64,000 bases of DNA. Origin: a virus. A program made the position numbers and the translations under genes. The stretch spans positions 64,001 through 128,000 of the IMG/VR virus record IMGVR_UViG_3300045988_034373, one strand, 5' to 3'. This document shows positions 1 through 64,000 of the stretch, piece after piece (within the stretch, counting starts at the first letter, position 1; each line of letters begins with the position of its first letter). The notes beneath the pieces were generated by a model, which had not been told where the DNA came from, made no database searches, and saw nothing but the letters and a program-made list of their open reading frames with translations.

Positions 1-2
1 AT

Positions 3-185
3 CCTGGTCGTTATCTGGCTGGATATGATAGGGATGCTGAGAAGTATCACAGAAGTACAAGAATCGAGAGTTATATTGAAAATCTCGGAGGAGAAGCCAA
101 AACTGCATTCGATTACCTTACAGAAGCAACTGATGAGGAAATGGAGAAGATGGCTGAGGCAGTAAACTACGTACTTGGTGAGTAA
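3..185 (+). CDS. hypothetical protein, C-terminal fragment (start upstream of window)
   Basis: Frame is open from the window edge to TAA at 183-185 (...PGRYLAGYDRDAEKYH...AVNYVLGE*). The stop region overlaps the next start. No family recognised. Confidence 0.5.
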   Translation, partial: PGRYLAGYDRDAEKYHRSTRIESYIENLGGEAKTAFDYLTEATDEEMEKMAEAVNYVLGE

Positions 186-492
186 GAAGTTACTGTGGCT
201 GGTAATACTATATCTTGTAGGAATACTAGCCTGGACATGGTTGACTCCAACTAAGGAACACCAACCTATACCTAACTATGAAGAATTAGTTAACCATATT
301 GATTCTTTAAACGGTGAAATAAGTTTGCTCAAACTTGAGAGAGATTCATTACATAATGTAATAGATTCCTCTAAAGTTAAAGTTGATGTAATTGAACATT
401 GGTATGAAAAAGAGCTTACTGATATTACTAATCAGTCTATTGCCGATGATGTGGTGTTCTTCACAGAATACCTATCCGAAGTTGGTAAATGA
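175..492 (+). CDS. N-terminally membrane-anchored coiled-coil protein (i-spanin-like architecture)
   Basis: TTG175/GTG178 start. N-terminal TM KKLLWLVILYLVGILAWTWL is followed by a heptad-like soluble part (SLNGEISLLKLERDSL). Function is inferred from architecture only. Confidence 0.5.
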   Translation: MVSKKLLWLVILYLVGILAWTWLTPTKEHQPIPNYEELVNHIDSLNGEISLLKLERDSLHNVIDSSKVKVDVIEHWYEKELTDITNQSIADDVVFFTEYLSEVGK

Positions 493-817
493 TTCATTAG
501 TAGTAATTACACCTCAACAGCTAAAGGCTACCAACTTAATATTCTTGGAACATAAGAAGTTTAAACTGGAGATTCCAGAGCTTAAAAAGCAATTAACATC
601 TTATGAAAGTTTGATTAACTCTTATGAAAGAACTGATTCAGTTAGAAATGCACAGATTAACAGACTTATGCTTCATGCACAAGACTCTGAGCAGGTAATG
701 CAGAATCAACTTAGAGAGATTAATAAACTTGAATCCAAGAAGAAACTCTATAAGGGTTTAACGGTTGGTGGAGTTACTGTTAGTGTGGTCCTTCTAATAA
801 CATTATTACTAAAGTGA
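392..817 (+). CDS. signal-peptide/Cys + coiled coil + C-terminal TM protein (u-/o-spanin-like architecture)
   Basis: Starts in the +1 frame inside the previous gene. N-terminus MKKSLLILLISLLPMMWC is hydrophobic and ends in Cys. The middle is coiled-coil-like. C-terminal TM is GGVTVSVVLLITLLL. Confidence 0.45.
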   Translation: MNIGMKKSLLILLISLLPMMWCSSQNTYPKLVNDSLVVITPQQLKATNLIFLEHKKFKLEIPELKKQLTSYESLINSYERTDSVRNAQINRLMLHAQDSEQVMQNQLREINKLESKKKLYKGLTVGGVTVSVVLLITLLLK

Positions 818-954
818 AGTACACAGTAGGAGCAATGGCTTTATTGTTCATAGTTGTTATACATTTATTATTTGTTATCCCAGACCTTCTGCTGGTGTTA
901 CTGATACTAAACGTAATAGTGAATTTAGATTGGATATCAAACAAGATTTGTTAA
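814..954 (+). CDS. small hydrophobic membrane protein (46 aa, not in ORF track)
   Basis: GTG814 overlaps the upstream TGA (GTGA). Internal ATG gives MALLFIVVIHLLFVIPDLLLVLLILNVIV. Ends at TAA 952-954. Confidence 0.35.
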   Translation: MKYTVGAMALLFIVVIHLLFVIPDLLLVLLILNVIVNLDWISNKIC

Positions 955-972
955 ACTGTTAAAAAGACAAGT

Positions 973-1170
973 ATGAATTTCACAGACATTTTTAAGGGTA
1001 AGAACCTCATAGCTTTAATAGCTGCTGTCATTGTGTGTGTTCTTTTGTCAGCATTCGGAGTGCCTAAGATAGCTATTTACGTGGTTATGTTCGCACTCGG
1101 TTGTAACAATAAGAACTTTGCACAATGGGTAGAGGACAAAATCATAATTCCATTTAAGAGGTTAGTATAA
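973..1170 (+). CDS. small membrane protein (65 aa; holin-like size and topology)
   Basis: Two hydrophobic stretches are present (LIALIAAVIVCVLLSAF and IAIYVVMFALG). It lies next to the spanin-like genes. Confidence 0.45.
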   Translation: MNFTDIFKGKNLIALIAAVIVCVLLSAFGVPKIAIYVVMFALGCNNKNFAQWVEDKIIIPFKRLV

Positions 1171-1231
1171 TCGTATTATCTGGTATATAGCTAAAGAGTC
1201 TGTTAGTTCGTACTTTAGACTCAGGTATTCA

Positions 1232-1405
1232 ATGGCAAAGCAACTAAGTAGTTCCTTCGATAAAGACAAGGATGGAGTTAGATATCAACATCCAGAGCGT
1301 ACGTGCAAGGAGTGTGCTAAATACCCCTGTTTTCAGAGGCAAGAGGACAAGACTTGTGACTATGCCAAATACGGTTGTAGGAAATACAAAGATAAGGAAG
1401 ATTAA
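1232..1405 (+). CDS. small Cys-rich protein (57 aa, below ORF-track cutoff)
   Basis: ATG1232 to TAA1403-1405. Sequence is MAKQLSSSF...RTCKECAKYPCFQ...CDYAKYGCRKYKDKED, with six Cys including a CxxC pair. Confidence 0.4.
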   Translation: MAKQLSSSFDKDKDGVRYQHPERTCKECAKYPCFQRQEDKTCDYAKYGCRKYKDKED

Positions 1406-1423
1406 TTATTAATTCTTATCATT

Positions 1424-1645
1424 ATGATAGAATGTAACATCTACTCTGGACGTAGGGGAAGGATAGATTACCAGGAAACTGGTAACTTTGAATCCTTATT
1501 GGAAGCTGAACTCTATGCTCAGGAAATCTCTGAAATGGATGCTAATGAATATGGCTATCCTATTGAAGAGTGTGAATGGCTGGCTGTAGAGACTGCTACT
1601 GATAACATTCCTTACGACGAACGAGTAGGAGTAATGTATCTGTAA
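1424..1645 (+). CDS. hypothetical acidic protein
   Basis: ORF in the operon series. Its stop abuts the next ATG (TAAATG). Confidence 0.5.
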   Translation: MIECNIYSGRRGRIDYQETGNFESLLEAELYAQEISEMDANEYGYPIEECEWLAVETATDNIPYDERVGVMYL

Positions 1646-1942
1646 ATGGAAACAATCCATGCCAAGTTGATAACCTTACGAGAAGATGTGGGTGGTTATA
1701 TAATCTATGTCTTCCAGAATTTAGCTAATGGGGCTTATGAAATGATAACTCGATTACCTAGGTGGGAATCTCCAGTTCTCAAGATAGGTGATGTGGGGTT
1801 TCTAAAGTACAATGAGGTAATAGCTGGTGAGGATACTTGGTATGACTCTGCAACAGGTCAGAAAGTACCTTACCGCTTTACTGGAGTTTATTTTATGGAC
1901 TTTGTTTATGAGAAACCAGCGGAATCAGATTTAATATTGTAA
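1646..1942 (+). CDS. hypothetical protein
   Basis: 98-aa ORF immediately after the previous stop. No motif recognised. Confidence 0.55.
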   Translation: METIHAKLITLREDVGGYIIYVFQNLANGAYEMITRLPRWESPVLKIGDVGFLKYNEVIAGEDTWYDSATGQKVPYRFTGVYFMDFVYEKPAESDLIL

Positions 1943-2006
1943 ATAAATAGATGAATGAATTAAAGAGATTATTTTATATGATAAAGACATAATATAGAAT
2001 AACAAT

Positions 2007-2846
2007 ATGATGAAGGAGAAATTGGCTGCCGCTATTGCTAAGAAGAATAATGACATTAACACTTTCGTATGGAAAGGTCGCAAGGTCGAAGTAAATGGAC
2101 AACTCGTACAAGAGGAAAAGAGACTTGTTGATTGTTCAGACAAAGAACTAAGAACGTTCTATAACCACTGCGAATCAATGCTGTATAATGACAGCAAAGA
2201 ATATCCAGGTCGATATGTTCTGTTGGACATTATCAAAGACCAAAGAGAAAGATGTAACACTGAGTTATTCCTTCGCTGGTTAGAGCAAGATAGAGGTATT
2301 CCAAGATTTACATTCCTGCCTTCGCTGAGAGTGTTCCTTGATAACAACAAAGGTATTGATACCAAGGAAACATTCATCTCTGAGGCTTTAGTAGGGGACT
2401 GTCCTGTGGAGTTCGCGAGACTTCCTATTGAACTAGTCCTTGAAGGCTGTCTTGATAAGTTGGGTAAATTTAACAAGCAGCATATTACATTAACATTTAT
2501 CTTAAAACAAGGTCTATGGTTTACGCAGCAGGAGTCTAAGGACTTGACTGAGAAGACTGCAAACGGAGAATATCGTGAGAAGGCTGAAGTAGCCAGAGAG
2601 CGTCTCGGTCTTAATCCTACTGCAAACCTGTATATGACACCGAAAGGTCTATCATTCACTCAACTGCGTGCTATGGTAAACCTTAAGAGTAAGAAATACT
2701 CTGAACTTACTACTGCCCAACTGGAAACATTGAGGAACAGAATCTTATTCTCTTTGGAGGATGAAGTTAAGTTCCATATCAATCAGTGGGAAACCCGTAA
2801 GAACCAAATTAAAATGGTTTGTGATGCTAAAGGTTATACTCTTTAA
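2007..2846 (+). CDS. hypothetical protein
   Basis: 279-aa ORF with no recognisable motif. The opposite-strand ORF 2159-2659 is a shadow. Confidence 0.6.
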   Translation: MMKEKLAAAIAKKNNDINTFVWKGRKVEVNGQLVQEEKRLVDCSDKELRTFYNHCESMLYNDSKEYPGRYVLLDIIKDQRERCNTELFLRWLEQDRGIPRFTFLPSLRVFLDNNKGIDTKETFISEALVGDCPVEFARLPIELVLEGCLDKLGKFNKQHITLTFILKQGLWFTQQESKDLTEKTANGEYREKAEVARERLGLNPTANLYMTPKGLSFTQLRAMVNLKSKKYSELTTAQLETLRNRILFSLEDEVKFHINQWETRKNQIKMVCDAKGYTL

Positions 2847-2972
2847 CATCTATACCCATCTACATTGGTTCTACATTTACACTCCTGAGTTTTACTCACT
2901 CATCATAGGAGTTTTGTTTACATAACTATCAATAGAATTAAGGAGTAAATTCAAGGGTAAAATTGATAGTAT

Positions 2973-4241
2973 ATGGCAGACTTGTTTGGAAATCTAAGTA
3001 GAACTGAACGCCAAGAACAAGGTGTTCAACGATGGGTAGATAACAAGTTGTGTGGGACTTTAAACTGGGCAACTGGTGTAGGTAAAACTAGAGGAGGTCT
3101 AATGGCTATTAGTCGGTTCTTAAAGAAGAATCCAACTAAGTCTGTTATTATAGTTGTCCCAAGTGAACCTATTCAAAGACAATGGAATCAAGAACTAATT
3201 GACTGGAACTTATTCCAACAATGCTCGGTGAAGACTATGAATGATACATCAGTTAATAAGTATAGTTGTACTTTACTCGTAATTGATGAAATTCATAAAG
3301 TAGGCGCACCCACACTACTGAACATATTTAAAAACATCCAGTATACAATAATCTTAGGGTTAACTGCGACCTTTGAGAGATTGGATGGTAAAGATGAAAT
3401 TATAAGTAAGAAGTGTCCTATTGTGGATACCATTTCTGTAGAAGAAGCCATAGAGAATAAATGGCTCGCTGATTATCGAGAATATGAGGTACTTATTGAG
3501 CCAGAGGACATTGATGTCTATAAGGAGGTCAACAAGGAGTTCTATGAGCATTTCTCATTCTTTAACTATGACTTTAATCTCGCTATGAAGTGTGCAACTG
3601 ATTGGAAGAGAAGGTCTGAGTTAGCTAAAGAGAGATGTAGAGAAGACCAAAGTGAAGACTTTAAAACTGTTAATAAGCAGATTTTAGTTCATGCTATGGG
3701 CTTTAGTAGAACCTTACAGGCTCGTAAGAAATACATATATAATCATCCTAAGAAGATTGAACTTACCAACTTAATTCTGGAGCATAGACAAGACAAGAAG
3801 TGTATAACTTTTAGTGCTACTATAGCTATGGCTGAGAAGATTAAGTATGGTGCTGTATATTCTGGTAAAGATTCTACCAAGAAGGGTAGGATGAGCTTAC
3901 AAGAGTTTGTACAGCAGGATGGTGGCGTACTGAATACTGTTATGAAACTGAATGAAGGGTTTAATTGTCCTGACATCAGTGTGTCAGTAATACTGGGCTT
4001 TAATAGTAGTTCTACTACTAAGAAACAGAGAGTGGGTCGAGTTATCCGTCAGAAGGAGGGCAAAGTTGCCGAAGTCTTCACTTTAGTTCTTAAGGGAACT
4101 GTAGAGGAGGAATGGTTTAGGAAGTCTACCAGCACTGGAAGATATATCCCCATTAGTGAGGAAAATCTTATAGATGTCCTTGAGGGAAGACCATTTAATC
4201 CTAAGAAGAAGAAGCAAACTAAAATGATGTTTAGATTCTAA
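2973..4241 (+). CDS. superfamily-2 DNA helicase (DExH / ResIII-like)
   Basis: Walker A ATGVGKTRG, DExH box LLVIDEIHK, motif III GLTATFER and motif VI QRVGRVIRQ are all present. Confidence 0.8.
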   Translation: MADLFGNLSRTERQEQGVQRWVDNKLCGTLNWATGVGKTRGGLMAISRFLKKNPTKSVIIVVPSEPIQRQWNQELIDWNLFQQCSVKTMNDTSVNKYSCTLLVIDEIHKVGAPTLLNIFKNIQYTIILGLTATFERLDGKDEIISKKCPIVDTISVEEAIENKWLADYREYEVLIEPEDIDVYKEVNKEFYEHFSFFNYDFNLAMKCATDWKRRSELAKERCREDQSEDFKTVNKQILVHAMGFSRTLQARKKYIYNHPKKIELTNLILEHRQDKKCITFSATIAMAEKIKYGAVYSGKDSTKKGRMSLQEFVQQDGGVLNTVMKLNEGFNCPDISVSVILGFNSSSTTKKQRVGRVIRQKEGKVAEVFTLVLKGTVEEEWFRKSTSTGRYIPISEENLIDVLEGRPFNPKKKKQTKMMFRF

Positions 4242-4423
4242 TGTTCAATGTAACCTATTACGAACAGTCCAACAATGCAGTTGATGTTAAAGTTGATGCT
4301 ATACAGTTCCTACATTTATTGGAACTATGTGCATCTGGCAGATACATCAGAGCTATGGAAGCGGACTTTCAAGGTAAGAGCATAGACTGTAATAAGCTAT
4401 TACGTAGCTTAAAGTTTGTGTAG
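4241..4423 (+). CDS. hypothetical protein
   Basis: 60-aa ORF. Its start overlaps the helicase stop (TAATG). Confidence 0.45.
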   Translation: MFNVTYYEQSNNAVDVKVDAIQFLHLLELCASGRYIRAMEADFQGKSIDCNKLLRSLKFV

Positions 4424-4428
4424 ATTCA

Positions 4429-4460
4429 TTTGGTAATTTAAGAGATTTTTAGTATCTTTG
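4429..4460 (+). promoter_or_regulatory. Bacteroidota-type promoter (-33 TTTG / -7 TAnnTTTG)
   Basis: cATTTGGTAAT, then a 20-nt spacer, then TAGTATCTTTGTA. The -7 box TATCTTTG is at 4453-4460. It lies about 20 nt upstream of ATG4482. Confidence 0.55.
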
Positions 4461-4481
4461 TACTCTTAACACGTTAATAAG

Positions 4482-4682
4482 ATGACAACAGAGAGAATGT
4501 TAGAGTTGATTTGTCTCACAAACTTCTTAAAGAGGGAGCTGTCTCAAGCTAGTAACAATCCGTACTACGCTACAGTGCTAAATAGGTACTATAACATGGA
4601 TGGCATTCAAAATAGAGCAAGTGAGTTAGAATCAGAACTCTTGAACCCGTATGTAATTGACAACGCTGAGAAATCAGAATAA
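4482..4682 (+). CDS. hypothetical protein
   Basis: 66-aa ORF about 20 nt downstream of the predicted promoter at 4429-4460. Confidence 0.5.
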   Translation: MTTERMLELICLTNFLKRELSQASNNPYYATVLNRYYNMDGIQNRASELESELLNPYVIDNAEKSE

Positions 4683-4733
4683 ACACTTTACAGTTAGTAG
4701 ATTGTTTAGTTATTTGGCTAACAATTTATTTAA

Positions 4734-5354
4734 TTGGAAAAACTAAGTTTAACAGTAGACAATCAATTAGTAATGATGGAGAAGTATAGACTAACAGCAG
4801 AAGAGGTCTTACTAATTGATTTATTATTTCTAGCTAGCATAGAAGAAGGGCATAAAGAATATCTAGTTAAGTATTTTACTATGCCTGTAACTAGAACCAA
4901 TCTTAGAGATTTACTATTAAGTCTCCAAGCTAAGGGAATCATTACTAAGCAGTATAAGGTTCCTGATAAGGGTCAGAAGTTTGACCCTGAATGTGTTATA
5001 TTCAACCAGAACTTTCTTAATAATTATAGGAAGTTTAGTGGGGATTTAGGCGCAGAGTTCTTAATGACTTATCCTCACAATGGACTAATTAATGGAGTTG
5101 AAGTTCCGTTAAACAACTGGGCTAAGAAATTTAGTACAGAAGAAGAGTTCTATTATGCCTATGGTAAATCTATAGGCTGGAAGCAGGATAAGCACAATGA
5201 AGTATTGGAACTCATTAGGTGGGCTAAGGATAACAACTGTAATCTTCTTAACATGAATATTGCCGACTTTATGATAAGTAAAATCTGGCAGAATATTGCA
5301 GAGCTTAAGAACGGAGATGGGACTATGAGGTTTGATACTATCAAGAGTATTTAA
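4734..5354 (+). CDS. hypothetical protein (possible replisome organiser or helicase loader, by position only)
   Basis: TTG start. Its stop overlaps the start of the DnaB-like helicase. No catalytic motif seen. Confidence 0.5.
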   Translation: MEKLSLTVDNQLVMMEKYRLTAEEVLLIDLLFLASIEEGHKEYLVKYFTMPVTRTNLRDLLLSLQAKGIITKQYKVPDKGQKFDPECVIFNQNFLNNYRKFSGDLGAEFLMTYPHNGLINGVEVPLNNWAKKFSTEEEFYYAYGKSIGWKQDKHNEVLELIRWAKDNNCNLLNMNIADFMISKIWQNIAELKNGDGTMRFDTIKSI

Positions 5355-6454
5355 TGGGTAGGATAACTAAGAATTTAAAGGAGTTAATTGATAGAGGTAG
5401 GAAAGGAGAGAATCATGCCTTATCAATGGGTCTTCCTAAACTAGAGAGATTTGTGGATGGTGTAGCACAAGAGACATATTACTTAATAGCTGGTGGTACT
5501 GGCTCTGGTAAGACTTCTTTTGCATTACATTCATTCATCTATAAGCCTATAATGGAGAATATTGACAATCTAGACTTTCATATTATATATTTCAGTTTAG
5601 AAATGACTGCTGAGCAATTGCTTGGCAAGATTCTATCTATCTATATATATGAGACATTTGGTGTTGAATTGTCCTTTAAGGAGTTACTCTCCAGAAGTAA
5701 AGACACAACTCTGTCCGATATGGACTATGAATTAGTATGTCAATCCTTAGAGATGCTTGATAAGATTGAATCTCACATGATAATATATGATAAGCCTTTG
5801 AATAACCAGCGCATGGTAGACTTCCTTATGGAATCCCTAAAGCAGTTTGGTAAATTCCAGGGCGATACATATACTCTGTTTAGACCCAATCACATCATAT
5901 TAGTTATTCTAGACCATATTGGTTTAGCTAGACCTTCTATTGGTAATACCAAGAAGGATGAGATGGATGCTATGTCGTCTTCACTAGTTTCATTCAGAAA
6001 TAAGTGTAAGATTAGTCCTGTGGTGGTAATGCAGGTAAATAGAGGTTCCTCTAATGTGGAGAGAAGGAAGTTAAACTTCCAGGAACTTCAGTTAGACGAT
6101 TTAAAGGGAACTGGTAATCCAGCAGAGGATGCCAACATAGTATTAGCATTATTTTATCCTTTTAGAGAGAAGATGTCTTCGTATAGAGGATATGACATAA
6201 AACAAATTGGAGAGAACTTTAGAAGTGCAGTAGTATTAAAGAATAGATGGGGTGCAGCAGACATTGCTGTAGGTCTCGGATTCTATGGTAAGACTGGCTT
6301 GTTTAGAGAACTTCCGATTGCAACCAAGATTACAAACTATGATAAGTATCTAACCCCTGATTGGTTAATTACTGATTCATTAGAAGATTCATGCCAAGAG
6401 ATTACTCAAGAAGAACAACAAGATTCTAGTTCAAAAATGACTTTAGTTCTATAG
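5354..6454 (+). CDS. DnaB-like replicative helicase (RecA-type ATPase domain)
   Basis: Walker A is AGGTGSGKTSF and Walker B-like is ILVILDHIGL. Length and layout fit phage DnaB-family helicases. Confidence 0.7.
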   Translation: MGRITKNLKELIDRGRKGENHALSMGLPKLERFVDGVAQETYYLIAGGTGSGKTSFALHSFIYKPIMENIDNLDFHIIYFSLEMTAEQLLGKILSIYIYETFGVELSFKELLSRSKDTTLSDMDYELVCQSLEMLDKIESHMIIYDKPLNNQRMVDFLMESLKQFGKFQGDTYTLFRPNHIILVILDHIGLARPSIGNTKKDEMDAMSSSLVSFRNKCKISPVVVMQVNRGSSNVERRKLNFQELQLDDLKGTGNPAEDANIVLALFYPFREKMSSYRGYDIKQIGENFRSAVVLKNRWGAADIAVGLGFYGKTGLFRELPIATKITNYDKYLTPDWLITDSLEDSCQEITQEEQQDSSSKMTLVL

Positions 6455-6457
6455 TAA

Positions 6458-7156
6458 ATGGCAGCAGAAACTATTGCGATTGTTGGTGAGAGTGGTACTG
6501 GTAAGAGTACTTGTTTAAGAAATTTAAACCCAGAAGAAACCTTCTTGATTTCTACTACTGGTAAGCCCTTACCTTTTAAGGGATATAAGAAGAAATATAA
6601 AGAGATTAAGAAGGAAGGCTCTGAATGGGTTGGTAACTACTATGTTAGTTCTAAGTATGACAAAATCATTAACATCTTGAAGATTGTTAATCTAAAGATG
6701 CCTCATATTAAGCAAGTTATCATTGATGACTGGCAGTATATGTTGAGTTATGAGTTTGTTGATAGGGCAACTGAAGTAGGTTATACTAAGTTTACTGAGT
6801 TAGCTCAGCACGCTATGGAAGTACTTAGGTATTCAGAATCTATGAGGGATGATTGCAAAATGATATTCCTTACTCACAGTGAGAATGTCGGTGATGCCAT
6901 GAATCCTAAATATTCAATCAAGACTATTGGTAAGTTATTGGCAGAGAAAGTTACTCTGGAAGGTCTATTCACTTATGTATTCTTTACTAAGGTGCAAGAA
7001 GGTGATTCTGGCAGAATGGAGTATAAGTTCCTTACTAATACTGACGGAGAGTGTGTAGCAAAGACTCCGATGGGTATGTTCGATGATTTGTTAATTGACA
7101 ATGACTTGAACGAGATTATTAAGGTAATTGATGCTTATAACAACGACGAGGAATGA
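6458..7156 (+). CDS. P-loop ATPase (AAA_24 / Sak4-like recombination ATPase)
   Basis: N-terminal Walker A is IVGESGTGKST and Walker B is VIIDDWQY. Size is about 230 aa, as for phage AAA_24 proteins. Confidence 0.6.
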   Translation: MAAETIAIVGESGTGKSTCLRNLNPEETFLISTTGKPLPFKGYKKKYKEIKKEGSEWVGNYYVSSKYDKIINILKIVNLKMPHIKQVIIDDWQYMLSYEFVDRATEVGYTKFTELAQHAMEVLRYSESMRDDCKMIFLTHSENVGDAMNPKYSIKTIGKLLAEKVTLEGLFTYVFFTKVQEGDSGRMEYKFLTNTDGECVAKTPMGMFDDLLIDNDLNEIIKVIDAYNNDEE

Positions 7157-7725
7157 TTATAAAAATGATGATTACCTTTGACTACAATCCTGATACTAAG
7201 GAGTGTGTACTTCTAAAGCAGGAGCAAGTTAAAGAGAAAGCTCAGAAGACAAGCACTAAGGCTGAGGAAGCAGAGGATTCTGCTGAACCTCAGATTACCT
7301 TGGAGTCTAACAAATATGTCCTTAATAAGGCAGCTGCATCCTTAATGGGTGTGGAATGGGAGAATAGGTTGGATATTAAGTATCAGCCTATTGAGAAAGG
7401 TGGATTGATGTTCCCTATTATAGGAACTGATACTGCTTGGAAGACCAAGTCTGGTAACAAGTTAACTAAGAGCCTTACAGTAAGTTGTAGAGGCAATGCA
7501 AACGACTTATTGTCTAAATATGGAGATACATTCACTGTAACTCCGTGGAAAGGACATGATGGTTTGTTCGTGTTAATTGGTAACAAGGACAGGTCTGAAG
7601 AAGAAATAAAAGATAATAATATTAAGATTAAAGAAGATGAAAACCCAGTGGAGGATTTACCATTGGACACAAGCCTAGATAATGATGAAGCATACGAGAT
7701 TGATGACTTATCATTTGAAATTTAA
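7153..7725 (+). CDS. hypothetical protein with SSB-like acidic C-terminal tip
   Basis: ATGA overlap with the upstream gene. C-terminus is ...NDEAYEIDDLSFEI*. Confidence 0.55.
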   Translation: MIIKMMITFDYNPDTKECVLLKQEQVKEKAQKTSTKAEEAEDSAEPQITLESNKYVLNKAAASLMGVEWENRLDIKYQPIEKGGLMFPIIGTDTAWKTKSGNKLTKSLTVSCRGNANDLLSKYGDTFTVTPWKGHDGLFVLIGNKDRSEEEIKDNNIKIKEDENPVEDLPLDTSLDNDEAYEIDDLSFEI

Positions 7726-7736
7726 TTTTTAATATT

Positions 7737-8405
7737 ATGGCAGGAATGACATTCAATCTAAATAACGTTAAAGGCACAGCAGTAGTAAGACTGAAAGCGT
7801 GGGGTATCTATGATGTAGTATTCAAAGGTATCGAGCTGGCTAAGGGTACAAACAAAGAAGGTAACGAGTGGAAAGCAATGAAGATTAAGTTCTCTGGCGA
7901 GGAAGGAATCTTTGAACCTCTTATTTTCTGTCCTGGTGACAACGGAGGTGAACGTGTAACTGGTGAAACTGGCGGTAAGAAGTGGGAACTTCCTTCTGCT
8001 TTGGAACAACTTCAGTTCACTGTATCTCACGTAATGACAAATCTTGCTCCTGAAATGATGGAGAAGTTTGTTAAGGCTGTATCTGGTCTTACATTGCCTG
8101 ACGATTTCGAGAAACTGATTGAAATCATGAATAAGGCTTTGGCTAAGGCTGTAAACAAACAGACTAAGTTGAAGTTAATTGGAAATAGCAAGGGTTATGC
8201 ATCTTTGCCTAGCTTCGTTGGTATTAACAAGGAAGGTGATGCTTATATCAACAACAACTGGTTGGGTGATACTGTAGCATTCTCTGACTATGAAGTTAAG
8301 AAGATGAACGAGCAGAAGAACGCTAAACCTACAGCTGTAAAAGATGACGTAGATGCTACTGACGATACAGCAGCAGGTAACGAAGACTTGGATTTTGAAG
8401 TATAA
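7737..8405 (+). CDS. putative ssDNA-binding protein (DUF669-like)
   Basis: Lies downstream of the AAA_24 ATPase. Acidic tail is ...AAGNEDLDFEV*. Codon choice looks like a highly expressed gene. Family assignment is from memory only. Confidence 0.5.
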   Translation: MAGMTFNLNNVKGTAVVRLKAWGIYDVVFKGIELAKGTNKEGNEWKAMKIKFSGEEGIFEPLIFCPGDNGGERVTGETGGKKWELPSALEQLQFTVSHVMTNLAPEMMEKFVKAVSGLTLPDDFEKLIEIMNKALAKAVNKQTKLKLIGNSKGYASLPSFVGINKEGDAYINNNWLGDTVAFSDYEVKKMNEQKNAKPTAVKDDVDATDDTAAGNEDLDFEV

Positions 8406-8424
8406 TAAATAGTTAGTAACTTTG
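8394..8424 (+). promoter_or_regulatory. Bacteroidota-type promoter
   Basis: TTTG at 8394-8397, a 19-nt spacer, then TAGTAACTTTGT with the -7 box TAACTTTG at 8417-8424. It lies upstream of the primase gene. Confidence 0.5.
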
Positions 8425-8453
8425 TGGTTCTAATACAAACCATATGAATTAAT

Positions 8454-9473
8454 ATGAAACTTGAATTTGAACCTACGATTACTAAACAATATTTATTAGA
8501 CAGAGCATCCCAAGAAACATATCTCGAATATTATTTAGGCATACCAGTTAAGAAGGGTTTGTTTAAATCACCTTTGAGAGCAGACAATAATCCCACTTGT
8601 TCCTTTTACAGGAATAAGAGTGGAGATATTGTCTTGAAGGATTTTAGTGGTGCATTCTATGGTAATTTCATTAGTGTGGTCATGTACAAATATGGCTTAA
8701 CTTATTATAAGGCACTAAGGATGATTGCCAATGACTTTGGTTACATTAAACATCCGAAACTTAAAAAGAATCCCAAACCTGTTACTATTAGTACTAATGA
8801 ACTCAAAGAGTGTAAGGAGGCTAATATACAGGTGGAAATTCAAGAGTTCTCTAAAGAGGAACTTGAATGGTGGATGCAATTTGGTATTACAGAGAAGATT
8901 CTGAAGAAATTTAGAGTCTTCTCTTGTAAGACCGTATTTCTAAATGGTAATTTCTTTACAACATCTACTAAGAGTTGTCCAATATTTGGATATTATAGAG
9001 GTAAGAATGAGAACGAAACAGAATTGTGGAGAATCTACTTCCCCTTTAATAAGAAGCATGAGTTAAGATTTCTATCTAATTGGAAGTCTTTCCTATTACA
9101 AGGTGCTAAACAACTCCCTAAAGAAGATGATGTCTTAGTAATAACTAAGAGTCTAAAGGATGTTATGACATTATATTCTCTCGGAATTACAGCTATTGCT
9201 CCCAATTCTGAGAATCTATTCCTAACTGAAAGTCAATTCTCTAAATTGAAGAGTAGATTTAAGAGGATTATTGTATTCTATGACAATGACTTAACTGGTC
9301 TTCATAATATGAATAAGATTAGAAAGTCATTTGATGTAGAGTGTATGTGGATTCCTCGTAGTTATGGAGCTAAAGATATATCAGACTTTCATAAGATGTA
9401 TGGACGAGAGAAAACTTTAGAATTGATAGAATATGCCAGAAGAAGTAGTAGAGAAACCAAAGAAGAAGCGTAA
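8454..9473 (+). CDS. DNA primase (Toprim-type, DnaG/P4-like)
   Basis: N-terminal block is SPLRADNNPTCSFY. Toprim DxD is IIVFYDNDLTG. The usual Toprim Glu is not obvious (VLVITKSLKD). Confidence 0.55.
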   Translation: MKLEFEPTITKQYLLDRASQETYLEYYLGIPVKKGLFKSPLRADNNPTCSFYRNKSGDIVLKDFSGAFYGNFISVVMYKYGLTYYKALRMIANDFGYIKHPKLKKNPKPVTISTNELKECKEANIQVEIQEFSKEELEWWMQFGITEKILKKFRVFSCKTVFLNGNFFTTSTKSCPIFGYYRGKNENETELWRIYFPFNKKHELRFLSNWKSFLLQGAKQLPKEDDVLVITKSLKDVMTLYSLGITAIAPNSENLFLTESQFSKLKSRFKRIIVFYDNDLTGLHNMNKIRKSFDVECMWIPRSYGAKDISDFHKMYGREKTLELIEYARRSSRETKEEA

Positions 9474-9822
9474 TGGTGCATATGCCAGACGCAAGGGAAA
9501 CAATTATGAGTTGAAGATTATTAAGGAACTTACTGAGTTAGGATATGCTGGGCTAAAGTCAGCTAGGTCTGAATCCAAGAACTTGGATAATGACAAGATT
9601 GATATAGCAGAGACTATAGACCATCTGCCTTGCTATGTTCAATGTAAGTGTACCAAGAATACTCCTTCCATTTCAGAAATCATTAAATCATGTCCTCGTA
9701 AGGATAGACCATTAGTGATAGTATGGAATAAGCAAATTGATAAAGAAGTCAACATGGCTTCTGACGGACAGTATGTTATAATGTCCAAAGAATTCTTTTA
9801 TGATTTAATAAGGAAGAATTAA
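9433..9822 (+). CDS. PD-(D/E)XK nuclease, Hjc-like Holliday-junction resolvase
   Basis: Pattern is RKGNNYELKIIKELTELGY ... DKIDIAE ... YVQCK (E ... D ... QxK). Confidence 0.5.
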   Translation: MPEEVVEKPKKKRNGAYARRKGNNYELKIIKELTELGYAGLKSARSESKNLDNDKIDIAETIDHLPCYVQCKCTKNTPSISEIIKSCPRKDRPLVIVWNKQIDKEVNMASDGQYVIMSKEFFYDLIRKN

Positions 9823-9824
9823 TT

Positions 9825-10556
9825 ATGAACATATTAGTTATACCAGTACAGACTGTTAGTGATATTATTACTAATAGTTCATCTGAGGTATTCATCTTAG
9901 ATACTGGAAAGACGTGTGAAGAAGTCAATACTATGCTTCACACATTCACCTCTGGGTTTGACTATCCAGAGGTTTTTTCATTAAAGGACTTCCGTGAGTG
10001 GCGTAAGAAACTTCGTAATGGTGAGATTGAAGATGATTGGAGTTATCCAGGTTCTATCTTCAGTATAGCCGATGGATGGTTCAAGGACCCCGAAGATGAA
10101 GAAGACCTTCTCAATTTAAGAATGGATTTCTTATTTGACCCATTTGAAACCATAGACTATGGTGGGGGGTTTGTAGCACATGGCTATAGTTCAAGTTATA
10201 AAGAGCCTATCCAGGATGCCTTCATTGAGTATTTAAACAGTAATTGGGATAAGGTCGGACATGACATTAACCGAGTTCTAGCAGAGGAAGAGGACGATGC
10301 TGTTAGTAGTATTGATTGGAAGACTCTACGCAGACACAACTACTGGTTTAAGAATGCTCTAGAGGATGTCACTAAGGAGTTCTTGAAGAACTACGATGGT
10401 CCTAAACCTACAGTGTGGAATGTTAGTAAGCGTGAGGATGTGAGAGAACTGGATGGTAAAGTATTGGTTGTAAGTAATGACGACAATAGTATCCCTTATG
10501 ATACTTGGGATAAGATTAATAGTTTATTTAATGGTTGGAATGTGCATTTAGGATGA
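9825..10556 (+). CDS. TNSSSE-motif paralog 1 (243 aa, acidic), unknown function
   Basis: N-terminus is MNILVIPVQTVSDIITNSSSEVFILD. This block is shared with the next three genes. Confidence 0.65.
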   Translation: MNILVIPVQTVSDIITNSSSEVFILDTGKTCEEVNTMLHTFTSGFDYPEVFSLKDFREWRKKLRNGEIEDDWSYPGSIFSIADGWFKDPEDEEDLLNLRMDFLFDPFETIDYGGGFVAHGYSSSYKEPIQDAFIEYLNSNWDKVGHDINRVLAEEEDDAVSSIDWKTLRRHNYWFKNALEDVTKEFLKNYDGPKPTVWNVSKREDVRELDGKVLVVSNDDNSIPYDTWDKINSLFNGWNVHLG

Positions 10557-11056
10557 TATTTAAACTGCAATCTTTAAACGATGTAGTAACTAACAGTAGT
10601 ATGGAAGTCTATCAAGAGGCTACACAATACACTGTTGATGCTGTAAAAGATATTATTAATGTAATTTTAAAGATTAGTGGTTCAGATAAGTCCTGTGACG
10701 ACTTATTCACCGTTAGTATTAACTATGAGGATATGCTTGAGTCATATTTCGAAGACATCCTTGATAAGTCTGATATTGATGAGGAATATCTAGGTATGAT
10801 TGAAGAAATCAGAAGTCGTAAAGATGACTCTGGACGGTTTATCAGTGATTCTGAAGCATATGCTGAATTAGTTAAGACTGGTCTAGTAGGTGATGTAGTG
10901 CCCACCATTGAGGAATATGTTGGGAACTTTGATAGTGATTGGAGATATCCAACTACTGAGGTGTCTATAATTCCTAAAGGTGAAGCAGAACGTTCTGACA
11001 TCGCCATACTAAACAAAATAAATGACTTATTCTGTGTCGAAGCGTGCTACAACTAA
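10553..11056 (+). CDS. TNSSSE-motif paralog 2 (167 aa), unknown function
   Basis: ATGA overlap with paralog 1. N-terminus is MIFKLQSLNDVVTNSSMEVYQEA. The track start at 10535 is also possible. Confidence 0.6.
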   Translation: MIFKLQSLNDVVTNSSMEVYQEATQYTVDAVKDIINVILKISGSDKSCDDLFTVSINYEDMLESYFEDILDKSDIDEEYLGMIEEIRSRKDDSGRFISDSEAYAELVKTGLVGDVVPTIEEYVGNFDSDWRYPTTEVSIIPKGEAERSDIAILNKINDLFCVEACYN

Positions 11057-11486
11057 GTACTACTTAATACCAATTCAGTCATTCTCTGACATTATAACTA
11101 ATAGCTCTTCTGAAACTTATATCGTTGATACTTCCTATACTGCCAAAGCATTAGAAGAGGTATTAGAGGGAATACACAAGAAATATGAGGGTGAAGAGTT
11201 CTATTCTGGAGAATGCTGTGGGATTGAAGTAAGTGACTTTAAAGAGTACTGTAGAGAAGCCTATATGTGGGATGAACACGATGAGAATGGAACTCCATTT
11301 GAGTCTAAGGAAGACTACGTAGCTTGGGTTTTCGAAGTACCTTTAAGTGTTGCTAAAGGCTGTCTGGTTGTTAGAGTCGATTATGGATACCATGCTGTAG
11401 ATGAATTTTTAACTAAGAATTTCAAATGTATAGCATCTGACCATGAAAGAGTTAAAGACTCAGACGGGCGCATTGTTAAGAATTAA
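11022..11486 (+). CDS. TNSSSE-motif paralog 3 (about 150 aa), unknown function
   Basis: Contains ...KYYLIPIQSFSDIITNSSSETYIVD. Start is ATG11022 or GTG11034. Confidence 0.6.
   Translation: MTYSVSKRATTKYYLIPIQSFSDIITNSSSETYIVDTSYTAKALEEVLEGIHKKYEGEEFYSGECCGIEVSDFKEYCREAYMWDEHDENGTPFESKEDYVAWVFEVPLSVAKGCLVVRVDYGYHAVDEFLTKNFKCIASDHERVKDSDGRIVKN
11076..11116 (+). repeat. DNA-level repeat encoding the QSFSD..TNSSSE block (copy in paralog 3)
   Basis: cagtcattctctgacattataactaatagctcttctgaaac. By my count, 33 of 41 nt are identical to 11491-11531. Confidence 0.7.
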
Positions 11487-11760
11487 TATCCAGTCATTCT
11501 CTGATGTAACTACTAATAGCTCTTCGGAGATATTCTGTACCATTAGTGGAGCTGACTTGGATGCTATCTATGAACTACTAAAGCCATTATTCCCAGCGGG
11601 ATACGGCTATTCTGATATGGAACCTACACTATATAAGGAGGATGGTAGTGTTGCACTATGGCTTCCTTATGGTGATGCACCAACAGAATTTTACAAAGCA
11701 GGATTAGAAGCAATTCTTGATAAGTACTTTAAAGATAATTATACAATAGAATACGAATGA
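11443..11760 (+). CDS. TNSSSE-motif paralog 4 (about 100 aa), unknown function
   Basis: Contains ...LLRINIQSFSDVTTNSSSEIFCT. An alternative TTG start lies at 11473. Its stop overlaps the radical SAM start (ATGA). Confidence 0.6.
   Translation: MKELKTQTGALLRINIQSFSDVTTNSSSEIFCTISGADLDAIYELLKPLFPAGYGYSDMEPTLYKEDGSVALWLPYGDAPTEFYKAGLEAILDKYFKDNYTIEYE
11491..11531 (+). repeat. DNA-level repeat encoding the QSFSD..TNSSSE block (copy in paralog 4)
   Basis: cagtcattctctgatgtaactactaatagctcttcggagat. More diverged copies lie at 9849-9893 and 10568-10612. Confidence 0.7.
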
Positions 11761-12680
11761 AAGATTGGACAAGCTGGGGAACTAAGGTAAGAGAGTTTCC
11801 TGCACATAACTATAAGGCTATATGGGCAAATCTAAAGACTATCCGAGTAGGTACTGGGGTAGCTAAGGAATTACCGCCTGATATGGCTGAGTTTTATGAT
11901 GTTGGAATTAATACTGTATGTAATGCTGAATGTGACTTCTGTTATGTGTCAGCAGGGCATGGTGGTGTTAACTATCCTGACATCTGTGAGACATGGAAGA
12001 AATGGATGTACGTATATCAATCTGAATTAAAGGATGGAATACTATACACAAGTAAGCCATTCCAGATTGCTATTGGTTCTACTGGAGAGCCAACTATGCA
12101 TCCAGACTTCTGTGAGTTCCTCGAAACAGTATATAATACTGGAGTAGTTCCTAATTACACCACTAATGGTCTTATTATAGCTAGAGACAATGTTAAGGGA
12201 GGAGAAATCCTTGCCTACACTAAGGAGTATGTTGGAGGAGTTGCTGTTAGTTTGGGTAATCCAAACATAAGACTCCAAGCACATAGGGCTATTAACAAGC
12301 TATTGACGTGGGGTGATACGAACGTAAATATTCATCATATCATATCTGATAAAGTATCCGTAGATGAGTTCTATGATACTGTAGTTAGGTATGGTAATAG
12401 TATTTACTATCATGTACTGTTACCTTTAATGCCTTCTGGTAGAAGCAATAAGGGTATTGAACCTAGTGTGTTTGAATATTTAGAAGAAATAATTCAGAAG
12501 CACGATATAAAGAATGCTGCATTTGGAGCACACTTTGTAGAGTATCTGAAGACTTCTAAGATTAAGACACATCTCTATCCGCCTGAATCGTTAAGCAAGA
12601 ATATTATTCTTACTAAGGATAAGGTACAAATAACTCCGAGTTCTTTTAATCTGACACCTATAAAGGTCATTCACGTATGA
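11757..12680 (+). CDS. radical SAM enzyme
   Basis: CX3CX2C cluster motif is VCNAECDFCY. SAM-binding-like block is GSTGEPTMHP, followed by YTTNGL. No C-terminal Cys-rich SPASM-like region is visible. Confidence 0.8.
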   Translation: MKDWTSWGTKVREFPAHNYKAIWANLKTIRVGTGVAKELPPDMAEFYDVGINTVCNAECDFCYVSAGHGGVNYPDICETWKKWMYVYQSELKDGILYTSKPFQIAIGSTGEPTMHPDFCEFLETVYNTGVVPNYTTNGLIIARDNVKGGEILAYTKEYVGGVAVSLGNPNIRLQAHRAINKLLTWGDTNVNIHHIISDKVSVDEFYDTVVRYGNSIYYHVLLPLMPSGRSNKGIEPSVFEYLEEIIQKHDIKNAAFGAHFVEYLKTSKIKTHLYPPESLSKNIILTKDKVQITPSSFNLTPIKVIHV

Positions 12681-13081
12681 CAACAACTGATGCAAGTCTA
12701 TTAGCATACGTGAAGAGTCTATTCCCTTTTAATACCGATAGAATACAGGACATCTCTAAGGAAGATGGAAAGCTGTTTATCGTCACCGATGATGATAGAA
12801 GGTTTATATTAAAGCTAGTTGAGATTGGACCAATCGCTGAACACTTCAACGCTGGAGAACACCAAACTCTGTTCTACTTTAATCCAGAAACTAAAGAGCC
12901 TGTATTTAGGAATAAGACTGCATATGAAACCGAGAAGGAAGCTATTCATGCTGCTATGGTTATTAATGTGCAGGATAAGACTATACACAAGAGGCAAGCT
13001 TATAAATGTAGCGTATGCCACAAGTGGCACGTAGGTAGAGGAAAGACTATACTCACAGATGAAGATAAAAAGAAAACTTAA
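12677..13081 (+). CDS. hypothetical protein with C-terminal CxxCHxxH knuckle
   Basis: ATGA overlap with the radical SAM stop. Contains ...AYKCSVCHKWHVGRGK. Confidence 0.55.
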   Translation: MTTTDASLLAYVKSLFPFNTDRIQDISKEDGKLFIVTDDDRRFILKLVEIGPIAEHFNAGEHQTLFYFNPETKEPVFRNKTAYETEKEAIHAAMVINVQDKTIHKRQAYKCSVCHKWHVGRGKTILTDEDKKKT

Positions 13082-13099
13082 AATTAAGCATAACATTCG

Positions 13100-13318
13100 A
13101 TGACAACTTACCTACTCCCATGTTATGGGGATGGTCATTGCTGGATTGAGAAGGTACGTGCAAGGAACTTCTCCGATGCTCAGCAGAAGTTTATAAATGC
13201 TTTTACAGAAGATTATGAGGATATTGACATTCCATCCGATTGGGAGGATTTAATCACTATTCTAAACACTCAAGCAGATATAGTAATTGGAGACATCTAC
13301 GACATAGAGGAGTTTTAA
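13100..13318 (+). CDS. hypothetical acidic protein
   Basis: 72-aa ORF in the series. Confidence 0.5.
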   Translation: MTTYLLPCYGDGHCWIEKVRARNFSDAQQKFINAFTEDYEDIDIPSDWEDLITILNTQADIVIGDIYDIEEF

Positions 13319-13320
13319 TA

Positions 13321-13485
13321 ATGATTGAATCTGAGCAACTTGCCCTATCCGCACTAAAATTTAGGTATCCTAACTACATAATCACCCATTCTACCCCAAG
13401 AACAAAGTGGGGCAACTTTGGATATTATGGTGAAGCTGCCTTACGATTTCATTATGAGCCTTCCTCACAAACTTATATTAGATGA
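13321..13485 (+). CDS. hypothetical protein (55 aa)
   Basis: ATG13321 lies directly after the upstream TAA (MIESEQLALSALKF...). The longer track ORF from 13240 overlaps the previous gene. Confidence 0.4.
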   Translation: MIESEQLALSALKFRYPNYIITHSTPRTKWGNFGYYGEAALRFHYEPSSQTYIR

Positions 13486-13982
13486 GAATAGGACTTGATA
13501 TTGACGATTGTCTAGCAGACTTCTGGGGAGCATATTGTAAGTACTTCGATACAGACAATAACCCTAAAATGCTGGAAGACCACATTATAACACGTAATGT
13601 ACAGCAGATTTTAAGTAAAGACAGAGATTTTTGGTTGAACCTTGAAGTTAAGAACAGACCTGACTTCATACCTGAATTGTATTGCACTAAGCGAGTAAAC
13701 AATAAGGCATGGACTAAGGAATGGCTAAGACGTAATGGGTTCCCTGATAGACCAGTCTATCAAATGATTTATCAGCATGGTAATAAGGCTGATATGATTA
13801 AGGGTAGGGTGGATATTTTTATTGATGATTCACTATCTAATGTGTTAAAATGTCAGAAGTCTGGACTACCAACGCTGTTGTTTCATACAGAGAGGACGGC
13901 AGACTTTCCTATGTTTAAAGTATTCTCACTAAATAAGGATGAGATAATTGACTCATATCTGTTTATGAAGAAGTATGCATAG
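13482..13982 (+). CDS. HAD-family 5'(3')-deoxyribonucleotidase-like phosphatase
   Basis: N-terminal block is RIGLDIDDCLADFWG (DxD nucleophile block, as in NT5C-type enzymes). A later block is IFIDDS. Confidence 0.6.
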   Translation: MRIGLDIDDCLADFWGAYCKYFDTDNNPKMLEDHIITRNVQQILSKDRDFWLNLEVKNRPDFIPELYCTKRVNNKAWTKEWLRRNGFPDRPVYQMIYQHGNKADMIKGRVDIFIDDSLSNVLKCQKSGLPTLLFHTERTADFPMFKVFSLNKDEIIDSYLFMKKYA

Positions 13983-14994
13983 AAATGTTAAACTGATTCC
14001 ACTTCTTGACACTATACAACTCATTGAGATGAGTGACGAGGAATACTTTAGTGAAAAGTGGGCAGGATATATAAGCAACTCAAAGCTTGCATTAATTAAT
14101 CCAGCTCAAGACGGAAGTCCTCAGATTTATAAGGAAGGACTAAGTAAACACCCTAAGTATTCTGACTCTCTTGTGTTTGGCTCAGCAGTCCATGAATTAG
14201 TACTACAGCCAGGAGAATTTAAAGTAGCTGATAATGTTGATAGACCCACTGCTAAGATGGGAGCTATGGCAGATGAACTATACAAGACATTCCTTAGTAA
14301 TAAGGGTGTTGTATCAGATGATGATATTATAGCTGCATCTAACAAAATCGACTACTATAAAGGCAAAATGGATAGTATTAAGATTGAGAATGTTAAAGAC
14401 AAATGCATCAACTATTGGTGGGATAGAAGGGATTGGGAATCTGAGCATAATAACTCAGAGATTGAGCCAATCTATCTAGACCCTAAGTCAAGAGAGAAGT
14501 TACAGCTTTGTTTAGCATCTGTTGAGGCTAATAAAGAGGTGCAGGATTTATTACATCCAAAAGGAGTATTCGAGGAGCCTATCTCCATGAATGAAGCAGC
14601 TCTGTTTATGGATGTGAAGGCTGAACATGAGGGTAAGGAGACAATCCTTAAACTTAAAGGTAAGCTAGATAATTTCACCATTGATACTGAAACTAATGAA
14701 GTAGTTCTTAATGACCTTAAGACTACTGGGCATTGGTTGATTGACTTTGGTGATTCATTTAAGAAATACCATTACAATAGACAGATGGCAATGTATGCGT
14801 GGATGCTACGTTCTTACGTACAGAAGCAATACAATATAAAGCCTTCTAGTCTGATGGCGAATATGCTATTAGTATGCACTGTTCCAGATTATAGAGCTGG
14901 AGTATTTAGGGTAACTAATGGTGAGATTCGTAAAGGTTTCTTAGAATTTAAAGATTTGCTGCAGAGAGTGGCATACTGCGAACTATATGATTGA
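13975..14994 (+). CDS. PD-(D/E)XK (RecB/Cas4-like) exonuclease
   Basis: Motifs are GSAVHELVL, DNFTID, LNDLKTT (D/ExK) and the RecB-family block YNRQMAMYAWML (QxxxY). Confidence 0.6.
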   Translation: MHRNVKLIPLLDTIQLIEMSDEEYFSEKWAGYISNSKLALINPAQDGSPQIYKEGLSKHPKYSDSLVFGSAVHELVLQPGEFKVADNVDRPTAKMGAMADELYKTFLSNKGVVSDDDIIAASNKIDYYKGKMDSIKIENVKDKCINYWWDRRDWESEHNNSEIEPIYLDPKSREKLQLCLASVEANKEVQDLLHPKGVFEEPISMNEAALFMDVKAEHEGKETILKLKGKLDNFTIDTETNEVVLNDLKTTGHWLIDFGDSFKKYHYNRQMAMYAWMLRSYVQKQYNIKPSSLMANMLLVCTVPDYRAGVFRVTNGEIRKGFLEFKDLLQRVAYCELYD

Positions 14995-15355
14995 ATCTTT
15001 TCTTATGGAAGCATGGGAGCCATCTTACCAAGACCTTGAGAATTATTACAGAGAATATTATAGTTTAGGTAACTTAAATTGTGATATTGGGAGCAAGTTT
15101 GCACTTATATCCCTTATTTGTTTCCTTACTAAGCAAGCAAGGATTAAGAATCCTGATGCAACCTGTTATCTCGTAATAATGAAGATTATTGATGGGGAGG
15201 AGTCACAGCATGACTTAAAATTCATTAGAGGGTTATCTGTTGTCTGTACAGACATGATGAAGCACTGTAATGAGTTCCTAACCTTTGATATGAAATCATC
15301 TAAGGAAATGGTTAAGAAGATTAAGGAAATTCTACACACTTATTTACCTTTCTAA
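14987..15355 (+). CDS. hypothetical protein
   Basis: 122-aa ORF that overlaps the upstream stop. Confidence 0.5.
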   Translation: MIESFLMEAWEPSYQDLENYYREYYSLGNLNCDIGSKFALISLICFLTKQARIKNPDATCYLVIMKIIDGEESQHDLKFIRGLSVVCTDMMKHCNEFLTFDMKSSKEMVKKIKEILHTYLPF

Positions 15356-15606
15356 TGACCGAAGAAGTAAGAATATCTTGGGGCGATAAGGTTGCTAAGA
15401 GGTATGAATCAAATCAAAGGATTGTTGAGATTCTATCCGAGTTAGTGGAGAAGTTTCCCCAATGGAGATTCCAACAAATCTTACAGAACGTAGATATTGC
15501 GTCCAGGAATGGAGAGGATTTGTTCTACGAAGAGAGTTATGACACTCTAACTACAATGACCAATAATGCAATAGTTAGGTCAATTTTATCTCATACTGCC
15601 AATTAA
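15355..15606 (+). CDS. hypothetical protein
   Basis: 83-aa ORF with a TAATG overlap. Confidence 0.5.
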   Translation: MTEEVRISWGDKVAKRYESNQRIVEILSELVEKFPQWRFQQILQNVDIASRNGEDLFYEESYDTLTTMTNNAIVRSILSHTAN

Positions 15607-15625
15607 CACTTTTTAAAGGTTATCG

Positions 15626-15657
15626 GTTGGACAGTTAAGTAAAATGTAGTATCTTTG
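15626..15657 (+). promoter_or_regulatory. Bacteroidota-type promoter, distal copy
   Basis: GTAGTATCTTTGTA with the -7 box TATCTTTG at 15650-15657. The -33 is degenerate (GTTG at 15626-15629). Confidence 0.5.
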
Positions 15658-15725
15658 TATCACTTTCCTCAAGGGAAATATAGAGATTATAATTCAAATT
15701 TTAGATTAATTTAATACTAAGACTA

Positions 15726-15757
15726 CTTGGTAGATACAATTTAAAGTAGTATCTTTG
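15726..15757 (+). promoter_or_regulatory. Bacteroidota-type promoter, proximal copy
   Basis: The identical 14-mer GTAGTATCTTTGTA recurs, with the -7 box at 15750-15757. This is exactly 100 bp after the distal copy. The -33 is CTTG at 15726-15729. Confidence 0.5.
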
Positions 15758-15816
15758 TACTATAGAAAGTTACAAGATTAGAACGTATGAAATAATGTTT
15801 AAACAATTTTTGAATT

Positions 15817-16350
15817 ATGCAAGCAATGAATTTTAAGAAAGTAGAAGTAAAAGGTTTCACTAAACAAGAAGCTATCGCAGAAGCACCATTCCAAGTAATC
15901 CGTGACGCAACTCAGGCATGGAAGACTGCTGGTAAACCAATCGCTGAGAAAGCGTTGAAAGAGTTCTGTGCAGAGTATCTAGCAAAGCACACTAAGTATG
16001 CTGCTGGTATTGGTTGTTCTATCACATTTGAAGCAGGTTCTGCTGATACACGTGAGCGTCCTTATACCGTAAAGGATATTAAGAACGAGAAGGGTAAGAG
16101 AAAGTATAAAACTGGTTATCAAGGTATCAACCCTGCAACTGGTGAAATTCTATTCACTAACTTCGAGACAAAGAACAAAGCTAAGGAAGTAGCTAAAGAG
16201 TTGTACACTAAGAAAGATTACAAAGGCGACATCTTCTGCAAGTACATCAAGGATGTAGTTGAGGGTGAAGTTGGTGCATTTGAAGTTAAGTACACTCCAT
16301 CTAAGAGTGCTAAACAAGGAACTTACATCTGCTTTGGAGTTGAAGCCTAA
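15817..16350 (+). CDS. Lys-rich protein of unknown function, probably highly expressed
   Basis: Stand-alone cassette with two upstream promoter boxes and a strong terminator downstream. Codon usage differs from neighbours (cgt, ggt, gct and aag are common). Confidence 0.7.
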   Translation: MQAMNFKKVEVKGFTKQEAIAEAPFQVIRDATQAWKTAGKPIAEKALKEFCAEYLAKHTKYAAGIGCSITFEAGSADTRERPYTVKDIKNEKGKRKYKTGYQGINPATGEILFTNFETKNKAKEVAKELYTKKDYKGDIFCKYIKDVVEGEVGAFEVKYTPSKSAKQGTYICFGVEA

Positions 16351-16375
16351 TAGACTTCTACAACTTTAAATATCA

Positions 16376-16417
16376 AAGGGATTATCTTATGCGAATAAGG
16401 TAGTCCCTTATTTTTTT
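16376..16417 (+). terminator. intrinsic terminator
   Basis: A 15-bp stem (AAGGGATTATCTTAT / ATAAGGTAGTCCCTT, two G-U pairs) with loop GCGA, followed by T7. Confidence 0.7.
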
Positions 16418-16489
16418 GTAATAGATTGCCAACTATCAAGATGCTGTATTTTAAAGGCGTAACTGCTATCTAATTTTAAACATCTAACG

Positions 16490-18088
16490 ATGAAGGAACA
16501 AACTATTATTAAACTTACAAATCACCTTAAAACGGTAATTGCAGATAACATCAGCATGAATGCTTATTCTGAGAAGATAGGTCTACCTACTAGCTACTTC
16601 TGTATGAAGAGGAAAGCTGTAGAACAAGCTAAAGAAGCTGGAACAATCTCTGATGAAGATTATAATGTCATTATGGACTTGTTTAAGCAGATTGATGCTA
16701 GACCTAGACTTAGGGCTACTAGGAAAGAATCCACTCCAGATTTATTCGGGAATGAAGCTGTCTTTAGTGACTCTGAATTAGATTCGGATGATACATCTAA
16801 GGTTACTATCGAAAGGGATGAAGAAGGCAAAATAGTTAAATATCTGTTCACTATCTATGTAAGAGATAAGCAACCCATATTAGGCTCGTTCAATAGGGAT
16901 GAGATGAATATGGTCTATAGGTTGTATTCTAACTATGGTAGTGGCATTACTCAGAGGGAAGTATCCCGATTCTTCCCAGATTATTCTCTCGCTGACTTTA
17001 AGAGAATACTTAGAGCATTTAGCATTACTAAGGCATCAGCTCCCTTTGCTCCTCATGTTATTGAAGAGAATGATAAGGACAAGCTGTTAGAAATGCAGTT
17101 TAGAGAGAAGGAGAATGACTTCCTAAGAAGTTATGAAGCTGAGAAGATTAAACATACAGAGTCTCAGCTTAGAAGATATATGAAAGAGAATCAAGACCTC
17201 AAAGAACAGCTCCAGGATATGTCTGGAATGTTGGAAGGTATTGATGTGTCAAATCTGCCTAAATTTGTTCCTACTGTAAAAGGTAGAGAAGATAGGGATT
17301 TGATTATTTGGCTATCTGATATGCACATTGGTGCATCTGTGTCTGGATATTCTATCTATGCTAATGATTACGACCAAGAGGAAGTGGAAGTTAGACTTAG
17401 TAAGTTGGTAGAGCAATTAAAGAGAGAATCTTTAATGTTTGGCAACTTTACTAACGTAATCGTATGTAATCTAGGAGATTCCTTAGATGGATATGATGGT
17501 CAAACTACAAGAGGTGGGCATCAACTCGCTCAGAACATGAACAATAAGGAACAGTTAAAGTGCTTTATTGAAGTAATGACTAAGTTTATGACTGCATTGG
17601 TAGATGAACTACCTTGTGGTGGCTTATCGTACTATTGTGTAGGAGAATCTAACCATGATGGGGATTTCGGATATTCTGCTAATATTGCACTTCAATATAT
17701 CTTACAAAGTATGGATATTGAAGCTACAATCTTTGAGAAGTTCATAGGTGAGTTCACGTTAGGAACTACTACCTATATTCTGTGTCACGGTAAGGATAAC
17801 AAGGATATGTTTAAGAACTTACCTCTTACATTAGATGTCAAGACAGAGAACTTTATCAATGAATATATTGATAACAAAGGAATTAAAGGCAATGTAGTCT
17901 TTGTAAAAGGAGATTTACATCAGTCCGCAACTACCTATGGTAGGAGATTTACTTACAAGTCAGTAGGCTCCTTATTTGGTAGTTCAGAATGGATTCACAA
18001 GAACTTTGGTAATACACCAGCTGCTTGTGATTATTCTATTGTAGATGAGAATGGTAATATGTTGGATGGTAGAATCGTACTACAATGA
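16490..18088 (+). CDS. calcineurin-like metallophosphoesterase (Mre11/SbcD-like) with an extra N-terminal domain
   Basis: Motifs in order are WLSDMHIG (DxH), LGDSLDG (GDxxD), GESNHD (GNHD), CHGKD and KGDLHQ. Confidence 0.65.
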   Translation: MKEQTIIKLTNHLKTVIADNISMNAYSEKIGLPTSYFCMKRKAVEQAKEAGTISDEDYNVIMDLFKQIDARPRLRATRKESTPDLFGNEAVFSDSELDSDDTSKVTIERDEEGKIVKYLFTIYVRDKQPILGSFNRDEMNMVYRLYSNYGSGITQREVSRFFPDYSLADFKRILRAFSITKASAPFAPHVIEENDKDKLLEMQFREKENDFLRSYEAEKIKHTESQLRRYMKENQDLKEQLQDMSGMLEGIDVSNLPKFVPTVKGREDRDLIIWLSDMHIGASVSGYSIYANDYDQEEVEVRLSKLVEQLKRESLMFGNFTNVIVCNLGDSLDGYDGQTTRGGHQLAQNMNNKEQLKCFIEVMTKFMTALVDELPCGGLSYYCVGESNHDGDFGYSANIALQYILQSMDIEATIFEKFIGEFTLGTTTYILCHGKDNKDMFKNLPLTLDVKTENFINEYIDNKGIKGNVVFVKGDLHQSATTYGRRFTYKSVGSLFGSSEWIHKNFGNTPAACDYSIVDENGNMLDGRIVLQ

Positions 18089-18885
18089 ATAGTCAAATCG
18101 AGGATATAGTTAAAGCTCTTAAATCAGCTAGAGAGGAGCGTAAAGCTCTTGAACTAAAACTTAGTCAGATTACTAGTGCAGAAGTAGCAATCAAACAGGA
18201 ACTTGTTGAGACATATGAGTACTTGGGAGATTTCTTAGAAGGTGAAGGTATTATTAAGAAGCCGTCTTTCCCTGAGATACATACAGCTACTTCAGTTCCA
18301 GCTAAAGCAATGGAAGCTAAAGCTAATGAGATAATTAAAAGGGTTTACTCAGAGAAAGAGTTAATAGTGGAAGAATCCGATAAGGACGTTTCAGCTGACA
18401 TGGAAAGAGCTGGAAGTGTATTTCGTAGAAGTGCTACGGAGTGTCGTGGTATATCTTCAGATACTTCTGGAACTCTTTACCACAAGAATAGACCCCTAAC
18501 TAAGTTAGATGTGGATTTAAGTAGCCTAGCTTCGGTTGATGAATTTAACCTAGCATTCAGCTGGACTCATATAAAGTTGATTAAGATTAACAATCTCTAT
18601 ATTTCAGGAGACGACCTAACTAATATAATTAGGTCAATTTTTACAGTCATTCTGAAGAGTAAATCCCTTGATAAGCTTAAACTATTATGTAAGGGTGCAG
18701 GTATCCTTAATAAGACTGTAGCTGCTATGGAGAGGAAGAAAGTTAACTTTATTAAAGACGACCCAAGTGTAGTAAACGTAAAGGGAAGTACTGGTAACAA
18801 AATCAGAGGTCTAGTATACATCCTAAGATGGACTAATCATGCAGATATGATTGACGGTATAGAGTTCTATACTACTAACCAATAA
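18085..18885 (+). CDS. hypothetical protein with N-terminal coiled coil
   Basis: ATGA overlap with the upstream gene. No ATPase motif is seen, so it is not called SbcC/Rad50. Confidence 0.55.
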   Translation: MNSQIEDIVKALKSAREERKALELKLSQITSAEVAIKQELVETYEYLGDFLEGEGIIKKPSFPEIHTATSVPAKAMEAKANEIIKRVYSEKELIVEESDKDVSADMERAGSVFRRSATECRGISSDTSGTLYHKNRPLTKLDVDLSSLASVDEFNLAFSWTHIKLIKINNLYISGDDLTNIIRSIFTVILKSKSLDKLKLLCKGAGILNKTVAAMERKKVNFIKDDPSVVNVKGSTGNKIRGLVYILRWTNHADMIDGIEFYTTNQ

Positions 18886-18898
18886 GTAAAACTGTAAA

Positions 18899-19264
18899 AT
18901 GGCACTATTTGATTTAATATTAAACCAGACTCTTGAATTACAAGAAGTAAAAGATTATGTTGAAATCTTCGAACCAATGTTTGAAGCATTGAACGTCGAC
19001 TTAGATGATTATGATTGGGAAATGACTGACCTAGACTCTATGCAGGATTTAGATTGTGTAAGGGTATTCATTCTTGGTAATCTAATATTTGCAGCCCAAG
19101 ATGCTGGTATATTCCCATACTTCATGGATGCTGACGACTTTGACTTCACCGATGGGGTTCATTTCGACATTGCTAACTATGATGACGATGAAGCAGATGA
19201 AATTAGAGCTGCTCTAAAGGAGTTTGAAGATAAGACTGGTGTTGAAGTTAGTATTGAAGAGTAA
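18899..19264 (+). CDS. strongly acidic protein (121 aa)
   Basis: Asp/Glu-rich throughout (DLDDYDWEMTDLDSMQDLD, DADDFDFTD, NYDDDEADE). Confidence 0.55.
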   Translation: MALFDLILNQTLELQEVKDYVEIFEPMFEALNVDLDDYDWEMTDLDSMQDLDCVRVFILGNLIFAAQDAGIFPYFMDADDFDFTDGVHFDIANYDDDEADEIRAALKEFEDKTGVEVSIEE

Positions 19265-20043
19265 TGGAAATAACATTAGACGAATTACTGCAAGGAAAGG
19301 CAACAAGAATTAAAGAGAGAGCATATTTCCCAACTGAGGCTTACGTAGAGCCATTCTTGGAAACTATGTCCAAATTTACTTCTGATTTCAGGGTGCAAGT
19401 TAAACTCCCTGACCAAATCACCAGGACTATTACTGGTGAGTATAACACAGATGACGTAACCTATAATAGGGTTCTCATTGAGGCAGTATTGCCAGATGAA
19501 TATGCGTGGGATAACCATGATGAAGTAATTGGCTTCTTGTATGGACTAGATGTTCGTAAGCCAATATGCAAGATGTATAGAGGTGGACTTAATAGGGCTT
19601 GTACCAATCTATGTGTATTTGACCCTTCGTTCATTAATATTCAGGAATTAGAGCCAGAGAAGGCTATAAACTATAAACCAGTTAAGAATCTGATGGAGCA
19701 AACATCTGATTTGAAACTGTGGTTGAAGACTCTCCACGATACAGAATGGGAGAGAACTGTTCCTACCATTGAATCTAACTTGGGTAAGTGGATGCGTAAT
19801 GCAATTTCACAATCTTGTGACTTAGGCTATGGTAAGGTTAAATTAGGAACTAAAGAAGTCATTGACGCTTATAAATCGTTGTTCGTGGACACTAAGTCCA
19901 AGTATTATGTTAAGGAAGATGAGGATGTCAATATGTTTAAGGTTTATAATGCATTTACTGAGTTAATCAGCAATGATGGTGGTAAAGATATCATCAATAA
20001 GGCAGAGAAGACCTTATTACTACGTACAATCTTAGACTTTTAA
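19264..20043 (+). CDS. hypothetical protein (DUF932-like?)
   Basis: The block GGLNRACTNLCVF resembles the conserved Cys-x-Asn block of DUF932. This is weak and from memory. Confidence 0.5.
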   Translation: MEITLDELLQGKATRIKERAYFPTEAYVEPFLETMSKFTSDFRVQVKLPDQITRTITGEYNTDDVTYNRVLIEAVLPDEYAWDNHDEVIGFLYGLDVRKPICKMYRGGLNRACTNLCVFDPSFINIQELEPEKAINYKPVKNLMEQTSDLKLWLKTLHDTEWERTVPTIESNLGKWMRNAISQSCDLGYGKVKLGTKEVIDAYKSLFVDTKSKYYVKEDEDVNMFKVYNAFTELISNDGGKDIINKAEKTLLLRTILDF

Positions 20044-20051
20044 ATTAATTA

Positions 20052-22184
20052 ATGCTAGTAGTAAAACGAAACAAGACAGTACAGCCCTTCGACTGGGGTA
20101 AGATTGACTTAGCAATCACTAAAGCATTCCATGCTGTTAATGAACCTATTGATATGGATATTCTTAGTGATGTAAAAGATGAATTATACTTTAACAACAT
20201 TATCTCTGTAGAAGAGATTCAAGACCAAATAGAGAAAGCTCTTATGGCTTGTGATTATTATAATGTTGCTAAAGCATTTATCTTGTATAGGCAGAAACAA
20301 GCTGAACTTAGAACTTTAACGAATAAGAAACAGTTCATTAAAGACTATGCTAAGGCTAGTAATGCCGCCACAGGTAGTAAGTATGATGCTAATGCTAATG
20401 TTACTGAAAAGAACATTGTAACTCTTAATGGTGAACTCTTCAAGGGTGATATTATTAAGGTTAATCGTACCATACTTACCGATAAGATTAGAGAAATGTA
20501 TGGCGAGGATTTAGCTAAGGAGTATATCCAGATGCTAGAATCACACGTATTATATAAACATGATGAGACTAGTATTATGCCATATTGTGTGGCTATTACT
20601 ATGTATCCATTTCTGTTGGAAGGTTTGCAGCCTATTGGGGGTTTATCTGCTAAACCTAAGAACTTAGACTCATTCTGTGGAATGTTTGTAAATCTAGTAT
20701 TTGCAATTAGTTCACAGTTTGCAGGTGCAGTAGCTACTGGTGAGTTCCTAATGTATTTTGATTACTTTGCTCGTAAAGAGTGGGGTGATGATTACTGGAA
20801 ATATGCTGATGCAAACTGCCAATTAAGGTTTACTACTAATCCTACATTGGAGGGTAATGATAAGCCTATAAATACAGCAGAAGTAACTAATATGCTAACT
20901 ATTGAGAAGGTGATTGAGCAGAAGTTCCAGCAGATTGTATATTCAATCAATCAGCCCGCTGCTGCTCGTAACTTCCAATCAGTATTCTGGAATATCAGCT
21001 ATTTTGATAAGTACTACTTTGAAGGCTTATTCGGAGAATTTGTATTCCCCGATGGGACTAAGCCAATATGGGATTCATTAAATTGGTTACAGAAGAAATT
21101 CATGAGTTGGTTTAATGAGGAACGTACTAAGTGTATCTTAACATTCCCAGTTGAGACTGTAGCTCTATTAACTGATGGTGAGGATATTCGTGATAAGGAA
21201 TGGGCTGACTTTACAGCAGAAATGTATAGTAAAGGTCATTCATTCTTCACTTATACTTCTGATAGTGCAGACTCATTATCATCTTGTTGTAGATTGCGTA
21301 ATGAAGTTAGTGACAATCAATTCTCCTATTCATTAGGTGCTGGAGGTATTGCTACTGGTAGTAAGTCTGTAATGACTCTCAATATCAATAGGCTAGTACA
21401 GGACGCAGTTAATAAGGGATATGATATGATTGACTATCTACGCTCTCAGGTTCAGAAAGTTCATAAATTCCAAACAGCATATAATGAATTGCTAAAGGAT
21501 TATCTAAAGGATGGTCTACTAACAGTTTATACTGCTGGATTTATTAATCTGAAGAAGCAATACCTAACTGTAGGTGTTAATGGTGTTATTGAAGCTGCTG
21601 AATTCTTAGGAATTGAGGTAAGTGATAATGACACCTATAGAGAGTTTATGCAATCTATTCTAAAGACCATCAGTGATGAGAATAGAAAGGCTAAGACTAA
21701 AGAACTTATGTTTAATACTGAGTTCGTTCCTGCTGAGAATCTAGGAGTTAAGCACGCTAACTGGGATAGGAAAGATGGCTACTTTGTACCTAGAGATTGC
21801 TATAATAGCTATTTCTATGCAGTAGAAGATACATCATTAACTATCTTTGATAAGTTCAAACTTCATGGTAAAGAGTATGTAAAGTATTTGGATGGAGGAA
21901 GTGCATTGCACATGAATCTTGAAGAACACCTTACCAAAGACCAGTATAGAAACCTATTAAAGGTTGCAGCTGTCAATGGTACTAATTACTTTACCTTTAA
22001 TATTCCAAACACTATCTGTAATGACTGTGGGCACATAGATAAGAGATACTTGCATGAGTGTCCTAAGTGTGGAAGCAAGAATATAGACTATGCTACTAGG
22101 ATTATTGGGTATCTAAAGAGAATTAGTAACTTTAGTGAAGCTAGACAGAAAGAAGCTAGTAAACGTTATTACTATAAACAATAA
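20052..22184 (+). CDS. nrdD: anaerobic ribonucleoside-triphosphate reductase (class III)
   Basis: N-terminal ATP-cone is VVKRNKTVQPFDWGKI. SCCRL is present. C-terminal Zn site is CNDCGH...CPKCGS. Glycyl-radical loop is TRIIGYL. Confidence 0.95.
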   Translation: MLVVKRNKTVQPFDWGKIDLAITKAFHAVNEPIDMDILSDVKDELYFNNIISVEEIQDQIEKALMACDYYNVAKAFILYRQKQAELRTLTNKKQFIKDYAKASNAATGSKYDANANVTEKNIVTLNGELFKGDIIKVNRTILTDKIREMYGEDLAKEYIQMLESHVLYKHDETSIMPYCVAITMYPFLLEGLQPIGGLSAKPKNLDSFCGMFVNLVFAISSQFAGAVATGEFLMYFDYFARKEWGDDYWKYADANCQLRFTTNPTLEGNDKPINTAEVTNMLTIEKVIEQKFQQIVYSINQPAAARNFQSVFWNISYFDKYYFEGLFGEFVFPDGTKPIWDSLNWLQKKFMSWFNEERTKCILTFPVETVALLTDGEDIRDKEWADFTAEMYSKGHSFFTYTSDSADSLSSCCRLRNEVSDNQFSYSLGAGGIATGSKSVMTLNINRLVQDAVNKGYDMIDYLRSQVQKVHKFQTAYNELLKDYLKDGLLTVYTAGFINLKKQYLTVGVNGVIEAAEFLGIEVSDNDTYREFMQSILKTISDENRKAKTKELMFNTEFVPAENLGVKHANWDRKDGYFVPRDCYNSYFYAVEDTSLTIFDKFKLHGKEYVKYLDGGSALHMNLEEHLTKDQYRNLLKVAAVNGTNYFTFNIPNTICNDCGHIDKRYLHECPKCGSKNIDYATRIIGYLKRISNFSEARQKEASKRYYYKQ

Positions 22185-22189
22185 GAATC

Positions 22190-22399
22190 ATGGTTCTATT
22201 TCAAATCATATTTATTGCTATCCTGCTCCTAGAAATAGGGGTAGGACTGGCAGTAAAGTACAACTACAATGGTCTCCAAGATAAGTTAGTATCTATGTTC
22301 ATGCGTATGGACATTGAACATTACATTAGGTATCAGTTCCCAGATAAGTGGGTATTGCAGATGGTATTCTTACTAATCTTATTCCTATTGTGTATATGA
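22190..22399 (+). CDS. small membrane protein
   Basis: Hydrophobic ends MVLFQIIFIAILLLEIGVGLAV and LQMVFLLILFLLCI. Confidence 0.45.
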   Translation: MVLFQIIFIAILLLEIGVGLAVKYNYNGLQDKLVSMFMRMDIEHYIRYQFPDKWVLQMVFLLILFLLCI

Positions 22400-22746
22400 C
22401 AGGTATAGAGGATGGATGGGTATGTGATGTAGAGTTAGCTAAGAATATTATATTAGCTCATTTCAGTACATCAAGATACTACCTTAGCCCAGTCTACGGA
22501 GATAAGTCTATGGATGATTGGCTAGATAAAGTTGAGAATAACCTACAGGACTTTGACGGAGACTTCTCAATTATGAGAGAAGGTGGATGGTTCTTAGGTG
22601 GTCCAGATGGTTGGTCTGGCTTTATCATTTGTACATTAGACACATGGCTGAAAGAAATGGATGGATGTGACCCTAATGAAGAGGTTTTATCTGTATATGA
22701 AGTAGATGGGAAGCCTACTGTATTTGTCTTACATGAATCTGATTGA
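22396..22746 (+). CDS. hypothetical protein
   Basis: ATG22396 overlaps the upstream TGA (MTGIEDGWVCDV...). The track start at 22348 is less likely. Confidence 0.5.
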   Translation: MTGIEDGWVCDVELAKNIILAHFSTSRYYLSPVYGDKSMDDWLDKVENNLQDFDGDFSIMREGGWFLGGPDGWSGFIICTLDTWLKEMDGCDPNEEVLSVYEVDGKPTVFVLHESD

Positions 22747-22747
22747 T

Positions 22748-23233
22748 ATGCTGAAGTATGTTAATTATGATATAGTCTTCCAGGAGATACCAAATGAAAC
22801 TACACTTGCTATTAACATCTCAAACTGTCCTTGTCATTGTAAGGGCTGTCATAGTTCTTACTTGGCAGAGGATATTGGAAACTTTCTTGACCTCGGAGCA
22901 TTAATGCGTCTAATAGACAAGAACGAAGGTATCACTTGTGTTGCCTTTATGGGTGGGGATTCAGACACACAATCTGTTAGTATGTTAGCTGGTATTGTCC
23001 AAACTAAAGGACTATTAACAGCTTGGTATAGTGGTAGACAAGAGTTATCTAAGGATATTGATATTAAGAACTTTAACTTTATAAAGTTAGGTCCTTATAT
23101 TGAAGAATTAGGTGGCTTAAAGAGTCCTACAACTAACCAAAGAATGTATGAGGTTAAAATGAGTAGAGAGTTGGGTGAAGATGGTAATCCTGTTTATGGT
23201 CTGGAAGATATTACAAACTTATTCTGGAAATGA
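22748..23233 (+). CDS. nrdG: anaerobic RNR activating enzyme (radical SAM)
   Basis: Motif is NCPCHCKGCHS (CX3CX2C). Size and the position after nrdD fit. Start is ambiguous (22706, 22733 or 22748). Confidence 0.85.
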   Translation: MLKYVNYDIVFQEIPNETTLAINISNCPCHCKGCHSSYLAEDIGNFLDLGALMRLIDKNEGITCVAFMGGDSDTQSVSMLAGIVQTKGLLTAWYSGRQELSKDIDIKNFNFIKLGPYIEELGGLKSPTTNQRMYEVKMSRELGEDGNPVYGLEDITNLFWK

Positions 23234-24651
23234 ACATTAAACTACCCTTCAATGGGTATTCGTCAAGGAGGATAGGAGAACCTAAAAGACCTCGCATTAC
23301 TCTAGCGGAGGAGCAGATAAAGGCTTTAGAGAGAATGAAAGACTTTCTAAATACAGAGGAGCCAGTACTAGTATTACAAGGCTATGCTGGTACTGGTAAA
23401 ACCTCTATCCTTAATGAGTATATTCAATTCTTAAGGTCTAATAGAGAAGACTTCATATTATGTGCTCCTACACATAAAGCTAAGTTAGTAGTGGAGGAGG
23501 TTACTGGTGAGGAGGCAATGACTGTTCATAAGCTGTTATCCCTTGCTCCTAACATAGAGATATTTGAATTAGACTACAAAGATTTAAAATTCCAATGTAA
23601 TGGCTTTGGTGAAATACCCGATAACGGTATTGTGATTATAGATGAAGCATCTATGATTAATGATGAAATATACAAGTTACTACTTGATATGTGTAATCAA
23701 TATGGAACTAAGTTACTATTCATTGGAGATAAGGCTCAAATACAGCCTGTGTGTAGTAAGAGTACAAGTTTAGTATTTAACTGTCCGAACATTATTACAC
23801 TAACTCAAATTCATAGACAAGCTGATACTAATGGACTATTGCCGTTATTATCCAGACTAAGAGAAAGACCCATGCGGAGATTTGAACCTATCAAAGCCCC
23901 CGAAGGGTCTTTAATTATATGTGACCAAGCCAAAGACTTTATGGTCAGAAGTGCTGGCTTCTTTAAGCAAGCTATTAAGAAGCAGGACGTTAACGAAGTG
24001 AAGCTTATAGCATATACTAATGCCAGAGTACAAGGATTCAATCAATGTATGAGGAAGCTGCTTTGGGAGGATAATGTAGCCAATGAGTATAATCAGTTCG
24101 AATTTTTGACTGGTTATGAGAACTTTGAGTATAATGGCACTCAGTTTTACAATTCTTTGGACTATATAATAGTAGATACTCCTAAGAGAGTAGAAAGACA
24201 TATTCCACATTTCATGAAGATGCCTGGGTATGAACTTGAACTATATGATACAGTATATAAGAAGTTATTAACTGTATTTATATTAGAAAGAGACATCAAC
24301 AAAGACTATATAGATAGCCTTGCTGCTACAATAGAGAATTTTAGAATATCTGCTATTGAGGCTAAAAGAAATGGTAACCGTACTAGGTCTACATTCTTAT
24401 GGAAGAAGTACTTTGAAATGATTAAGAGCTTCGCTACTCCTAGAGATATAATGTGGGATAATAGGGTTATTAAAAAGAAGACATTCGACTATGGGTATGC
24501 ATCAACTATTCATAAGATTCAAGGAAGCTCTCTTGGAACAGTGTTCATTGATATGGCAAACGTTCTTGTTTGTAAGAATGTTGACGAGATTAGGCAGATG
24601 CAATACGTATCGTTGTCAAGAACTAAAACAGATGCTTATATATTGGTATAA
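23230..24651 (+). CDS. SF1 DNA helicase (Dda/RecD-like)
   Basis: Walker A is GYAGTGKTS and Walker B is VIIDEASM. Also present are FIGDKAQIQP, STIHKIQGSS and YVSLSRTK. Confidence 0.85.
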   Translation: MNIKLPFNGYSSRRIGEPKRPRITLAEEQIKALERMKDFLNTEEPVLVLQGYAGTGKTSILNEYIQFLRSNREDFILCAPTHKAKLVVEEVTGEEAMTVHKLLSLAPNIEIFELDYKDLKFQCNGFGEIPDNGIVIIDEASMINDEIYKLLLDMCNQYGTKLLFIGDKAQIQPVCSKSTSLVFNCPNIITLTQIHRQADTNGLLPLLSRLRERPMRRFEPIKAPEGSLIICDQAKDFMVRSAGFFKQAIKKQDVNEVKLIAYTNARVQGFNQCMRKLLWEDNVANEYNQFEFLTGYENFEYNGTQFYNSLDYIIVDTPKRVERHIPHFMKMPGYELELYDTVYKKLLTVFILERDINKDYIDSLAATIENFRISAIEAKRNGNRTRSTFLWKKYFEMIKSFATPRDIMWDNRVIKKKTFDYGYASTIHKIQGSSLGTVFIDMANVLVCKNVDEIRQMQYVSLSRTKTDAYILV

Positions 24652-24662
24652 TCCGACTAAAC

Positions 24663-24944
24663 ATGACTGTAAAGATAGTTTATAGTGAAACTTGCCTGCC
24701 TCTTAAGAATAAGGTGGTAGCATACATCTGGGAGAAATTCCCTAAGATAGAAGTTGAAACTTACGATGAACTACACTATAAGGATAAGAAGAAAGCTATT
24801 ATGATTAAAGCATCATGTGGCACTAGGTTAGTTCCTTTCGTTGCTGTCTATGATAACAACAAAGAACTAGTTAAAGCTTTTTATTCCGAAGTGGGGGATT
24901 GTACAGCGGATAACATTATTAAATATTTGAATGAGGTTCAGTGA
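24663..24944 (+). CDS. hypothetical protein (glutaredoxin-like fold? no CxxC)
   Basis: KIVYSETCLPLK...LVPFVAVYDNNKEL resembles a Grx/NrdH layout, but only one Cys sits at the active-site position. Weak. Confidence 0.45.
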   Translation: MTVKIVYSETCLPLKNKVVAYIWEKFPKIEVETYDELHYKDKKKAIMIKASCGTRLVPFVAVYDNNKELVKAFYSEVGDCTADNIIKYLNEVQ

Positions 24945-25338
24945 AGCAATAATGTGGGGAGATAGCTTTATACAAGCTACTCTTAAACACAGAGAAGCAA
25001 GCCTTAAAGACTTTGTGAGAGTAGGGGGAAACCCTGAACTCCACAGAGCTTTGAAAGACTCTAAAGTCGGCTATATTAAGATTACTAAAGTCTCTAGTAA
25101 TGGAGGGTACTTATCCACAGGTGAATCTGAGGAAGGTATTACCGCTGCATTTGGAGAAGGTCTTAGTCTTTACATAGCTGACGTGGAGCAGTGGTTCAGA
25201 ACATCTAATATCCAGAAGATTTACTGGGATAAGGGTGAGTTTACTACACTAAATTCAAGATACAAGTTCGAATTTGAAGAGATTGATTATCGTCCTATTC
25301 TTGAAGAAATGAAGAATGAAAGTACAAGTAATAAATAA
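24931..25338 (+). CDS. hypothetical protein
   Basis: 135-aa ORF. Start is 24931 or 24952. Confidence 0.5.
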
Positions 25339-25825
25339 ATCTCAATGGGAACTCCCAAAGTATGAAACCTTATTCTCTGCTGGCATGGATGTCAGAGGAG
25401 ATTTCAGTAGAATTAAACTAGTAGATAATAAGCCAGAGAAGTTCTTCTTTGATGCTGATGCTGTTGGTATATTAAAAGGCAAGGTTAAGACTATTGAAAT
25501 TAAGCCTGGAGGTAGATGTCTAATCCCTACTGGTCTATTTGTAGCTATTCCGCAAGGGTATGAGTTTCAATGTAGAATGAGAAGTGGATTAGCATTAAAG
25601 ATGGGACTTACTCTTACTAATGGGATTGGCACTATTGATGCTGATTACAGAGGTGAGATAGGTATCATCTTAACTAATACATCTAATACTTCTGTTCGCA
25701 TTCATGATGGTGAAAGACTAATGCAATTAGTTCTTGCTAAACATGAAGTAGCTGAATGGGAAGAAGTAGAAGTACTTCCAGAAACAGATAGAGGTGAAGG
25801 TGGGTTTGGTCATACTGGTAAGTAA
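25316..25825 (+). CDS. dut: dUTP pyrophosphatase
   Basis: The five dUTPase motifs are present: [32 protein letters not shown] and [10 protein letters not shown]. Confidence 0.95.
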
Positions 25826-26046
25826 TGGGAGCAATAGACCCTATCATAGGTTATAGTCAGAAGATTACAGAGCTTACATCTAAAATTAAGCAATGTGATG
25901 GTGACGTAGAGGATGCTTATGCTGTAATAGAGAATCTAAAGCAGCATAAAGCTGACTTAATCAAGGAAAGAGATACTATTATTACTGTTCTTAAGGAGTT
26001 CTTATCTCAACCAATATCTATGGCTGAGTTAGACGATGATATGTAA
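25825..26046 (+). CDS. hypothetical protein
   Basis: 73-aa ORF with a TAATG overlap. Confidence 0.5.
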   Translation: MGAIDPIIGYSQKITELTSKIKQCDGDVEDAYAVIENLKQHKADLIKERDTIITVLKEFLSQPISMAELDDDM

Positions 26047-26264
26047 TGACTGAAAGACAAGAAATCCAACTGCGCTTAGCTTGCGCTGCATTGCAGGGAG
26101 GAATGAGTGCAGAGGATGTATACTATAGTCTGTATCAGGATGATGAACAGGCGGGTCTGTGGGATATTATGAATGAAATTGCTCCAGACCTCTTCCTTTC
26201 TATAGATGACCGTAAAACTCTAGCGAAAGATACATTACAATCTAGCACAAAAGTAGTTTATTAA
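26046..26264 (+). CDS. hypothetical protein
   Basis: 72-aa ORF with a TAATG overlap. Confidence 0.5.
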   Translation: MTERQEIQLRLACAALQGGMSAEDVYYSLYQDDEQAGLWDIMNEIAPDLFLSIDDRKTLAKDTLQSSTKVVY

Positions 26265-27466
26265 TGGATATTCTAGTTAGTAAAGACAATAAGGGTAAAA
26301 TCAGAGTTGTTGAGATTGACTATGAATGGGATGATTCGAGGAGAGGCTTTGTAATAAGAAGACGTACTTATCAATATGCTGGTAAAGTATCAGTTCAGCC
26401 AGAAATCTGGATATTTACAGGTAAGGCTAAGCGAACTGTTACTGAGCAAGTTAAATTGGAGTATGCTTCCCATTTGAAGAAGTATCAAGATAAAGGATAT
26501 AAGCTATTACCATCTAACATCAGCATTGATGATAGTAAGGCAGTAGCTGATTTCGTCCAAGAACAGATGGGCGAAGGTGTTTCTGACTCTAATGGGTTTA
26601 AGAAGCATATGTTGGCTAAACAAGCTGACAAAGTTGCAACCAGTGTATTCGATAAGATTAAATACTGGTGGGGAAGTAGAAAGATAGATGGAGTTAGATG
26701 CTCCTTCTACTGGAAGGATGGAGAAGTAAGAACTGCCTCTAGAGGAGGTGGTAATTATGACCCTTCTACTTCCTTTATACGCCACAACCCAAAACTTATC
26801 CAATTCTTTAAGGACCATCCTGATATTGTACTAGACGGTGAGCTATATGAACATGGCAAATCTCTACAGCAAATCAGTGGTGCAGCAAGACTGGAGAAGG
26901 ATACAGCTGGAATGGATTGGCTTGAATATTACGTCTATGATGTAATGGATAGTACCAAGACATTTGAAGAGCGGTTAGACATTCTCCATGATATTGCTAA
27001 TGAGTTGGGCTTAGGCTTTGACCCAGAAAGGCAATGGGCTGAAGGGGATTTAAAGTTCCAAATGGTTCCACAAGAGAAGGTTGTTGGTTGGGCAAACATA
27101 CAAAAGCTACATGACAAGTATGTAGGTGAAGGCTTTGAGGGAATAGTTATTCGTGACCCTTCTAAAGTATATAACTTTGGAGGAAGAACCAATGCTATGA
27201 TTAAAGTCAAAATGTATAAAGATGCTGAATTTAAAATCGTTGGTTATGAAGATGGCTTACGTCCAGAAGACATGGTGTTCGTATGCGAGACTGAATTAGG
27301 TATTAAGTTTGAAGCTAAACCTATGGGTCCTCGTGAATTAAAATGGGAATACCTTGACAGAATGGATGAAATCATTGGTAAGATGGCTACTGTAAAGTAT
27401 TTCTATCTTAGCGATGAAGGTTGTCCTCTACAGCCAGTTCTAAAATGTATTAGGGACTATGAGTAA
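26264..27466 (+). CDS. ATP-dependent DNA ligase
   Basis: Motif I is SRKIDGVR (KxDG), motif III is VLDGELY, motif IV is EGIVIRD and motif V is MIKVKM. Confidence 0.9.
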   Translation: MDILVSKDNKGKIRVVEIDYEWDDSRRGFVIRRRTYQYAGKVSVQPEIWIFTGKAKRTVTEQVKLEYASHLKKYQDKGYKLLPSNISIDDSKAVADFVQEQMGEGVSDSNGFKKHMLAKQADKVATSVFDKIKYWWGSRKIDGVRCSFYWKDGEVRTASRGGGNYDPSTSFIRHNPKLIQFFKDHPDIVLDGELYEHGKSLQQISGAARLEKDTAGMDWLEYYVYDVMDSTKTFEERLDILHDIANELGLGFDPERQWAEGDLKFQMVPQEKVVGWANIQKLHDKYVGEGFEGIVIRDPSKVYNFGGRTNAMIKVKMYKDAEFKIVGYEDGLRPEDMVFVCETELGIKFEAKPMGPRELKWEYLDRMDEIIGKMATVKYFYLSDEGCPLQPVLKCIRDYE

Positions 27467-27704
27467 TTACAAAATACCCTATCGTTATGATGTGCATTGG
27501 GGTTTCATTGATAATCAGATTGAGCTTAATCCAGAGGATTACCTTGGTTATGATGATGAATGCGACCTGAACGATGCAGTTTACGATGCAATATGGGATA
27601 GCTTTAGTGTCGGAGACTTAGATATAGACCAGGCAGAAATGGACTTTAGTCTGCCTAAGGAATTTATTGATGAGTGGAAGAGACTTAAAGGCTATGAAAT
27701 ATGA
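27459..27704 (+). CDS. hypothetical acidic protein
   Basis: 81-aa ORF. Confidence 0.5.
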   Translation: MSNYKIPYRYDVHWGFIDNQIELNPEDYLGYDDECDLNDAVYDAIWDSFSVGDLDIDQAEMDFSLPKEFIDEWKRLKGYEI

Positions 27705-27999
27705 TATTCCTAGTAAGGTTAGAATAGCTAATCACTGGTATAAAGTTATACTATGCGATTTTATAGATAATGGTGATACATTTGGTTCTCACTGCAATTT
27801 AAAGCTTGAAATCAAAGTAGCAGAATGTATGAAAACTGATGATGGAGAGACTGTTAATCTAACTGAAGAGCAGATTAAGAATTCTTTCTGGCATGAGGTA
27901 TTCCATGCGTTTAACTATTACTATAACAATAGGCAAGATGAGTCGTTAGCACAAACATTCGCCAACTTTATGCGTGAATTTGAACTTACACGAGAATGA
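27694..27999 (+). CDS. small HExxH zinc-metallopeptidase-like protein
   Basis: Contains FWHEVFHAF (HExxH). Start ATG27694 is preferred over 27667. Confidence 0.5.
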   Translation: MKYDIPSKVRIANHWYKVILCDFIDNGDTFGSHCNLKLEIKVAECMKTDDGETVNLTEEQIKNSFWHEVFHAFNYYYNNRQDESLAQTFANFMREFELTRE

Positions 28000-28016
28000 A
28001 TTATATTGTAGTTTTT

Positions 28017-28049
28017 AGAAGAAGAGGGATTTTAATGTCCCTCTTCTTT
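28017..28049 (+). promoter_or_regulatory. stable hairpin with a start codon in its loop
   Basis: AGAAGAGGGA (28020-28029) pairs perfectly with TCCCTCTTCT (28038-28047). The loop TTTTAATG contains ATG28035. Only a weak T tract follows. Confidence 0.4.
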
Positions 28050-28247
28050 GCTTATAGAGACGAATCTGATATTGTCTATAAGGATGATACATTGATTCGT
28101 AACGTAGATGACGTTATTAAAGCGATGGATGAATATTTCTCTCCTGATGATGGTGAATACGTAATAAGGGAAACCTTCTTAGATTCATACGCATTTAGGG
28201 AGGATAATCAAGCTATCACTGAACATTTAAGAAAGTTCTTACATTGA
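28035..28247 (+). CDS. hypothetical protein
   Basis: ATG28035 lies in the loop of the 28017-28049 hairpin (MSLFFAYRDESD...). The track start at 27996 would include the hairpin. Confidence 0.45.
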   Translation: MSLFFAYRDESDIVYKDDTLIRNVDDVIKAMDEYFSPDDGEYVIRETFLDSYAFREDNQAITEHLRKFLH

Positions 28248-28552
28248 AGAAAGTAACGTTCCTTAAATTGTTAGACCTTATATCAAATGTAGGTAAGGAT
28301 ACAGAGAAGTTAGAAGAGCTTGGTATTGATGTATGTGAAAGTACATTAGTTAATGGTATGTGCGAGTTATTCGATGCTGTCATGGAAGATGCTTATGGTC
28401 AAGAAGGACTCGAATGGGTTCAATGGTGGGTGTATGAGAAATCACGTAACCCAGAGCTTAAAGCGTTTGAAACTGATGAGCATGGCAACGATGTTGAAAT
28501 AATTCGTAGTGTCGATGAACTGTATGAATATCTTGAAGAACATCATAGCTGA
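28244..28552 (+). CDS. hypothetical protein
   Basis: 102-aa ORF. Its TTG start overlaps the upstream TGA. Confidence 0.5.
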   Translation: MKKVTFLKLLDLISNVGKDTEKLEELGIDVCESTLVNGMCELFDAVMEDAYGQEGLEWVQWWVYEKSRNPELKAFETDEHGNDVEIIRSVDELYEYLEEHHS

Positions 28553-28605
28553 GACTGTTTGCTTAGTAGAATCTAAGTTTCACTTTATAAATATTAAAGG
28601 TAACA

Positions 28606-28815
28606 ATGGAAGTAAAACAGTTTGATTTTGGAGAGGCATTGTCCTTTCTAAAGAGTGGTCTCAAAGTGACTAATCCAAGAGGCAACGTCCTCTTTATGGA
28701 GAATGGTAAAGTGTATTGTATTCCTAAAGCTCAATACCCCAAAGGTAGAAGGGAAGAAGTGAAACTCTACTGGGATGCTATCCTCCGTGAAGATTGGAGT
28801 CTATTCGAGGAATAG
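28606..28815 (+). CDS. DUF2829-like small protein (Tad2-like?)
   Basis: N-terminal FDFGEALSFLKSGLKV and C-terminal ILREDWSLFEE match my memory of the DUF2829 signature (F-x-E-A-L...LK-x-G-x-K-V ... D-x-x-A-x-DW). Confidence 0.5.
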   Translation: MEVKQFDFGEALSFLKSGLKVTNPRGNVLFMENGKVYCIPKAQYPKGRREEVKLYWDAILREDWSLFEE

Positions 28816-28881
28816 TCACTTCATCTTACAGATTACCTAATACAAAGATTATTAAGTATGGGTTTTCTAAATTTGCTTTAA

Positions 28882-30243
28882 ATGCAATTAACTCAATCAC
28901 CAAAATTTAACAGAAATTATGCTGCAAAGATTGTAGAGATTAAGGAGTTTATTAAACATCCTAATCCAAAGTGTGAGAGATTAAAATGTTGTACAATCGA
29001 CGGCTATTCTATTGCTGTAAGTATTGATACCAATCCTGGTACATATGTTTACTTCCCTATAGAATGTGCTATTGATGATAGGTTCCTATCTGCCAATAAT
29101 CTCTTTAGAGATAAGATTAAGAACTTCGACAAAGAACAGGCTGGATTCTTTGAAGATAACTGTAGGGTGAAGATAATCAAACTACAAGGTTATCCTTCAG
29201 AAGGGTTCATTGCTCCGATTACCTACCTATATAACTGGCTTACTTTAATTGGTAAGAAGAATGAGGTGGTACATAAGGTTGCTCCTGGCACTGAGTTTGA
29301 CTCTGTGGATGGAGAAATCCTATGCAGGAAGTATGTTCCTAAGACTACTTATACTCCTGGTCAACCAAGAGAAGGTGGCAAAGTTAGGAAGAAACTTAAT
29401 AGAGTAAAGAAAGTAATTGATACTCAATTTAGGTTTCATTATGACACTACTCTTATTAAGAAGTGTCCGTCAGTCATTCATCCCAATGACATTATAAGCA
29501 TTACTGCTAAGGTTCATGGAACCTCTGGTATATCTGCTTATGTATTGTGCGAAAGACCTAAGAAGTGGTATGAGAAAGTATTTGAGTTTCTAACTCGTAA
29601 AGAGATAGATGATACTCGATATGATTATCTGTGGTCTTCAAGGTCCGTAGTTAAGAACCCATATTACAATGAAACTACTAGTGGTGGTTTCTACGGAGTG
29701 GACGTATGGAAGTATGCAGATGATGTTGTTAGACCTCATCTACAGAAAGGAATGACAGCTTACTACGAGATAGTAGGTTATCTACCAAATGGTGGTGCAA
29801 TTCAGAAGTTAGGTGGTAAAGCATTTGATTATGGATTTGAACCTCCGAGAAGTGCAGATAGGTATAAGTATGGAGAGAACTTTGGAATACAAATCTATCG
29901 TTTGACCTATACTAACCCTGACGGACGTGTATATGAGTTTAGTGCAAGACAGGTGCAACAATGGTGTGCCAAAGAAGGCTTAAAGCCTGTAGAGGAATAT
30001 TACTATGGCTATGCTAAAGACTTATATCCAGACTTAGATATTGCTGAGCACTGGAATGAGAACTTCCTACAGAAGTTAGCTAGTGATAAGAATTTCTTCA
30101 TGGAGTGTGAATCTCCAACCTGTAACAATAAAGTATCTCATGAAGGCATTGTTATTAAGATTGAAAACTCTCTATCCGAAGCCTATAAGCTGAAGTGTAT
30201 TAAATTCTTGGAAGGAGAATCTAAATCACTGGATAAGGGTTGA
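28882..30243 (+). CDS. RNA ligase (Rnl2/DRB0094-like nucleotidyltransferase)
   Basis: Motif I is AKVHGTSG (compare KIHGTN in T4 Rnl2). Motif III-like is YYEIVGY, motif IV is HEGIVIKI and motif V is YKLKCIKF. Confidence 0.7.
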   Translation: MQLTQSPKFNRNYAAKIVEIKEFIKHPNPKCERLKCCTIDGYSIAVSIDTNPGTYVYFPIECAIDDRFLSANNLFRDKIKNFDKEQAGFFEDNCRVKIIKLQGYPSEGFIAPITYLYNWLTLIGKKNEVVHKVAPGTEFDSVDGEILCRKYVPKTTYTPGQPREGGKVRKKLNRVKKVIDTQFRFHYDTTLIKKCPSVIHPNDIISITAKVHGTSGISAYVLCERPKKWYEKVFEFLTRKEIDDTRYDYLWSSRSVVKNPYYNETTSGGFYGVDVWKYADDVVRPHLQKGMTAYYEIVGYLPNGGAIQKLGGKAFDYGFEPPRSADRYKYGENFGIQIYRLTYTNPDGRVYEFSARQVQQWCAKEGLKPVEEYYYGYAKDLYPDLDIAEHWNENFLQKLASDKNFFMECESPTCNNKVSHEGIVIKIENSLSEAYKLKCIKFLEGESKSLDKG

Positions 30244-30491
30244 AGTGGACATTGAAACTGAATCATAAAGTGAAATTTAAGCTTGAATATGTAATGGAAG
30301 TGGATGATTTGGAATTGCTTGAGTTAGTCAATGACTATCAAGAGCGTTCTGATGAACCCACTTTCAATACATTAGACGACATTCCAGAGGCTCTAATGAT
30401 AGAAGCCTTAGATGAAGCTAATTACATAGAAGACGAGATTAATGATTATATGATGGTAGAGGACATCTCAATTACTAAACTTGTTAAATAA
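30240..30491 (+). CDS. hypothetical acidic protein
   Basis: TTG start overlaps the ligase TGA. An internal ATG start is possible. Confidence 0.45.
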   Translation: MKWTLKLNHKVKFKLEYVMEVDDLELLELVNDYQERSDEPTFNTLDDIPEALMIEALDEANYIEDEINDYMMVEDISITKLVK

Positions 30492-30802
30492 TGAAACGGT
30501 TTCTAATACACGTTAGCACCTACTGGTGTGGAATGGACAACACATTCAGGGCAATGGCTGAGAGTGAGTTGGATTTATATGATACAGCTCAAGACTTAGC
30601 TTATGAGAACTTCCAATCCTATGGGTGCGAAGCCGATATAGCTGAAGAAGAGGGCTATGACCCAGACGAAATGGAAGATTCGGACTGGGACAAGCTGTGG
30701 GAGACAGTTGATGAATCTCAGTACTATAACTTCACTATTGAAGAGTTCGAAGGAACTAATGAAGAGTGGGAAGAGTACGGAGGAGAAATCTATAACGCAT
30801 AA
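30491..30802 (+). CDS. hypothetical acidic protein
   Basis: 103-aa ORF with a very acidic C-terminal half (DPDEMEDSDWDKLWETVDE...). Confidence 0.5.
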   Translation: MKRFLIHVSTYWCGMDNTFRAMAESELDLYDTAQDLAYENFQSYGCEADIAEEEGYDPDEMEDSDWDKLWETVDESQYYNFTIEEFEGTNEEWEEYGGEIYNA

Positions 30803-31560
30803 TGGAAGATTTTAAATTCTACGAAGTTGGTGGTAAGATACGTGATGAACTATTAGGTCTTACTAACAAAGACGTTGATTACGTAGCTGTGCCTACAGAG
30901 GCAGTCTATAGTAAAATTCACCCATGTGAAGCTCAGCTTAGTCCAGCTCAACTAATGTTCAAAGCATTAAAGAGCTACTTAGAAGAGCAGAAGTTTGAAA
31001 TCTTCTTAGTAACTCCAGAGTGCTACACTATACGTGCTAAATTCCCAGAAGGGTATAAGTATCAAGGTGTGGCAGACTTTGTAATGGCTAGGAAAGAAGT
31101 AGGATATGTCCCAGGTACTAGGACTCCTATTGTAGAGCCAGGAAACCTCTATGATGATTTATCACGTAGAGATTTTACTGTTAATGCGATGGCTAAAGAC
31201 CCTGATACTGGAGAGATTATAGACTACTTTGGTGGTATGGAAGACTTAAAGGATAGGATTCTAAGAACCCCTCTTGACCCAGTTGTAACCTTCGATGATG
31301 ACCCTTTAAGGATAATCAGGGGTGTTAGGTTTGCTGTTACTAAAGGGTTTGACTTTAGCGATGAGGTTCATTCAGCTATAGAGAATTATGATTACTATAC
31401 TAAGATGAAAGTAGTCTCTGAGGAGAGAATTAGGGAAGAGTTACTTAAATGCTTTAAGTATGATACTCATACTACGCTGATGTGGCTTTTCCTTGTAGGC
31501 TTAGATGAATATATCTTTAACGAAACCAATATCTGGCTTAAGCCAACTAATGAGAAATGA
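30802..31560 (+). CDS. tRNA nucleotidyltransferase (CCA-adding enzyme / PolyA-pol head domain), short form
   Basis: Motifs are GGKIRDELLGLTNKDVDYV (GGxVRDxLLG..DxD), RRDFTVNAMA and DPLRIIRGVRFA. Confidence 0.8.
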   Translation: MEDFKFYEVGGKIRDELLGLTNKDVDYVAVPTEAVYSKIHPCEAQLSPAQLMFKALKSYLEEQKFEIFLVTPECYTIRAKFPEGYKYQGVADFVMARKEVGYVPGTRTPIVEPGNLYDDLSRRDFTVNAMAKDPDTGEIIDYFGGMEDLKDRILRTPLDPVVTFDDDPLRIIRGVRFAVTKGFDFSDEVHSAIENYDYYTKMKVVSEERIREELLKCFKYDTHTTLMWLFLVGLDEYIFNETNIWLKPTNEK

Positions 31561-31907
31561 CGGAGTATAAAGTTCCAACTGACTACGAACTTGATGCATT
31601 AGCTGAAGATTATGTGTGTTCTCTAAATGACGATGAGCTGCCTATAAGGGAGGAAGACTTAACTGAAGAATGTTTGAGAGATATCCTCAATGGCAGTGGA
31701 TATGAGTTTGTAGAAGGGCAAATGAGTGACCTAATAGGTTATATATTATCTAGCTCTGAAGCTGCTTATAACCAAGTTAAAGATGAGGCAATATGCGATT
31801 TTAAGTGTTCACTAGACAGAGTTATCTCAGATGCAAGTAGGGTACTGTCCGATGAGGACAAGTTAAAGATTATGATTGAAGTGGCTAGTAGCTTCTGCTA
31901 CACATAA
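31557..31907 (+). CDS. hypothetical acidic protein
   Basis: 116-aa ORF with an ATGA overlap. Confidence 0.5.
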   Translation: MTEYKVPTDYELDALAEDYVCSLNDDELPIREEDLTEECLRDILNGSGYEFVEGQMSDLIGYILSSSEAAYNQVKDEAICDFKCSLDRVISDASRVLSDEDKLKIMIEVASSFCYT

Positions 31908-31917
31908 ACCATGATGG

Positions 31918-32838
31918 ATGGAAACAAGACAGTTAATAATCTGTAGAGGTATTCAAGGCTCAGGTAAATCTACTTGGGCTAAGCAATGGTGTCATGAAGA
32001 CCCAGAGCATAGAGTTAGATTCAATAACGATGATGTTCGTAATATGTTAGGTGACTATTGGGTTCCTAACAGAGAGAAGGTTGTTACTGCAACTTATAAC
32101 ACTGTACTAGCTTATAGTATGGAGAAAGGTTATAATATTGTAGTTGATAACATGAACCTTAATCCTAAGACTTGTACTGAGTTAGAGAAGATGGTTAAGG
32201 ACTTTAACGAGAATTATATCTATGATTGGAAGTATGAAGTTGAATACAAAGACTTCTTCATCCCAGTTGAAGAGTGTATTCGTCGTGATGCTATGAGACC
32301 TAATCCAATAGGAGAGAAGGTTATTAAAGCAACCTGGAGAAGGTATCGTGATTTTATTATCCAAGAAGATATTAAAGGTATGTTAAAGAGAGCACCTAAG
32401 CATGTAGATGGCGGACGTCCTGTTATATTAGTAGACATGGACGCTACATTATGTCTAAATACCACTGGTAGACCTTACTTCGGAGAAGGCGCAGCTGAGG
32501 GTATGCTGGATGATATAGCTATCGAAGGTACTTGTATGCTTGTTAGACGTATGTATGAGAAGTGTAAGGTATTCATTGTTACTGGTAGGGAAGGTACTCC
32601 AGAAATCATAGCTGCCACTAAGAAGTGGTTAGCTAAGCATGATGTTGTTGTCGATGAGTTATTCTTTAGACCAGTTAAGGATTATAGTCCTGGAGCTGAT
32701 TGTAAGAAGAAAATCTATGAGGATAATATCAAAGGTAAGTATAATGTTCAATTCGTTCTTGAGGATAACTATAAGTGTGTCAAGATGTGGAGAGAACAAG
32801 GCTTAGTATGCTTGCAACCTAATGAAGGAAAGTTCTAA
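31918..32838 (+). CDS. polynucleotide 5'-kinase / 3'-phosphatase (T4 Pnkp-like)
   Basis: N-terminal P-loop is CRGIQGSGKSTWA. The C-terminal HAD phosphatase has ILVDMDATLC (DxDxT) and IVTGREG. Confidence 0.8.
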   Translation: METRQLIICRGIQGSGKSTWAKQWCHEDPEHRVRFNNDDVRNMLGDYWVPNREKVVTATYNTVLAYSMEKGYNIVVDNMNLNPKTCTELEKMVKDFNENYIYDWKYEVEYKDFFIPVEECIRRDAMRPNPIGEKVIKATWRRYRDFIIQEDIKGMLKRAPKHVDGGRPVILVDMDATLCLNTTGRPYFGEGAAEGMLDDIAIEGTCMLVRRMYEKCKVFIVTGREGTPEIIAATKKWLAKHDVVVDELFFRPVKDYSPGADCKKKIYEDNIKGKYNVQFVLEDNYKCVKMWREQGLVCLQPNEGKF

Positions 32839-33006
32839 TGGCAATATTAGTAGGACAGCTAATTGAAATACTGAAACAATTCGACCCTGATAGAGAAGTG
32901 GTAATACACACTCTTTAAAAATGTTGACGTTAATGGGTACTTTGTGCAGAAAGATATAAATGATACCAATTTTTTACTTAACAGACTTAGACGTAATTCC
33001 ACGTGA
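32838..33006 (+). CDS. small hypothetical protein, contiguous only with a +1 shift at CTT-T-AAA (32913-32919)
   Basis: MAILVGQLIEILKQFDPDREVVIHTL then TAA. The +1 frame continues KNVDVNGYFVQKDINDTNFLLNRLRRNST and stops in a GTGA overlap with the next gene start. Confidence 0.35.
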
Positions 33007-33341
33007 CTGATTTGGATAAGAGGTTCTTAACTAATACTGATGAAACTGGTAGGTTTATTGTTAAATCTCTAGTTACTGGCAAGAAGTATTATGTTGAACC
33101 AATAGGCAATGGACACCCTGCTGATTGGGGTGATATTAACCCTGCTACTAAGAAGGTAGAGGGAGATTATGGTCAGAAATATACTGGCTGTGTATCTGAG
33201 AAGGAATCATTAATAACTCCTGAGAATGGTTTCAAACTTATTGAAACTCTTGAAGCTGGTATGAGTCCACTTAGTGTAGTATATCAAAGAGATTTGGAAT
33301 ATGAGAAACTAATGGACAAATCAAATGAAATTCAAGGGTGA
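33003..33341 (+). CDS. hypothetical protein
   Basis: GTG start. 112 aa. Confidence 0.5.
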   Translation: MTDLDKRFLTNTDETGRFIVKSLVTGKKYYVEPIGNGHPADWGDINPATKKVEGDYGQKYTGCVSEKESLITPENGFKLIETLEAGMSPLSVVYQRDLEYEKLMDKSNEIQG

Positions 33342-33864
33342 TATTATTATAACAGACCCATGTTATATAATTAAAGAAGACTCTGATGATTGGAGTAAGT
33401 GTGGTTGGGGTGAGAGCATGAGTGTACTAGGTCTTACAACCTATATCTCTGAATCTACTCTTTATGGTGATTGGAGTTGTTCTACTTGGTCTACACCTCG
33501 TAAGGATGTAGAAGCACAGTTAGAAGAGCTTAATACTCTAGGAAGAGCAAGATGGGAACTTATGAAGCAGTATGGAGAAGACTCAGTTCAAGCTAAAATC
33601 TACGATGATAAGATAGCTGATGCATCTTTAAACATCAAGAAAATTGGACACTTCTGTGCTGATGCTGGTATGGTGGCTGTGTTCCTATTGGACGAAGTAT
33701 TGAAATATAATCCCGACTTCGATTATCATATTAACAGAGAGTGGACTACTACACTAATCAAAGACTTTGATGGTGAAGTAAACTACTACGTTGATAATGA
33801 AGATGATGCTCACATCATCGGAGTAGGTAATGTTAACTTCTTCACTACACAAACAGGATTCTAA
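33325..33864 (+). CDS. hypothetical protein
   Basis: 179-aa ORF. No motif recognised. Confidence 0.55.
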   Translation: MKFKGDIIITDPCYIIKEDSDDWSKCGWGESMSVLGLTTYISESTLYGDWSCSTWSTPRKDVEAQLEELNTLGRARWELMKQYGEDSVQAKIYDDKIADASLNIKKIGHFCADAGMVAVFLLDEVLKYNPDFDYHINREWTTTLIKDFDGEVNYYVDNEDDAHIIGVGNVNFFTTQTGF

Positions 33865-33865
33865 T

Positions 33866-34108
33866 ATGAAATTCAATTTGTACGAAGACGTAAAGGTATG
33901 TACTTGGCGTAGATACTCTTACGAAGTAGAAGCTGAAACATTAGAGGAAGCTGTTGAGCTGGTTAGAGATGGGGAGGTAGATAGTACTGACATGGAAGAG
34001 TTCTATGATGCTGACTACTTTCTAACTCCTGCAAACAATGAAGGTCGTGCCACACAAGAAATCTATTCAGCTAAAGATGATAAATTGTTGTACTCAAATA
34101 CAGATTAA
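33866..34108 (+). CDS. hypothetical protein
   Basis: ATG33866 lies just after the upstream TAA (MKFNLYEDVKV...). Confidence 0.5.
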   Translation: MKFNLYEDVKVCTWRRYSYEVEAETLEEAVELVRDGEVDSTDMEEFYDADYFLTPANNEGRATQEIYSAKDDKLLYSNTD

Positions 34109-34110
34109 CA

Positions 34111-34869
34111 ATGTATAAGTTTAATGGAGGAAATGGCGCTGTAGTCTGTGATGGATGTAGTGTCATTATGGAACAGAATATTCCATTTGATAAGTATCGT
34201 AAGGAGCATAGTGGTTATGACTTCTGCGAACAATGCCTAAGTAATCTTACTATAGTGGATAACTTTGATATGATTGAGAATATCTTGGAATTTAACAACC
34301 AAGATGAGTTCTACTTTCTACAGATTATCCAACGTAAGAAAGATGGCAATGTAACTCAAATTGGAAACAATGGTTATAGAACTATCAAGACTTACTATAT
34401 CTTTAGTAAAGACCAGTTCCTAACCAAGAAAGAGAAGATTAAAGAACTATGCCTCAAGAATAATGCTAGAGCATACATCCATCTTAATAGAAGGAATGCT
34501 CAAGAGGTAGCATTGGCTTCAATCCAACAATATGCCAAATTAGTTTCAGAAGGTAACTCTTACCAGGGTTACAGAGTATGGGATAGTGCGTGTGGTGGAA
34601 ATAGAGCTAGAGGCTATAAACCATTGTGGGTGGTTGATGTAGACTCCAAAGACCCAGAATATTTAAAGACAGTTATTGAACTGGTTAATGAATGTAGGGG
34701 TGCTGAGGAGAATAAGGTAAGGTATCAAATTCCTACACTACATGGTTATCATCTAATAACTATTGGATTCGATGTTCAACAGTTCAGCCAAAAGCTGGCT
34801 ATTAAGAACATGGACCCGATTGATATTCAGAAGGATAATCCTACTTTGTTGTATTATGCAACTGTTTAA
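34111..34869 (+). CDS. hypothetical protein with N-terminal CxxC...CxxC zinc ribbon
   Basis: Contains VCDGCSV...FCEQCLS. The C-terminal WVVDVDSKD...TLHGYHLIT is noted but not assigned. Confidence 0.55.
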   Translation: MYKFNGGNGAVVCDGCSVIMEQNIPFDKYRKEHSGYDFCEQCLSNLTIVDNFDMIENILEFNNQDEFYFLQIIQRKKDGNVTQIGNNGYRTIKTYYIFSKDQFLTKKEKIKELCLKNNARAYIHLNRRNAQEVALASIQQYAKLVSEGNSYQGYRVWDSACGGNRARGYKPLWVVDVDSKDPEYLKTVIELVNECRGAEENKVRYQIPTLHGYHLITIGFDVQQFSQKLAIKNMDPIDIQKDNPTLLYYATV

Positions 34870-34928
34870 GGCTTTAGAAATAAGTGCTGTATTAGATTAC
34901 TCGTTAGGATTTATAAAAGCAAAACACA

Positions 34929-35153
34929 ATGAGTAATTTACCATTAGGAGCAGAGAATGACCCTTTTGCTCCGTACAACGTTCAAGAAGAGACGTTCAAA
35001 TTTGACTTGGGTGTTAAAGGTATAGCATGGTATGAATACTATGGCTATTTAGACATTGATGAAGCTAAGGAGACTATTAAGCAACGTCTTACAGCAGCTT
35101 TATCACAGCTTGGAGATATTGATATTAATGATGTAGACATAGCTATATATTAA
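34929..35153 (+). CDS. hypothetical protein
   Basis: 74-aa ORF. Its stop overlaps the polymerase start (TAATG). Confidence 0.5.
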   Translation: MSNLPLGAENDPFAPYNVQEETFKFDLGVKGIAWYEYYGYLDIDEAKETIKQRLTAALSQLGDIDINDVDIAIY

Positions 35154-37321
35154 TGATATATTTAGTAACCAAGCAACAGTCTCTTTGGGCTTCTGACAGA
35201 TATAAGGTCATTAGTGCTGAAGAGGCTTTAGAACTATTAGCACCTCTCAGTGTAGTAGAGCTGGATACTGAAACTATGGGTTTAGACCCGTATACTAAGG
35301 AACTATTAACTGTTCAACTTGGTTGTGCAGACTTCCAAGTAGTTATTGATTGTACATCTGTTGATATACACCTATTTAAGGAGTATATGGAGAATCCACA
35401 AAGGATGTTCTTAGGTTGGAATATTAAGTTTGACTTGAAATTCCTATATCACCAGAGAATCATTCCCATGAGGGTTTATGATGGTTATCTAGCCGAGAAA
35501 TTACTTTGGCTAGGCTATCCAGCAGGTATGCACGAGATGAGCTTGAAGGCTGCTAGTATCAATTATCTAGGAGTAGATATGGATAAGTCTGTACGAGGTA
35601 AGATTATACAGACTGGATTAACAGAAGATGTTATTGTGTATGCTGCTGGTGATGTCTCTTATCTGGGTAAGATTAGAGATAAGCAACTTGAACAACTCGA
35701 AGCTAAAGGCTTATTAAAGGCTATTGACTTTGAAAATGAGTTTGTTAAGTGTCTAGCATATATAGAATATTGTGGGGCTAAGTTAGACGTAGGTAAGTGG
35801 AGAATTAAAATGACTACTGACCTTAATAACCTTGAAAGATATGAAGCAGAGCTAAATGATTGGGTAGAGCGTTATTGTCATGAATATAGTGATAAGAGCT
35901 ATACTATCAATCAAGTTATCCATATTGATAAATGGTATAAGACAGAGGATGCACTCAAAGAAGAGAGAGCTAAATTACCTCTTAATGCTGTTAGAGCACC
36001 AGAGTTTGATTCTACTGGAGCGAGTCATGACAGTGAAGCTTATGTCATTAAGCAAACTGGTAACTATTGTTCTGTAAATATGCAGGGCGATTTGTTCAGT
36101 GGGTTTGATACTAAGCCAAGATGTCATATAAACTGGACTAGTTCCCAACAAGTAATCCCATTGTTTGAAGAATTGGGATTGAATCTAAGAGTATTGGATA
36201 AGAAGACCAAGCATTATAAGAAGTCTGTGGATATTAAAGTGGTAGAACCGCAGGCATCTAAGAGTCCTCTAATTCCAATCTATATAAAGTACAAGAAAGC
36301 TGCTATCATCGTTAATACCTTTGGTCAGAAGTTCTTGAACTTGATAAACCCCGTTACTGGTAGAATACATGCCAATTTCAATCAGTTAGGAACGGATACT
36401 GGTAGGTTAAGTTCAACAGAACCTAATCTACAGAATCTACCACATGATGCTCAGACTAGAGCGTGCTTTGTTTCCGATACAGGTAACAAATGGATTTCAG
36501 CCGATTATAGTGGTCAAGAGTCATATCTAATGGCATCTATGGCTAACGATGAGGCTATGTTAGAAGAACTTACTAATGGTAGTGGTGACTTGCATAGTCT
36601 AACCGCCAAGATGGTATTCCAGCAAATCCCAAGGGATATGCCCCTAAAGGATATTAAGAAGAACTTTAAAGACCTAAGGCAAGAAGCCAAAGGTTATGAG
36701 TTCTGTTTCAATTATGGTGGTCAAGACAGTACCTTAATAAGGAATTATGGTCTTGATGCCAAGAGAGCTAAAGAAATCTATGAGAACTATATGTCAGGTT
36801 TTGCTGGCTTAAAGAGGTATCAGGATTTCAGAAGAGTAGATGTTATGCGTAAAGGTTATATCTTATTAAGTAAGATAACTGGTCATAAAGCATATATCTA
36901 TGATTATGATGAACTTAAAAGACAAATGGATAAGCAAGAAGACCCTGAGTTCTGGGCTTATTATAGAGAAATGAAGCAGGAAGACCCTGATTGTGACACT
37001 GTACAAGGTGTTAGACGTTTAGCCAGGCGTAAAGCAGAGTCTGAGAAGCAATCTATTAATTATCCAATTCAGGCTGCTGGTGCATTGTGTTTTAAGTTAG
37101 CATCTATAAAGCTATTCAACTGGCTATTAAAGAATGGCTTGTTATTCAAGGTTAAATATTGTATTCCAGTACATGATGAAATTAATCTTGAAGCTCCAGA
37201 AGAGATTTCACAAGAAGTTGCAGATATATTAGTTAAGTGCATGGTAAGTGCAGGTAAACCATTCTGTACAAGAGCACATTTAGGTGCTGATGTAGAGATT
37301 GGCGACCATTGGATTCATTAA
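35153..37321 (+). CDS. family-A DNA polymerase with 3'-5' exonuclease domain
   Basis: ExoI is ELDTETMGL, ExoII is WNIKFDLKFL and ExoIII is YAAGDVSYL. Pol motif A is ISADYSGQESYL, motif B is RQEAKGYEFCFNYGG and motif C is IPVHDEINLE. Confidence 0.95.
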   Translation: MIYLVTKQQSLWASDRYKVISAEEALELLAPLSVVELDTETMGLDPYTKELLTVQLGCADFQVVIDCTSVDIHLFKEYMENPQRMFLGWNIKFDLKFLYHQRIIPMRVYDGYLAEKLLWLGYPAGMHEMSLKAASINYLGVDMDKSVRGKIIQTGLTEDVIVYAAGDVSYLGKIRDKQLEQLEAKGLLKAIDFENEFVKCLAYIEYCGAKLDVGKWRIKMTTDLNNLERYEAELNDWVERYCHEYSDKSYTINQVIHIDKWYKTEDALKEERAKLPLNAVRAPEFDSTGASHDSEAYVIKQTGNYCSVNMQGDLFSGFDTKPRCHINWTSSQQVIPLFEELGLNLRVLDKKTKHYKKSVDIKVVEPQASKSPLIPIYIKYKKAAIIVNTFGQKFLNLINPVTGRIHANFNQLGTDTGRLSSTEPNLQNLPHDAQTRACFVSDTGNKWISADYSGQESYLMASMANDEAMLEELTNGSGDLHSLTAKMVFQQIPRDMPLKDIKKNFKDLRQEAKGYEFCFNYGGQDSTLIRNYGLDAKRAKEIYENYMSGFAGLKRYQDFRRVDVMRKGYILLSKITGHKAYIYDYDELKRQMDKQEDPEFWAYYREMKQEDPDCDTVQGVRRLARRKAESEKQSINYPIQAAGALCFKLASIKLFNWLLKNGLLFKVKYCIPVHDEINLEAPEEISQEVADILVKCMVSAGKPFCTRAHLGADVEIGDHWIH

Positions 37322-37322
37322 T

Positions 37323-37544
37323 ATGGGTAAATATTTAGACTTAAGCTCAGTAATTGATGTTGAACCACCTGTATCACAGGTATTACCTCTCATTGAGGAT
37401 GAAGACCTCCAAGATGAATTCTGGCAAAGACTTGATGAAGGATTCTTCAGAGACTTTGTTGAAGATTACTGTAAACAGCAGGACATCGAGATAATGAGGG
37501 AGATAATCGAAGAGGCATATCAATCATCTATTGATGCAGACTGA
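37323..37544 (+). CDS. hypothetical acidic protein
   Basis: ATG37323 lies directly after the polA stop (MGKYLDLSS...). Confidence 0.5.
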   Translation: MGKYLDLSSVIDVEPPVSQVLPLIEDEDLQDEFWQRLDEGFFRDFVEDYCKQQDIEIMREIIEEAYQSSIDAD

Positions 37545-38061
37545 AATTGAAAGGAAGTTCCTAACTACTAACAGCTTGTTCAAAGAGCAGGCTGTTAGGG
37601 TTATGGACATACGTCAAGGATACATAGGGATTACCGATAAGGGAGAAGCTAGAGTATCTATAAGGGATGAGAAGGCATGGATTATAGTCAAGTCCAATGA
37701 AAGACTATCAAGATTGGAGTATGAAATTCCTATTCCTAAGAAGGATGCAGAGGAGTTACTTACAAGAACCTGCGGTAGAGTTATTCATAAGACTCGTTAT
37801 ATTATTCCAGCAACATCTGGTATGTTGAAATGGGAAGTAGATGAGTTCCATGAAGAGGACGACGGGCTAATTATTGCCGAGATAGAGTTACCATCAGAGG
37901 ACACACAGTTTGATAAACCTCAATGGCTTGGTAAAGAAGTAACACAAGATAGTACTTATTATAACTCTACACTCTCTAAGACGCCTTGGAAAGCTATTCA
38001 GAAGTTACATGCTGAAGCTAAAGCCTGGGATGATTGGAGAGATTCATTAGTAAAGAAATGA
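37534..38061 (+). CDS. CYTH-domain protein (triphosphate tunnel metalloenzyme)
   Basis: N-terminal ExExK signature is TEIERKFL. Later acidic strands are EVDEF and AEIELP. Confidence 0.7.
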   Translation: MQTEIERKFLTTNSLFKEQAVRVMDIRQGYIGITDKGEARVSIRDEKAWIIVKSNERLSRLEYEIPIPKKDAEELLTRTCGRVIHKTRYIIPATSGMLKWEVDEFHEEDDGLIIAEIELPSEDTQFDKPQWLGKEVTQDSTYYNSTLSKTPWKAIQKLHAEAKAWDDWRDSLVKK

Positions 38062-38324
38062 AGTATAGGAAGAAACCAGTTATCATTGAAGCTATACAGT
38101 TTGAAGACAATGCAGATTGTATATTAGCTATTCATGAGTTTATGGGGCAGGAAACTACAAGAGTCAACTATGAGGATAAAGATAATCCTTATATAAAGAT
38201 TGAAACTCTTGAAGGTACTATGAAAGCCTCAGTCGGAGATTATATCATCAAAGGTGTGAACGGAGAGTTCTATCCTTGTAAGCCAGATATATTTGAGAAA
38301 ACTTATGAGGAAGTTACTGAATGA
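38058..38324 (+). CDS. phage N4 gp49 / Sf6 gp66-like small protein
   Basis: ATGA overlap. Sequence MKYRKKPVIIEAIQF...GDYIIKGVNGEFYPCKPDIFEKTYEEV follows the family pattern as I remember it. Confidence 0.5.
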   Translation: MKYRKKPVIIEAIQFEDNADCILAIHEFMGQETTRVNYEDKDNPYIKIETLEGTMKASVGDYIIKGVNGEFYPCKPDIFEKTYEEVTE

Positions 38325-39283
38325 AGCTGATTAAACCGTCATTTGAAATACTAGAACAAAAGCCTGGATTAGATGGGCTGTTACAACACATAGAAAGATG
38401 TGGTAGAACTTGTTATAAGTCGGAAGATAAAATAACAGAGGATAGTGCAGAGAAATTTGTAGGTATGTTAGTCAAACGTGGTCATACTGCGATGGTTGAG
38501 CATGGTACTGTATATTTGAAGTACGATATTATTGAGCATGGTTCTATGAACCTCCCAAATAAGTATCACTTCAATGAGTATTCTGTAGTAACTATCAATA
38601 ATGAACCTCTTCATGGATATGAAATTCCAGAATATAAAGAGAAGTTCAACGGACACACATATGCTTATATAACTACTAACTATAGAGTACTACTTCAGAA
38701 TGACTGGTTGGATGACCTTAAGTATCAGTGTGAGCCTTCAGAACACCACGTTAAGCGTGTTACTGTTAAGTTTGTATGCGATAGAGGTGTATCTCATGAG
38801 TTCGTAAGGCATAGAGTCTTTAGCTTTGCTCAAGAGAGTACTAGGTATTGTAATTATTCGAAGGATAAGTTTGGTGGAGATTGCACCTTCATTATTCCAT
38901 CCTGGATTGATAGTGGTGACTTTGAAATTCCTAGAACTCTACGTTGGGGTGAAAACCTAACTTATGAGGTAGAGAGAATTACTGGAGACTATAACAATGC
39001 TCCTTTAAGTGTATATTTGCAAAGCTTATTACAGGCAGAAGAAGCATATATGGAGTTGCTAAAGGAGGGTTGGATAGCTCAACAAGCTAGAGCAGTTCTT
39101 CCTAATAGTTTAAAGACCGAGTTAATTATGACTGGTACTATTGAGCAATGGGAAGGATTCTTTAAACTGAGATGTGCAAAGGACGCTCATCCTCAAGCTA
39201 GGGAGTTGGCGGTACCTCTGTATGAAGAGTTTGTCAAACGAGGATATATTACCGCACGAATATCTAAGGAGATATTATGCTAA
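38321..39283 (+). CDS. thyX: flavin-dependent thymidylate synthase
   Basis: ThyX motif is RHRVFSFAQESTRY (RHRxxSxxxxS). An N-terminal RCGRTCYKS region is also present. Confidence 0.9.
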   Translation: MKLIKPSFEILEQKPGLDGLLQHIERCGRTCYKSEDKITEDSAEKFVGMLVKRGHTAMVEHGTVYLKYDIIEHGSMNLPNKYHFNEYSVVTINNEPLHGYEIPEYKEKFNGHTYAYITTNYRVLLQNDWLDDLKYQCEPSEHHVKRVTVKFVCDRGVSHEFVRHRVFSFAQESTRYCNYSKDKFGGDCTFIIPSWIDSGDFEIPRTLRWGENLTYEVERITGDYNNAPLSVYLQSLLQAEEAYMELLKEGWIAQQARAVLPNSLKTELIMTGTIEQWEGFFKLRCAKDAHPQARELAVPLYEEFVKRGYITARISKEILC

Positions 39284-39405
39284 CAATACAAGTACTAATA
39301 GAGTATCCAGACCCAATGGATAACTGTCTACCTCCTCAAATCTACATCAGAGAATGGCGAGAGGTAGAAGTTACTCCAGAAGAGTGGTACAGAGTACTTT
39401 GCTAA
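39277..39405 (+). CDS. small hypothetical protein (42 aa, below ORF-track cutoff)
   Basis: ATG39277 overlaps the thyX end. Sequence is MLTIQVLIEYPDPMDNCLPPQIYIREWREVEVTPEEWYRVLC*. Confidence 0.3.
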   Translation: MLTIQVLIEYPDPMDNCLPPQIYIREWREVEVTPEEWYRVLC

Positions 39406-39439
39406 TCCTATTGGACACCATTATTACAGAGTATAAATT

Positions 39440-39679
39440 ATGAAAATTAATTACACATCTGGATGTACCTGCGATAGTTTAACTATTGATGGTAAAGAAT
39501 CTGCGGATTTATCTCCGAAAGTTATTAAAGATGCTATAGTAAGAGCATTGGAGAAGATTGATGATATATCAACTCTTCAAGACATCTTGACAACTGTAGC
39601 TGAGACTGGAGAGTATGAAGATTTAGGACATTGTGAACAATGTGGAGATTGGATAACCTCCTATACTCTTGAAATTTGA
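39440..39679 (+). CDS. hypothetical protein
   Basis: 79-aa ORF. Confidence 0.5.
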   Translation: MKINYTSGCTCDSLTIDGKESADLSPKVIKDAIVRALEKIDDISTLQDILTTVAETGEYEDLGHCEQCGDWITSYTLEI

Positions 39680-39680
39680 T

Positions 39681-40368
39681 ATGAAGGCTGAGGAGTACTT
39701 TGGTGACTGGATTGATGTTATTGACAAAGAGGAATTACGTAGAGTAGCAACTTGGGTTAATAAGATTAATTCAGCTAATCTATGTCCTTTCTCCTAAGAA
39801 CATCTTTAAGGCATTTAGGGCTTGCTCATTTAAGGACTGCAAGGTAGTCTTTCTTGGGCAAGACCCTTATCCTCAAAGAGGGGTAGCTACTGGGATACTA
39901 TTTGGTAATTCAGAAGATACTTCTGAGGAGTATCTATCTCCTTCACTTAAAGTAGTTAAAGAGGCTGCTATTAATTATGAAATTCCCCATAACCTTATAG
40001 AGTTTGACAATACGTTAGAGTCTTGGGCTAAGCAAGGAATCTTAATGATTAATACTGCTCTTACTTGTGAAGTAGGTAAAGTTGGAGCACACTTTGACAT
40101 ATGGAAACCCTTTATGTCTAAGTTGATTCACAACATGAGCTATAAAGACGGAGGTATGATTTATGTTCTGTTTGGTAGTCAAGCTGAGTTATTCAAGAAT
40201 GATATAGTAAACAGTCTGAAGACTATTGAGGTATATCATCCAGCATATTATGCTAGGACTGGTAAGAAGATGCCTAGTAGTGTGTTCACTGATATTAATC
40301 AAGCATTGAAGCAGCAATATAACTATCAAATAGAATTTTACAAGGAGACAGAATATGGAACATGTTAA
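39681..40368 (+). CDS. ung: uracil-DNA glycosylase (family 1-like), interrupted by a +1 frameshift near 39788-39797
   Basis: Frame 0 gives MKAEEYFGDW...NSANLCPFS then TAA (39795-39797). The +1 frame continues SPKNIFKAFRACSFKDCKVVFLGQDPYPQRGVATG...EVYHPAYY. GQDPY lies upstream of the first in-frame ATG (40045). Confidence 0.7.
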
Positions 40369-40561
40369 TAGAAAGTCGGTGAATGATAAGCTACGTAAGT
40401 ATGACCATTTAGCTAAGGAAGATGACTTCATTGAGGTTACAGAATGGGCTAATGGTGAAGGTTGGGATGTTACTATAAATGATAGGGTAATCCCACTAAC
40501 TCGTGGCGAATTAGATGCCATTGACTATCTGACTAAAGGTTTAGATTACGATACTAAATAA
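40355..40561 (+). CDS. hypothetical protein
   Basis: 68-aa ORF that overlaps the UDG end. Confidence 0.5.
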   Translation: MEHVNRKSVNDKLRKYDHLAKEDDFIEVTEWANGEGWDVTINDRVIPLTRGELDAIDYLTKGLDYDTK

Positions 40562-40572
40562 TAATTGAAAAG

Positions 40573-41223
40573 ATGAAAGAACAGAAGTTTGAATTTAGTG
40601 CTAAGAACACCTTCTTCACCTCTGACACTCACTTTGGTCATGCTAACATTATAAAGTTATGCAATAGACCATTTAAGGATGTTGGGGAGATGAATGAAAA
40701 GTTGATTGAGAACTGGAATAAAGTAGTCCCAGAGGACGGTACAGTCTTCCACTTGGGAGATTTTGCCTTCGGTGGTAGTGGACTATGGAACAGTGTTATC
40801 CCTCGTCTGAATGGACAAATCTACTTGATTATAGGTAATCATGATAGAAAGAATCTAAGACAAGGTTATATGGATAAGTTTACAGCTGTATTACCACAGA
40901 TGCAGATTCAAATAGAGAAGAGAAGTATCTACTTGAATCATTATCCATTCCTGTGTTATGGAGGTTCATATCGTGACGATGCTGATGCTGTATGGCAGTT
41001 ATTCGGCCACGTTCATTCTGGTCCTACTAGTTCTGGATTGGATTGTGATAGGTTAGTTCATCTATTCCCATATCAGTATGATGTAGGTGTAGATAACAAC
41101 AATTATACTCCAATCTCTTGGGAAGAAGTAAAGACAAAGATTCAGCACCAAATAGATGAAGGAGTAGAGAAATCTGTCAAGGAACACACAATTCCTGACG
41201 AAGTGTATAAACTAAATGACTAA
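40573..41223 (+). CDS. calcineurin-like metallophosphoesterase
   Basis: Motifs are FFTSDTHFGH (DxH), HLGDFAFGG (GDxx), IIGNHD (GNHD) and FGHVHSG (GHxH). Confidence 0.75.
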   Translation: MKEQKFEFSAKNTFFTSDTHFGHANIIKLCNRPFKDVGEMNEKLIENWNKVVPEDGTVFHLGDFAFGGSGLWNSVIPRLNGQIYLIIGNHDRKNLRQGYMDKFTAVLPQMQIQIEKRSIYLNHYPFLCYGGSYRDDADAVWQLFGHVHSGPTSSGLDCDRLVHLFPYQYDVGVDNNNYTPISWEEVKTKIQHQIDEGVEKSVKEHTIPDEVYKLND

Positions 41224-41443
41224 AATATCTTTAGAAATCGACGGTAGGGTATTATCTATGGAGTTACCTTATAATGATGCAACAGCGGAAGAACTTATTA
41301 AGGGCTTTTGTACACTGATGCATGGTCAGACATTCCTTATCTGTACTATTAAGGACTCTCTAAGAGAAGCTGCCCAAGATTATAAGGAGGATATAGAATT
41401 AGGTTATGAATCCAAACACTCTGAGGAAGATTTAAAAGGCTAG
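41216..41443 (+). CDS. hypothetical protein
   Basis: 75-aa ORF ending at TAG 41441-41443. Confidence 0.5.
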   Translation: MTKISLEIDGRVLSMELPYNDATAEELIKGFCTLMHGQTFLICTIKDSLREAAQDYKEDIELGYESKHSEEDLKG

Positions 41444-41722
41444 AAGCTGGTGAGTCATTTATCACCAGTGAGCCAGGTAACTCAATGCTTTCCGTTATAT
41501 AAAAGTAATGAGAAGCATTTGGTTACCCCTATTAAGTGGGAAGATTGTAAGGTAGGTGATGTAGTGTTCTGTAAGGTTAGAGGTTCATGTGTAACTCATA
41601 AGGTCTATGCAGTAGACAATGAGAAGGGTTGCTTAATAGGTAACAACAAAGGACACATGAACGGCTGGACTAAGAATGTATACGGACTTGCTCATAAAAT
41701 TGACCAATCATTTAAAGACTAA
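41406..41722 (+). pseudogene. S24/S26-like Ser-Lys peptidase-fold protein, split by two +1 shifts (41433 and 41491)
   Basis: Three frames join as MNPNTLRKI | KRLEAGESFITSEPGNSML | PLYKSNEKHLVTPIKWEDCKVGDVVFCKVRGSCVTHKVYAV... The GNSMxP Ser block and the later THKV Lys block are restored only after both shifts. The track lists only 41450-41722. Confidence 0.5.
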
Positions 41723-41728
41723 GAAAGC

Positions 41729-42424
41729 TTGAAAATATGTGTAACGTCTGACTTACATGGCATTCTTCCTAAAATAGAAGAGCCTTGTGAGGTAGTGTTG
41801 ATATGCGGAGATATTATGCCACTGCGTATGCAGAGGAACATCCCTCAGAGTGAAAAGTGGCTAAAGACCACATTCGCCGATTGGGTTAATAATCTCCCAT
41901 GCGAATCAGTAATCATGGTGGGAGGTAATCATGACTTTGCCTTAGCTAATATGTATAGGCAACCTCTAAAGATTAACTCAATCTTGACAAATCCTACCAA
42001 TGGTAAACTGGAACTATTAGATAATGAAGCAACATCCGTTATTAGTAAGGATGGTAAGGTATATGATATATGGGGAACTCCCTATTGTAAAATCTTCGGT
42101 AACTGGGCATATATGTATGAGCCAGAGACTTTGATTAAAGCATATGAATCTATGCCTCAGCATTGCGATATTGTTATATCTCACGATGCACCTAAGCTGT
42201 GTGGTTTAGGTGTTATTCACCAGAGATTTGACAGAGAAGATGCTGGTAATCCTTGGTTAGCTGATGAAATGCTTCGTAAACATCCTAGATACACATTCTG
42301 TGGACATATTCATAGTGGTGAGCATGAACTGCAAACCTTTGACGATATGAAGATGGCTAATGTATCTTTAGTAGATGAAACTTACACTGAAACTTTTAAA
42401 CCTTTATACCTCGATGTCGAATAA
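41729..42424 (+). CDS. calcineurin-like metallophosphoesterase
   Basis: TTG start. Motifs are VTSDLHG (DxH), ICGDIMP (GD), VGGNHD (GNHD), ISHDAP and CGHIHSG (GHxH). Confidence 0.7.
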   Translation: MKICVTSDLHGILPKIEEPCEVVLICGDIMPLRMQRNIPQSEKWLKTTFADWVNNLPCESVIMVGGNHDFALANMYRQPLKINSILTNPTNGKLELLDNEATSVISKDGKVYDIWGTPYCKIFGNWAYMYEPETLIKAYESMPQHCDIVISHDAPKLCGLGVIHQRFDREDAGNPWLADEMLRKHPRYTFCGHIHSGEHELQTFDDMKMANVSLVDETYTETFKPLYLDVE

Positions 42425-42623
42425 TAAAGTTGTAGTACAAGGAGGAGTTGGATTCCCTGGATTGTTGTTTATAGTACTGTTAGTTTGTAAACTATTTGGT
42501 GCTAACATAACATGGTTCTGGGTATTTGCTCCATTATGGATTCCGCTTGCATTAATAGCTGGATTCTTTATTGTATCAATTCTAATTGCAATACTTGTAG
42601 CATGGAAAAGAAAACTACTTTAG
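42414..42623 (+). CDS. small two-TM membrane protein
   Basis: ATG42414 lies near the upstream stop. Hydrophobic stretches are GFPGLLFIVLLVCKLF and WVFAPLWIPLALIAGFFIVSILIAILVAW. Confidence 0.5.
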   Translation: MSNNKVVVQGGVGFPGLLFIVLLVCKLFGANITWFWVFAPLWIPLALIAGFFIVSILIAILVAWKRKLL

Positions 42624-42739
42624 TAGTTGTGGACTTCCAGTATGACTTCTGTCTGCTGGGAGCACCACTCTACGTTCCTGGGTCTGATAAGGCTCTGTGG
42701 AACATTTCTCATTTAATTGAGAATAAGAAAGTTTTTTAA
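42602..42739 (+). pseudogene. nicotinamidase/isochorismatase-family N-terminal remnant (45 aa)
   Basis: MEKKTTLVVVDFQYDFCLLGAPLYVPGSDKAL... matches the PncA N-terminal block (hhhVDxQNDFC..G.L.V.G). It stops after 45 codons and I found no continuation in any frame. Confidence 0.45.
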
Positions 42740-42789
42740 TTCTAGGTTCAAAAGATTACTTAGTCCTATCATAGTACCTAGAGAACTAT

Positions 42790-42909
42790 ATGATTGACTT
42801 CCTAGAGCTAATCCTAGAATTAGTAAATGTTAAATCACGTAATGAGCTAGTGGCTCTGCTTGTTATGGGCGGAGTACTAGCCGTTATCTATTATTTGTTT
42901 CTTGTATGA
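42790..42909 (+). CDS. tiny membrane protein (39 aa, below ORF-track cutoff)
   Basis: MIDFLELILELVNVKSRNELVALLVMGGVLAVIYYLFLV*. Its stop overlaps the next ATG (ATGA). Confidence 0.3.
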   Translation: MIDFLELILELVNVKSRNELVALLVMGGVLAVIYYLFLV

Positions 42910-43157
42910 AATTATATTATTTATTCTTATTGGTAATGTTCTTCTTAATGGGTTGTACTAATTCATCTAACATTAGTGGTCCAGATGTTATAGGGACATC
43001 TAAGATGAATGGGGATGTGTACAGGTACACCATTGATGAGCATGAGTATATAAAAATGGGTAATGGCTTTGCACACTCTGGTGCTTGTAAGAAGTGCAAG
43101 AAGGAGTTGGAAAGTACTATCCGTAAAATAGTTAAGGAGGAACGTTCACAATGGTAG
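42906..43157 (+). CDS. small lipoprotein
   Basis: Signal peptide with lipobox: MKLYYLFLLVMFFLMGC|TNSS. Confidence 0.6.
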   Translation: MKLYYLFLLVMFFLMGCTNSSNISGPDVIGTSKMNGDVYRYTIDEHEYIKMGNGFAHSGACKKCKKELESTIRKIVKEERSQW

Positions 43158-43711
43158 GAGTATTCTTTGGGTCTTTTGACCCACCCCATATTGGTCATGT
43201 TAATATTGTCACAGCTGCACTTAATTCTGGTATTGTTGACAAGGTTATAGTAGTTCCAGCATATAAGAGTGTATGGAAGAACACTGAAACTAAGTGGGAG
43301 TATAGACTCACTATGGCTAAGGAAACCTTTGATAACATTCCTGGAGTAGTTGTGGATGGCATTGAGTATCGTATCGCTAATGGAGAACCATTGCCTACTT
43401 ATAAGACCATTGAAGCATTAAAAGAGATTTATGGTGAGTTTATCATCGTAACATCTGCTGAGACTTATAAGGAGATTCCAAGATGGCAGCATGGTGAGGA
43501 GATACTAAAGGACAATAAGTTCTTAGTAGTAGATGTAGCACACTTTAATAGTGAGGATATTCCACATGATGAAGTGAAGGTTATCTATGCTCCTGATATT
43601 ACAATATGCTCTACAGCTATCAGAAAGTGGGTTGACAATGGTAGAATTATATTGCCATTTGTAACAGATGAAGTAAATTCAATAATTAGAAAGCTTGGGT
43701 TATACAAATGA
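43151..43711 (+). CDS. nicotinamide/nicotinate mononucleotide adenylyltransferase (NadD/NMNAT family)
   Basis: Motifs are GVFFGSFDPPHIGH (GxFxPxHxGH) and C-terminal ICSTAIRKW (ISSTxxR-like). Confidence 0.85.
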   Translation: MVGVFFGSFDPPHIGHVNIVTAALNSGIVDKVIVVPAYKSVWKNTETKWEYRLTMAKETFDNIPGVVVDGIEYRIANGEPLPTYKTIEALKEIYGEFIIVTSAETYKEIPRWQHGEEILKDNKFLVVDVAHFNSEDIPHDEVKVIYAPDITICSTAIRKWVDNGRIILPFVTDEVNSIIRKLGLYK

Positions 43712-44241
43712 GTCAAATCTATGTTTCAGGTCCTTGGTCTTTTGCTTCTGGAGTACAGCAAGTAGTTAAGAGTATAAAGGCTAAATCTAAGGGAGATAAG
43801 GTAGTTTATAGTGAGAAAGGAACTGAATATCAATTCTCTAAACTAGAACAATCCGACTATGTCGTATTCGTGTTGGATGGATTTGCATGGCAACAGAGGT
43901 TAGAAAGTATTTCTAAGGGAATGCTCTCAGAACTCATATGGTGTATTAATCATAGAGTTCCAATGTTCCTAGCTTACAAATCAGCTAACGGATTAGGCAT
44001 ATATGCAACTGAAATAGATGACAATTTAACCTTTAAGGGGATTGCAGGCACTGCTGACACCTTCTATCAGATTATAAACAATCAGTTTGGGACTATTGTA
44101 GCTCCAAATGATACTCCTGGGTTTGTTCTGAGTCACCAAGACACAGTATTAGGGAGTGATTGTGTATATTTGAAGGGAGAGTGGATAGCTGACCCATTAG
44201 ATTTCCTTAATGTTGAACAACCAAAGAGTTACTTTTATTAA
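43708..44241 (+). CDS. hypothetical protein (nucleoside 2-deoxyribosyltransferase-like Rossmann fold?)
   Basis: IYVSGPWSF...SDYVVFVLDGFAW...SKGMLSELIWCINHRVPMFLAY resembles the NDT/DUF4406 layout. Weak and from memory. Confidence 0.45.
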   Translation: MSQIYVSGPWSFASGVQQVVKSIKAKSKGDKVVYSEKGTEYQFSKLEQSDYVVFVLDGFAWQQRLESISKGMLSELIWCINHRVPMFLAYKSANGLGIYATEIDDNLTFKGIAGTADTFYQIINNQFGTIVAPNDTPGFVLSHQDTVLGSDCVYLKGEWIADPLDFLNVEQPKSYFY

Positions 44242-44242
44242 T

Positions 44243-44785
44243 ATGAAGAACTTTCCTTTATTAGACGAGAATGGTAAGGAATGGTGGATTAGCCGTTCTA
44301 TTGCTGTAACAGGATGTATATTTACATTCCTAAATGGTAAGTGGTGTGTGCTAGCCAATAAGAGAGGTGAAGGCACTCCCGATTTCCAGGGAATGTGGAA
44401 TATGCCATGTGGTTACTTAGACTTTGATGAAACTACAGCACAAGCTGTGGTTAGAGAGGTTTATGAAGAGACTGGTGTCAAGGTGAATCCAGAGTACTTA
44501 CACTTCTGGAAGTTCAATGACTCTCCAACTCAGAATAGGCAGAATGTATCATTCAGATACTATGCTCTAGTTGATGCACAGCCAGGTAATATCAGTGTAG
44601 GCACTGGTAATGACAGAGGTGGTGAAGAGGACGAGGTAGAAGCTATTGGATGGATTCCAGTAGACTCTATTGATAAATATCAGTGGGCATTTGGTCACGA
44701 TGAGATTATCAAAGAGTTTACTGAGTGGATGCACTTAGAAGATGGAGATTTGGATATGCAAGACATAGACTTAGACCCAGTATGA
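44243..44785 (+). CDS. Nudix hydrolase
   Basis: An exact Nudix box is present: GYLDFDETTAQAVVREVYEETGV (Gx5Ex7REUxEExGU). Confidence 0.9.
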   Translation: MKNFPLLDENGKEWWISRSIAVTGCIFTFLNGKWCVLANKRGEGTPDFQGMWNMPCGYLDFDETTAQAVVREVYEETGVKVNPEYLHFWKFNDSPTQNRQNVSFRYYALVDAQPGNISVGTGNDRGGEEDEVEAIGWIPVDSIDKYQWAFGHDEIIKEFTEWMHLEDGDLDMQDIDLDPV

Positions 44786-45159
44786 CATACTTTATAAGTG
44801 GACATAGAGACTTAACATGGGAGGAGTTTGCCAGATGGTATGCTCCTGCCATTAGTAAAGTCATTTGTACAGACAGTGAAGCTAAATTTGTTGTAGGAGA
44901 CTGTGAAGGTGCAGATAGAATGGCACAAGACTATCTATCATCCTGTGGAGTTTTCTTTAAGAATGTCACTGTATATCATATGTTTAAAGCTCCTAGATAT
45001 ATGACTAGAAGCTGTGTCCCTACACAAGGAGGTTTTACATCTGATGTAGAGAGGGATACGGCTATGACTGAGCACTCAGATTGTGATATTGCCTTTATTC
45101 GTAAGGGTAAGGAGTCGTCTGGAACTGCTCAAAACATTCTAAGAAGATGGACAAAGTAG
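44782..45159 (+). CDS. DUF2493/YspA-like SLOG-fold protein (tentative)
   Basis: ATGA overlap. YFISGHRDLTWEEF...FVVGDCEGADRMAQDYL resembles the SLOG pattern hhhSGxR...GGxxGADxxA. Confidence 0.45.
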   Translation: MTYFISGHRDLTWEEFARWYAPAISKVICTDSEAKFVVGDCEGADRMAQDYLSSCGVFFKNVTVYHMFKAPRYMTRSCVPTQGGFTSDVERDTAMTEHSDCDIAFIRKGKESSGTAQNILRRWTK

Positions 45160-45329
45160 AAGAATACTTCAATAATAAGAATCTGACTGATAAGGAAAGA
45201 TTTGAAGTCTTGAGGTTACATTTTACTAGTCTATTCCTACAACATCCTAAGATGCTCGAAGTTCTATCTTATAAGGATATAGTACTGAAAGCTAAAGAAT
45301 TTACCAAAGAATATCTAAAGCATGAATAA
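45147..45329 (+). CDS. hypothetical protein
   Basis: 60-aa ORF. Confidence 0.5.
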   Translation: MDKVEEYFNNKNLTDKERFEVLRLHFTSLFLQHPKMLEVLSYKDIVLKAKEFTKEYLKHE

Positions 45330-45741
45330 GTTTATATTCCTAGACATAGATGGGGTTATGAATAGTAATCTCTTCTACTCTGAAAGAACCCAAGATAAGA
45401 GATATAATGATTGGATTAAAGAGCATCCTCAGCGTATAGCTTGGAATGCTTGTAATATTGACCCAAGAGCAGTGGAAAGGCTGAACAGACTTACTGATGC
45501 TACTGGAGCCAAGATTGTTGTATCTTCTACTTGGAGAAGTGATAGTAATTTGCAGGAAGTATTTAACCTTGTTGGAATTAAAGAACCTATACACGATGTA
45601 ACTCCTTATATGAGAAGTAGGCATAGAGGTTCCGAAATCCAAGAGTGGTTAGATAAGCAAACTGAACCTTATCGGTATGTAATCTTTGACGATGATACTG
45701 ATATGTTGGACTCTCAATTACCTTATTTCAATTCAATCTGA
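45322..45741 (+). CDS. HAD-superfamily phosphatase (HAD_SAK RNA-repair-associated type); a C-terminal extension is in the +1 frame to 45832
   Basis: Motifs are FIFLDIDGVMNS, VVSSTWRS and VIFDDDTDM. After the TTT at 45726-45728, the +1 frame reads ...IQSDWLKWGLSDEDVEQAIHILNDTDTTAETHL*. Confidence 0.6.
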   Translation: MNKFIFLDIDGVMNSNLFYSERTQDKRYNDWIKEHPQRIAWNACNIDPRAVERLNRLTDATGAKIVVSSTWRSDSNLQEVFNLVGIKEPIHDVTPYMRSRHRGSEIQEWLDKQTEPYRYVIFDDDTDMLDSQLPYFNSI

Positions 45742-45952
45742 TTGGTTGAAATGGGGTCTAAGTGATGAAGATGTTGAACAAGCAATACATATTCTAAATG
45801 ATACCGATACAACCGCTGAGACACATCTATAATGACCCTTCATTGGATAGAGCACTTCTATTAAGGAAGCTAGCATCTCTCAGACTAAAAGAGTATGATT
45901 AGTATTGAAGAGTATGAGTATTTAAAACATTTAATAAGAAAGGAGAACGAAA

Positions 45953-46417
45953 ATGCTCAGAGAGCAAATGGGTGCACTTATTAAGCAATCAATGCTTGAT
46001 AAGAATGTAAAGAGAACAGAAGTATTGAGAGCTATCAAGAATGAGTTCTTGGTATACCAAACTGCTAAGGGTGCTAAACCTTTAGATGATGCAGCCGAGT
46101 TTACTATTCTTCGTAAGATGGTAAAACAGAGATTGGACAGTAGAGACCAATACATTGCAGCTGGAAGGAAAGACTTAGCCGATAACGAATCCAAAGAGAT
46201 TCTTGTGCTTGAGTCTTTCCTTCCGAGTGAAGCCTCACCTGAGGAAATTACTAAAGCAATCTATGAGGTTATCTCAGAGAAGGGTTGGGGTGACGGAGAG
46301 ACAGGTCCCCAAATCCCGAAGAAGTGCATGGGAGAGGCTATTAAGTTGGTCAAGGCAAAGCTTGCTAATGTAGATGGTAAACTGTTGGCTGATACAATTA
46401 AGACTTATCTTGTATGA
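45953..46417 (+). CDS. GatB/YqeY-domain protein
   Basis: LREQMGALIKQSMLDKNVKRTEVLRAIKNEF...ILESFLP fits the YqeY family pattern. Confidence 0.65.
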   Translation: MLREQMGALIKQSMLDKNVKRTEVLRAIKNEFLVYQTAKGAKPLDDAAEFTILRKMVKQRLDSRDQYIAAGRKDLADNESKEILVLESFLPSEASPEEITKAIYEVISEKGWGDGETGPQIPKKCMGEAIKLVKAKLANVDGKLLADTIKTYLV

Positions 46418-46626
46418 CACTAAAGGAAATAGTGACTCTTCCAGCTGAAGCAAAGTTTACTCATGCAATAGCTGGAACTCTTTACTATAGAATCACAACT
46501 GACAATATAGTAGTAGAGTTTCCTATTGATATGAATGATAAGGATGATGTAGGTACAACTACATTTGTAGCTTCTTATAAGCCTATTTACATTAATGAGG
46601 TACATAAGAAAGGCTATGGAGAATGA
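46414..46626 (+). CDS. hypothetical protein
   Basis: 70-aa ORF with an ATGA overlap. Confidence 0.5.
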   Translation: MTLKEIVTLPAEAKFTHAIAGTLYYRITTDNIVVEFPIDMNDKDDVGTTTFVASYKPIYINEVHKKGYGE

Positions 46627-46729
46627 AACTTTGATTACAATTGATAAGTCTAAGTTAAAGTAATTGTACTGTGTAATAATTAACTAATATGTCTTACTCT
46701 ACTCGAATTTCATAAAATACTTGGTTTAA

Positions 46730-46761
46730 TTTGGTAATACTGCTTATAATGCTTATATTTG
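46730..46761 (+). promoter_or_regulatory. Bacteroidota-type promoter heading the giant-protein block
   Basis: AATTTGGTAAT (TTTG at 46730-46733), a 20-nt spacer, then TATATTTG at 46754-46761. It sits in a 174-nt intergenic gap. Confidence 0.6.
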
Positions 46762-46800
46762 CAGAAATTAAGTGGTTAAACTGTTTAAACGTATTAATTT

Positions 46801-47115
46801 ATGAAAATCGAAGAGAAATTTAAAAAATTCCAACAAGGTGGTGCTGCACCTCAGCCAGGAGCTGAACAAGCAGGAGGAGCACCAGCCGAGGGAGCACCAG
46901 CAGAAGGTGGTGCACCTGCTGAGGGTGGACAAGACCCAATGCAACAGATTCTACAAGTAGCTGCTCAGGCAGTTCGGACACAGAATTGTGAAGCTGCGAT
47001 GGCTGTGTGTCAAGCCCTAATGCAAATCGCTCAAGGTGGTGCTGCTCAGGAACAAGCTCCTCAAGAGGAACCAACTTTTGCAAGGAAAGGTGCTAGACTA
47101 GTAAGAGTAAGATAA
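46801..47115 (+). CDS. small Ala/Gly/Pro/Gln-rich low-complexity protein (104 aa)
   Basis: It has its own promoter (46730-46761) and terminator (47133-47166). It contains KFQQGG, three APAEG repeats and a basic tail ARKGARLVRVR. It is locally GC-rich. Confidence 0.65.
   Translation: MKIEEKFKKFQQGGAAPQPGAEQAGGAPAEGAPAEGGAPAEGGQDPMQQILQVAAQAVRTQNCEAAMAVCQALMQIAQGGAAQEQAPQEEPTFARKGARLVRVR
46873..46929 (+). repeat. in-frame imperfect tandem repeat (GG)APAEG x3
   Basis: gga gga gca cca gcc gag / gga gca cca gca gaa / ggt ggt gca cct gct gag ggt gga. Confidence 0.7.
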
Positions 47116-47132
47116 TTAGTCAACAAGGTAAG

Positions 47133-47166
47133 AAGGGGCGTATATTAATTATATGCTCCTTTTTTG
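47133..47166 (+). terminator. intrinsic terminator
   Basis: A stem of about 12 bp (AAGGGGCGTATA / TATATGCTCCTT, two G-U pairs), followed by a T run. Confidence 0.65.
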
Positions 47167-47179
47167 TTATACATAGTAT

Positions 47180-50100
47180 ATGTCACAAGTAATAAGAAAA
47201 TTTGAGAACTCTGGTAAGATAGAACAATCTAAGCCAGAACTATTCGAGAGAAGTGGCGTTGGTAAGTACAATAAGGCTGATTTAGTTGCTGGACTATATA
47301 GGAACATAGATACCTATATAAAGAATAATAATCTTAGCGGAGACAAAGCAGTTTCATTTAGGAACTCTGCTAACCAGTTTATTAAAGGTATTGAGAGTGG
47401 AACTATTAGTATGAATGGTGATGGTACATTCTCTGATGCAACAGGTAGTATGGCTAGTTCAGGAAAGTTTGATAAGAACTGGATAGGACGTAAGAAGGAC
47501 ACTACAAATAATGCCTTTAATTTAGTTGGTGACTATGCACTAGACTACATCAATCAGATGCAACAATACACTGAGCCAGCAGCTAAACCTAAAGAGAAGT
47601 TCAATACCAACAACTTCTTAACTAAAGAGATTTCTAAAAGATGGTATGGTGGTAACGATATAGATTTCGGTAACTGGTTCAAGAACAGAGGTGAGCAAGA
47701 CCGTAATGCACTACTTGGAGAAATCTTCAATAATGCAGACTATAATCAACTATACCAAGATTATGATTGGACTGACACTGGAATTAACAGTGCAGAAGAT
47801 TTAGCTAATCGCGGAAGAGCATTTAGTACAGCCATTTCTAATAATACATTAGATAATGATGACTATAATACCTTTGCTACATTAGGTGGTAGTGGTTTAG
47901 ATAAGTTCTTGAAGGAGACTTCTATGGAAGCGGCTCCAACACCAGAGCAGGACAAAATGAAGACATGGGAAGCTGAGGCTAGAGCAGCTGGGGCAACCAC
48001 TCCAGAAGCAATCGCTGCATTTGTAAAAGGTAAACAACAGGATGAAGAGGCTACTAACCATGCTATCATTGAACAACAAGCCAAGAGAGATAGTAAGATG
48101 GAGAGGGACGCTTTCTTCAATGATTATGCAGTCAAAAATCCATTCAAAGAGACTATTCAATCAGGATATACTCCTAGCTCTGTGTCATATAAGCCAGAAG
48201 ACTTTGATAAGACTATAAGGGATTTCTATAATAACAATATTGACCAATACCTAAACGATAACCTATCTAGAGATTGGTTTAGGGCTGGTAACACTCAGCA
48301 CATTGCTAATCACATGGATTATCTGATTAATCATCTAAAGGTGAATCTTCCAGATGCAGGTGATGGGTTTGTGGCAATTCCTTCCACATTTGATTACAAC
48401 AATTACACTACAATGGTGTATAATCCAACAACTAGACAATATAAAGAGTCGTCTATGTTGGTAAATGATGCCCTAAGACGTCTTGCAGACGTTCATTATG
48501 ATAGTACTCGTACACCTAAGAGAGAGAATGGTGGTGTGCTTTATATGCAATTTGGAGGAACGTATAGTGCTGGGGCTAACTACAGTAACTATCAACAACA
48601 AAGGGCGCAAGAGAAGAAGACTAAGGAAGAGGAAACCGTCAAGCAGAAAGCTGAATCTAAGGGAAGAACTGTTGAAGAACAACAAATAGCTGATAGAAAG
48701 CCTGGAAGTATTACTAGTGGTGATTGGACTGGTGCTGACTATACTAGACTAGCATCTATAGTTGCAGACATTGGTTCTATTGGTGCTGCCTATGTTCCTG
48801 TATATGGTACAGCTGTATCAGCTGGATTAGGTATAGGTAGTTCTTTAGCTAATTATGGTGCTGACCTGTCAGAAAATGGATTTAAGTTGGGTGACTTAGG
48901 TGGATTAGCTATGAATCTAGGTTTAGATGCAGTAGGTCTAATTCCTGGACTAGGTACAGCAGCAAAGGGCAGTAAGATGCTCAAGACAGCTGTTAAATAT
49001 ATACCTAAAACATTATCCTTATTAGCGGCTTACAACTATACTGGTCCAGCTATAGAGTCTATGAAGAAAGCTATGTCTTCTGATGCTGAACTTACAGTGG
49101 ATGACTGGAGAAATATAGCAGAAGGATTTAAACTTGTACTTCAAGGAGGTAAAGGAATCAAGAGAGGCTACCAAGCTAAGAACCTAAAGAAAGACTTAGC
49201 AACTGGCAACAAGGTTCTTACTACATTAGGGGGTAAGGAGGTATCTGTAACTCCCGCTGAACTATCCGAAATCCGTTCTTATAGGAGGATTGAAGACCAA
49301 CAAGCTGCGCTGCAGTTATTAAAGAAGGATGATAACCTACAACTCGCTGGAGATTTAAATAAGAGGTGGTTCAATCCATCCCGTTATCTTCCCAACTCTA
49401 ATATTAGAGATGAATATGACTTTAATAAGACTGTAAAGAAGAGAACCTCTCAAGGCATAATAGAAGTGCCTAGAGTGTACAGTAACTCAGATAAATATAT
49501 TGCAGCTACCATGCAACGTAGTACTCCTCAAATTCCAGGAATTGATGAGTTGTCAGTAAAATATAACGACTGGAAGTATGGGGTTAAAAAGCCTAAAGCA
49601 AAAGCTAAAGGAAGTAAGACCTCTGATACAAAACCTTTACTAGCTCTTCCAGCCCCAGGTCAAACTCACAGAGTATTTACTATGGGTGGGGGACAACCTA
49701 GAGTACCTCAAGATGTAACTAACTCTTCTAATCTTAGAAAGCCAGGAAGCTATACTGATAGAGCTGTTCCAGTAGGAGGTACCCCAGTACAATCTCCTGA
49801 TGCTAATGCAGTTAGAGCAGTTAATACTATCAACTCTATATTAGAGCCATTTGTTCCTAAATCTAAGAACTTACCTGCTGTTATTCCTGCATCAAGAAAT
49901 GCTGAAAAGGTAGTAGCCTCTCAGACTGTACAGCCCAGTCAAAGATTGGACCAGTTCATTGAGGGGCAAATTCCAGGCAGAAGACAGTATGGTAGGCAGA
50001 GAGCTAAAACTGAGAGAGAATACAGAGATGTATTCCACCCAGCAGCTGAACGAGAGTACAACCAAGTATGGGATGAAGCTGTTAGAGGTAGAAAAGACTT

Positions 50101-51970
50101 TGGATATGAGGAAGTATTCCCTAAGAGAAGTCCATATGCACCCCCAACTCCTACAGAGGTGTATATAGTACCAGAGGGAGCTATGAAAGACCCTAACGCA
50201 AGGTATCTATGGGAGCTTATTAATAAAAAACCTAATACTGCACATATTAAAAGAGATAGCCAACCTCATAAAGTTAAGTCTAAGAAGAAGAAAACTTCAA
50301 AGGATGATAAAGTCACTAAGAAGGCTGAGGGAGGAGTAGTTCAATTTCTACAAGATGGTAAGACTGTAGGTAGAATCAAAGCTAAAGATATGTCTGGTTG
50401 GGACAGAGCACAGGCTTTAGCTAACTATGATTGGATTGCTGATTATGATAGATGGGCATCACAACACGAAGGTCCAGATGATGCTACTGAGTCTTATATA
50501 ATATCATTCAATGGTGGTGAAGATATATATGACCAATTAACATCTAAGACTGGAGATTACTTCGGAGGTAAGTACAATTATTCAGTACAAGACCCATTAG
50601 CTAAACATAGACAGATTACTTTTAGAGGTACTAATCAAGGCTTTGATGATTTAATCAGAAAGGGTATTGTAGGTTATGGTACTACAGAAGGTAATTCTGG
50701 ATTTGATATATATGCTGGTGATAGAACTGGTAATAGAACACTTGCAAGAGGACTATCCGCAGAGGATGTAGCTCGCTTTAACAAGCAGTTAGCAACGAGA
50801 GGAATGGAACTCTATGATAAGGGCAATGGTGCTTATAGGTTAAGAAGATTACAACAAAAACCTACTGAATTACCAGAGGTTGTTGTAACTGCTGATGCAC
50901 CTAAAGCTCCTACGGCTACTAACCCTTCAGCTATTAATCCAGCTGCATCTAAGAAAGGTAAAGGCTTCAATCTTGGTGTAATGCCAGAAGATGTTATCGC
51001 GTTAGGTAGAATGGTAGGTGGATTAGCAGCTAATAACAAGGCAGCTAAATTATATAAGGAAGGTCTAAAACCAACTTTATTAGACACATTTGAGAATACT
51101 GTTCCACTACAAGGTAACTTCCAAGCAGTTACTAATGCTGAACAACAAGCAGGCAATTTAGAATCTGTAGCTGCAAGACCTAGAACTTCTGATGCTTCAT
51201 TGCAATTAGCAGGAGAGTTAGAAGCTAGTGATAGAGCGGGTCAAGCTAGATTCCAAGGTGGTCTACAGGATGCAGAAATGTTCTATAAGACCAGAATGTT
51301 AGGACAGCAAGAATCCGATGCAGCTAAGGCAAGAAGAGTTGATGTGGCTAATAGGAATAGGGCTTCAATGAATCAGATTGATGCAGCTAAGAAGCAAATT
51401 GATGCAGCTAGAGTTACATCTAATTATCAGAATGTTATTGCTCCTTACTTAGCTGGAGTTGAGAACCAATTCGCTCAGAAGAGAGCTATGAATCAACAGT
51501 TAGACATGGAAGAAGCTCAGAGAGAGGCTGAAAGGACTTATTCTCCAGAGTTTGATAGACTAACTAATGATTACAATACAGCCTATAAAGCTTATGGTGC
51601 TGCAAATAAGAATGATTACACTGGCTGGGAGACATCTAACGAGTATAAGTCGTTAATAAATAGAAGAAAGTCCCTTAACGATAATGTATCTCAATTCCTA
51701 TTGGATAGGAGAAGAGGAATTATGGGTTCTCCATATATGTTCCAAGTTAAGAGGAACTCTTCTACCAAGACTCCATATGTTAAGTCTGGAGGTAAGCTAA
51801 GTGCAGCTGACAGAGAGAAGTTACAAAGAGCAAGAGATTTTAATAAGAGATTGCTAGAGGACAATAAGCAGTTCCACAAAGATATTATGGAATCTAAGAG
51901 AGAACATAACAAGTTAATAATGTCTATGTCTTCTCTAACTTCTGAGTTAATAAAGAAAGCAATGTCATGA
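47180..51970 (+). CDS. giant protein (1596 aa) with Gly-zipper hydrophobic segment; probable virion/ejected protein
   Basis: Uninterrupted 4.8-kb ORF. A hydrophobic Gly-rich region lies at about 48730-49060 (IVADIGSIGAAYVPVYGTAVSAGLGIGSSL...GLAMNLGLDAVGLIPGLGTAA). The C-terminus is coiled-coil-like. Confidence 0.85.
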   Translation: MSQVIRKFENSGKIEQSKPELFERSGVGKYNKADLVAGLYRNIDTYIKNNNLSGDKAVSFRNSANQFIKGIESGTISMNGDGTFSDATGSMASSGKFDKNWIGRKKDTTNNAFNLVGDYALDYINQMQQYTEPAAKPKEKFNTNNFLTKEISKRWYGGNDIDFGNWFKNRGEQDRNALLGEIFNNADYNQLYQDYDWTDTGINSAEDLANRGRAFSTAISNNTLDNDDYNTFATLGGSGLDKFLKETSMEAAPTPEQDKMKTWEAEARAAGATTPEAIAAFVKGKQQDEEATNHAIIEQQAKRDSKMERDAFFNDYAVKNPFKETIQSGYTPSSVSYKPEDFDKTIRDFYNNNIDQYLNDNLSRDWFRAGNTQHIANHMDYLINHLKVNLPDAGDGFVAIPSTFDYNNYTTMVYNPTTRQYKESSMLVNDALRRLADVHYDSTRTPKRENGGVLYMQFGGTYSAGANYSNYQQQRAQEKKTKEEETVKQKAESKGRTVEEQQIADRKPGSITSGDWTGADYTRLASIVADIGSIGAAYVPVYGTAVSAGLGIGSSLANYGADLSENGFKLGDLGGLAMNLGLDAVGLIPGLGTAAKGSKMLKTAVKYIPKTLSLLAAYNYTGPAIESMKKAMSSDAELTVDDWRNIAEGFKLVLQGGKGIKRGYQAKNLKKDLATGNKVLTTLGGKEVSVTPAELSEIRSYRRIEDQQAALQLLKKDDNLQLAGDLNKRWFNPSRYLPNSNIRDEYDFNKTVKKRTSQGIIEVPRVYSNSDKYIAATMQRSTPQIPGIDELSVKYNDWKYGVKKPKAKAKGSKTSDTKPLLALPAPGQTHRVFTMGGGQPRVPQDVTNSSNLRKPGSYTDRAVPVGGTPVQSPDANAVRAVNTINSILEPFVPKSKNLPAVIPASRNAEKVVASQTVQPSQRLDQFIEGQIPGRRQYGRQRAKTEREYRDVFHPAAEREYNQVWDEAVRGRKDFGYEEVFPKRSPYAPPTPTEVYIVPEGAMKDPNARYLWELINKKPNTAHIKRDSQPHKVKSKKKKTSKDDKVTKKAEGGVVQFLQDGKTVGRIKAKDMSGWDRAQALANYDWIADYDRWASQHEGPDDATESYIISFNGGEDIYDQLTSKTGDYFGGKYNYSVQDPLAKHRQITFRGTNQGFDDLIRKGIVGYGTTEGNSGFDIYAGDRTGNRTLARGLSAEDVARFNKQLATRGMELYDKGNGAYRLRRLQQKPTELPEVVVTADAPKAPTATNPSAINPAASKKGKGFNLGVMPEDVIALGRMVGGLAANNKAAKLYKEGLKPTLLDTFENTVPLQGNFQAVTNAEQQAGNLESVAARPRTSDASLQLAGELEASDRAGQARFQGGLQDAEMFYKTRMLGQQESDAAKARRVDVANRNRASMNQIDAAKKQIDAARVTSNYQNVIAPYLAGVENQFAQKRAMNQQLDMEEAQREAERTYSPEFDRLTNDYNTAYKAYGAANKNDYTGWETSNEYKSLINRRKSLNDNVSQFLLDRRRGIMGSPYMFQVKRNSSTKTPYVKSGGKLSAADREKLQRARDFNKRLLEDNKQFHKDIMESKREHNKLIMSMSSLTSELIKKAMS

Positions 51971-53781
51971 GAATAACTTCAAATATAGATAAGCTACAAC
52001 AGGGTGGAGGTATTCCACCCTTTGTTAGCTATACTAATGTTCCAAGACCTCAACCCACTGCCCCTTATAGTACATCAGATACTAAACAAGCAGCTGGAGA
52101 AGAATCAGAAGGAGGGTTTGGTTTACTAGATAAGAACATGGTGAAGATGCTTTATGAGAAGGGCTTACCAAGTGATGTGGAGCAATTCTTAGACCAATCT
52201 GGGTTGTTCTCTGAATCCATAATGTCTAATCCATTTGAAAAGACAAACGGAGCTGCTCAGTATAAAGCATTATTAAAGATATTACCTAAGATAGCTATGA
52301 ATAAGGAAGAGTACAATAGAGCTATACAAGAAGCTACTAAGAATAATGCTCTTAAAGAAACAGCTATTGATACAGATGGCAGAGTATTTGCCATTAGCCC
52401 AGACGGACAAGTTACTAAGAAATTTATAAGCCAGTTAGAGGAAGGGGAACAGACTCTAACAGTTGGACAAATGGCTGAGAATAGAGCCTATAGTCAAGGT
52501 TTGGCATTTAACAGTAATGCTATTACAGCTATTGCTAACAGTACAAGCATTGAGCAAATAAATAAGACTATATGGGAAGCGATTAAGAATTTAGGTTCCA
52601 ATACAAGAGCCAATGAATACTTTAGGTCTAAGGACGAAAGGAAAGCTAAGGCTGGAATTGACAAACTATTGGAAGAAGGAGCTGATGGTGTTTATAAGAT
52701 TAACTCTAAGTCTATAACCCAAGATGCTCAAGCTAAATATGCTTTAAACTATATATTATCAACATTACCATCTAATCAGAAGGTGTTATTACAGGATTAT
52801 GCAAGAAAGTCTGGATTAGATTTGAAGACTGGTCCACTACAAATTATCACTAGTATGATACAATCTGGTATTAGTTCTACAGAAGAAATGGGAGTTAGTT
52901 ATGACAAACAAGCTACCAATGGTGCTAATACTGATGCAAATGGTAATAAGAAGACTAGGGCATTTGATATTCCTATGATGATTGTAACTGGTGATGGTCT
53001 TCCTAAAGAGAATGCCAGAATTAGCTTTGGAAGTAATTATGCTATTGATGTACAAGCACAAAGATTGCCATTCATTCCAGGTAGTGATGGCAAGCCTATT
53101 GGTCCGACTTCCTTAATGGGGGCTTTAAGTGGTCAGTTAGGTAGTGTAGTTAATAAAGATGCTGTACACGTTGGTAACCAAAGACTTGATGCTACTAAGC
53201 TAAATCAACTATACTACGATGGTACTGGAGTGTCTACAATGGAGTTACCTTATAAGTTGGATGAGAATGGACAAGCAGTTCCAGACTTTGATGTTATAGG
53301 TGCTTATAAGGCAGCTGTAGATGCAATCAATAAGGAAGGTAAGGATGTTACTAAGGCTCAAGTAAATCAAATATTCCAAGAACGAGGATTGAATAGATAT
53401 TTTAATGAAGATGGAAGTTTAAATAGGGATAACTTTATGAGGTTTGCTGGTATATCAGTTATTGGCGATGATGAAACCTTTGAACACCCTGATGATAACT
53501 CCGACTTCTTTATGCCTATTACTGATAATAGGTTGACAGCACAGATAAGTGCAACACTAGGTACTAAGTCAAACCCTATGGATATGGGAGACCTATACAG
53601 AACTATTGCTTATGTACCTATTTATGACTCTCCGAGTCTAGCAGGTGCAGCATCTGGTAACTTCTCATGGATTAAGGATGAGGGGGCTATGATGGAAATA
53701 GCAAAAGAACAGCAACTCCGTAACGCTAGACAGGCATATAACAACAATATAACTAAAAGTCAATTATTAAATGGACAATAA
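51967..53781 (+). CDS. large protein (604 aa), probable virion-associated
   Basis: ATGA overlap with the upstream gene. The N-terminus carries IDKLQQGGG. No enzymatic motif seen. Confidence 0.8.
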   Translation: MRITSNIDKLQQGGGIPPFVSYTNVPRPQPTAPYSTSDTKQAAGEESEGGFGLLDKNMVKMLYEKGLPSDVEQFLDQSGLFSESIMSNPFEKTNGAAQYKALLKILPKIAMNKEEYNRAIQEATKNNALKETAIDTDGRVFAISPDGQVTKKFISQLEEGEQTLTVGQMAENRAYSQGLAFNSNAITAIANSTSIEQINKTIWEAIKNLGSNTRANEYFRSKDERKAKAGIDKLLEEGADGVYKINSKSITQDAQAKYALNYILSTLPSNQKVLLQDYARKSGLDLKTGPLQIITSMIQSGISSTEEMGVSYDKQATNGANTDANGNKKTRAFDIPMMIVTGDGLPKENARISFGSNYAIDVQAQRLPFIPGSDGKPIGPTSLMGALSGQLGSVVNKDAVHVGNQRLDATKLNQLYYDGTGVSTMELPYKLDENGQAVPDFDVIGAYKAAVDAINKEGKDVTKAQVNQIFQERGLNRYFNEDGSLNRDNFMRFAGISVIGDDETFEHPDDNSDFFMPITDNRLTAQISATLGTKSNPMDMGDLYRTIAYVPIYDSPSLAGAASGNFSWIKDEGAMMEIAKEQQLRNARQAYNNNITKSQLLNGQ

Positions 53782-56700
53782 GAAGCCAAACGATTGGATG
53801 CTGAATGTGTTACAGAATCCCAGTTTCTCTTTATCTGATTTTAAAGCAGTAGGGATTGATGGTAATAACACTTCCATTGAAGATAGGGAAGTCTATGCTA
53901 ATAACAAGATTATACAATCAAATCCACAGTTCCAGGATAGTGATGGCAACTTCGACAATACAAAGTTTAACCAATTCTATGATGGAGCTTTACAGTCATA
54001 CCAACTATTAGCTAATAATACGTTTAATGAAACTGTAATGGATGAGGCTACCTTTGGCTTTAATAATATTTGGGCGCCTAAGGAGTCTAGCAAGAGAACT
54101 CAACCAGAGTTCCAAATCAATAGGACATTCAATCCTGACAGAAGGAAGATGGGAGTAGAGAAAGTAGGGTTCGTTAGTGATAGAACCCTTACTGCTGCTG
54201 AGATAGCCCAAACTCAGAAAGTATTTGACCCAGAGACGGGTGAGTGGGATGAGTCTCCTAATGATGCATGGCTTGGTAGGAATTGGTTCCAACCAGTAGC
54301 ACTAGCACAATGGGATTCAGATGATTACCACATTGACCCAGAAACTAATAGAAAGGTAAGACATAGAAAGGGTGAGTTGAAGTTAAATGAGGAAGGTACT
54401 TATTATTATGAGAAGTTAGGTAGTAGAGAACCTTATGGTAGACAATTATTATCTCCATTTGATGTTCTAACTACTGATGGCTCTAAAGCTAATAAGTATG
54501 ACTTCTTTGATTCTGATAGCTTAGATAAGAGTGTATTTGGAAGTATAATGAAGAATACATTCAAGATTGCTCCTATGTTCGTACCTTATGTAGGTCCAGT
54601 ATACATTGGGCTAGGTATTGCTAATGAACTAGCTAAGGTATTACCTATTATATATAAGACTACATTCGGATTAGCTGGGGCATCTACTGACTGGGCTAAT
54701 AAGTTAGAAGGATTTGCATACTCTATGGATAGTGGAACATCTGAATATGCTAAGCAACATCCTTGGGCAGCAGAGAATATTCTTAACATGGTTGGTGATG
54801 TAGCTAAACAACTATATGAACAAAGGTGGATATTTACTAATGCTCCGAGACTATTCAAGTCCTATGGCATATCATCTAAGAATGGTACTCCATCAGAATT
54901 AGATAAGCAAATTGCTAAGTTAGCCGAGGAATATACTCAGACTGCTGTTAAGGACATTCCTAAGGTATTAAAGTCCTTAGAGGCTACTGGTAGTCTTGAT
55001 ATTATACAGAAGGAAGCTTTAGCTAAAGCTACTATATGGGGACAGAATTATATGAAGAGTTACGAGAACTGGGGTAAACACTTATCTCGTCTTTACATGA
55101 CTGGTACAGCTTCATATAACGCCTTTAGTGATGCTAAGGAAGAAGGGGCAAGTGATGAACAAGCCGCTGCTGTATTCTGGGGATATATGGCTGGAATGTA
55201 TGCTTTAATGTCTACCGATATTGGAGAACACGTACTTCCAGAATTGAGAATGGATAAAGCTCAAATTAGAAAACTTATCCAAGATGTAAGCCAACAAGCC
55301 AAGCAGAGTATATCTACTAATGCTATTAAAGCCGAGTCTAAAGAAGCAAGTAAGAATATATTTGCTAAGTTGTTTAATAGTGCTAAATCATTTGCGCAGA
55401 ACAACTATAAAGCTATTGCTGATGGTTCTACTTCTATCATGTCTAATGCTCTTGCAGAAGGTGTGGAAGAAGTATCGGAAGAAGTATTATATGATGTTAC
55501 TAAAGCAACATTTAATGCTATCTCATATTTCACTGGTAACGAAAGAAGACTATCTGCATTTAATGATATGGCTTCTCGTTATAGTATGTCATTCTTTGGA
55601 GGTGCTATCGGTGGTGGTATGTTCCAAGGTATAAATGACATTAAGATTAGAAAGTCCTACGATTCTAGTAATATGCAAGCTAATCAGGAACTTATCTACT
55701 TAATCAGACAAGGTCGAGGTGAAGAGATTTACAAGGCTTTGGAAGATATGAAGAAGAAGGGAGTTCTTGGTGATAAGAACCTATCTGCAACTAAGGTTGA
55801 CAAGGTAGATGATAAGTATGTATATCAACAAGGAACTGACAAAGATAACCAAAATGATGCTATATATAGTCTGATGAAAGATTATGTTAGCAACATAGAA
55901 CAAGTTCTATCTGTAGAGGGAATGAAGCTATCTGATGCTTCTCTGTTAGATAAGCAAATGCTATCAGAGTTAAGGTATCAAGAGTTATTTAAGAATGCAC
56001 CTTCTACTGGTAAAATCCTACAAGACTTCAATAATCTTGCTGATAGGTTCTTAACCTTACATAGTAAGATTGATGAAATCAATGCTACCTATTCTGATGA
56101 GAATGGTAAGAAGAGTAAGGAGTATGCTGATGCTATGGCTGCTGTTCAACAGCAAATAGACGATGCTAAGAAAGAACAATATGAGTTCTTGCATACTGGT
56201 ATGAGAGGTAAGTACTTGGGAATGATGATGTTCTCAGCTAACCCTGTAATCAGTAAGCCATTCATTGATATGAACTTTAGAATGTATGCAGAGTCTAAAT
56301 ATAATAAGGACTTTGAATTACTATCTGAAGATGATATAGCTAAAGCTAAGGAGGATTACAACAACTACTTACAATATGATGCCAATTCTAAATTAGATAT
56401 GGCTTACGGTGTATTCCGTAATATGAATGAGAAGCTATCTCCTATCTTCCAGGAAACTGGAGAGTTGGGCTATAAGCAATATGCACAACTAAAGAGGAAT
56501 TTCTACAATGCCTCTATGTCTTTAACTGGTGCTGATGGTGTTGCTAAACCTACAACTATATCTGATATACTTGGTGGCATGTTCGGTAATAAGAATGCTA
56601 CTGACGAGGATATACTTGAAATGGCTGAGAACCTAAAGAAGCCTAGAATAAAGGAAGCTAAAGAACATCCATTTGATGAAATATCAAGGTTCTTATCCTA

Positions 56701-59700
56701 TTCTATGCCCACAGTTGATGGAAGTGCAATCTCTAATGGTGCTATACTTGTAAGACAGCTGAACCAAGCTGCTGATGTATTCATGGCAAATGGTTATATT
56801 GACAAGGAGGTTGCTGATTCTATGAGGAAGCTAGTTGACCAAATTGTAACTGTAAATAGGGATATATATCACTGCGATATGGAAGATGCCTATTATGATG
56901 TGAGTGATGAGGCTGGAGATGCAATCCGTAACTGGGTTGACCAAGACTTGACTGTAGCTAATATAAAGGAGAAAACCCAAGAGTTAGTTGAGAAGTTGAA
57001 GTCTATCGAAGGTCTTAATGATGCACAGCAGAATATGTTGAACACCATCATTGATGATATTAAGAGACAAAGTAACTCAACACTTGCTCAGAACCTTCCA
57101 ATTCTTAATGATGCTAATGCTTTACTAAAGAAGCTTGATACTGCAAAGACTAATCCATTATATGATGTCCTATCTAAGATAGGTGTTAATGTAATTGGTA
57201 AAAAGACTAATGTGTTTGACCTATTACAGGAAATTGAGCAACAGTTCAATGAAGTGCATATCTCTGACTTTGCATTAGATAACAAGCTAAAGCAAGAACA
57301 AATAAAGGATGCAAGGAAGATTCTATCAGCAGCTAGGTCTGTTATATATGCTTCTCAATACGATAACTTGGATGCATCTAATCCATTTGGATTTAATGTT
57401 ACTCTAAAGGAGTTCTACCAAAAGAATGGTATTGAGGATGCTCCCGAACTTGGAATAATTGATTCTGAGATTGCTACTATAATGAATAGGGACTTAGATA
57501 GAATTGAAAGTAAGTTAGACTTTATCGAAAGACTATCTAACCTTAATAAGGAGTCTCAGTTAAAGGAGCAAAGAAGAACATCAGTTAATATGAACTATCT
57601 ATTCTATGATGTTGTTGGTGATGAGAATAGTTTCCTATACACCAAGATGGTTGATGGTCAACCTCAACTAAAGGGAATTGATGGTGAAGTATTACTAAAT
57701 GATAAAGTAAGGGAGGCTATTAATAATGCTACTACTCTAAGGCAGTTTACTGAAGACCAAGACAGAACGTTGGATGTGTCTGATGAGGATTACATATCAA
57801 TGGAGAAGGAAAGAGTACTTATTGAGGATGCTCTTTATGATAGGTTCCAAGAAATATCCCATGGTAAAGACCAAGTAGAGGCTATTAAGTCTATCTTATT
57901 TGACGGTGGATTATCTTACGAAGGTATTGCAAAAGGTAGTGAAGGTATTAGGTCAGTTACTAAGAGTCTTAGTGATTCAGAGAAGCTAGCCTATGCAAGT
58001 GGTATCTTAGGAATTAAGAGTTCAGACTTCTTATCTCAATACTATACCGTTATTAAGAGTGATACATCTAAGTTAGCTCCTATAGCTACTCAAGAATTTG
58101 CTGCAAGAATAGCTTACACATTAGCTTCTAACAGAGGGTTCATTAACAATGTAGTTAAAGCTGCTGACATTCCCAATAACTTTGGTAGTACTGCTCTATT
58201 AAATACAGTATTTATTGAAGGTGTTCCTGGTGCTGGTAAGACTAAAGCTGTTGTTAAGATAGTGTATCAAATGCTTAAAGCATCTAATCCTAATGTTAAA
58301 ACATGGACTGCTGGTCCTCGTCAAAAGCAAAGTGATAACTTAGCTGGAGAAATTGGTGCTGAACATAACACATCATTCACCAAAGAAACATTATTTACTA
58401 AACTTGGAATATCTCCCGAATATGTAAATGATGTTAATAACATAAGGATTGTAGTGTCTTCATCTAATAAGAAATCTGTAGAGATTGTTGGACTTGATGA
58501 GAGAGAGTACAGTAAGGATGATTTACCATCAGTATTATTCATTGATGAAGCTACCCACTTTACTAATGGTGAATTGCAGGTAATCTCCGACTTCGCTGCT
58601 AAGAATAATGTAGCTGTAATAATGTTGGGAGATACTGAGCAAAGTGGTAAGAATCAACTATGGAAAGTAAAAGACGGTAATAATGAAGTGCCAGTTTACA
58701 ACTCGTTTGTATCTACATTTAGCATCTCTTCTCCTAAGCTAACAGTTTCAATGAGAGCATCTAATACTAATAAGAGAGACAATCTTAATAATATTAGGTC
58801 TTTAATGGAACCTCTTAGAGCTACTAACACTGACATGGCAGTTAGTGAGAAGTGGTCATTCTTGAGTAACAATCTTGAGGTAAAATATACACAAGATGAA
58901 TCTGGAATACATGGAGAGAAGGTACAAGCAAGTTTAGATTCTAGTGATTTAGACTTAATGCTATCTACTCTTAAAGAGGGAGAAACAATAGGATATATCT
59001 ATGATAATACTGAGTCTGATACTTATAAGATGCTTAATTCGTTACCTTCTGAAAAGAAGGATAAGATAGAGTTCTTTACCGAGGAATCAGCACAAGGTAG
59101 TGAAGCTAAATACTTCATTGTAGATATTGATTGGAGTAAGAAGAGGTCTGCTGGTAGTGAAACAGCTGAATCTAGTATAGAAGTATCTAACTTCATTAAG
59201 AGCCTTTACACTATTGCTACTCGTTCAGAAGAAGGTACTGTTATCATTAACAACTATCTAACTGAAGTAGCAGGTCAGAATGCCTTTATTGAGAGTGATT
59301 ATAATGCTCCTACGTCTTATACTGATGAATCTCTTGCAGATTATAAGGAAAAGAGACTAAGAGCTTTAGAAGAAATTCTTAAAGGTTATACTCCATCTAA
59401 TCCAGCCATAGCTCCTGTAGTTCCAGGTGGTCAGCCTGTTACTGATAAGCCAGCTATAGTACCTAAACTAAAAGAAGGTGCTTGGATTCAAATGAATGAT
59501 GGTAGTAAATGGCGTATCATGTCAGTAGAAGAGACTGAATATGTTATTGCATCTCAAGACAAGACAGAATATCTTAGACAGCCTATAGAGCAGGTAGATG
59601 CTATGTTAGGTGTTTCAGTCCATCTAACTACTGAACCTACTAAGCCAGCTATATTACCCGAAGGTGGTAAAAGACCCGATTTACAGCAAGTCTTAATTGA

Positions 59701-62461
59701 GGAGGCACAAGCAAGTGAAGAAGGTACTGAGAGTGATTTAGAGGCTAAGAAGAAGGCTCAGTGGTATGCTAAAGATGACCCAGGATTTAAAGTATATACC
59801 TTTGCTGGATACAGGTCTGGTATAGGTGTGGAAATGGCTCATGGTTCTATAGCAGTTGATGCTGATAACAATGTCAATATTGTTAATTCAGGTAGGAAGT
59901 ACAAGAATGCTTCTGGTGAACTTGTGGATGAAACTAAGGGCGATTTACAAGCCCTACTTAACTTAGAAACATTTAGAAATGGCTCAGTTAAGATTCCATT
60001 TAATACTTATAATACTGCTACTACATTGTTAGCTGATATTAGAAGTGCTATAATGTTTGCTAGAACTAACGGTGCTGCACTATCAGGTGTTAAGAAACTA
60101 ATAAGGGAGTTCCCTCCTGCTAGTAAGCTAGCTTCAGCTGTTACTGGAGAGTTACAAGTTAAGTATGTCAATTCATTCTATCAACAGACAGACCAGACCA
60201 TTGAAATGGGTGATAAAACTACTCCTAATAGGAAGTTAGTAGTATATACCCTTAAAGACAGAAGTGGTAATCCGATTGCAGAGTTTACTGTAGGAGTTCT
60301 TCCTGGAGAGTTTACTTTAGATAACTGGGTTCAGAACTATGTCGGAGAGGATAAGAACATCCAATCTAAATGGAAGAGGTTGAGTGAGTTACTTGCTAAA
60401 GGTAATGAAATAACTAAAAAGAATGGCGGACGTACAGTATATATCCCATTAGGAACCGACTTTGCACTAGGTCCTAATATTATTTCTAACACTAAGATTA
60501 GTAAAGTAGATTCTAGTGGTAGAGCCTACGTAGATGGTGCTACATTAAAAATAGTTCCATTTAGTGAGTTTAAGAATGCTAAATCAAGAATTGTATCTGA
60601 CGTTTACATTATGACTAATGTAGGTGTTAATAACGAGTTCTATGATAAGTCCTTAGCTGGTAAGGCGGTCGCATTCGTAACTACTAAGAAAGACTTTGCT
60701 TATAAGGGAATAAAAGCATCAAATGACCCTAACATTCTTGCGGAAGCATGGATGGAAACAAGGGGAAATACAGATGCTGACAAGTTAGACGATGTGGTTA
60801 AAGTTGTTAAACTTGACCCAATCGGTGTTAACTTTGAGGAGTATATTAATGGAGTTAGTGCTTTCAGAAGAGAGTTAGCTAATAAGACTGGTAATGCAAA
60901 GATGTTCAGTCCTCCAGGAAATAAATATACTGCTGCTCGTATCTTTATGAATCTATTACAATTTGACTTAGACCTAAAAAGTGCTCTTGTAACTGGTCAA
61001 ACAGTACATGGTGTGTCTATAGTCGAAGGAGATAAGTTTAGATATGAGAATGGAAAGGTGGACATACCTAGTAGTAAAGCAACAGAGTTAATTAGTAGCT
61101 TAGATTCAATGATGGCTTCTGCTGTTAATAGAATCTATGGTAAGAATGACGCTGAAAAGTTAGCCACAACTAATGTAGAATGGGGACTTACTGGTGAAGT
61201 TACTCAGACTGCAATAGATAAGCTTAACAATGCTGTACTAAATAGGTTTGATAATTACCTTGAGAACTTACAGAGTTATAAGGATGGAGAAATCTTAGCT
61301 GAGTTTGCTGACTCATATTCATTTACATTGGCTAAGTTATTCCATAATTACTTTGCAGAATTTAGGGTAGATTCTAAGAACTATGGATTAAGAACTGATG
61401 CACAATCTCAGAATCTACTAAAGACTGTAACTAAAGTTCTTCAAAACTACGAGCAAAGCTCATTTAAAGAGGGTATTTACTATACTCCTGTTTATAAGAG
61501 TAGTGCTGAAGGTGGTGGTATAGCTACAGCAATGGCATACCCTGCTATCAATATGGTTAACAACTTTACGGTGGATGTGGAAGCACAGACTCCAGATTTT
61601 GTTATCACTGGTGAAGCTTTGCAAAGACTTGCAAATGGTATTGAACAATATATGTCTAGTAGACCTACTCAAAGACCAGTAGAACATGATTATACTATGG
61701 ATAACGCTAAAGCCGTTTTAGCAGCTAAAGCTAAATTCAAGTATGATGAACAGTTCAAAGGTATATTTGAAACGGCTTCTGACATAGTTGCTAAATCACT
61801 ACCATCAAATAAACCAGCTCTTGATAAGGATATTGCAAATTCAATCTATAGTACAATTAAGAGAATGGCAGCTGATAGGAAACAGAATTTAGTAGATTCT
61901 AGTACTGAAGGCTTCATTATCAGTGTACAAGGTAATATTACTTCAGATGGTGTCATGGACTTAAAGTTCAATACACTGGGAGGAACACTAAGAACAATGC
62001 TTAACCAGCCAGTAACTAACATCAGTGTTGATGGAAGTGAAGGTAGTGCTTTGTATTCTGGAAAATTTGAGGTAAATTTGCAACCATATCAATGGACGAT
62101 GGATAGCACAGGTAAGGTTACTTACACTGAAATCCAAAATCCAGTTGCTGACGAAGGTCAAAAGGCTGAGAACTTAGCAAAGCTTGAAGCTGAGACACAA
62201 AAGTTGGAAGCAAGGAAAGAGAAGATACTTAACGAGTTGGTTAGTGGCATGAAGGAACCCATAGTTACTAAAGTAAAGGAAAGTGTAGACATAATACTTT
62301 CTGGAGATTTAGGTACTAAGGAGTATACTAGAGCCAAGACATTCGTCGCTAAGGCATTCTCACTAGCTCCATCCAACTTAAAGAGTGAGTGGGATTCATT
62401 GTTATCTGATTATATCAATAACAAGGATGCCATAAATAACATATTAGGAACTTGTAATTAA
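53771..62461 (+). CDS. giant multidomain protein (2896 aa) with embedded SF1 helicase/ATPase core
   Basis: 8.7-kb ORF with hydrophobic segments near the N-terminus (APMFVPYVGPVYIGLGIA, VFWGYMAGMYALM). SF1 motifs are GVPGAGKT (58220-58243), LFIDEATHF, MLGDTEQSG, AQGSEAKYFIV and YTIATRSEEG. Confidence 0.9.
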   Translation: MDNKKPNDWMLNVLQNPSFSLSDFKAVGIDGNNTSIEDREVYANNKIIQSNPQFQDSDGNFDNTKFNQFYDGALQSYQLLANNTFNETVMDEATFGFNNIWAPKESSKRTQPEFQINRTFNPDRRKMGVEKVGFVSDRTLTAAEIAQTQKVFDPETGEWDESPNDAWLGRNWFQPVALAQWDSDDYHIDPETNRKVRHRKGELKLNEEGTYYYEKLGSREPYGRQLLSPFDVLTTDGSKANKYDFFDSDSLDKSVFGSIMKNTFKIAPMFVPYVGPVYIGLGIANELAKVLPIIYKTTFGLAGASTDWANKLEGFAYSMDSGTSEYAKQHPWAAENILNMVGDVAKQLYEQRWIFTNAPRLFKSYGISSKNGTPSELDKQIAKLAEEYTQTAVKDIPKVLKSLEATGSLDIIQKEALAKATIWGQNYMKSYENWGKHLSRLYMTGTASYNAFSDAKEEGASDEQAAAVFWGYMAGMYALMSTDIGEHVLPELRMDKAQIRKLIQDVSQQAKQSISTNAIKAESKEASKNIFAKLFNSAKSFAQNNYKAIADGSTSIMSNALAEGVEEVSEEVLYDVTKATFNAISYFTGNERRLSAFNDMASRYSMSFFGGAIGGGMFQGINDIKIRKSYDSSNMQANQELIYLIRQGRGEEIYKALEDMKKKGVLGDKNLSATKVDKVDDKYVYQQGTDKDNQNDAIYSLMKDYVSNIEQVLSVEGMKLSDASLLDKQMLSELRYQELFKNAPSTGKILQDFNNLADRFLTLHSKIDEINATYSDENGKKSKEYADAMAAVQQQIDDAKKEQYEFLHTGMRGKYLGMMMFSANPVISKPFIDMNFRMYAESKYNKDFELLSEDDIAKAKEDYNNYLQYDANSKLDMAYGVFRNMNEKLSPIFQETGELGYKQYAQLKRNFYNASMSLTGADGVAKPTTISDILGGMFGNKNATDEDILEMAENLKKPRIKEAKEHPFDEISRFLSYSMPTVDGSAISNGAILVRQLNQAADVFMANGYIDKEVADSMRKLVDQIVTVNRDIYHCDMEDAYYDVSDEAGDAIRNWVDQDLTVANIKEKTQELVEKLKSIEGLNDAQQNMLNTIIDDIKRQSNSTLAQNLPILNDANALLKKLDTAKTNPLYDVLSKIGVNVIGKKTNVFDLLQEIEQQFNEVHISDFALDNKLKQEQIKDARKILSAARSVIYASQYDNLDASNPFGFNVTLKEFYQKNGIEDAPELGIIDSEIATIMNRDLDRIESKLDFIERLSNLNKESQLKEQRRTSVNMNYLFYDVVGDENSFLYTKMVDGQPQLKGIDGEVLLNDKVREAINNATTLRQFTEDQDRTLDVSDEDYISMEKERVLIEDALYDRFQEISHGKDQVEAIKSILFDGGLSYEGIAKGSEGIRSVTKSLSDSEKLAYASGILGIKSSDFLSQYYTVIKSDTSKLAPIATQEFAARIAYTLASNRGFINNVVKAADIPNNFGSTALLNTVFIEGVPGAGKTKAVVKIVYQMLKASNPNVKTWTAGPRQKQSDNLAGEIGAEHNTSFTKETLFTKLGISPEYVNDVNNIRIVVSSSNKKSVEIVGLDEREYSKDDLPSVLFIDEATHFTNGELQVISDFAAKNNVAVIMLGDTEQSGKNQLWKVKDGNNEVPVYNSFVSTFSISSPKLTVSMRASNTNKRDNLNNIRSLMEPLRATNTDMAVSEKWSFLSNNLEVKYTQDESGIHGEKVQASLDSSDLDLMLSTLKEGETIGYIYDNTESDTYKMLNSLPSEKKDKIEFFTEESAQGSEAKYFIVDIDWSKKRSAGSETAESSIEVSNFIKSLYTIATRSEEGTVIINNYLTEVAGQNAFIESDYNAPTSYTDESLADYKEKRLRALEEILKGYTPSNPAIAPVVPGGQPVTDKPAIVPKLKEGAWIQMNDGSKWRIMSVEETEYVIASQDKTEYLRQPIEQVDAMLGVSVHLTTEPTKPAILPEGGKRPDLQQVLIEEAQASEEGTESDLEAKKKAQWYAKDDPGFKVYTFAGYRSGIGVEMAHGSIAVDADNNVNIVNSGRKYKNASGELVDETKGDLQALLNLETFRNGSVKIPFNTYNTATTLLADIRSAIMFARTNGAALSGVKKLIREFPPASKLASAVTGELQVKYVNSFYQQTDQTIEMGDKTTPNRKLVVYTLKDRSGNPIAEFTVGVLPGEFTLDNWVQNYVGEDKNIQSKWKRLSELLAKGNEITKKNGGRTVYIPLGTDFALGPNIISNTKISKVDSSGRAYVDGATLKIVPFSEFKNAKSRIVSDVYIMTNVGVNNEFYDKSLAGKAVAFVTTKKDFAYKGIKASNDPNILAEAWMETRGNTDADKLDDVVKVVKLDPIGVNFEEYINGVSAFRRELANKTGNAKMFSPPGNKYTAARIFMNLLQFDLDLKSALVTGQTVHGVSIVEGDKFRYENGKVDIPSSKATELISSLDSMMASAVNRIYGKNDAEKLATTNVEWGLTGEVTQTAIDKLNNAVLNRFDNYLENLQSYKDGEILAEFADSYSFTLAKLFHNYFAEFRVDSKNYGLRTDAQSQNLLKTVTKVLQNYEQSSFKEGIYYTPVYKSSAEGGGIATAMAYPAINMVNNFTVDVEAQTPDFVITGEALQRLANGIEQYMSSRPTQRPVEHDYTMDNAKAVLAAKAKFKYDEQFKGIFETASDIVAKSLPSNKPALDKDIANSIYSTIKRMAADRKQNLVDSSTEGFIISVQGNITSDGVMDLKFNTLGGTLRTMLNQPVTNISVDGSEGSALYSGKFEVNLQPYQWTMDSTGKVTYTEIQNPVADEGQKAENLAKLEAETQKLEARKEKILNELVSGMKEPIVTKVKESVDIILSGDLGTKEYTRAKTFVAKAFSLAPSNLKSEWDSLLSDYINNKDAINNILGTCN

Positions 62462-62471
62462 ACAAAGAATT

Positions 62472-64000
62472 ATGCGTTGTATTGTTACTAATGACAAAAA
62501 AGAGATTATTATTGATTCGTTAAACAGTGTCTTTAATGATACTGAATTGATAACCTTAGAGGCTAAGTTCAAGAGATTGGGGGAAGACCTTTCCCCTATT
62601 CTTGTCTTAGACGATGAGCGTTCTATAAGTGTTATATCAGACATTATCAATGAGTGGATTCCAGAAGCTCGTGATGTGGCTGAAATGTTTGAAGATGATG
62701 TCCAACTAGCTCTATTAACTGAGTTAGAAGAAACAAAGGATTTACGAATTACTGACCTTAGAAAGTCAGGTGTAGCTCCAGCTAATAAGGCTGCTGCTAA
62801 TTTAAATATGGACATCAGAGAGGAATCTTTAATTGATTATCAAGAGAAGATTACTTCTTCTACCATCAGTAATCTGTATAGTAGTGCTCAGCAACCTCGA
62901 AATCTAATGCAAGATGAGTTAAGGCGTAGTGTTATATCATCATTCCTCGTAGATTTTAAGGAGGGACGAATCGTTAGAAGTTCTCAGGAATTTAATAAGA
63001 ATCTAGCTGCCCTATTTAATAGACTATTAGCAGATTTAAAGATATATGCAGAGGAGGTTAAAGTCGATTTTGATAATTCTCTACTGCTATATGATGAAGA
63101 TGGCAAATATACAGGACAGTTCTCAGTTGTACAGAAGTTAGCTGATACTCTCTTCGGTGATAAGTTTAATGCTACATACCTTGATCACCTATATGCTACT
63201 AGAACAAGTAGCTTTAGAAGTTCTAAGGCATTAAAAGCATATAACTCATATGTAATTCTAAATAACTTTGATACATTGTTAAAGACCTTACTTGGTAAGA
63301 CTATAACTATTGACCAAAGATATGTAGATTCTTTTACTGATGTTACAAATGACAAGTATAAGTTGCTTGACAATTCTAACTTAGTAAAGACATGGAGAAG
63401 CTCTGATGATGTAGATGCCCTATCTGAAATGGGTAATATCACTAAGATATTGCTAGAGCAGACTCCCATGTTACATTATCCGACTGGAGAGAATAAATTC
63501 AATAACTATCTGGAGGTAAAGGACTTTACTTATGTCTTCAATAAACTTAAGAACATTCCAATCTTCTCTGAAATAGCGGATAAGATTAGGTTTGCACCTA
63601 ACAAGTTTATTCCAAAATTGATTGACACTGCACTTAAAACTAATACTAGAGGATTGACTGCCCATGATAAGGACATTATATTCTCTGTACAAAGAAGGTT
63701 CTATAAGAACAATTTTGACCCCTATGGTGATTCTGAGTATTCTCTAACTGAGATTATCAATAAGGAGTACAAAGAAGGTCAGAATGGTGTTCTTAGTCAG
63801 AATTTAGTTGACTTTGTATCTGGAATGATTGACAAGACTGTATCTACTAACCATATTGGGTATAGACCATCTGACTCTGGCAACATGGAGATATTTGATG
63901 TTAAGGATAATAATCTTAATAGTCACAAGCTGATTATTGAGAAAGGTATCAATAACATTAATAATACTCTATCAACTGAGTATAGAAGAGATTTACTTGA
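62472..64000 (+). CDS. large protein, N-terminal part (runs off window; not in ORF track)
   Basis: I read no stop from ATG62472 (MRCIVTNDKKEIIIDSL...) to the window end, which is at least 509 codons. The minus-strand ORFs here are shadows. Confidence 0.75.
   Translation, partial: MRCIVTNDKKEIIIDSLNSVFNDTELITLEAKFKRLGEDLSPILVLDDERSISVISDIINEWIPEARDVAEMFEDDVQLALLTELEETKDLRITDLRKSGVAPANKAAANLNMDIREESLIDYQEKITSSTISNLYSSAQQPRNLMQDELRRSVISSFLVDFKEGRIVRSSQEFNKNLAALFNRLLADLKIYAEEVKVDFDNSLLLYDEDGKYTGQFSVVQKLADTLFGDKFNATYLDHLYATRTSSFRSSKALKAYNSYVILNNFDTLLKTLLGKTITIDQRYVDSFTDVTNDKYKLLDNSNLVKTWRSSDDVDALSEMGNITKILLEQTPMLHYPTGENKFNNYLEVKDFTYVFNKLKNIPIFSEIADKIRFAPNKFIPKLIDTALKTNTRGLTAHDKDIIFSVQRRFYKNNFDPYGDSEYSLTEIINKEYKEGQNGVLSQNLVDFVSGMIDKTVSTNHIGYRPSDSGNMEIFDVKDNNLNSHKLIIEKGINNINNTLSTEYRRDLL

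Follow-up and report, generated by a model that had tools for sequence, protein, structure and literature searches.

Nearly all known protein and peptide maturases of the radical SAM superfamily belong to cellular RiPP and cofactor pathways, and the module described here would be a large family confined to phages. Two other described systems resemble it in gene layout. In the prochlorosins, one ProcM enzyme serves about 30 ProcA precursors, whose variable core is modified and whose leader is removed. In phage T4, the internal proteins IPI, IPII and IPIII share a short N-terminal segment, a capsid targeting sequence, and their tandem, polymorphic genes recombine at that segment into mosaics.

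The locus analyzed here lies in a window of 64,000 nucleotides of DNA from a large gut phage, the whole stretch under analysis. Four consecutive genes (w1 to w4) encode proteins that share an N-terminal tag with the residues T-N-S-S, and they are followed by a gene for a radical SAM enzyme (rSAM). We propose that tag and rSAM together are a new module, which matches no named family.

The tagged array and its enzyme in the window

Table 1. Features of the locus, in positions of the window.
Feature	Position	Strand	Description
w1	9825-10556	+	243 aa, acidic, TNSS-tagged; tag block 9834-9899; D-x-x-T-N-S-S-x-E motif 9861-9887; stop overlaps w2 start (ATGA at 10553)
w2	10553-11056	+	167 aa from ATG (173 aa from an alternative TTG start at 10535), TNSS-tagged; tag block 10553-10618; motif 10580-10606 (TNSSME variant); overlaps w3 by 35 nt
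w3	11022-11486	+	154 aa, TNSS-tagged; tag block 11061-11126; motif 11088-11114; overlaps w4 by 44 nt
w4	11443-11760	+	105 aa, TNSS-tagged; tag block 11476-11541; motif 11503-11529; stop overlaps rSAM start (ATGA at 11757)
rSAM	11757-12680	+	307 aa, single-cluster; CNAECDFC, GSTGEPTMHP, YTTNGL
CNAECDFC (CxxxCxxC motif) of rSAM	11919-11942	+	C55, C59, C62, binding the [4Fe-4S] cluster
N-terminal three-stranded β-sheet of rSAM	11781-11849	+	residues 9-31, family-specific (AlphaFold2 model and conservation); K27 codon 11835-11837
p134	12677-13081	+	134 aa, CSVCHKWH (CxxCHxxH); start overlaps rSAM stop (ATGA at 12677)
NrdG of the phage	22706-23233		TIGR02826, 156.9 bits vs. cut-off 151.7; adjoins NrdD

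The window carries the architecture by which the module is defined: tagged ORFs adjoining an rSAM with a β-domain of the form NY..h...GKT.R. The preliminary description of this DNA had reported four overlapping acidic genes on the + strand, quoted a peptide from the N-terminus of each product, and placed the last stop over the start of the rSAM gene, and all of this is exact (Table 1). The block common to the four proteins reads h-x-I-x-I-[Q/H]-S-h-x-D-h-I-T-N-S-S-[S/T]-E-h-[F/Y]. The pattern D[ILV][ILVT]TNSSxE has four matches in the six-frame translation of the window, when about 0.0002 would be expected from composition, and none in 200 shuffles. Synonymous sites of the conserved tag codons differ among the paralogs, which puts the constraint at the protein level and rules out a DNA- or RNA-level repeat as the source of the block. 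Of 194 relatives of these proteins, nearly all have a pI of 4.1-5. A scan for promoters and terminators gave no signal above chance.

The claim that the paralogs share only their N-terminal block is right in one respect and too narrow in another. The bodies of w1 to w4 do form four separate BLAST clusters, but profile-profile comparison finds similarity that continues for 24-28 residues after the motif, and no further, so that the shared module is about 50 aa long, not 25. It runs from a β-strand through [Q/H]-S-x-x-D and h-I-T-N-S-S-[S/T]-E to a second β-strand and a helix. In the AlphaFold2 model of w4, which rests on a shallow alignment of 24 sequences, residues 4-26 are unstructured (pLDDT<50) and residues 28-104 adopt a β-α-β-β-α-β ferredoxin-like fold; a Foldseek search of the PDB with this model returns no significant neighbor, only the generic ferredoxin-like fold at E>0.06.

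That the motif belongs to no named family, as first suspected, is what we observe. None of 114 diverse tagged-protein representatives matches Pfam; PHROGs, NCBIfam and PADLOC have no match for the paralogs or for diverse relatives; and a profile of the tag finds no relative among PDB sequences, a profile search with the rSAM being likewise without a useful match.

The enzyme itself is a radical SAM protein by its CxxxCxxC, GSTGEPT and YTTNG motifs and its core fold, with a Pfam PF04055 match (E=2.5e-5, 24.9 bits) that stays under the gathering score of 29.5. The three cluster cysteines are 96-100% conserved in the family. Two relatives (L057 and L071) have an intein directly before C62, and the interrupted rSAM gene of another (L036) has no Rfam match to a group I intron. 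The AlphaFold2 model (pLDDT 87) has an extra N-terminal β-sheet that bears K27, conserved along with R12, N18, Y19, T28 and R30. Compared to the PDB using Foldseek, the model matches many rSAM structures with probability 1.00. The top matches are SuiB, DesII, MoaA, NifB and EpeE, and the best neighbor is SuiB with bound precursor peptide (E=7e-9). The matches include other enzymes that act on peptides or proteins (EpeE, PqqE, Mmp10), and the small-molecule enzymes DesII, MoaA and NifB score about equal to SuiB. Among viral models, a Foldseek search with the rSAM finds only other uncharacterized rSAMs.

The likeness to SPASM and anSME enzymes that was drawn in the preliminary description is an analogy only. 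Auxiliary-cluster cysteines are absent: no conserved Cys lies outside CxxxCxxC in 57 family members, the C-terminal 180 residues of the window rSAM have zero Cys, and the SPASM/twitch models of NCBIfam score 16-27 bits against cut-offs of 170-650. For an RRE, there is no Pfam match besides PF04055, and the N-terminal extension is modeled as three β-strands, without the three RRE helices. An anSME is rejected by the tag logo, which has no Pro or Arg at the C/S-x-P/A-x-R spacing, and by scores far under the cut-offs. An NrdG/PflA activase is rejected since no activase model matches and the tag has no invariant Gly; moreover, the phage has a separate NrdD/NrdG pair (Table 1), thus the rSAM is not its NrdG. 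Neither is it a viperin/pVip (NF038283 gives 27 bits against a cut-off of 180, and the PADLOC pVip match spans profile positions 6-86 of 257), nor a QueE (no QueE model among NCBIfam matches, Foldseek rank 39, no recurrent neighbor families).

Coupling and covariation of tag and enzyme

Does the tag keep company with the enzyme beyond this window? A search with the peptide pattern, as the preliminary description had suggested, retrieves loci in which 70 of 75 viral cases carry a same-strand homolog of the rSAM. In the other direction, a search by nothing but rSAM homology gives 79 loci, at 38-100% identity to the seed; every one of them has between one and six tag ORFs, and in 78 a tag ORF is just upstream of the rSAM. 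The co-occurrence is near-obligate both ways across very divergent phages, the link between array and rSAM stands, and the block is not one found mostly without the enzyme. The proposed logic of precursor followed by enzyme is also conserved, in gene order and in tight coupling: tag genes, in one to six copies, are upstream only in 63 of 70 non-redundant loci, and the median gap from tag gene to rSAM is 4 nt. In two motif-bearing loci (L058 and L072), the flanking sequence that was analyzed shows no rSAM. Both array and rSAM are missing from L015, a natural deletion variant, which indicates that the module is dispensable at least sometimes. The data support the paralog array and the rSAM as one functional unit.

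The same architecture is found in more than 150 viral loci, and the family amounts to about 2,000 clusters at 50% identity, its 971 rSAM relatives being all metagenomic. The phages that carry it number in the hundreds and are uncultured and large, from the gut and many other environments, and the module was found only in phage contigs. The family was not found in isolate genomes; GenBank phages gave no match, or only remote tagless rSAMs, to the window DNA, to the rSAM and w1 and to a 270-aa relative; and a literature search found nothing relevant to the module.

There is no third conserved partner gene. The best neighbor family occurs in 12 of 71 non-redundant loci, which is explained by lineage synteny. 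The loci belong to regions of the early or replication type rather than to the structural genes. The module's neighbors in this phage clade are nucleotide-metabolism and RNA-repair genes; an enrichment of RNA-repair neighbors is unsupported, each candidate family being present in at most 3 of the 71 loci. As for the downstream p134, its coupling to the rSAM and its CxxCHxxH knuckle are as first described, but it is not part of the module: no downstream family is common to the 71 loci, and in one relative (L001) p134 is replaced by an unrelated 101-aa protein and an ADP-ribosylglycohydrolase. This zinc-knuckle protein is a lineage-specific neighbor, kept only within this lineage. The best explanation of these observations is a self-contained, phage-exclusive module of two components, one rSAM with a single [4Fe-4S] cluster and one to six small acidic proteins.

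The tagged proteins range from 70 to 300 aa, some having just 70-105 aa, and mosaics that combine the N-terminus of one paralog with the body of another are common. As an example, the 95%-identical relative L005 lacks w3, and there the w3 N-terminus is fused to the w4 body. Numbering the motif from its Asp (D0), T+3 is conserved in 99% and N+4, S+5 and S+6 in 100% of 269 unique tags. Position -4 varies between genomes (Q, H, K, D, E, I/L) and is uniform within one. Genomes of the Q, H and K types have body subfamilies in common; the most widespread is that of w2, present at 51 loci spread over all three types, and the w1 subfamily (46 loci) accompanies Q, H, D or N at -4. A few genomes have changed D0 or T+3, again uniformly within each: in L100, D0 became Ser three times (codons TCA, TCA and AGT), and in L136, T became S three times (AGT, TCA and AGC). 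Such parallel changes within a genome, through both Ser codon families, point to selection by a shared partner, not to gene conversion.

We scanned all 307 columns of the rSAM against the property of having lost D0 or having K at -4. K27 ranks first, with a Fisher p=9.8e-8 that carries no phylogenetic correction and involves at least four independent lineages; the next-best column reaches 2e-3. Two later counter-examples keep K27, one with a K-type tag (L189) and one with D0 changed to N (L182), and the former weakens any strict rule that K at -4 means loss of K27. Judging from the covariation of D0 with K27, the rSAM appears to recognize the motif, and we propose that the N-terminal β-sheet of the enzyme is the tag-docking surface.

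What the enzyme may do with the tag

Our leading explanation, to which we give an even chance, is that a variable set of phage proteins docks at the rSAM through the tag, whose T-N-S-S loop the enzyme then modifies. A single operon would be translated, with the enzyme following the tagged proteins. Each tag would then dock, through its exposed N-terminal strand and its acidic D0, on the rSAM N-terminal β-sheet around K27, bringing the invariant loop to the SAM/[4Fe-4S] site, where a 5'-deoxyadenosyl radical would take an H atom from one of the T-N-S-S residues. The resulting post-translational modification could mature or activate the whole protein set, with the variable bodies carrying the modified loop to different targets. 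From these comparisons we infer direct binding, the tag as substrate, a radical reaction at T-N-S-S and the biological role.

The main rival takes the tag for a docking peptide, not a substrate, and the tagged proteins for interchangeable subunits that recruit or regulate the rSAM; the enzyme would have another target, for example a host protein, a nucleotide, RNA or DNA. This explanation seems to us rather unlikely, if well worth weighing. Stable binding explains the co-occurrence, the operon structure and the D0-K27 covariation equally well, and folded bodies of varied architecture are what one would expect of specificity subunits. The rSAM has neither an RRE nor the SPASM/twitch clusters typical of most peptide-modifying rSAMs, and small-molecule enzymes are structurally about as close to it as SuiB; these points, which suit a subunit, we also count against modification, together with the loci with no rSAM in the flank, the deletion variant, and the two genomes that break the K27 pattern. 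On the other hand, T-N-S-S stays 99-100% invariant while the rSAM falls to about 25-35% identity. Docking interfaces can drift by co-evolution, as -4 and D0 do, and T-N-S-S does not, a pattern better suited to chemistry or cofactor contact than to pure binding. As a binding anchor, four small polar residues would moreover be unusual, and up to six alternative proteins per enzyme, with genomes that have only one of either main type, suit substrates at least as well as subunits.

An improbable alternative, raised in part by the preliminary description, is that S-x-x-D...T-N-S-S-x-E forms a catalytic or ligand-binding loop, the paralogs being enzymes or carriers that work beside the rSAM in modifying a small molecule or nucleic acid. 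Invariant polar residues after a β-strand do resemble phosphate- or metal-binding loops, and the nucleotide-metabolism and RNA-repair neighbors would suit such a role, but that context is not kept outside this clade and copy number ranges from 1 to 6. The bodies are unrelated beyond about 28 residues past the motif and sometimes tiny, so a common active site is unlikely; in the AlphaFold model of w4 the motif stands apart from the folded body; and neither Pfam nor the PDB offers a relative. Hardly credible at all is a sorting, packaging or degradation signal with incidental rSAM adjacency: tandem, polymorphic, mosaic genes that share only an N-terminus recall the T4 internal-protein loci, but co-occurrence at this level in otherwise unrelated contexts cannot be incidental, the tag covaries with an rSAM residue, and the genes are not in structural regions.

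Returning to modification of the loop, a host-takeover or counter-defense role of the tagged proteins is the most plausible, because of their acidity, the flux in copy number, the mosaicism and the dispensability of the module. More tentatively, and short of an even chance, we would see here a virus-exclusive system in which a minimal rSAM puts a novel modification on the T-N-S-S of fast-evolving, recombining effectors, by which large phages arm them against host targets or defenses. Candidate modifications are a dehydro or aldehyde electrophile, a D-residue, or a stable radical. If the loop is modified, Ser, Asn or Thr could prove to undergo a new kind of radical chemistry. The tag is also a sequence handle for a hypervariable class of phage accessory proteins, and a minimal rSAM scaffold that lacks RRE and auxiliary clusters and reads a transferable tag of about 25 residues could serve protein engineering.

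Relation to described systems

How does the module compare with what has been described? The rSAMs of Citrobacter phage IME-CF2, Vibrio phage D479 and Enterobacter phage phi5 have the same core fold and also come from large phages, but their identity is at most about 20-27% and they are not family members; no TNSS-tagged ORFs were found near the D479 or phi5 rSAM. The T4 internal protein loci are likewise tandem, polymorphic phage genes with a shared short N-terminus and mosaics. They have no dedicated enzyme, whereas the tag here goes strictly together with an rSAM and covaries with it.

With the prochlorosins, the module has in common a single enzyme and a gene family with a conserved N-terminus, a hypervariable rest and a copy number that varies between genomes. 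The enzyme class and chemistry are different, and here invariant residues common to all members are confined to the N-terminal block, the bodies being independent folds. A short, strict loop read by an rSAM in otherwise different proteins is also found in anSME/AtsB, which convert C/S-x-P/A-x-R to formylglycine, and in the activases PflA and NrdG, which read an RVxG loop and have, as here, a single cluster. The module differs from these in its T-N-S-S motif, in having neither anSME auxiliary clusters nor an invariant Gly, and in its phage's separate NrdG.

Finally, as in SuiB/SuiA (streptide), PqqE/PqqA and EpeE/EpeX, a tight operon puts one or more candidate precursor genes immediately before a single rSAM gene. 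The module also shares a conserved N-terminal recognition segment with the rSAM RiPP maturases, among which SuiB is the best structural neighbor. Unlike them, the module is without RRE/PqqD domain and SPASM/twitch Cys, and was found only in phage contigs. Its invariant residues are within the conserved segment itself, and its candidate substrates are not short peptides but folded proteins.

Tag and enzyme as a conserved unit

When IMG/VR is searched with nothing but the peptide pattern of the tag (the N-terminal block around T-N-S-S, whose Asp we call D0 and from which we number the other positions), 75 loci are found, and 70 of them carry a same-strand homolog of the radical SAM protein (rSAM) of the window. 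The five exceptions are two loci at a contig edge, a deletion variant among the close relatives (L015), and two loci (L058 and L072) without an rSAM gene in the fetched flank. A scan in the opposite direction, started from divergent rSAM proteins alone, gives 79 loci; tag ORFs are present in all 79, just upstream in 78. The co-occurrence that the preliminary description had singled out as a check on its proposal, that the enzyme modifies a Ser-rich loop in the adjoining paralogs, thus holds both ways.

Gene order is conserved as well. Of 70 loci, non-redundant at 80% rSAM identity, 63 have the tag genes (one to six copies, most often three) only upstream of the rSAM gene, 2 have them only downstream, and 2 have them on both sides; the median gap between tag genes and rSAM gene is 4 nt. 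No further gene family recurs around the module; the most frequent neighbor family is found in 12/71 loci because of synteny inside the gut clade. A few distant loci have RNA ligase, RtcB or Pnk genes close to the module, each family in at most 3/71.

An exhaustive profile search (E ≤ 1e-3) gives 1,983 cluster representatives of the tag family at 50% identity, in which the match almost always covers residues 1 to ~50. The rSAM relatives number 971, every one metagenomic, and the contigs that carry the module, drawn from many IMG samples, are ~90-508 kb long. In 185,579 species genomes, the tag is confined to nine short MAG contigs whose taxonomy is inconsistent; these are most simply explained as mis-binned phage DNA. 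A set of 114 diverse tagged proteins gives no match to Pfam or PHROG models, and GenBank phage records contain nothing similar. The family is unannotated and was found only in phage contigs.

Some close relatives are rearranged. In L015 (10001-10564) most of the array is gone, together with the rSAM gene and part of the next gene; in L043 (10001-10378) a fusion joins the tag of the first paralog (w1) and the rSAM's C-terminal third; and in L005 (7687-8004) the N-terminus of the third paralog (w3) is joined to the body of the fourth (w4). These rearrangements appear to arise through recombination at or near the tag, and the database entries include many comparable mosaics and truncations of 33-86 aa. 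A few members (P0403, with 332 aa, P0311, P0338, P0374, and P0395) have two tag modules in one polypeptide, the second for instance at residues 162-211, and are probably fused tandem paralogs.

The array in the window and its surroundings

Features of the window, in coordinates counted from its start
Feature	Position	Strand	Description
Primase	8454-9473		
PD-(D/E)XK nuclease	9433-9822		
w1	9825-10556	+	243 aa, tagged paralog
w2	10553-11056	+	167 aa, tagged paralog
w3	11022-11486	+	154 aa, tagged paralog
w4	11443-11760	+	105 aa, tagged paralog
rSAM	11757-12680	+	307 aa, radical SAM protein
134-aa protein	12677-13081	+	CSVCHKWH zinc knuckle; sixth gene of the run
NrdD	20052-22184		anaerobic ribonucleotide reductase with ATP-cone
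NrdG	22706-23233		own activase of NrdD
RNA ligase	28882-30243		
tRNA nucleotidyltransferase	30802-31560		
Polynucleotide kinase	31918-32838		

The genes of the array are joined by ATGA start/stop overlaps at 10553, 11757, and 12677, and by overlaps of 35 nt (w2/w3) and 44 nt (w3/w4). All the peptide strings quoted in the preliminary description match the translation of the window exactly; the N-terminal part of w4 includes IQSFSDVTTNSSSEIF. The pattern D[ILV][ILVT]TNSSxE occurs 4 times in the six-frame translation of the window, versus ~0.0002 expected, and never in 200 shuffles. Because the conserved codons vary at synonymous positions, the constraint on the tag acts at the protein level. A terminator-like hairpin (10-bp stem and T-run) at 9948-9973, within the w1 coding region, is probably not meaningful, as 1 such site is found versus 2.5 expected by chance.

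The zinc-knuckle protein matches PHROGs only weakly (E=1.4e-3), and these are of unknown function. Its translational coupling to the rSAM gene is real in the window, but it is not a conserved partner: it is kept only within the close gut clade, and unrelated genes stand in its place in relatives with a 69% identical rSAM.

The module sits in a replication, nucleotide-metabolism and RNA-repair region of the phage genome, which also encodes helicases, DnaB, dUTPase, DNA ligase, DNA polymerase, and thymidylate synthase. The presence of NrdD and NrdG is consistent with an anaerobic gut host, and the closely related contigs, ~180-190 kb long, come from human-gut metagenomes. An RNA-repair-type cluster occupies 28882-32838. 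Two very large ORFs are found at 47180-51970 (1,596 aa) and 53771-62461 (2,896 aa), and the 604-aa ORF between them (51967-53781) has no PHROG match.

Anatomy of the tag, the bodies, and the enzyme

In 269 unique tag sequences, hydrophobic residues alternate at positions -9 to -5, as would fit a β-strand. At position -4 the residue is H (48%), Q (46%) or K (4%). Conservation is 97% at S-3, 93% at D0, 91% at I+2, and 99% at T+3, and reaches 100% at each of N+4, S+5, and S+6. Either S or T stands at +7 and either F or Y at +10, and E+8 (78%) gives way to V or T in one subfamily. The tagged proteins are acidic, and nearly all have D0 at residue 9-22. The preliminary description held the N-terminal block to be all that the paralogs share. 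The bodies are indeed unrelated, but by hhalign the likeness between body subfamilies runs 24-28 residues past the tag (one strand and one helix) before it ends. The four paralogs fall in four different body clusters, each kept in 23-51 loci. In an AlphaFold2 model of w4 (24 homologs), residues 28-104 form a β-α-β-β-α-β body (pLDDT ~80), for which Foldseek reports generic ferredoxin-like folds only, and residues 4-26, IQSFSDVTTN included, have pLDDT below 50.

Sequence searches with the rSAM return generic radical SAM similarity only. Its AlphaFold2 model (pLDDT 87) has a three-stranded β-sheet (residues 9-31) preceding the core, on which R12, N18, Y19, T28, and R30 are conserved family-wide. 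The only conserved cysteines are the three of the cluster, so the enzyme has one [4Fe-4S] cluster and neither a SPASM nor a twitch domain. Its top neighbor among solved structures is SuiB with bound precursor peptide (E=7e-9, TM 0.58), followed by DesII, MoaA, NifB, EpeE, BlsE, RlmN, Mmp10, and PqqE.

Several rSAM genes are interrupted. Those of L057 (~13987-15402) and L071 (~11362-12285) have an intein exactly in front of C62 (the last Cys of CxxxCxxC), with junctions ...CPY|CFTENT... and ...NGILVHN|CYQD. That of L036 (12374-14524) has an insert of ~1.2 kb after FQIAIG, encoding a 319-aa GIY-YIG homing-endonuclease-like ORF (12785-13744), in which Rfam finds no group I or II intron. Split genes are also found in L041, L048, L080, and L160-L162. 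A sub-clade on contigs of 151-356 kb (L188-L190, around 7000-7980) has CX4CX2C, as in CTTGKCNFC, in place of CX3CX2C.

Does the enzyme read the tag?

Position -4, and rarely D0 or T+3, varies between genomes and is identical across the paralogs of one genome, and the same body subfamilies are found in Q-, H-, and K-type genomes. Three paralogs have D0→S in L100 (codons TCA, TCA, AGT), and three have T+3→S in L136 (AGT, TCA, AGC). Since these parallel changes use both Ser codon families, they point to protein-level selection by a common partner, not to recent gene conversion.

We compared all 307 rSAM columns with the state of the tags, a genome being counted as anomalous when half or more of its paralogs have lost D0 or when position -4 is K. 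The top column is K27, a Lys in the N-terminal sheet (Fisher p=9.8e-8, phylogeny ignored; next column 2e-3). It deviates in all five anomalous genomes (T in L100, L073, and L078, R in L097, V in L070) and in 1/91 normal ones. The nearest relatives of L073, L100, and L097 retain K27, so there are at least four independent events. Two later counter-examples retain K27, L189 with a K-type tag and L182 with D0→N. The case for a contact between D0 and K27, drawn from covariation, is good but not conclusive.

The best explanation, and one that holds about half of our confidence, is that a set of phage proteins has its tag modified by the rSAM. In favor of it are an operon in which the precursors come before the enzyme, the number of tagged proteins that accompany a single enzyme, a tag left exposed in the model of w4, and a fold like that of SuiB. 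The flanks of the tag would dock on the rSAM, and the T-N-S-S loop would be the site of chemistry or of contact with invariant cofactors, since the recognition-like positions drift and covary while T-N-S-S stays fixed, even at rSAM identities of roughly a quarter to a third. For an enzyme with neither an auxiliary cluster nor a conserved Cys beyond the cluster, the options include epimerization with a non-Cys hydrogen donor, radical Ser dehydration or fragmentation, and a protein radical.

Alternatively, the tag may be a binding element and the tagged proteins adaptors or subunits of the rSAM. This accounts equally well for the evidence of binding, but leaves the absolute invariance of T-N-S-S unexplained, and we consider it a tentative second choice. 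A catalytic N-terminal loop, the other possibility raised in the preliminary description, is undermined by bodies that are unrelated and tiny and by a tag predicted to be unstructured in w4, which make it improbable. A pure targeting signal, contradicted by the co-occurrence in both directions, is hardly credible. As for the biological role of a tag-modifying enzyme, it is inferred only from circumstantial traits: acidity, copy-number variation, abundant mosaics and truncations, and the L015 deletion.

All the defining features of the named families that could be tested are missing: an RRE, SPASM, the anSME motif, and a Gly-radical loop are each absent from the module, and viperin, QueE, and NrdG models do not match the rSAM. 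There is a substantial chance that the chemistry on the tag is new. The likeness to known maturase systems lies in the pairing of a conserved N-terminal segment with a dedicated radical SAM enzyme, the logic recognized at the outset.

Follow-up and report, generated by a model that had tools for sequence, protein, structure and literature searches.

Private single-base insertions in a putative crAss-like gut phage contig probably reflect strain-specific decay of accessory genes

Reading-frame breaks in several small genes of a crAss-like phage are probably lineage-specific frameshift mutations, that is, pseudogenisation, and not a mechanism of gene expression. The breaks lie in a stretch of 64,000 nucleotides (the window; positions 64,001 to 128,000 of IMG/VR record IMGVR_UViG_3300045988_034373). 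As far as sequence comparison goes, the insertions are shown to be derived and private, the orthologues to be intact and the distribution to be non-random. Gene decay by frameshifts from single-base indels at short mononucleotide runs is ordinary in bacteria and phages, and the window resembles ordinary frameshift pseudogenes in many respects: the disrupting 1-nt changes of run length are derived, close relatives carry intact, conserved orthologues, and the genes concerned are dispensable. Furthermore, several lesions per gene and a neighbouring deletion of 2.4-2.7 kb are typical of relaxed constraint.

Most probably, one strain gained at least 13 single-base duplications after its split from the closest sampled relatives, and low-cost insertions alone survived, namely those between genes, those a few codons from the end of a gene and those in dispensable accessory genes (a 58-aa gene, a uracil-DNA glycosylase (UDG) gene, a small S24-like gene and a HAD phosphatase gene). 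In a dead gene later hits are neutral, and therefore one gene would have been hit twice and another three times. The 2.4-2.7 kb loss of NAD-salvage genes would be part of the same decay. Selection presumably acted as the filter, and the insertions may have originated from slippage or misalignment during replication, biased in strand and direction.

The source contig and its relatives

The window derives from a 182-kb contig of about 37% GC, obtained by Illumina metagenome assembly. Judged by PolA similarity and by its 182-kb size, this contig is probably that of a crAss-like gut phage; PolA, the only hallmark gene compared, is 50-56% identical to that of cr111_1, IAS virus and crAss001. The large-genome (zeta-like) crAss-like phages of the human gut serve as the comparison group (PMC7886860; PMC12386605). 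The contig resembles them in size, GC content and PolA, in having a CCA-adding enzyme and nucleotide-metabolism genes, and in its giant late ORFs and the common orientation of every gene. No stop-codon reassignment is visible within the 64-kb window. Every large or core gene within the 64 kb is intact, as is the 3178-aa ORF that is the next gene past the window.

About 30-45 related phage contigs were compared per locus, and more than 200 related loci were used for a check of 18-mers. The closest sampled relatives are 97-99% identical to the window strain. Over 4 kb, five T insertions are the sole indel differences between the window and the closest contig, L207 (99.2% identical).

Broken accessory genes

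A preliminary description, made from the sequence alone, had listed five interruptions at TTT runs: 32914-32916 (site 1), 39788-39790 (site 2), 41431-41433 (site 3), 41489-41491 (site 4) and 45726-45728 (site 5). The five sequences are present at these positions, and the interruptions are genuine, since the repaired proteins match families or orthologues through the junctions and the interrupted genes are intact and read in a single frame in every one of the about 30-45 related contigs. All five are net +1 changes. Three of them (39788, 41431 and 41489) are clean TT to TTT insertions. It was also proposed that skipping one T at the TTT run repairs each gene; this holds for sites 2-4, is oversimplified for site 1, where a 6-nt deletion is also involved, and fails for site 5, where the inserted base is an A. 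All features discussed below lie on the plus strand.

The gene at 32838-33007 has no assigned function. According to DNA alignments, the relatives encode at this locus a protein of 58 aa, MAILVGQLIEILKQFDPDREVVIHTLKGENVDVNGYFVQKDINDTNFYLTDLDVIPRD, in a single frame. At site 1 the relatives read CTCTTAAAGGGGAGAATG and the window CTCTTTAAAAATG; the lesion consists of a TT to TTT insertion with an adjoining 6-nt deletion and creates CTT TAA. A second lesion extends a run of T5 to T6 at 32970-32975.

The gene at 39681-40368 encodes, once repaired, a predicted protein of the uracil-DNA glycosylase superfamily of 228 aa, and is broken at codon 36 by TT to TTT at 39788-39790. The repaired protein matches PF03167 (E = 2.4e-10, 41.1 bits against a Pfam gathering cut-off of 24.3), and a match to phrog_12143 over residues 13-218 crosses the junction. 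The extra T is missing in 34 of 34 relatives, and the intact 228-aa protein is encoded on 10 further contigs. The TTT does recur in one Logan contig, L062.

A small gene of about 107 codons at 41406-41732, tentatively S24/LexA-like, carries three TT to TTT insertions, each missing in the relatives: at 41431-41433, at 41489-41491 (within a GNSMLP motif) and at 41711-41713. The first of these also lengthens the product of the gene upstream, from 72 to 75 aa. After repair, the protein shares 87-98% identity with intact orthologues of 96-106 aa across the junctions of both noted sites. Its similarity to Pfam Peptidase_S24 (E = 0.0068, 16.5 bits) lies below the cut-off of 23.3, and a profile search of the PDB gave no match; the protein does have the GNSMLP motif, together with a conserved K.

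The fourth gene (45322-45832) encodes a HAD_SAK_2 phosphatase-like protein of about 170 aa and is broken at about codon 137. After repair it matches PF18143 (HAD_SAK_2; E = 1.3e-25, 90.8 bits, with the Pfam gathering cut-off at 27.5), and the match covers profile positions 2-139 of 139, junction included. Here the TTT at 45726-45728 is ancestral and kept in the relatives, and the extra base is an A (A to AA at 45730-45731). The relatives align as TTATTTC-ATTCAATC, the change being from TTC-ATTCAA to TTCAATTCAA, which makes a perfect TTCAA TTCAA repeat.

One control proposed earlier, counting the sites at which skipping a T at TTT extends an ORF by at least 25 codons, shows that such extensions are no commoner than expected by chance: there are 18 on the plus strand, 57 on the minus strand and 18-44 in shuffled sequences. 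Runs of TTT or longer occur about once per 74 nt. In an AT-rich phage, then, ORF extension after a base skip does not discriminate, and it is homology that upholds the observation.

Insertions at gene ends and between genes, and a large deletion

Further insertions fall outside these four genes. At 30240-30241, T to TT brings a new TGA stop into ORF 28882-30243, so that a 461-aa protein loses its last 8 residues (453 aa remain); this T is missing in 41 of 41 relatives, its removal restores 461 aa, and the orthologues measure 459-461 aa. In the alignment, TT to TTT at 46586-46588, near the 3' end of ORF 46414-46626, alters the C-terminus and shortens the product from 82 to 70 aa. This T, too, is missing in 41 of 41 relatives, and the 70-aa product occurs on the contig of the window strain only.

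Four insertions are intergenic. The TT to TTT change at 34873-34875, between genes of 252 and 74 aa, is missing in 33 of 33 relatives and in L002, and the flanking proteins are found unchanged on at least 1000 other contigs. That at 39398-39400, upstream of a 79-aa gene, is shared with Logan contig L062 and missing in L207 and L209-L211 (98.4-99.2% identical) and in L216 (94.8%). The TT to TTT change at 4713-4715 is missing in 32 of 32 IMG/VR relatives and in six of six closer contigs. Finally, A to AA at 15708-15709, which makes a perfect TTAAT TTAAT repeat, is missing in 83 of 84 aligned loci.

The junction of the 2.4-2.7 kb deletion lies at 42733-42737. In the alignment to L003, window 42733 to 42735/37 corresponds to L003 11844 to 14514, and the picture is similar for L027, L007 and L018. 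Most of an isochorismatase-like gene, a NAPRTase gene and neighbouring genes are gone, and a 45-aa stub is left; relatives carry genes of 194 and 387 aa at this locus. The deletion is a further loss of accessory genes in the window lineage.

Tally, spectrum and placement

Alignment to the relatives yields 13 private single-base insertions in the window, 11 of T and 2 of A, eight of which (7 T and 1 A) are additional to the five described before. The inserted T is always on the coding strand, and the change is mostly TT to TTT. The earlier remark that there are no -1 cases extends to the whole window, where alignment to the relatives revealed no private -1 change. At the level of single bases the extra nucleotide is carried by the window alone, and 18-mers bearing the insertions are absent from the more than 200 related loci, from IMG/VR and from JGI metagenome contigs. 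The truncated products appear on 2 contig records only, the adjacent intact proteins on at least 1000 contigs. The recommended comparison with related genomes showed orthologues intact in a single frame and the insertions private.

Private indels and private substitutions stand at 6:52 in the window and at 11:2083 in 34 relatives (P = 3e-6), so that the window has about 20 times as many indels per substitution as the sister lineages. For insertions and deletions the figures are 6:0 (window) and 1:10 (relatives; P = 6e-4). Of 11 of the insertions, 9 were T (P = 0.012 against the abundance of A and T runs); the final tally is 11 of 13. The bias towards +T only is significant. The window thereby differs from ordinary frameshift pseudogenes, with 13 insertions and 0 single-base deletions, 11 of the inserted bases being coding-strand T and mostly at 2-nt runs. 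Such an insertions-only, T-biased spectrum, unlike ordinary slippage and unlike the mostly-deletion indels of the relatives, counts against decay. The substitution spectrum of the window lineage is ordinary, so it offers no independent sign of a mutator.

As for placement, 8 of the 13 insertions are intergenic or at most 15 codons from a gene end (P = 8e-5 by simulation). Those further inside coding sequence affect four genes only, none longer than 229 aa, though longer genes make up 61% of the window (P = 2e-5 by simulation); the claim that core and giant genes are spared is thus borne out. The avoidance persists in the 30-47 kb region taken alone (P = 0.002-0.009). Two of the four small accessory genes were hit repeatedly, the S24-like gene three times and the 58-aa gene twice, plus its 6-nt deletion. 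The placement is non-random; with large genes spared and benign positions preferred, it looks like that of real mutations filtered by selection.

Alternative explanations

The extra bases could be a sample-specific artefact, absent from the phage DNA and caused by low coverage or by a run-specific insertion error; this seems unlikely. A technology-specific T-insertion error was one of three options in the preliminary description. Insertions at 2-nt runs are very rare in an Illumina consensus. Contigs from other samples of the same study and of the same ZEEV15-1 assembly series (L208, L213 and L220; SAMEA3664631 and SAMEA3665126) read TT in the same contexts; since samples from the same pipeline read TT, an error would not be context-systematic, and the absence of the insertions from every relative, same-study contigs included, argues against a systematic platform error. 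In addition, an independent assembly, Logan contig L062 (ERR1137206), 100% identical over 1715 bp, repeats two of the 13 sites (39398-39400 and 39788-39790). Random errors should fall in the 61% of large-gene sequence, and the observed positions do not have the function-blind placement of errors (simulated P = 8e-5 for the number of benign positions, P = 2e-5 for the lack of hits in genes above 229 aa; for the concentration in intergenic DNA, at gene ends and in four small genes, P ~ 1e-4 window-wide and 0.002-0.009 regionally). What speaks for an artefact is that natural indels would hardly be expected to be all insertions and mostly T, a spectrum that is the reverse of the relatives' own, that the substitution spectrum is unremarkable and that some insertions are less than a read length apart. 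Pairs at a distance of 58-60 nt (32916/32970 and 41431/41489) could share single reads, which counts against decay. One assembly alone among very many of the clade shows the pattern, which counts against decay and would fit a sample-specific technical cause as well. It is well documented that low-coverage assemblies can yield spurious frameshift pseudogenes (Cooley and Wright 2024, PMC11017572), and the likeness lies in one assembly being far richer in frameshifts than near-identical genomes. Here, however, a second assembler repeats two sites, other same-pipeline samples are clean, and large and core genes are spared.

It had also been suggested that +1 ribosomal frameshifting or transcriptional slippage carries expression across the breaks and so throttles accessory genes. 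A weaker version would be an incidental leak: a T before TAA makes a shifty stop (CTT TAA A, ATT TAA A), so that the mutations would be only partial knock-downs. A leak of this kind would reduce their cost and aid their persistence. The site in prfB (RF2) is CUU UGA C, a slippery codon followed by a stop. Site 1 (CTT TAA A) has the same form, with a Leu codon (CUU) ahead of U and a stop, and a need for +1; the stop comes directly after the run at site 3 (ATT TAA A) as well, where a GAGGA Shine-Dalgarno-like string lies just upstream. The earlier reading of the zero frame as running straight into TAA is therefore correct for sites 1 and 3, and sites 2, 4 and 5 lack the slippery-codon-plus-stop form. 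No Shine-Dalgarno-like stimulator lies about 3 nt before the slippery codon at site 1, where the upstream sequence is GTAATACACACT. Unlike in prfB, the sites are not conserved in orthologues: none of more than 200 related loci has the insertions and the orthologues are single-frame, so that nothing is conserved or designed and conserved programmed frameshifting is excluded. Moreover, like insertions occur in intergenic DNA, three shifts would be required to read the S24-like gene and two for the 58-aa gene, and the true position of the A insertion at site 5 has no slippery run. Transcriptional slippage is known from homopolymers of about 7-9 nt or more, far longer than the runs here, which measure 3 nt at each of sites 1-4 and only 2 nt (AA) at site 5. 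Read-through in either version is thus very improbable. Still less credence can be given to a chimeric consensus of two strains or a defective, non-propagating subpopulation. The Logan assembly of the region is limited to a 1.7-kb piece, a hint of low depth or strain complexity, and 38.9-39.3 kb is partly mosaic relative to the relatives; a chimera, however, could not introduce bases absent from all sampled strains, and the intactness of all large and core genes over 64 kb and of the 3178-aa ORF argues for purifying selection in a replicating lineage.

Pseudogenisation of dispensable genes by a biased mutational process, the remaining option of the preliminary description, fits the private lesions, their presence between genes as well, their pile-up in broken genes and their avoidance of large or core genes.

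Implications

Within strain-specific gene decay, it may be speculated, at rather long odds, that the insertions-only bias towards coding-strand T was left by a specific mutagenic condition acting on the phage lineage. Candidates would be a slippage-prone replisome, for instance with a processivity defect, a dTTP-rich pool after the loss of nucleotide-metabolism genes, or thymine-directed damage to an exposed non-template strand (e.g., by host defence) with subsequent error-prone bypass. The lineage would then be a naturally occurring case of a phage mutational signature, visible because selection left only neutral hits; if the inserted bases are true, the +T insertion spectrum is in any case unusual for a gut phage.

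For annotation, the ORF fragments (UDG, HAD, S24-like and small-protein genes) are to be labelled as strain-specific pseudogenes, and neither as recoding sites nor as separate small genes; comparison with relatives alone settled the question. The window also provides a natural list of genes that a crAss-like lineage can lose: UDG, the HAD phosphatase, the S24-like gene and the NAD-salvage genes.

The interrupted genes

The five TTT strings that the preliminary description placed at gene interruptions are all present, at 32914-32916 in a 58-aa gene, at 39788-39790 in a UDG gene, at 41431-41433 and 41489-41491 in an S24-like gene, and at 45726-45728 in a HAD_SAK_2 gene. When the frames are joined across the junctions, the UDG-superfamily protein is 228 aa long, scoring 41.1 bits against a Pfam cut-off of 24.3 and matching phrog_12143 over residues 13-218, and the HAD_SAK_2 protein, of about 170 aa, matches its whole profile (E=1.3e-25). 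The repaired S24-like protein (about 104 aa) has a GNSMLP motif and a weak match to Peptidase_S24, below the cut-off (E=0.0068); a PDB sequence search with it gave no match. The repaired product at 32914-32916, of 55 aa, matches no family. Scanning IMG/VR with a neighbouring gene yielded 34 close relatives, with 77-96% nucleotide identity. In tblastn, the repaired proteins align across the junction without a change of frame in every one of these that carries the gene, and intact orthologues of the S24-like protein, 96-106 aa long, share 87-98% identity with its repaired form. All five interruptions are therefore true breaks of normally intact genes, as first described. They represent strain-private gene decay, a kind of feature that is already known, or, less likely, a sample-specific error, and not recoding.

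The earlier proposal that a single skipped T at TTT repairs every gene holds at base level for three of the sites, which are clean TT to TTT insertions: GTCC-TTCTCC has become GTCCTTTCTCC at 39788-39790, AAGA-TTAAAA has become AAGATTTAAAA at 41431-41433 and ATGC-TTCCG has become ATGCTTTCCG at 41489-41491. It holds in part at 32914-32916, where relatives have CTCTTAAAGGGGAGAATG and the window has CTCTTTAAAAATG; judging from the alignment, a T insertion together with a 6-nt deletion would be the simplest account. This 58-aa gene has been hit twice, the other event being a change from T5 to T6 at 32970-32975, shown by the C-terminus of the relatives' protein, NFYLTDLDVIPRD. The proposal fails in the HAD_SAK_2 gene, where TTT is ancestral and an A has been added at 45730-31 (relatives TTATTTC-ATTCAATC). 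Read-through of a TAG was also considered for the S24-like gene, as the ORFs 41216-41443 and 41450-41722 share a frame with a single TAG between them; according to the orthologues, two +1 insertions explain this arrangement. In relatives, the upstream gene of this segment (window 41216-41722), of 72 aa, and the beginning of the S24-like gene overlap.

Private insertions across the window

Scanning the whole window against some 200 related loci, with checks by local alignments and closer contigs, uncovered further insertions carried by the window alone. A T at 30240-41 creates a new stop that cuts a 461-aa protein to 453 aa, another at 46586-88 turns an 82-aa protein into one of 70 aa, and a T at 41711-13 is the third in the S24-like gene. 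Between genes, T insertions are found at 4713-15, 34873-75 and 39398-400, and an A insertion at 15708-09. The total comes to 13 private insertions, 11 of T and two of A, and the same scan detected no unpaired private 1-nt deletion, in agreement with the initial impression that there are no -1 cases. The 13 insertion-bearing 18-mers are absent from all other loci except L062, a Logan contig, and a search for the insertion-bearing sequences in IMG/VR and JGI metagenome contigs found none. The truncated proteins carry a 'JGI/IMG' source label, for which no second contig was traced.

At both A insertions the added base makes a perfect tandem repeat of a 5-nt unit (TTCAA twice at 45727-36 and TTAAT twice at 15706-15), a context that suggests templated misalignment instead of simple run slippage. 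For the T insertions, no motif or templating rule was found. Short-run length polymorphism between genes is common in the clade. The T-run and A-run length differences at 947-949, 1214-1216 and 13067 are common to a minority of the IMG/VR relatives and are therefore not private. Within the intergenic segment 1170-1424, at 1333/1340, the window differs from all of at least 30 relatives by an extra T (TTT to TTTT) and a missing T 7 nt downstream; this length-compensating pair might hint at a structured element.

The window stands apart from its relatives in its indels. Over a 20-kb region common to the 34 relatives, it has six unpaired private indels of a length not divisible by three, all of them insertions; each relative has 0-2, and 10 of their 11 are deletions. 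The excess of private indels, taken relative to private substitutions (6:52 in the window vs 11:2083 in the relatives) is significant (Fisher P=3e-6), as is the preponderance of insertions over deletions (P=6e-4). Relative to run abundance, T is favoured over A (P=0.012, computed on 11 of the 13 insertions, 9 of them T); T runs of at least 3 nt occur once per about 74 nt. A 4-kb comparison with L207, the nearest contig (99.2% identity), shows five T insertions as the only indels. A control envisaged in the preliminary description counted the sites at which skipping one T at TTT joins at least 25 open codons to at least 25 more: the + strand has 18 and the - strand 57, and shuffled sequences have 18-44, so that extendable sites are not above chance.

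Origin of the insertions

All the lesions are derived duplications of a single base; they are confined to one lineage and concentrated at positions where the damage is slight. Eight of the 13 insertions are intergenic or lie no more than 15 codons from a gene end (P=8e-5). Hits farther from the end than this are confined to four genes, two of them hit repeatedly (P=8e-4), and none of the four exceeds 229 aa, although longer genes make up 61% of the window (P=2e-5). Placement tests limited to 30-47 kb gave P=0.002-0.009. No giant ORF is interrupted, not even one of 3178 aa beyond the window, in line with the claim that giant genes are spared. Real mutations, filtered by selection, are the probable origin. 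Such placement speaks for them and against an artefact of this sample, which we consider unlikely, and so do two further observations: an independent Logan assembly of ERR1137206 contains a 1715-bp contig (L062) that is 100% identical and has TTT at both 39398-400 and 39788-90, and contigs from other samples (SAMEA3664631, SAMEA3665126) of the study and assembly series to which the window belongs have TT at the same places, so the contexts are not systematically misread. An artefact would nevertheless fit with the pattern being seen in one assembly only among very many of the clade, with the unusual spectrum of insertions only, mainly of T, and with some insertions being close enough together to fit in one read; weak assemblies commonly contain spurious pseudogenes (PMC11017572).

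Programmed +1 frameshifting or slippage, suggested earlier as a means to throttle accessory genes, is rejected as a designed feature. There is no conservation, equal events occur between genes, the runs are only 3 nt long, three shifts would be required in one gene and two in another, and no slippery run lies where the HAD_SAK_2 gene is actually broken. The zero frame does meet TAA at two sites, as was pointed out, in CTT TAA A and ATT TAA A, both made by a T placed before AA. These resemble shifty-stop sites such as that of prfB; some incidental leak through them is conceivable and would be a by-product of mutation. The initial observation holds in part: the pattern is real and stronger than it appeared, and of the three explanations first offered, strain-private decay is the one that fits, with a sample-specific error less likely and recoding rejected.

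The insertions are inferred to have arisen through slippage or misalignment in replication, the latter fitting the perfect tandem repeats at the A insertions. A mismatch-repair deficiency was considered, given that 69% of the window's private substitutions are A:T>G:C transitions, but the idea was dropped because short-branch sister lineages share this bias (57-80%). PolA is identical in L002, a related contig without the three insertions that it covers, and its sequence is therefore no marker of the insertion-bearing lineage. It could be speculated that a defect of processivity, a nucleotide pool rich in dTTP or damage directed at thymines in the non-template strand underlies the restriction to insertions and the bias towards T on the coding strand; this bias is the sole part of the pattern worth following up.

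Accessory-gene loss and the clade

Relative to its relatives, the window lacks 2.4-2.7 kb at 42733-42737, where a 45-aa stub remains; the losses comprise genes for an isochorismatase-like protein of 194 aa and an NAPRTase of 387 aa, with their neighbours, all present in relatives, and the NMNAT-like gene downstream (43151-43711) is kept. UDG seems to be repeatedly lost in the phage clade, as independent breaks and fragments occur in other lineages: in L037:9100-9800 the gene has lost 10 nt around codon 107, 44 contigs have a called C-terminal fragment of 107 aa (P0018), and there are several N-terminal ones of 30-55 aa (P0047-P0052). The relatives' own private lesions are mostly deletions. Among them are 7-nt deletions in a 112-aa gene (L002:1246, orthologue of window 33003-33341) and within the S24-like gene (L020:11001), and a loss between two CTTAA repeats that takes out the greater part of the 58-aa gene (L014:15-119).

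The window coincides exactly with a stretch of ZEEV15-1_SAMEA3664750_METAG-scaffold_21 (ENA ERZ28661991), a metagenome scaffold of 182,000 bp. The GC content of the window is about 37%, GC skew is positive throughout, nearly every gene is on the + strand and a tRNA search of it found none. The family-A DNA polymerase shares 50-56% identity with its counterparts in the crAss-like phages cr111_1, IAS virus and crAss001. The large 'zeta' group of crAss-like phages is similar in the size and gene content of its genomes (PMC12386605), whereas epsilon genomes are smaller (144-159 kb). A megablast of the region against GenBank phages returned one marginal match only. Members of the clade are very common: at least 1000 public contigs carry unchanged copies of two proteins of the region that the lesions spare.

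Other features are more local. In the ThyX gene (38321-39283), 10 of the 52 private substitutions cluster at 38463-39045, with an eleventh at 39184, and the segment at about 38876-39045, adjoining the cluster, aligns poorly with most relatives; recombination with a lineage outside the sample probably produced the tract 38463-39045. In L213:854-2516 (SAMEA3665126), a 216-aa metallophosphatase is split into 96 and 117 aa by a 279-aa LAGLIDADG-type ORF, probably through insertion of a mobile intron or intein. Past the 3' end of the window, the giant 3178-aa ORF runs uninterrupted in L217:18702-28238, directly after one of 2896 aa.

Follow-up and report, generated by a model that had tools for sequence, protein, structure and literature searches.

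Genes for NAD+ synthesis have been described in several phages. A pncB-nadD-nadE cluster is present in the gut jumbo phage Kuafu_71 (PMC11662467), and pncA, pncB, nadD and nadE occur in human-gut viral contigs (PMC11780533). In Vibrio phage KVP40, the system NARP2 consists of Nampt and a bifunctional NMNAT/Nudix enzyme of the NadM type; its role in counter-defence has been demonstrated, and a PRPP cost as well as toxicity have been described (bioRxiv 10.1101/2024.02.11.579819). Further NAD+-restoring phage operons are NARP1, which comprises Adps and Namat with a Macro-domain phosphatase extension (bioRxiv 10.64898/2026.01.28.702374), and NARP3, which comprises the transporter PnuC and NadR (PMC13464706).

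Here we analyzed a viral DNA stretch of 64,000 nucleotides (IMGVR_UViG_3300045988_034373:64001-128000), which will be referred to as the window. It probably carries what is left of a Preiss-Handler island for NAD+ (re)synthesis in a crAss-like gut phage, reduced by a single deletion of 2.7-3.1 kb. In the intact relatives of the window, PncA, PncB, NadD and NadE are clustered as in the Preiss-Handler clusters of gut phages, to which the window belongs by descent as traced through these relatives; the hosts are probably Bacteroidota. In contrast to those clusters, the window lacks three of the four enzymes, and crAss-like genomes of its type (~182-190 kb) are below the 200-kb cut-off for jumbo phages. 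Neither PMC11662467, in which "Nudix" occurs 0 times, nor PMC11780533 mentions the Nudix, SLOG, HAD_SAK_2, YqeY and ORF2 companions or the decay described below.

With NARP2 the island shares the pairing of an adenylyltransferase with a Nudix enzyme and the classical PRPP-consuming salvage chemistry. However, the adenylyltransferase is of the NadD instead of the NadM type, the Nudix hydrolase is not fused to it but encoded by a separate gene with ORF2 lying in between, and the phosphoribosyltransferase of the relatives is PncB, acting on nicotinate, instead of Nampt, so that NadE and PncA are needed as well. In the 64-kb window neither phosphoribosyltransferase remains and the enzymes are separate, in contrast to the NARP2 combination of Nampt and a fused NMNAT-Nudix protein. 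NARP1 and NARP3 are comparable in kind as NAD+-restoring operons, although their chemistry differs; a scan of the island genes revealed neither PnuC nor NadR. As the extended NARP1 demonstrates, operons of this type can acquire accessory phosphatases, which is a precedent for the HAD-family and metallophosphoesterase neighbours observed here.

Origin of the Window and Deletion of NAD Genes

The DNA polymerase encoded in the window shares 46-56% full-length identity with those of cr111_1, IAS virus, crAss001 and others, and this replication protein places the phage among the crAss-like viruses (Crassvirales). As judged from sequence, the source is a large crAss-like gut phage of ~182 kb. The reading frames that an earlier note on this DNA had called were recovered at the same coordinates; the genes of the island and its upstream flank are on the plus strand.

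Apart from a single gap, the window is colinear by blastn with the intact relatives L003 and L015. At this gap, 2,669 bp are missing compared to L015 and 3,111 bp compared to L003. The junction at 42732-42735, located by this colinearity and a junction alignment, connects AAGAAAGT via TT to TTTAATTCTAGG. Lost through the deletion are three quarters of pncA on its 3′ side, the whole of pncB, and nadE except for 24 codons. The pncA (nicotinamidase) stub, which the earlier note had already recognized, extends from 42602 to 42739 and consists of codons 1-44 of 194 and, after a change of frame, Phe and a stop codon created by the deletion; its translation is 100% identical to residues 1-44 of the L003 PncA. 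The 3′ remnant of nadE (NH3-dependent NAD synthase) at 42723-42797 holds the last 24 codons in the reading frame FNSRFKRLLSPIIVPRELYD followed by the stop codon, and by tblastn the stretch 42723-42794 matched NadE residues 271-294 with 87.5% identity. Because gene fragments flank the junction, the genes were lost from the window rather than acquired by the relatives. The genes lost at the junction were not found elsewhere in the window: tblastn with PncB of the relatives yielded no match over the whole 64 kb, and no NAPRTase-family gene was detected there with this query. Thus, the Preiss-Handler complement of the window comprises NadD but not PncA, PncB and NadE. The Nudix hydrolases of the window and of intact relatives are 100% identical, and the deletion is recent.

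The source is a metagenomic scaffold, and as mixed strains can yield chimeric joins, the junction might be an assembly artefact of a genome with an intact island. This is very improbable: in run ERR1137206, assembled independently by Logan, the sequence over the junction is 100% identical, the junction alignment revealed no repeat and only 1-2 shared nt, and differing deletions of a similar kind are present in many other relatives.

Intact Island and Its Decay in Relatives

The architecture of the island was derived from Pfam-annotated contexts of close relatives and a tblastn matrix of 67 loci. In close relatives (90-98% nucleotide identity), PncA-PncB-(ABC)-NadE is located directly 5′ of NadD-ORF2-Nudix-ORF4-HAD-YqeY. 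The intact order in most relatives is two metallophosphoesterases, PncA, PncB, (ABC-like ATPase), NadE, (lipoprotein), NadD, (ORF2), Nudix, SLOG protein, small ORF, HAD_SAK_2, small ORF, and YqeY; a 117-kb GenBank gut phage scaffold matches this order, and the architecture was also found in the further lineages L073 and L076. By homology, the intact island encodes a complete Preiss-Handler NAD+ pathway (PncA, PncB, NadD, and NadE). Intact members of every lineage examined carry NadE upstream, usually together with PncA and PncB, and YqeY is located downstream of the island in all of them. The NadD-(ORF2)-Nudix-SLOG order with its overlapping stops and starts is kept across lineages at only 40-60% protein identity.

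The earlier note had described an NAD-centred string of genes with the NDT-like (ORF2) and SLOG-like genes as additions. Both views hold: the string is NAD-centred, and several crAss-like lineages have conserved the SLOG-like gene beside NadD and Nudix, the ORF2 gene being conserved in some of them only. Its interpretation as a variant module in which the set of genes differs has to be abandoned, as the complement found here is the product of the 2.7-3.1 kb deletion of pncA, pncB and nadE. Nampt, the absence of which it had pointed out, is not expected since the ancestral design is the Preiss-Handler route.

Decay of the island is frequent. Among the related loci, 33 of 55 are intact and 13 of 55 lack at least one of PncA, PncB and NadE, numbers that are not population estimates, the IMG/VR loci being mostly from a single data set (3300045988). 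At least 10 distinct deletion breakpoints were found in clade A, to which the window belongs, and 11 in-frame chimeric proteins fuse island genes. The Nudix gene was intact in all 55 loci and never lost; NadD was intact in 53 and truncated in two. The core was kept after loss of pathway genes independently in clade A (the window, L012, L026, and L032) and clade B (L040, L048, L050, L051, and L059), and ORF4 and HAD were lost in several genomes (L010, L011, L016, L017, L005, L006, and L038). The retained genes showed dN/dS values of 0.04-0.17, and all genes retained in the window are under purifying selection. While Preiss-Handler clusters in gut phages are known already, the conserved Nudix-SLOG-HAD-YqeY companions and the recurrent decay are apparently undescribed; we found no description of either in the literature.

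Genes Retained in the Window

The window phage keeps the adenylyltransferase step and the accessory enzymes, all of them intact and translationally coupled. The stop/start coupling reported for the four genes from nadD to ORF4 was confirmed, with ATGA at NadD/ORF2 and Nudix/ORF4 and an overlap of 32 nt between ORF2 and Nudix, or a 1-nt gap if Nudix starts from the ATG at 44243. It is even wider than first stated, as it includes eight ORFs between 42790 and 45741, each overlapping the next head to tail. Of three small ORFs claimed between the pncA stub and nadD, only two are located there: a 39-aa ORF with a hydrophobic, transmembrane-type C-terminus (42790-42909), the stop of which overlaps the next start (ATGA), and an 83-aa lipoprotein-like ORF (42906-43157; LMGC lipobox, dN/dS 0.13), which is variably present 5′ of nadD in relatives. 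An ORF for a small transmembrane protein of 82 aa (42375-42623; phrog_1374, E = 2e-12) instead precedes the stub and overlaps the pncA start; in relatives a 69-aa gene is called at this position.

The nadD-type gene at 43151-43711 encodes a nicotinate/nicotinamide mononucleotide adenylyltransferase of 186 aa (dN/dS 0.04). The earlier assignment as NMNAT/NadD was corroborated by the motifs PPHIGH (residues 11-16) and CSTAIRK (residues 153-159), which correspond to (H/T)xGH and ISSTxxR, by PF01467 (E = 6e-13, above cutoff), by a full-length match to TIGR00482 (E = 4e-26), and by PDB matches to 2h29 (NadD, E = 8e-12), 8aih and 1kam. The score of 92.1 bits is below the TIGR00482 equivalog cutoff of 112.45; going by these profiles, the window NadD is a divergent family member.

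The Nudix hydrolase (44210-44785; 191 aa, or 180 aa from the ATG at 44243; dN/dS 0.04) is canonical as proposed: its box GYLDFDETTAQAVVREVYEETGV fits GX5EX7REUXEEXGU exactly, and PF00293 matched with E = 8e-17 and 62 bits (cutoff 21.1). Matches were obtained to NadM-Nudix (2qjt) and NrtR (3gz8, 3gz5, NF050029), with the Nudix domains of which the protein aligns along its length; MutT-type models such as TIGR00586 (E = 5e-8) match equally well. A Pro ~15-16 residues past the Nudix box reportedly marks the ADP-ribose pyrophosphatase subfamily, as Dunn et al. are said to have noted in 1999. The window protein has a Pro 16 residues past the box, and ADPR-type and MutT-type families score alike. 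The substrate is probably ADP-ribose or a related dinucleotide.

In ORF2 (43708-44241; 177 aa, dN/dS 0.14), a conserved N-terminal alpha/beta domain (residues 1-125) is followed by a variable tail and, at the C-terminus, by the invariant residues SYFY. Alignments revealed invariant Y41, G71 and E75 in the N-terminal domain, E75 being invariant across 73 sequences, and 227 remote relatives were found. The proposed NDT/DUF4406-like nature was weakly supported. The AF2 model is of moderate confidence (pLDDT ~75 for the N-terminal domain), and a Foldseek search of viral models was enriched for NDT-annotated proteins (ranks 3, 4, 11, 12, 17, 18, and 23; E 1e-3 to 0.1), whereas that of the PDB was generic, with NDT first at rank 38. 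The strand-helix order of the modelled N-terminal domain agrees with that of NDT, DUF4406 and TIR-like Rossmannoid N-glycosidases; an invariant G-x3-E opens the helix after strand 3 and is followed by a "PIY" strand. Unlike the NDT families, ORF2 stays below every Pfam cutoff: PF05014 reached E = 0.035 and 14.7 bits (cutoff 28.8), and in the ORF2 family it matched two of 73 members (best E = 0.0028; consensus E = 0.12). DUF4406 gave no match in any ORF2 Pfam search, no PDB sequence was matched, and hhalign against a PF15891 protein was negative. The model suggests that ORF2 is possibly an NDT/TIR-like Rossmannoid domain.

ORF4 (44782-45159) encodes a 125-aa protein with the motifs YFISGHRD, VGDCxGxDxMAQ, ERDxxMT, and SGTAQNILRR. 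From the former DUF2493/SLOG-like designation, the SLOG fold stood, based on an AF2 model with a pLDDT of 94.5 and Foldseek, in which the top PDB matches were ShosA 8zva, YpsA 2nx2 and many LOG proteins (probability 0.97-1.0, TMq 0.63-0.69, E only 7e-3 to 0.17). The DUF2493 part did not, as the cutoff of PF10686 (formerly DUF2493) was not reached: the profile did not match the window ORF4, and only four of 28 family members matched (best E = 0.02), the consensus scoring 12.8 bits versus a cutoff of 28.2. The N-terminal region of phrog_289 matched with E = 8e-9; Pfam and PDB SLOG members gave no significant sequence match. Like the SLOG superfamily (LOG phosphoribohydrolases, YpsA, YspA/PF10686, and DprA-like ShosA), ORF4 has one glycine-rich and one GT-containing loop, but it is smaller than the members compared. 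LOG enzymes carry a catalytic Glu at the loop. In ORF4 the loop SGTAQN has no acidic residue at this position, and the protein may bind its ligand instead of hydrolysing it. SLOG homologs away from NAD genes were found in Lak megaphages and two other large contigs, beside sugar-modification genes or alone, and remote ORF2 relatives also occur away from NAD genes. Gene context indicates that the tie of both genes to NAD is contextual and not obligate.

Downstream, a 60-aa ORF (45147-45329) overlaps both neighbours; it gave no family match in Pfam and PHROG profile searches, and a 68-aa gene takes its position in relatives. It is followed by two conserved island companions, the HAD_SAK_2 phosphatase-family protein (45322-45741; 139 aa, PF18143 E = 1e-24, dN/dS 0.06) and the YqeY-family protein (45953-46417; 154 aa, PF09424 E = 1e-29), which are fused in L009. 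The syntenic upstream flank contains two metallophosphoesterases, the membership of which in the island is uncertain. The first (40573-41223; weak PF00149 match in relatives) precedes the island in clade A and also, at ~70% identity, in clade B; the second (41729-42424; PF00149 E = 3e-10) adjoins pncA in both clades and was deleted together with the pncA 5′ end in L002. Further genes neighbouring the island are those for ThyX, a UDG-family protein, NrdD, RNA ligase and DNA ligase, and in relatives also dNMP kinase.

Proposed Function and Alternative Explanations

By homology, PncA of the intact pathway would convert nicotinamide to nicotinate, PncB would use PRPP to form NaMN, NadD would generate NaAD, and NadE would complete NAD+. 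The intact island probably maintains NAD+ during infection, also under NAD-depleting defences, with counter-defence being suggested by analogy. The remnant alone would be unable to rebuild NAD+ from nicotinamide; it would only speed up the conversion of NaMN to NaAD, possibly also of NMN to NAD+, with host precursors and host NadE. Binding or cleavage of nucleotide-derived products is the probable role of the SLOG and ORF2 proteins. By analogy to NARP1-3 it is plausible that TIR, SIR2 or Thoeris defence exerts pressure, as previously proposed; the frequent loss of pathway genes argues against a constant pressure of this kind. PRPP-consuming enzymes might be lost repeatedly where their cost exceeds the benefit. 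The Tad2-like gene that had been invoked in its favour was not confirmed, as the ORF at 28606-28815 matched neither Tad2/DUF2829 nor any other Pfam profile at E ≤ 10 and reached only a PHROG family of unknown function (E = 0.07).

The persistence of the core through pathway-gene loss in clades A and B, the integrity of Nudix (55/55) and NadD (53/55), the tight stop/start coupling, the low dN/dS, and the HAD-YqeY fusion in L009 could also indicate that NadD-(ORF2)-Nudix-SLOG-HAD-YqeY is a functional unit without PncA, PncB and NadE, serving for example ADP-ribose recycling or immune-signal degradation, and that the window represents a complete system, which would be the idea of the earlier note in its most generous form. 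We regard this as unlikely, since NadE, in most cases along with PncA and PncB, precedes the core in intact members of every lineage examined, and ORF4 and HAD have disappeared from several genomes as well (see above). Moreover, the deletion in the window is recent and its Nudix identical to that of intact relatives, and therefore retention of the core here says little about its need. A still bolder and somewhat less likely version is that NadD-(ORF2)-Nudix-SLOG-HAD_SAK_2-YqeY is an undescribed self-contained module turning NAD+-cleavage debris or ADPR-derived immune signals into precursors. If so, Nudix would split ADPR or molecules of the cADPR type, the SLOG and N-glycosidase-like ORF2 proteins would free ribose-5-phosphate or sequester signals, HAD would strip blocking phosphates, and NadD would finish the dinucleotide. 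In this case phages would gain and lose the Preiss-Handler genes, as an optional supplement, with the defence content of the host.

Similarly doubtful is an explanation in which Nudix, ORF2, SLOG, HAD_SAK_2 and YqeY function in RNA repair or in the sanitation or modification of nucleotides and are located beside the NAD genes merely because this is a nucleotide-metabolism region. It would fit the neighbouring thyX, UDG-family, nrdD and ligase genes with dNMP kinase in relatives, the MutT-type match of Nudix, the name HAD_SAK_2, which derives from RNA-repair proteins, and the SLOG homologs beside sugar-modification genes or alone. The Preiss-Handler remnant is favoured over it by the gene order and overlaps kept across lineages despite protein identities of 40-60%, and by the match of Nudix to the NadM and NrtR Nudix domains along its length. 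Even at 36-45% identity, ORF2 still stays between NadD and Nudix.

Deletion within the NAD+ Island of the Window

The window is a one-strand phage region of ~37% G+C, in which eight ORFs overlap head to tail between positions 42790 and 45741: a 39-aa hydrophobic ORF, an 83-aa lipoprotein-like ORF, NadD (43151-43711), ORF2 (43708-44241), a Nudix protein (44210-44785, with an alternative ATG start at 44243), ORF4 (44782-45159), a 60-aa ORF and a HAD_SAK_2 protein (45322-45741). YqeY (45953-46417) follows 3′ of this string, and two metallophosphoesterases, an 82-aa membrane ORF and a 45-codon pncA stub (42602-42739) lie upstream of it. Scanning 42300-47200 for sigma-70 promoters and terminators yielded no more sites than shuffled sequence, and a megablast search with 8 kb against 50,697 deposited phages gave no match.

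Contigs of close relatives, up to 188 kb in length and with 90-98% nucleotide identity, carry a longer gene order. It begins with two metallophosphoesterases, a 69-aa ORF, PncA (194 aa), PncB (387 aa), in some an ABC-like ATPase, NadE (294 aa) and in some a lipoprotein, and continues with NadD, ORF2, Nudix, ORF4, a 68-aa ORF, HAD_SAK_2, a 61-aa ORF and YqeY. The window is colinear with these relatives except for a single gap, which corresponds to positions 3917-7027 of the related locus L003, that is, 3,111 bp missing from the window; measured against the closest relative (L015), which is without the ABC-like gene, the gap is 2,669 bp. Base by base, the junction is AAGAAAGT/TT/TTTAATTCTAGG. 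The pncA gene is cut after codon 44 with a stop two codons on, and 3′ of the junction the sequence picks up 63 nt upstream of the nadE stop. Since fragments of pncA and nadE flank the junction, the event is a loss by deletion in the lineage of the window and not a gain by insertion in its relatives. Nowhere else in the window were the missing genes found. A 182,000-bp ENA scaffold matches the window at 100% identity, and the junction was also detected in an independently assembled Logan contig; beyond the source sample it was present in no sampled genome.

The earlier note, made from the sequence alone, had taken the string for a variant NAD+ or ADP-ribose module with a different gene complement. 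Its observations largely hold, the ORF identities agreeing with the results for NadD, the Nudix protein and the ORF4 fold, and the NAD-centred reading is retained; a new design is not, as relatives carry the full island and the window a deletion. The proposed Tad2-like gene (28606-28815, 69 aa) was not borne out, as it is matched by no Pfam family even at E ≤ 10 and its sole PHROG match (E = 0.07) is to a family of unknown function.

NadD contains the motifs PPHIGH and CSTAIRK, is matched by solved NadD structures and aligns end to end with TIGR00482 (E = 4e-26), yet stays under the equivalog cutoff. In the Nudix protein, the Nudix box is exact and the Pfam score lies above the cutoff. Its relatives are of two kinds, MutT-type enzymes and the Nudix domains, of ADPR type, found in NadM and NrtR.

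Distribution of the Island among Gut Phages

Judged on sequence, the source of the window is a large-genome crAss-like phage, the DNA polymerase of which is 46-56% identical to those of crAss-like phages including cr111_1, IAS virus and crAss001; its host is probably a member of the Bacteroidales. Scanning IMG/VR with NadD yielded 58 loci, which were sorted by a tblastn matrix of 14 reference proteins into clade A (NadD identity at least 90%) and clade B (~46%). The GenBank gut-phage scaffold MT835470.1, of the clade B type, carries PncA-PncB-NadE-AAA-NadD-Nudix-ORF4, a HAD_SAK_2::YqeY fusion and a dNMP kinase. Two further lineages have the orders NadE-...-AAA_28-NMNAT-Nudix-ORF4-84aa-YqeY and PncB-NadE-...-NadD-ORF2-Nudix-66aa-YqeY. 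Nudix and YqeY are present in all island lineages examined, ORF4 and HAD_SAK_2 in most and ORF2 in some; ORF4 is missing in L005/L006, L038 and L076, and HAD in L038, L072/L073 and L076.

In MT835470.1 (locus L009, 7479-8384) HAD_SAK_2 and YqeY form one 301-aa protein, whereas they are separate adjoining genes in the window; this fusion suggests that the two act together. The P-loop ATPase genes differ by lineage and are inserted at different points of the island: an ABC/SMC-like ATPase of 230 aa in L001/L003 (5521-6213), an AAA ATPase of 367 aa in L009 (3499-4602) and an AAA_28 ATPase of 186 aa in L073 (1642-2202). The position of AAA_28 upstream of NMNAT in L072 had been considered a sign of interchangeable precursor-supplying enzymes, which was dropped as L073 has NadE upstream too.

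Recurrent Loss of Island Genes

Decay was counted over the 55 loci having both flanks, mostly from one IMG/VR data set, so that the counts are not population frequencies. Intact islands were found in 33 loci; at least one of PncA, PncB and NadE is gone in 13, and ORF4, HAD or part of NadD in 11. All 55 have an intact Nudix, and only two a truncated NadD. Pairwise comparison within clade A revealed ten different breakpoints (the window, L012, L026, L032, L037, L041, L002, L010/L017, L024 and L018), with deletions of 0.24-3.8 kb and overlaps of 0-23 nt at the joins. For clade B, the tblastn matrix showed several more coverage patterns.

Among the ORF2 and ORF4 homologs in public metagenomes, at least 11 in-frame chimeras were detected (P0083, P0088, P0090, P0093, P0095-P0097, P0105, P0138, P0145, P0185 and P0231), in which PncA, NadD, NadE or NAPRTase supplies the N-terminus and ORF2, ORF4 or YqeY the C-terminus. 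These odd proteins are explained by the contigs of relatives carrying the whole gene order and are further events beyond the breakpoints. Short motifs common to both partners, such as GAG/TAD, TSA/D and GAD/RMAQ, often mark the joins, and this points to microhomology-mediated deletions. P0231, with its NAPRTase_N domain, was also considered as a natural fusion to ORF2; this was ruled out, as it is a deletion chimera of PncB residues 1-177 and the C-terminal part of ORF2.

Putative Function and Significance

All of NadD, Nudix, HAD_SAK_2, YqeY, ORF2 and ORF4 are full length in the window. Across clade A, dN/dS is 0.04 for NadD and Nudix, 0.06 for HAD_SAK_2, 0.12 for YqeY, 0.14 for ORF2 and 0.17 for ORF4, indicating that the retained genes are working genes in this clade. 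By homology, the intact island would convert nicotinamide via nicotinate, NaMN and NaAD to NAD+, and the window would retain only the adenylylation of NaMN (or NMN). The phage would now rely on its host for NaMN and for NaAD amidation. The Nudix protein would most likely clear ADP-ribose or a related dinucleotide to AMP and ribose-5-phosphate, and the SLOG and ORF2 proteins probably bind or cleave molecules derived from nucleotides.

Phages and bacterial immunity contend over NAD+ as a central battleground, and experiments have demonstrated three phage pathways that restore it, NARP1 and NARP2 (bioRxiv 10.1101/2024.02.11.579819) and NARP3 (PMC13464706); accessory enzymes are now joining this picture (bioRxiv 10.64898/2026.01.28.702374; PMC13232231). 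The Preiss-Handler pathway represents a fourth route, so far found only in catalogues of gut phage genomes. A pncB-nadD-nadE cluster has been described in gut jumbo phages (PMC11662467), and viral contigs from the human gut contain pncA, pncB, nadD and nadE (PMC11780533). Only NadV, NadM and NadR appear in a survey of viral NAD systems from 2022 (PMC9503650). With the pathway known in phages at this level, the window is a degraded member. We found no description in the literature of a Preiss-Handler island in large crAss-like phages, of fixed Nudix-SLOG-HAD-YqeY companions or of repeated PncA, PncB and NadE loss.

Three points are added here. First, the pathway occurs in one clade of crAss-like phages that are very abundant in the human gut. 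Second, it has a fixed set of uncharacterised companions, namely, Nudix, a HAD phosphatase, YqeY, a small SLOG protein and, in some cases, ORF2, which are good candidates for novel ADP-ribose or nucleotide-processing activities. Third, the PRPP-consuming enzymes have been lost over and over by simple deletions. Frequent loss of the PRPP-using part might plausibly be explained by effects reported for NARP2, of which the cloned operon was toxic, consumed PRPP and made NAD+ in excess (bioRxiv 10.1101/2024.02.11.579819). With natural genotypes that have or lack these genes, one could ask whether carrying the island is worthwhile only where the host has NAD-depleting defences. The conserved companions and this natural deletion series are of more interest than the genome of the window itself, which warns that a decayed island can pass for a new design in a single metagenomic genome.

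ORF2 and ORF4

ORF2 consists of a conserved 125-residue alpha/beta domain followed by a variable low-confidence tail with an invariant SYFY end. An exhaustive profile search yielded 227 relatives, and a sample of 73 sequences showed no variation at Y41, G71 and E75. The proposed NDT-like nature of ORF2 is favoured by the viral model library, where NDT-annotated proteins occupy ranks 3, 4, 11, 12, 17, 18 and 23. Pfam is nearly blank: PF05014 matches the window protein with E = 0.035, two of the 73 members (best 0.0028) and the family consensus with E = 0.12, and scanning family consensus sequences brought no gain. PDB sequence and profile searches returned nothing meaningful, the PDB fold search was generic (NDT at rank 38, a TIR domain at rank 49), and hhalign of the family against a PF15891 protein of the NDT superfamily was negative. 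NDT-like is therefore kept as the best available guess. A remote relative of ORF2 was found away from NAD genes. The tail (residues 127-177, window 44086-44241) is hypervariable in length and sequence and predicted to be disordered with a constant SYFY end, which might be a docking peptide.

ORF4 showed no significant Pfam or PDB match in sequence and profile searches. The model built from a 28-sequence alignment is very confident (pLDDT 94.5), and its best PDB fold matches all belong to the SLOG superfamily (ShosA, YpsA, many LOG enzymes and TRPM N-terminal domains). The SLOG-like assignment hence stands at the level of fold only; PF10686 (formerly DUF2493), the commonest weak Pfam match, was hit by four of the 28 family members (best E = 0.02).

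All 15 deposited Prevotella Lak megaphages, for example, Lak-B2 (MK250021.1; locus L008, 6001-6378), have an ORF4 homolog of ~55% identity. The 6 kb around these homologs contain no recognisable NAD gene, in genomes in which a recoded stop codon makes ORF calls unreliable; two other large contigs also carry ORF4 homologs without NAD genes. Between the window and L001-L036, ORF4 alleles share 70-99% protein identity (differences up to ~30%) where the adjoining Nudix proteins are 91-100% identical. With the string's highest dN/dS as well, ORF4 would seem either to evolve faster or to undergo allele exchange. In the 209-kb contig of locus L071 (2578-3801), an IS605 OrfB/Cas12f-like TnpB gene has inserted next to an ORF4 homolog, as judged against the otherwise identical L070.

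Elsewhere in the window, a UDG-family gene (39669-40368; 228 aa in relatives) is frameshifted by an extra T in a T-run near 39789 (CCTTTCTCC in the window versus CCTTCTCC in L003), leaving a 42-aa ORF and the rest in a different frame. The frameshift is also in the source scaffold and represents either a genuine pseudogene or a shared homopolymer error. Three successive very large ORFs of 1,596, 604 and 2,896 aa (47180-62461) gave no PHROG match at E ≤ 1e-5, and a DxDGD-type RNA-polymerase motif was not found in the 2,896-aa ORF; they occupy the position where crAss-like phages have large virion or RNA-polymerase proteins.
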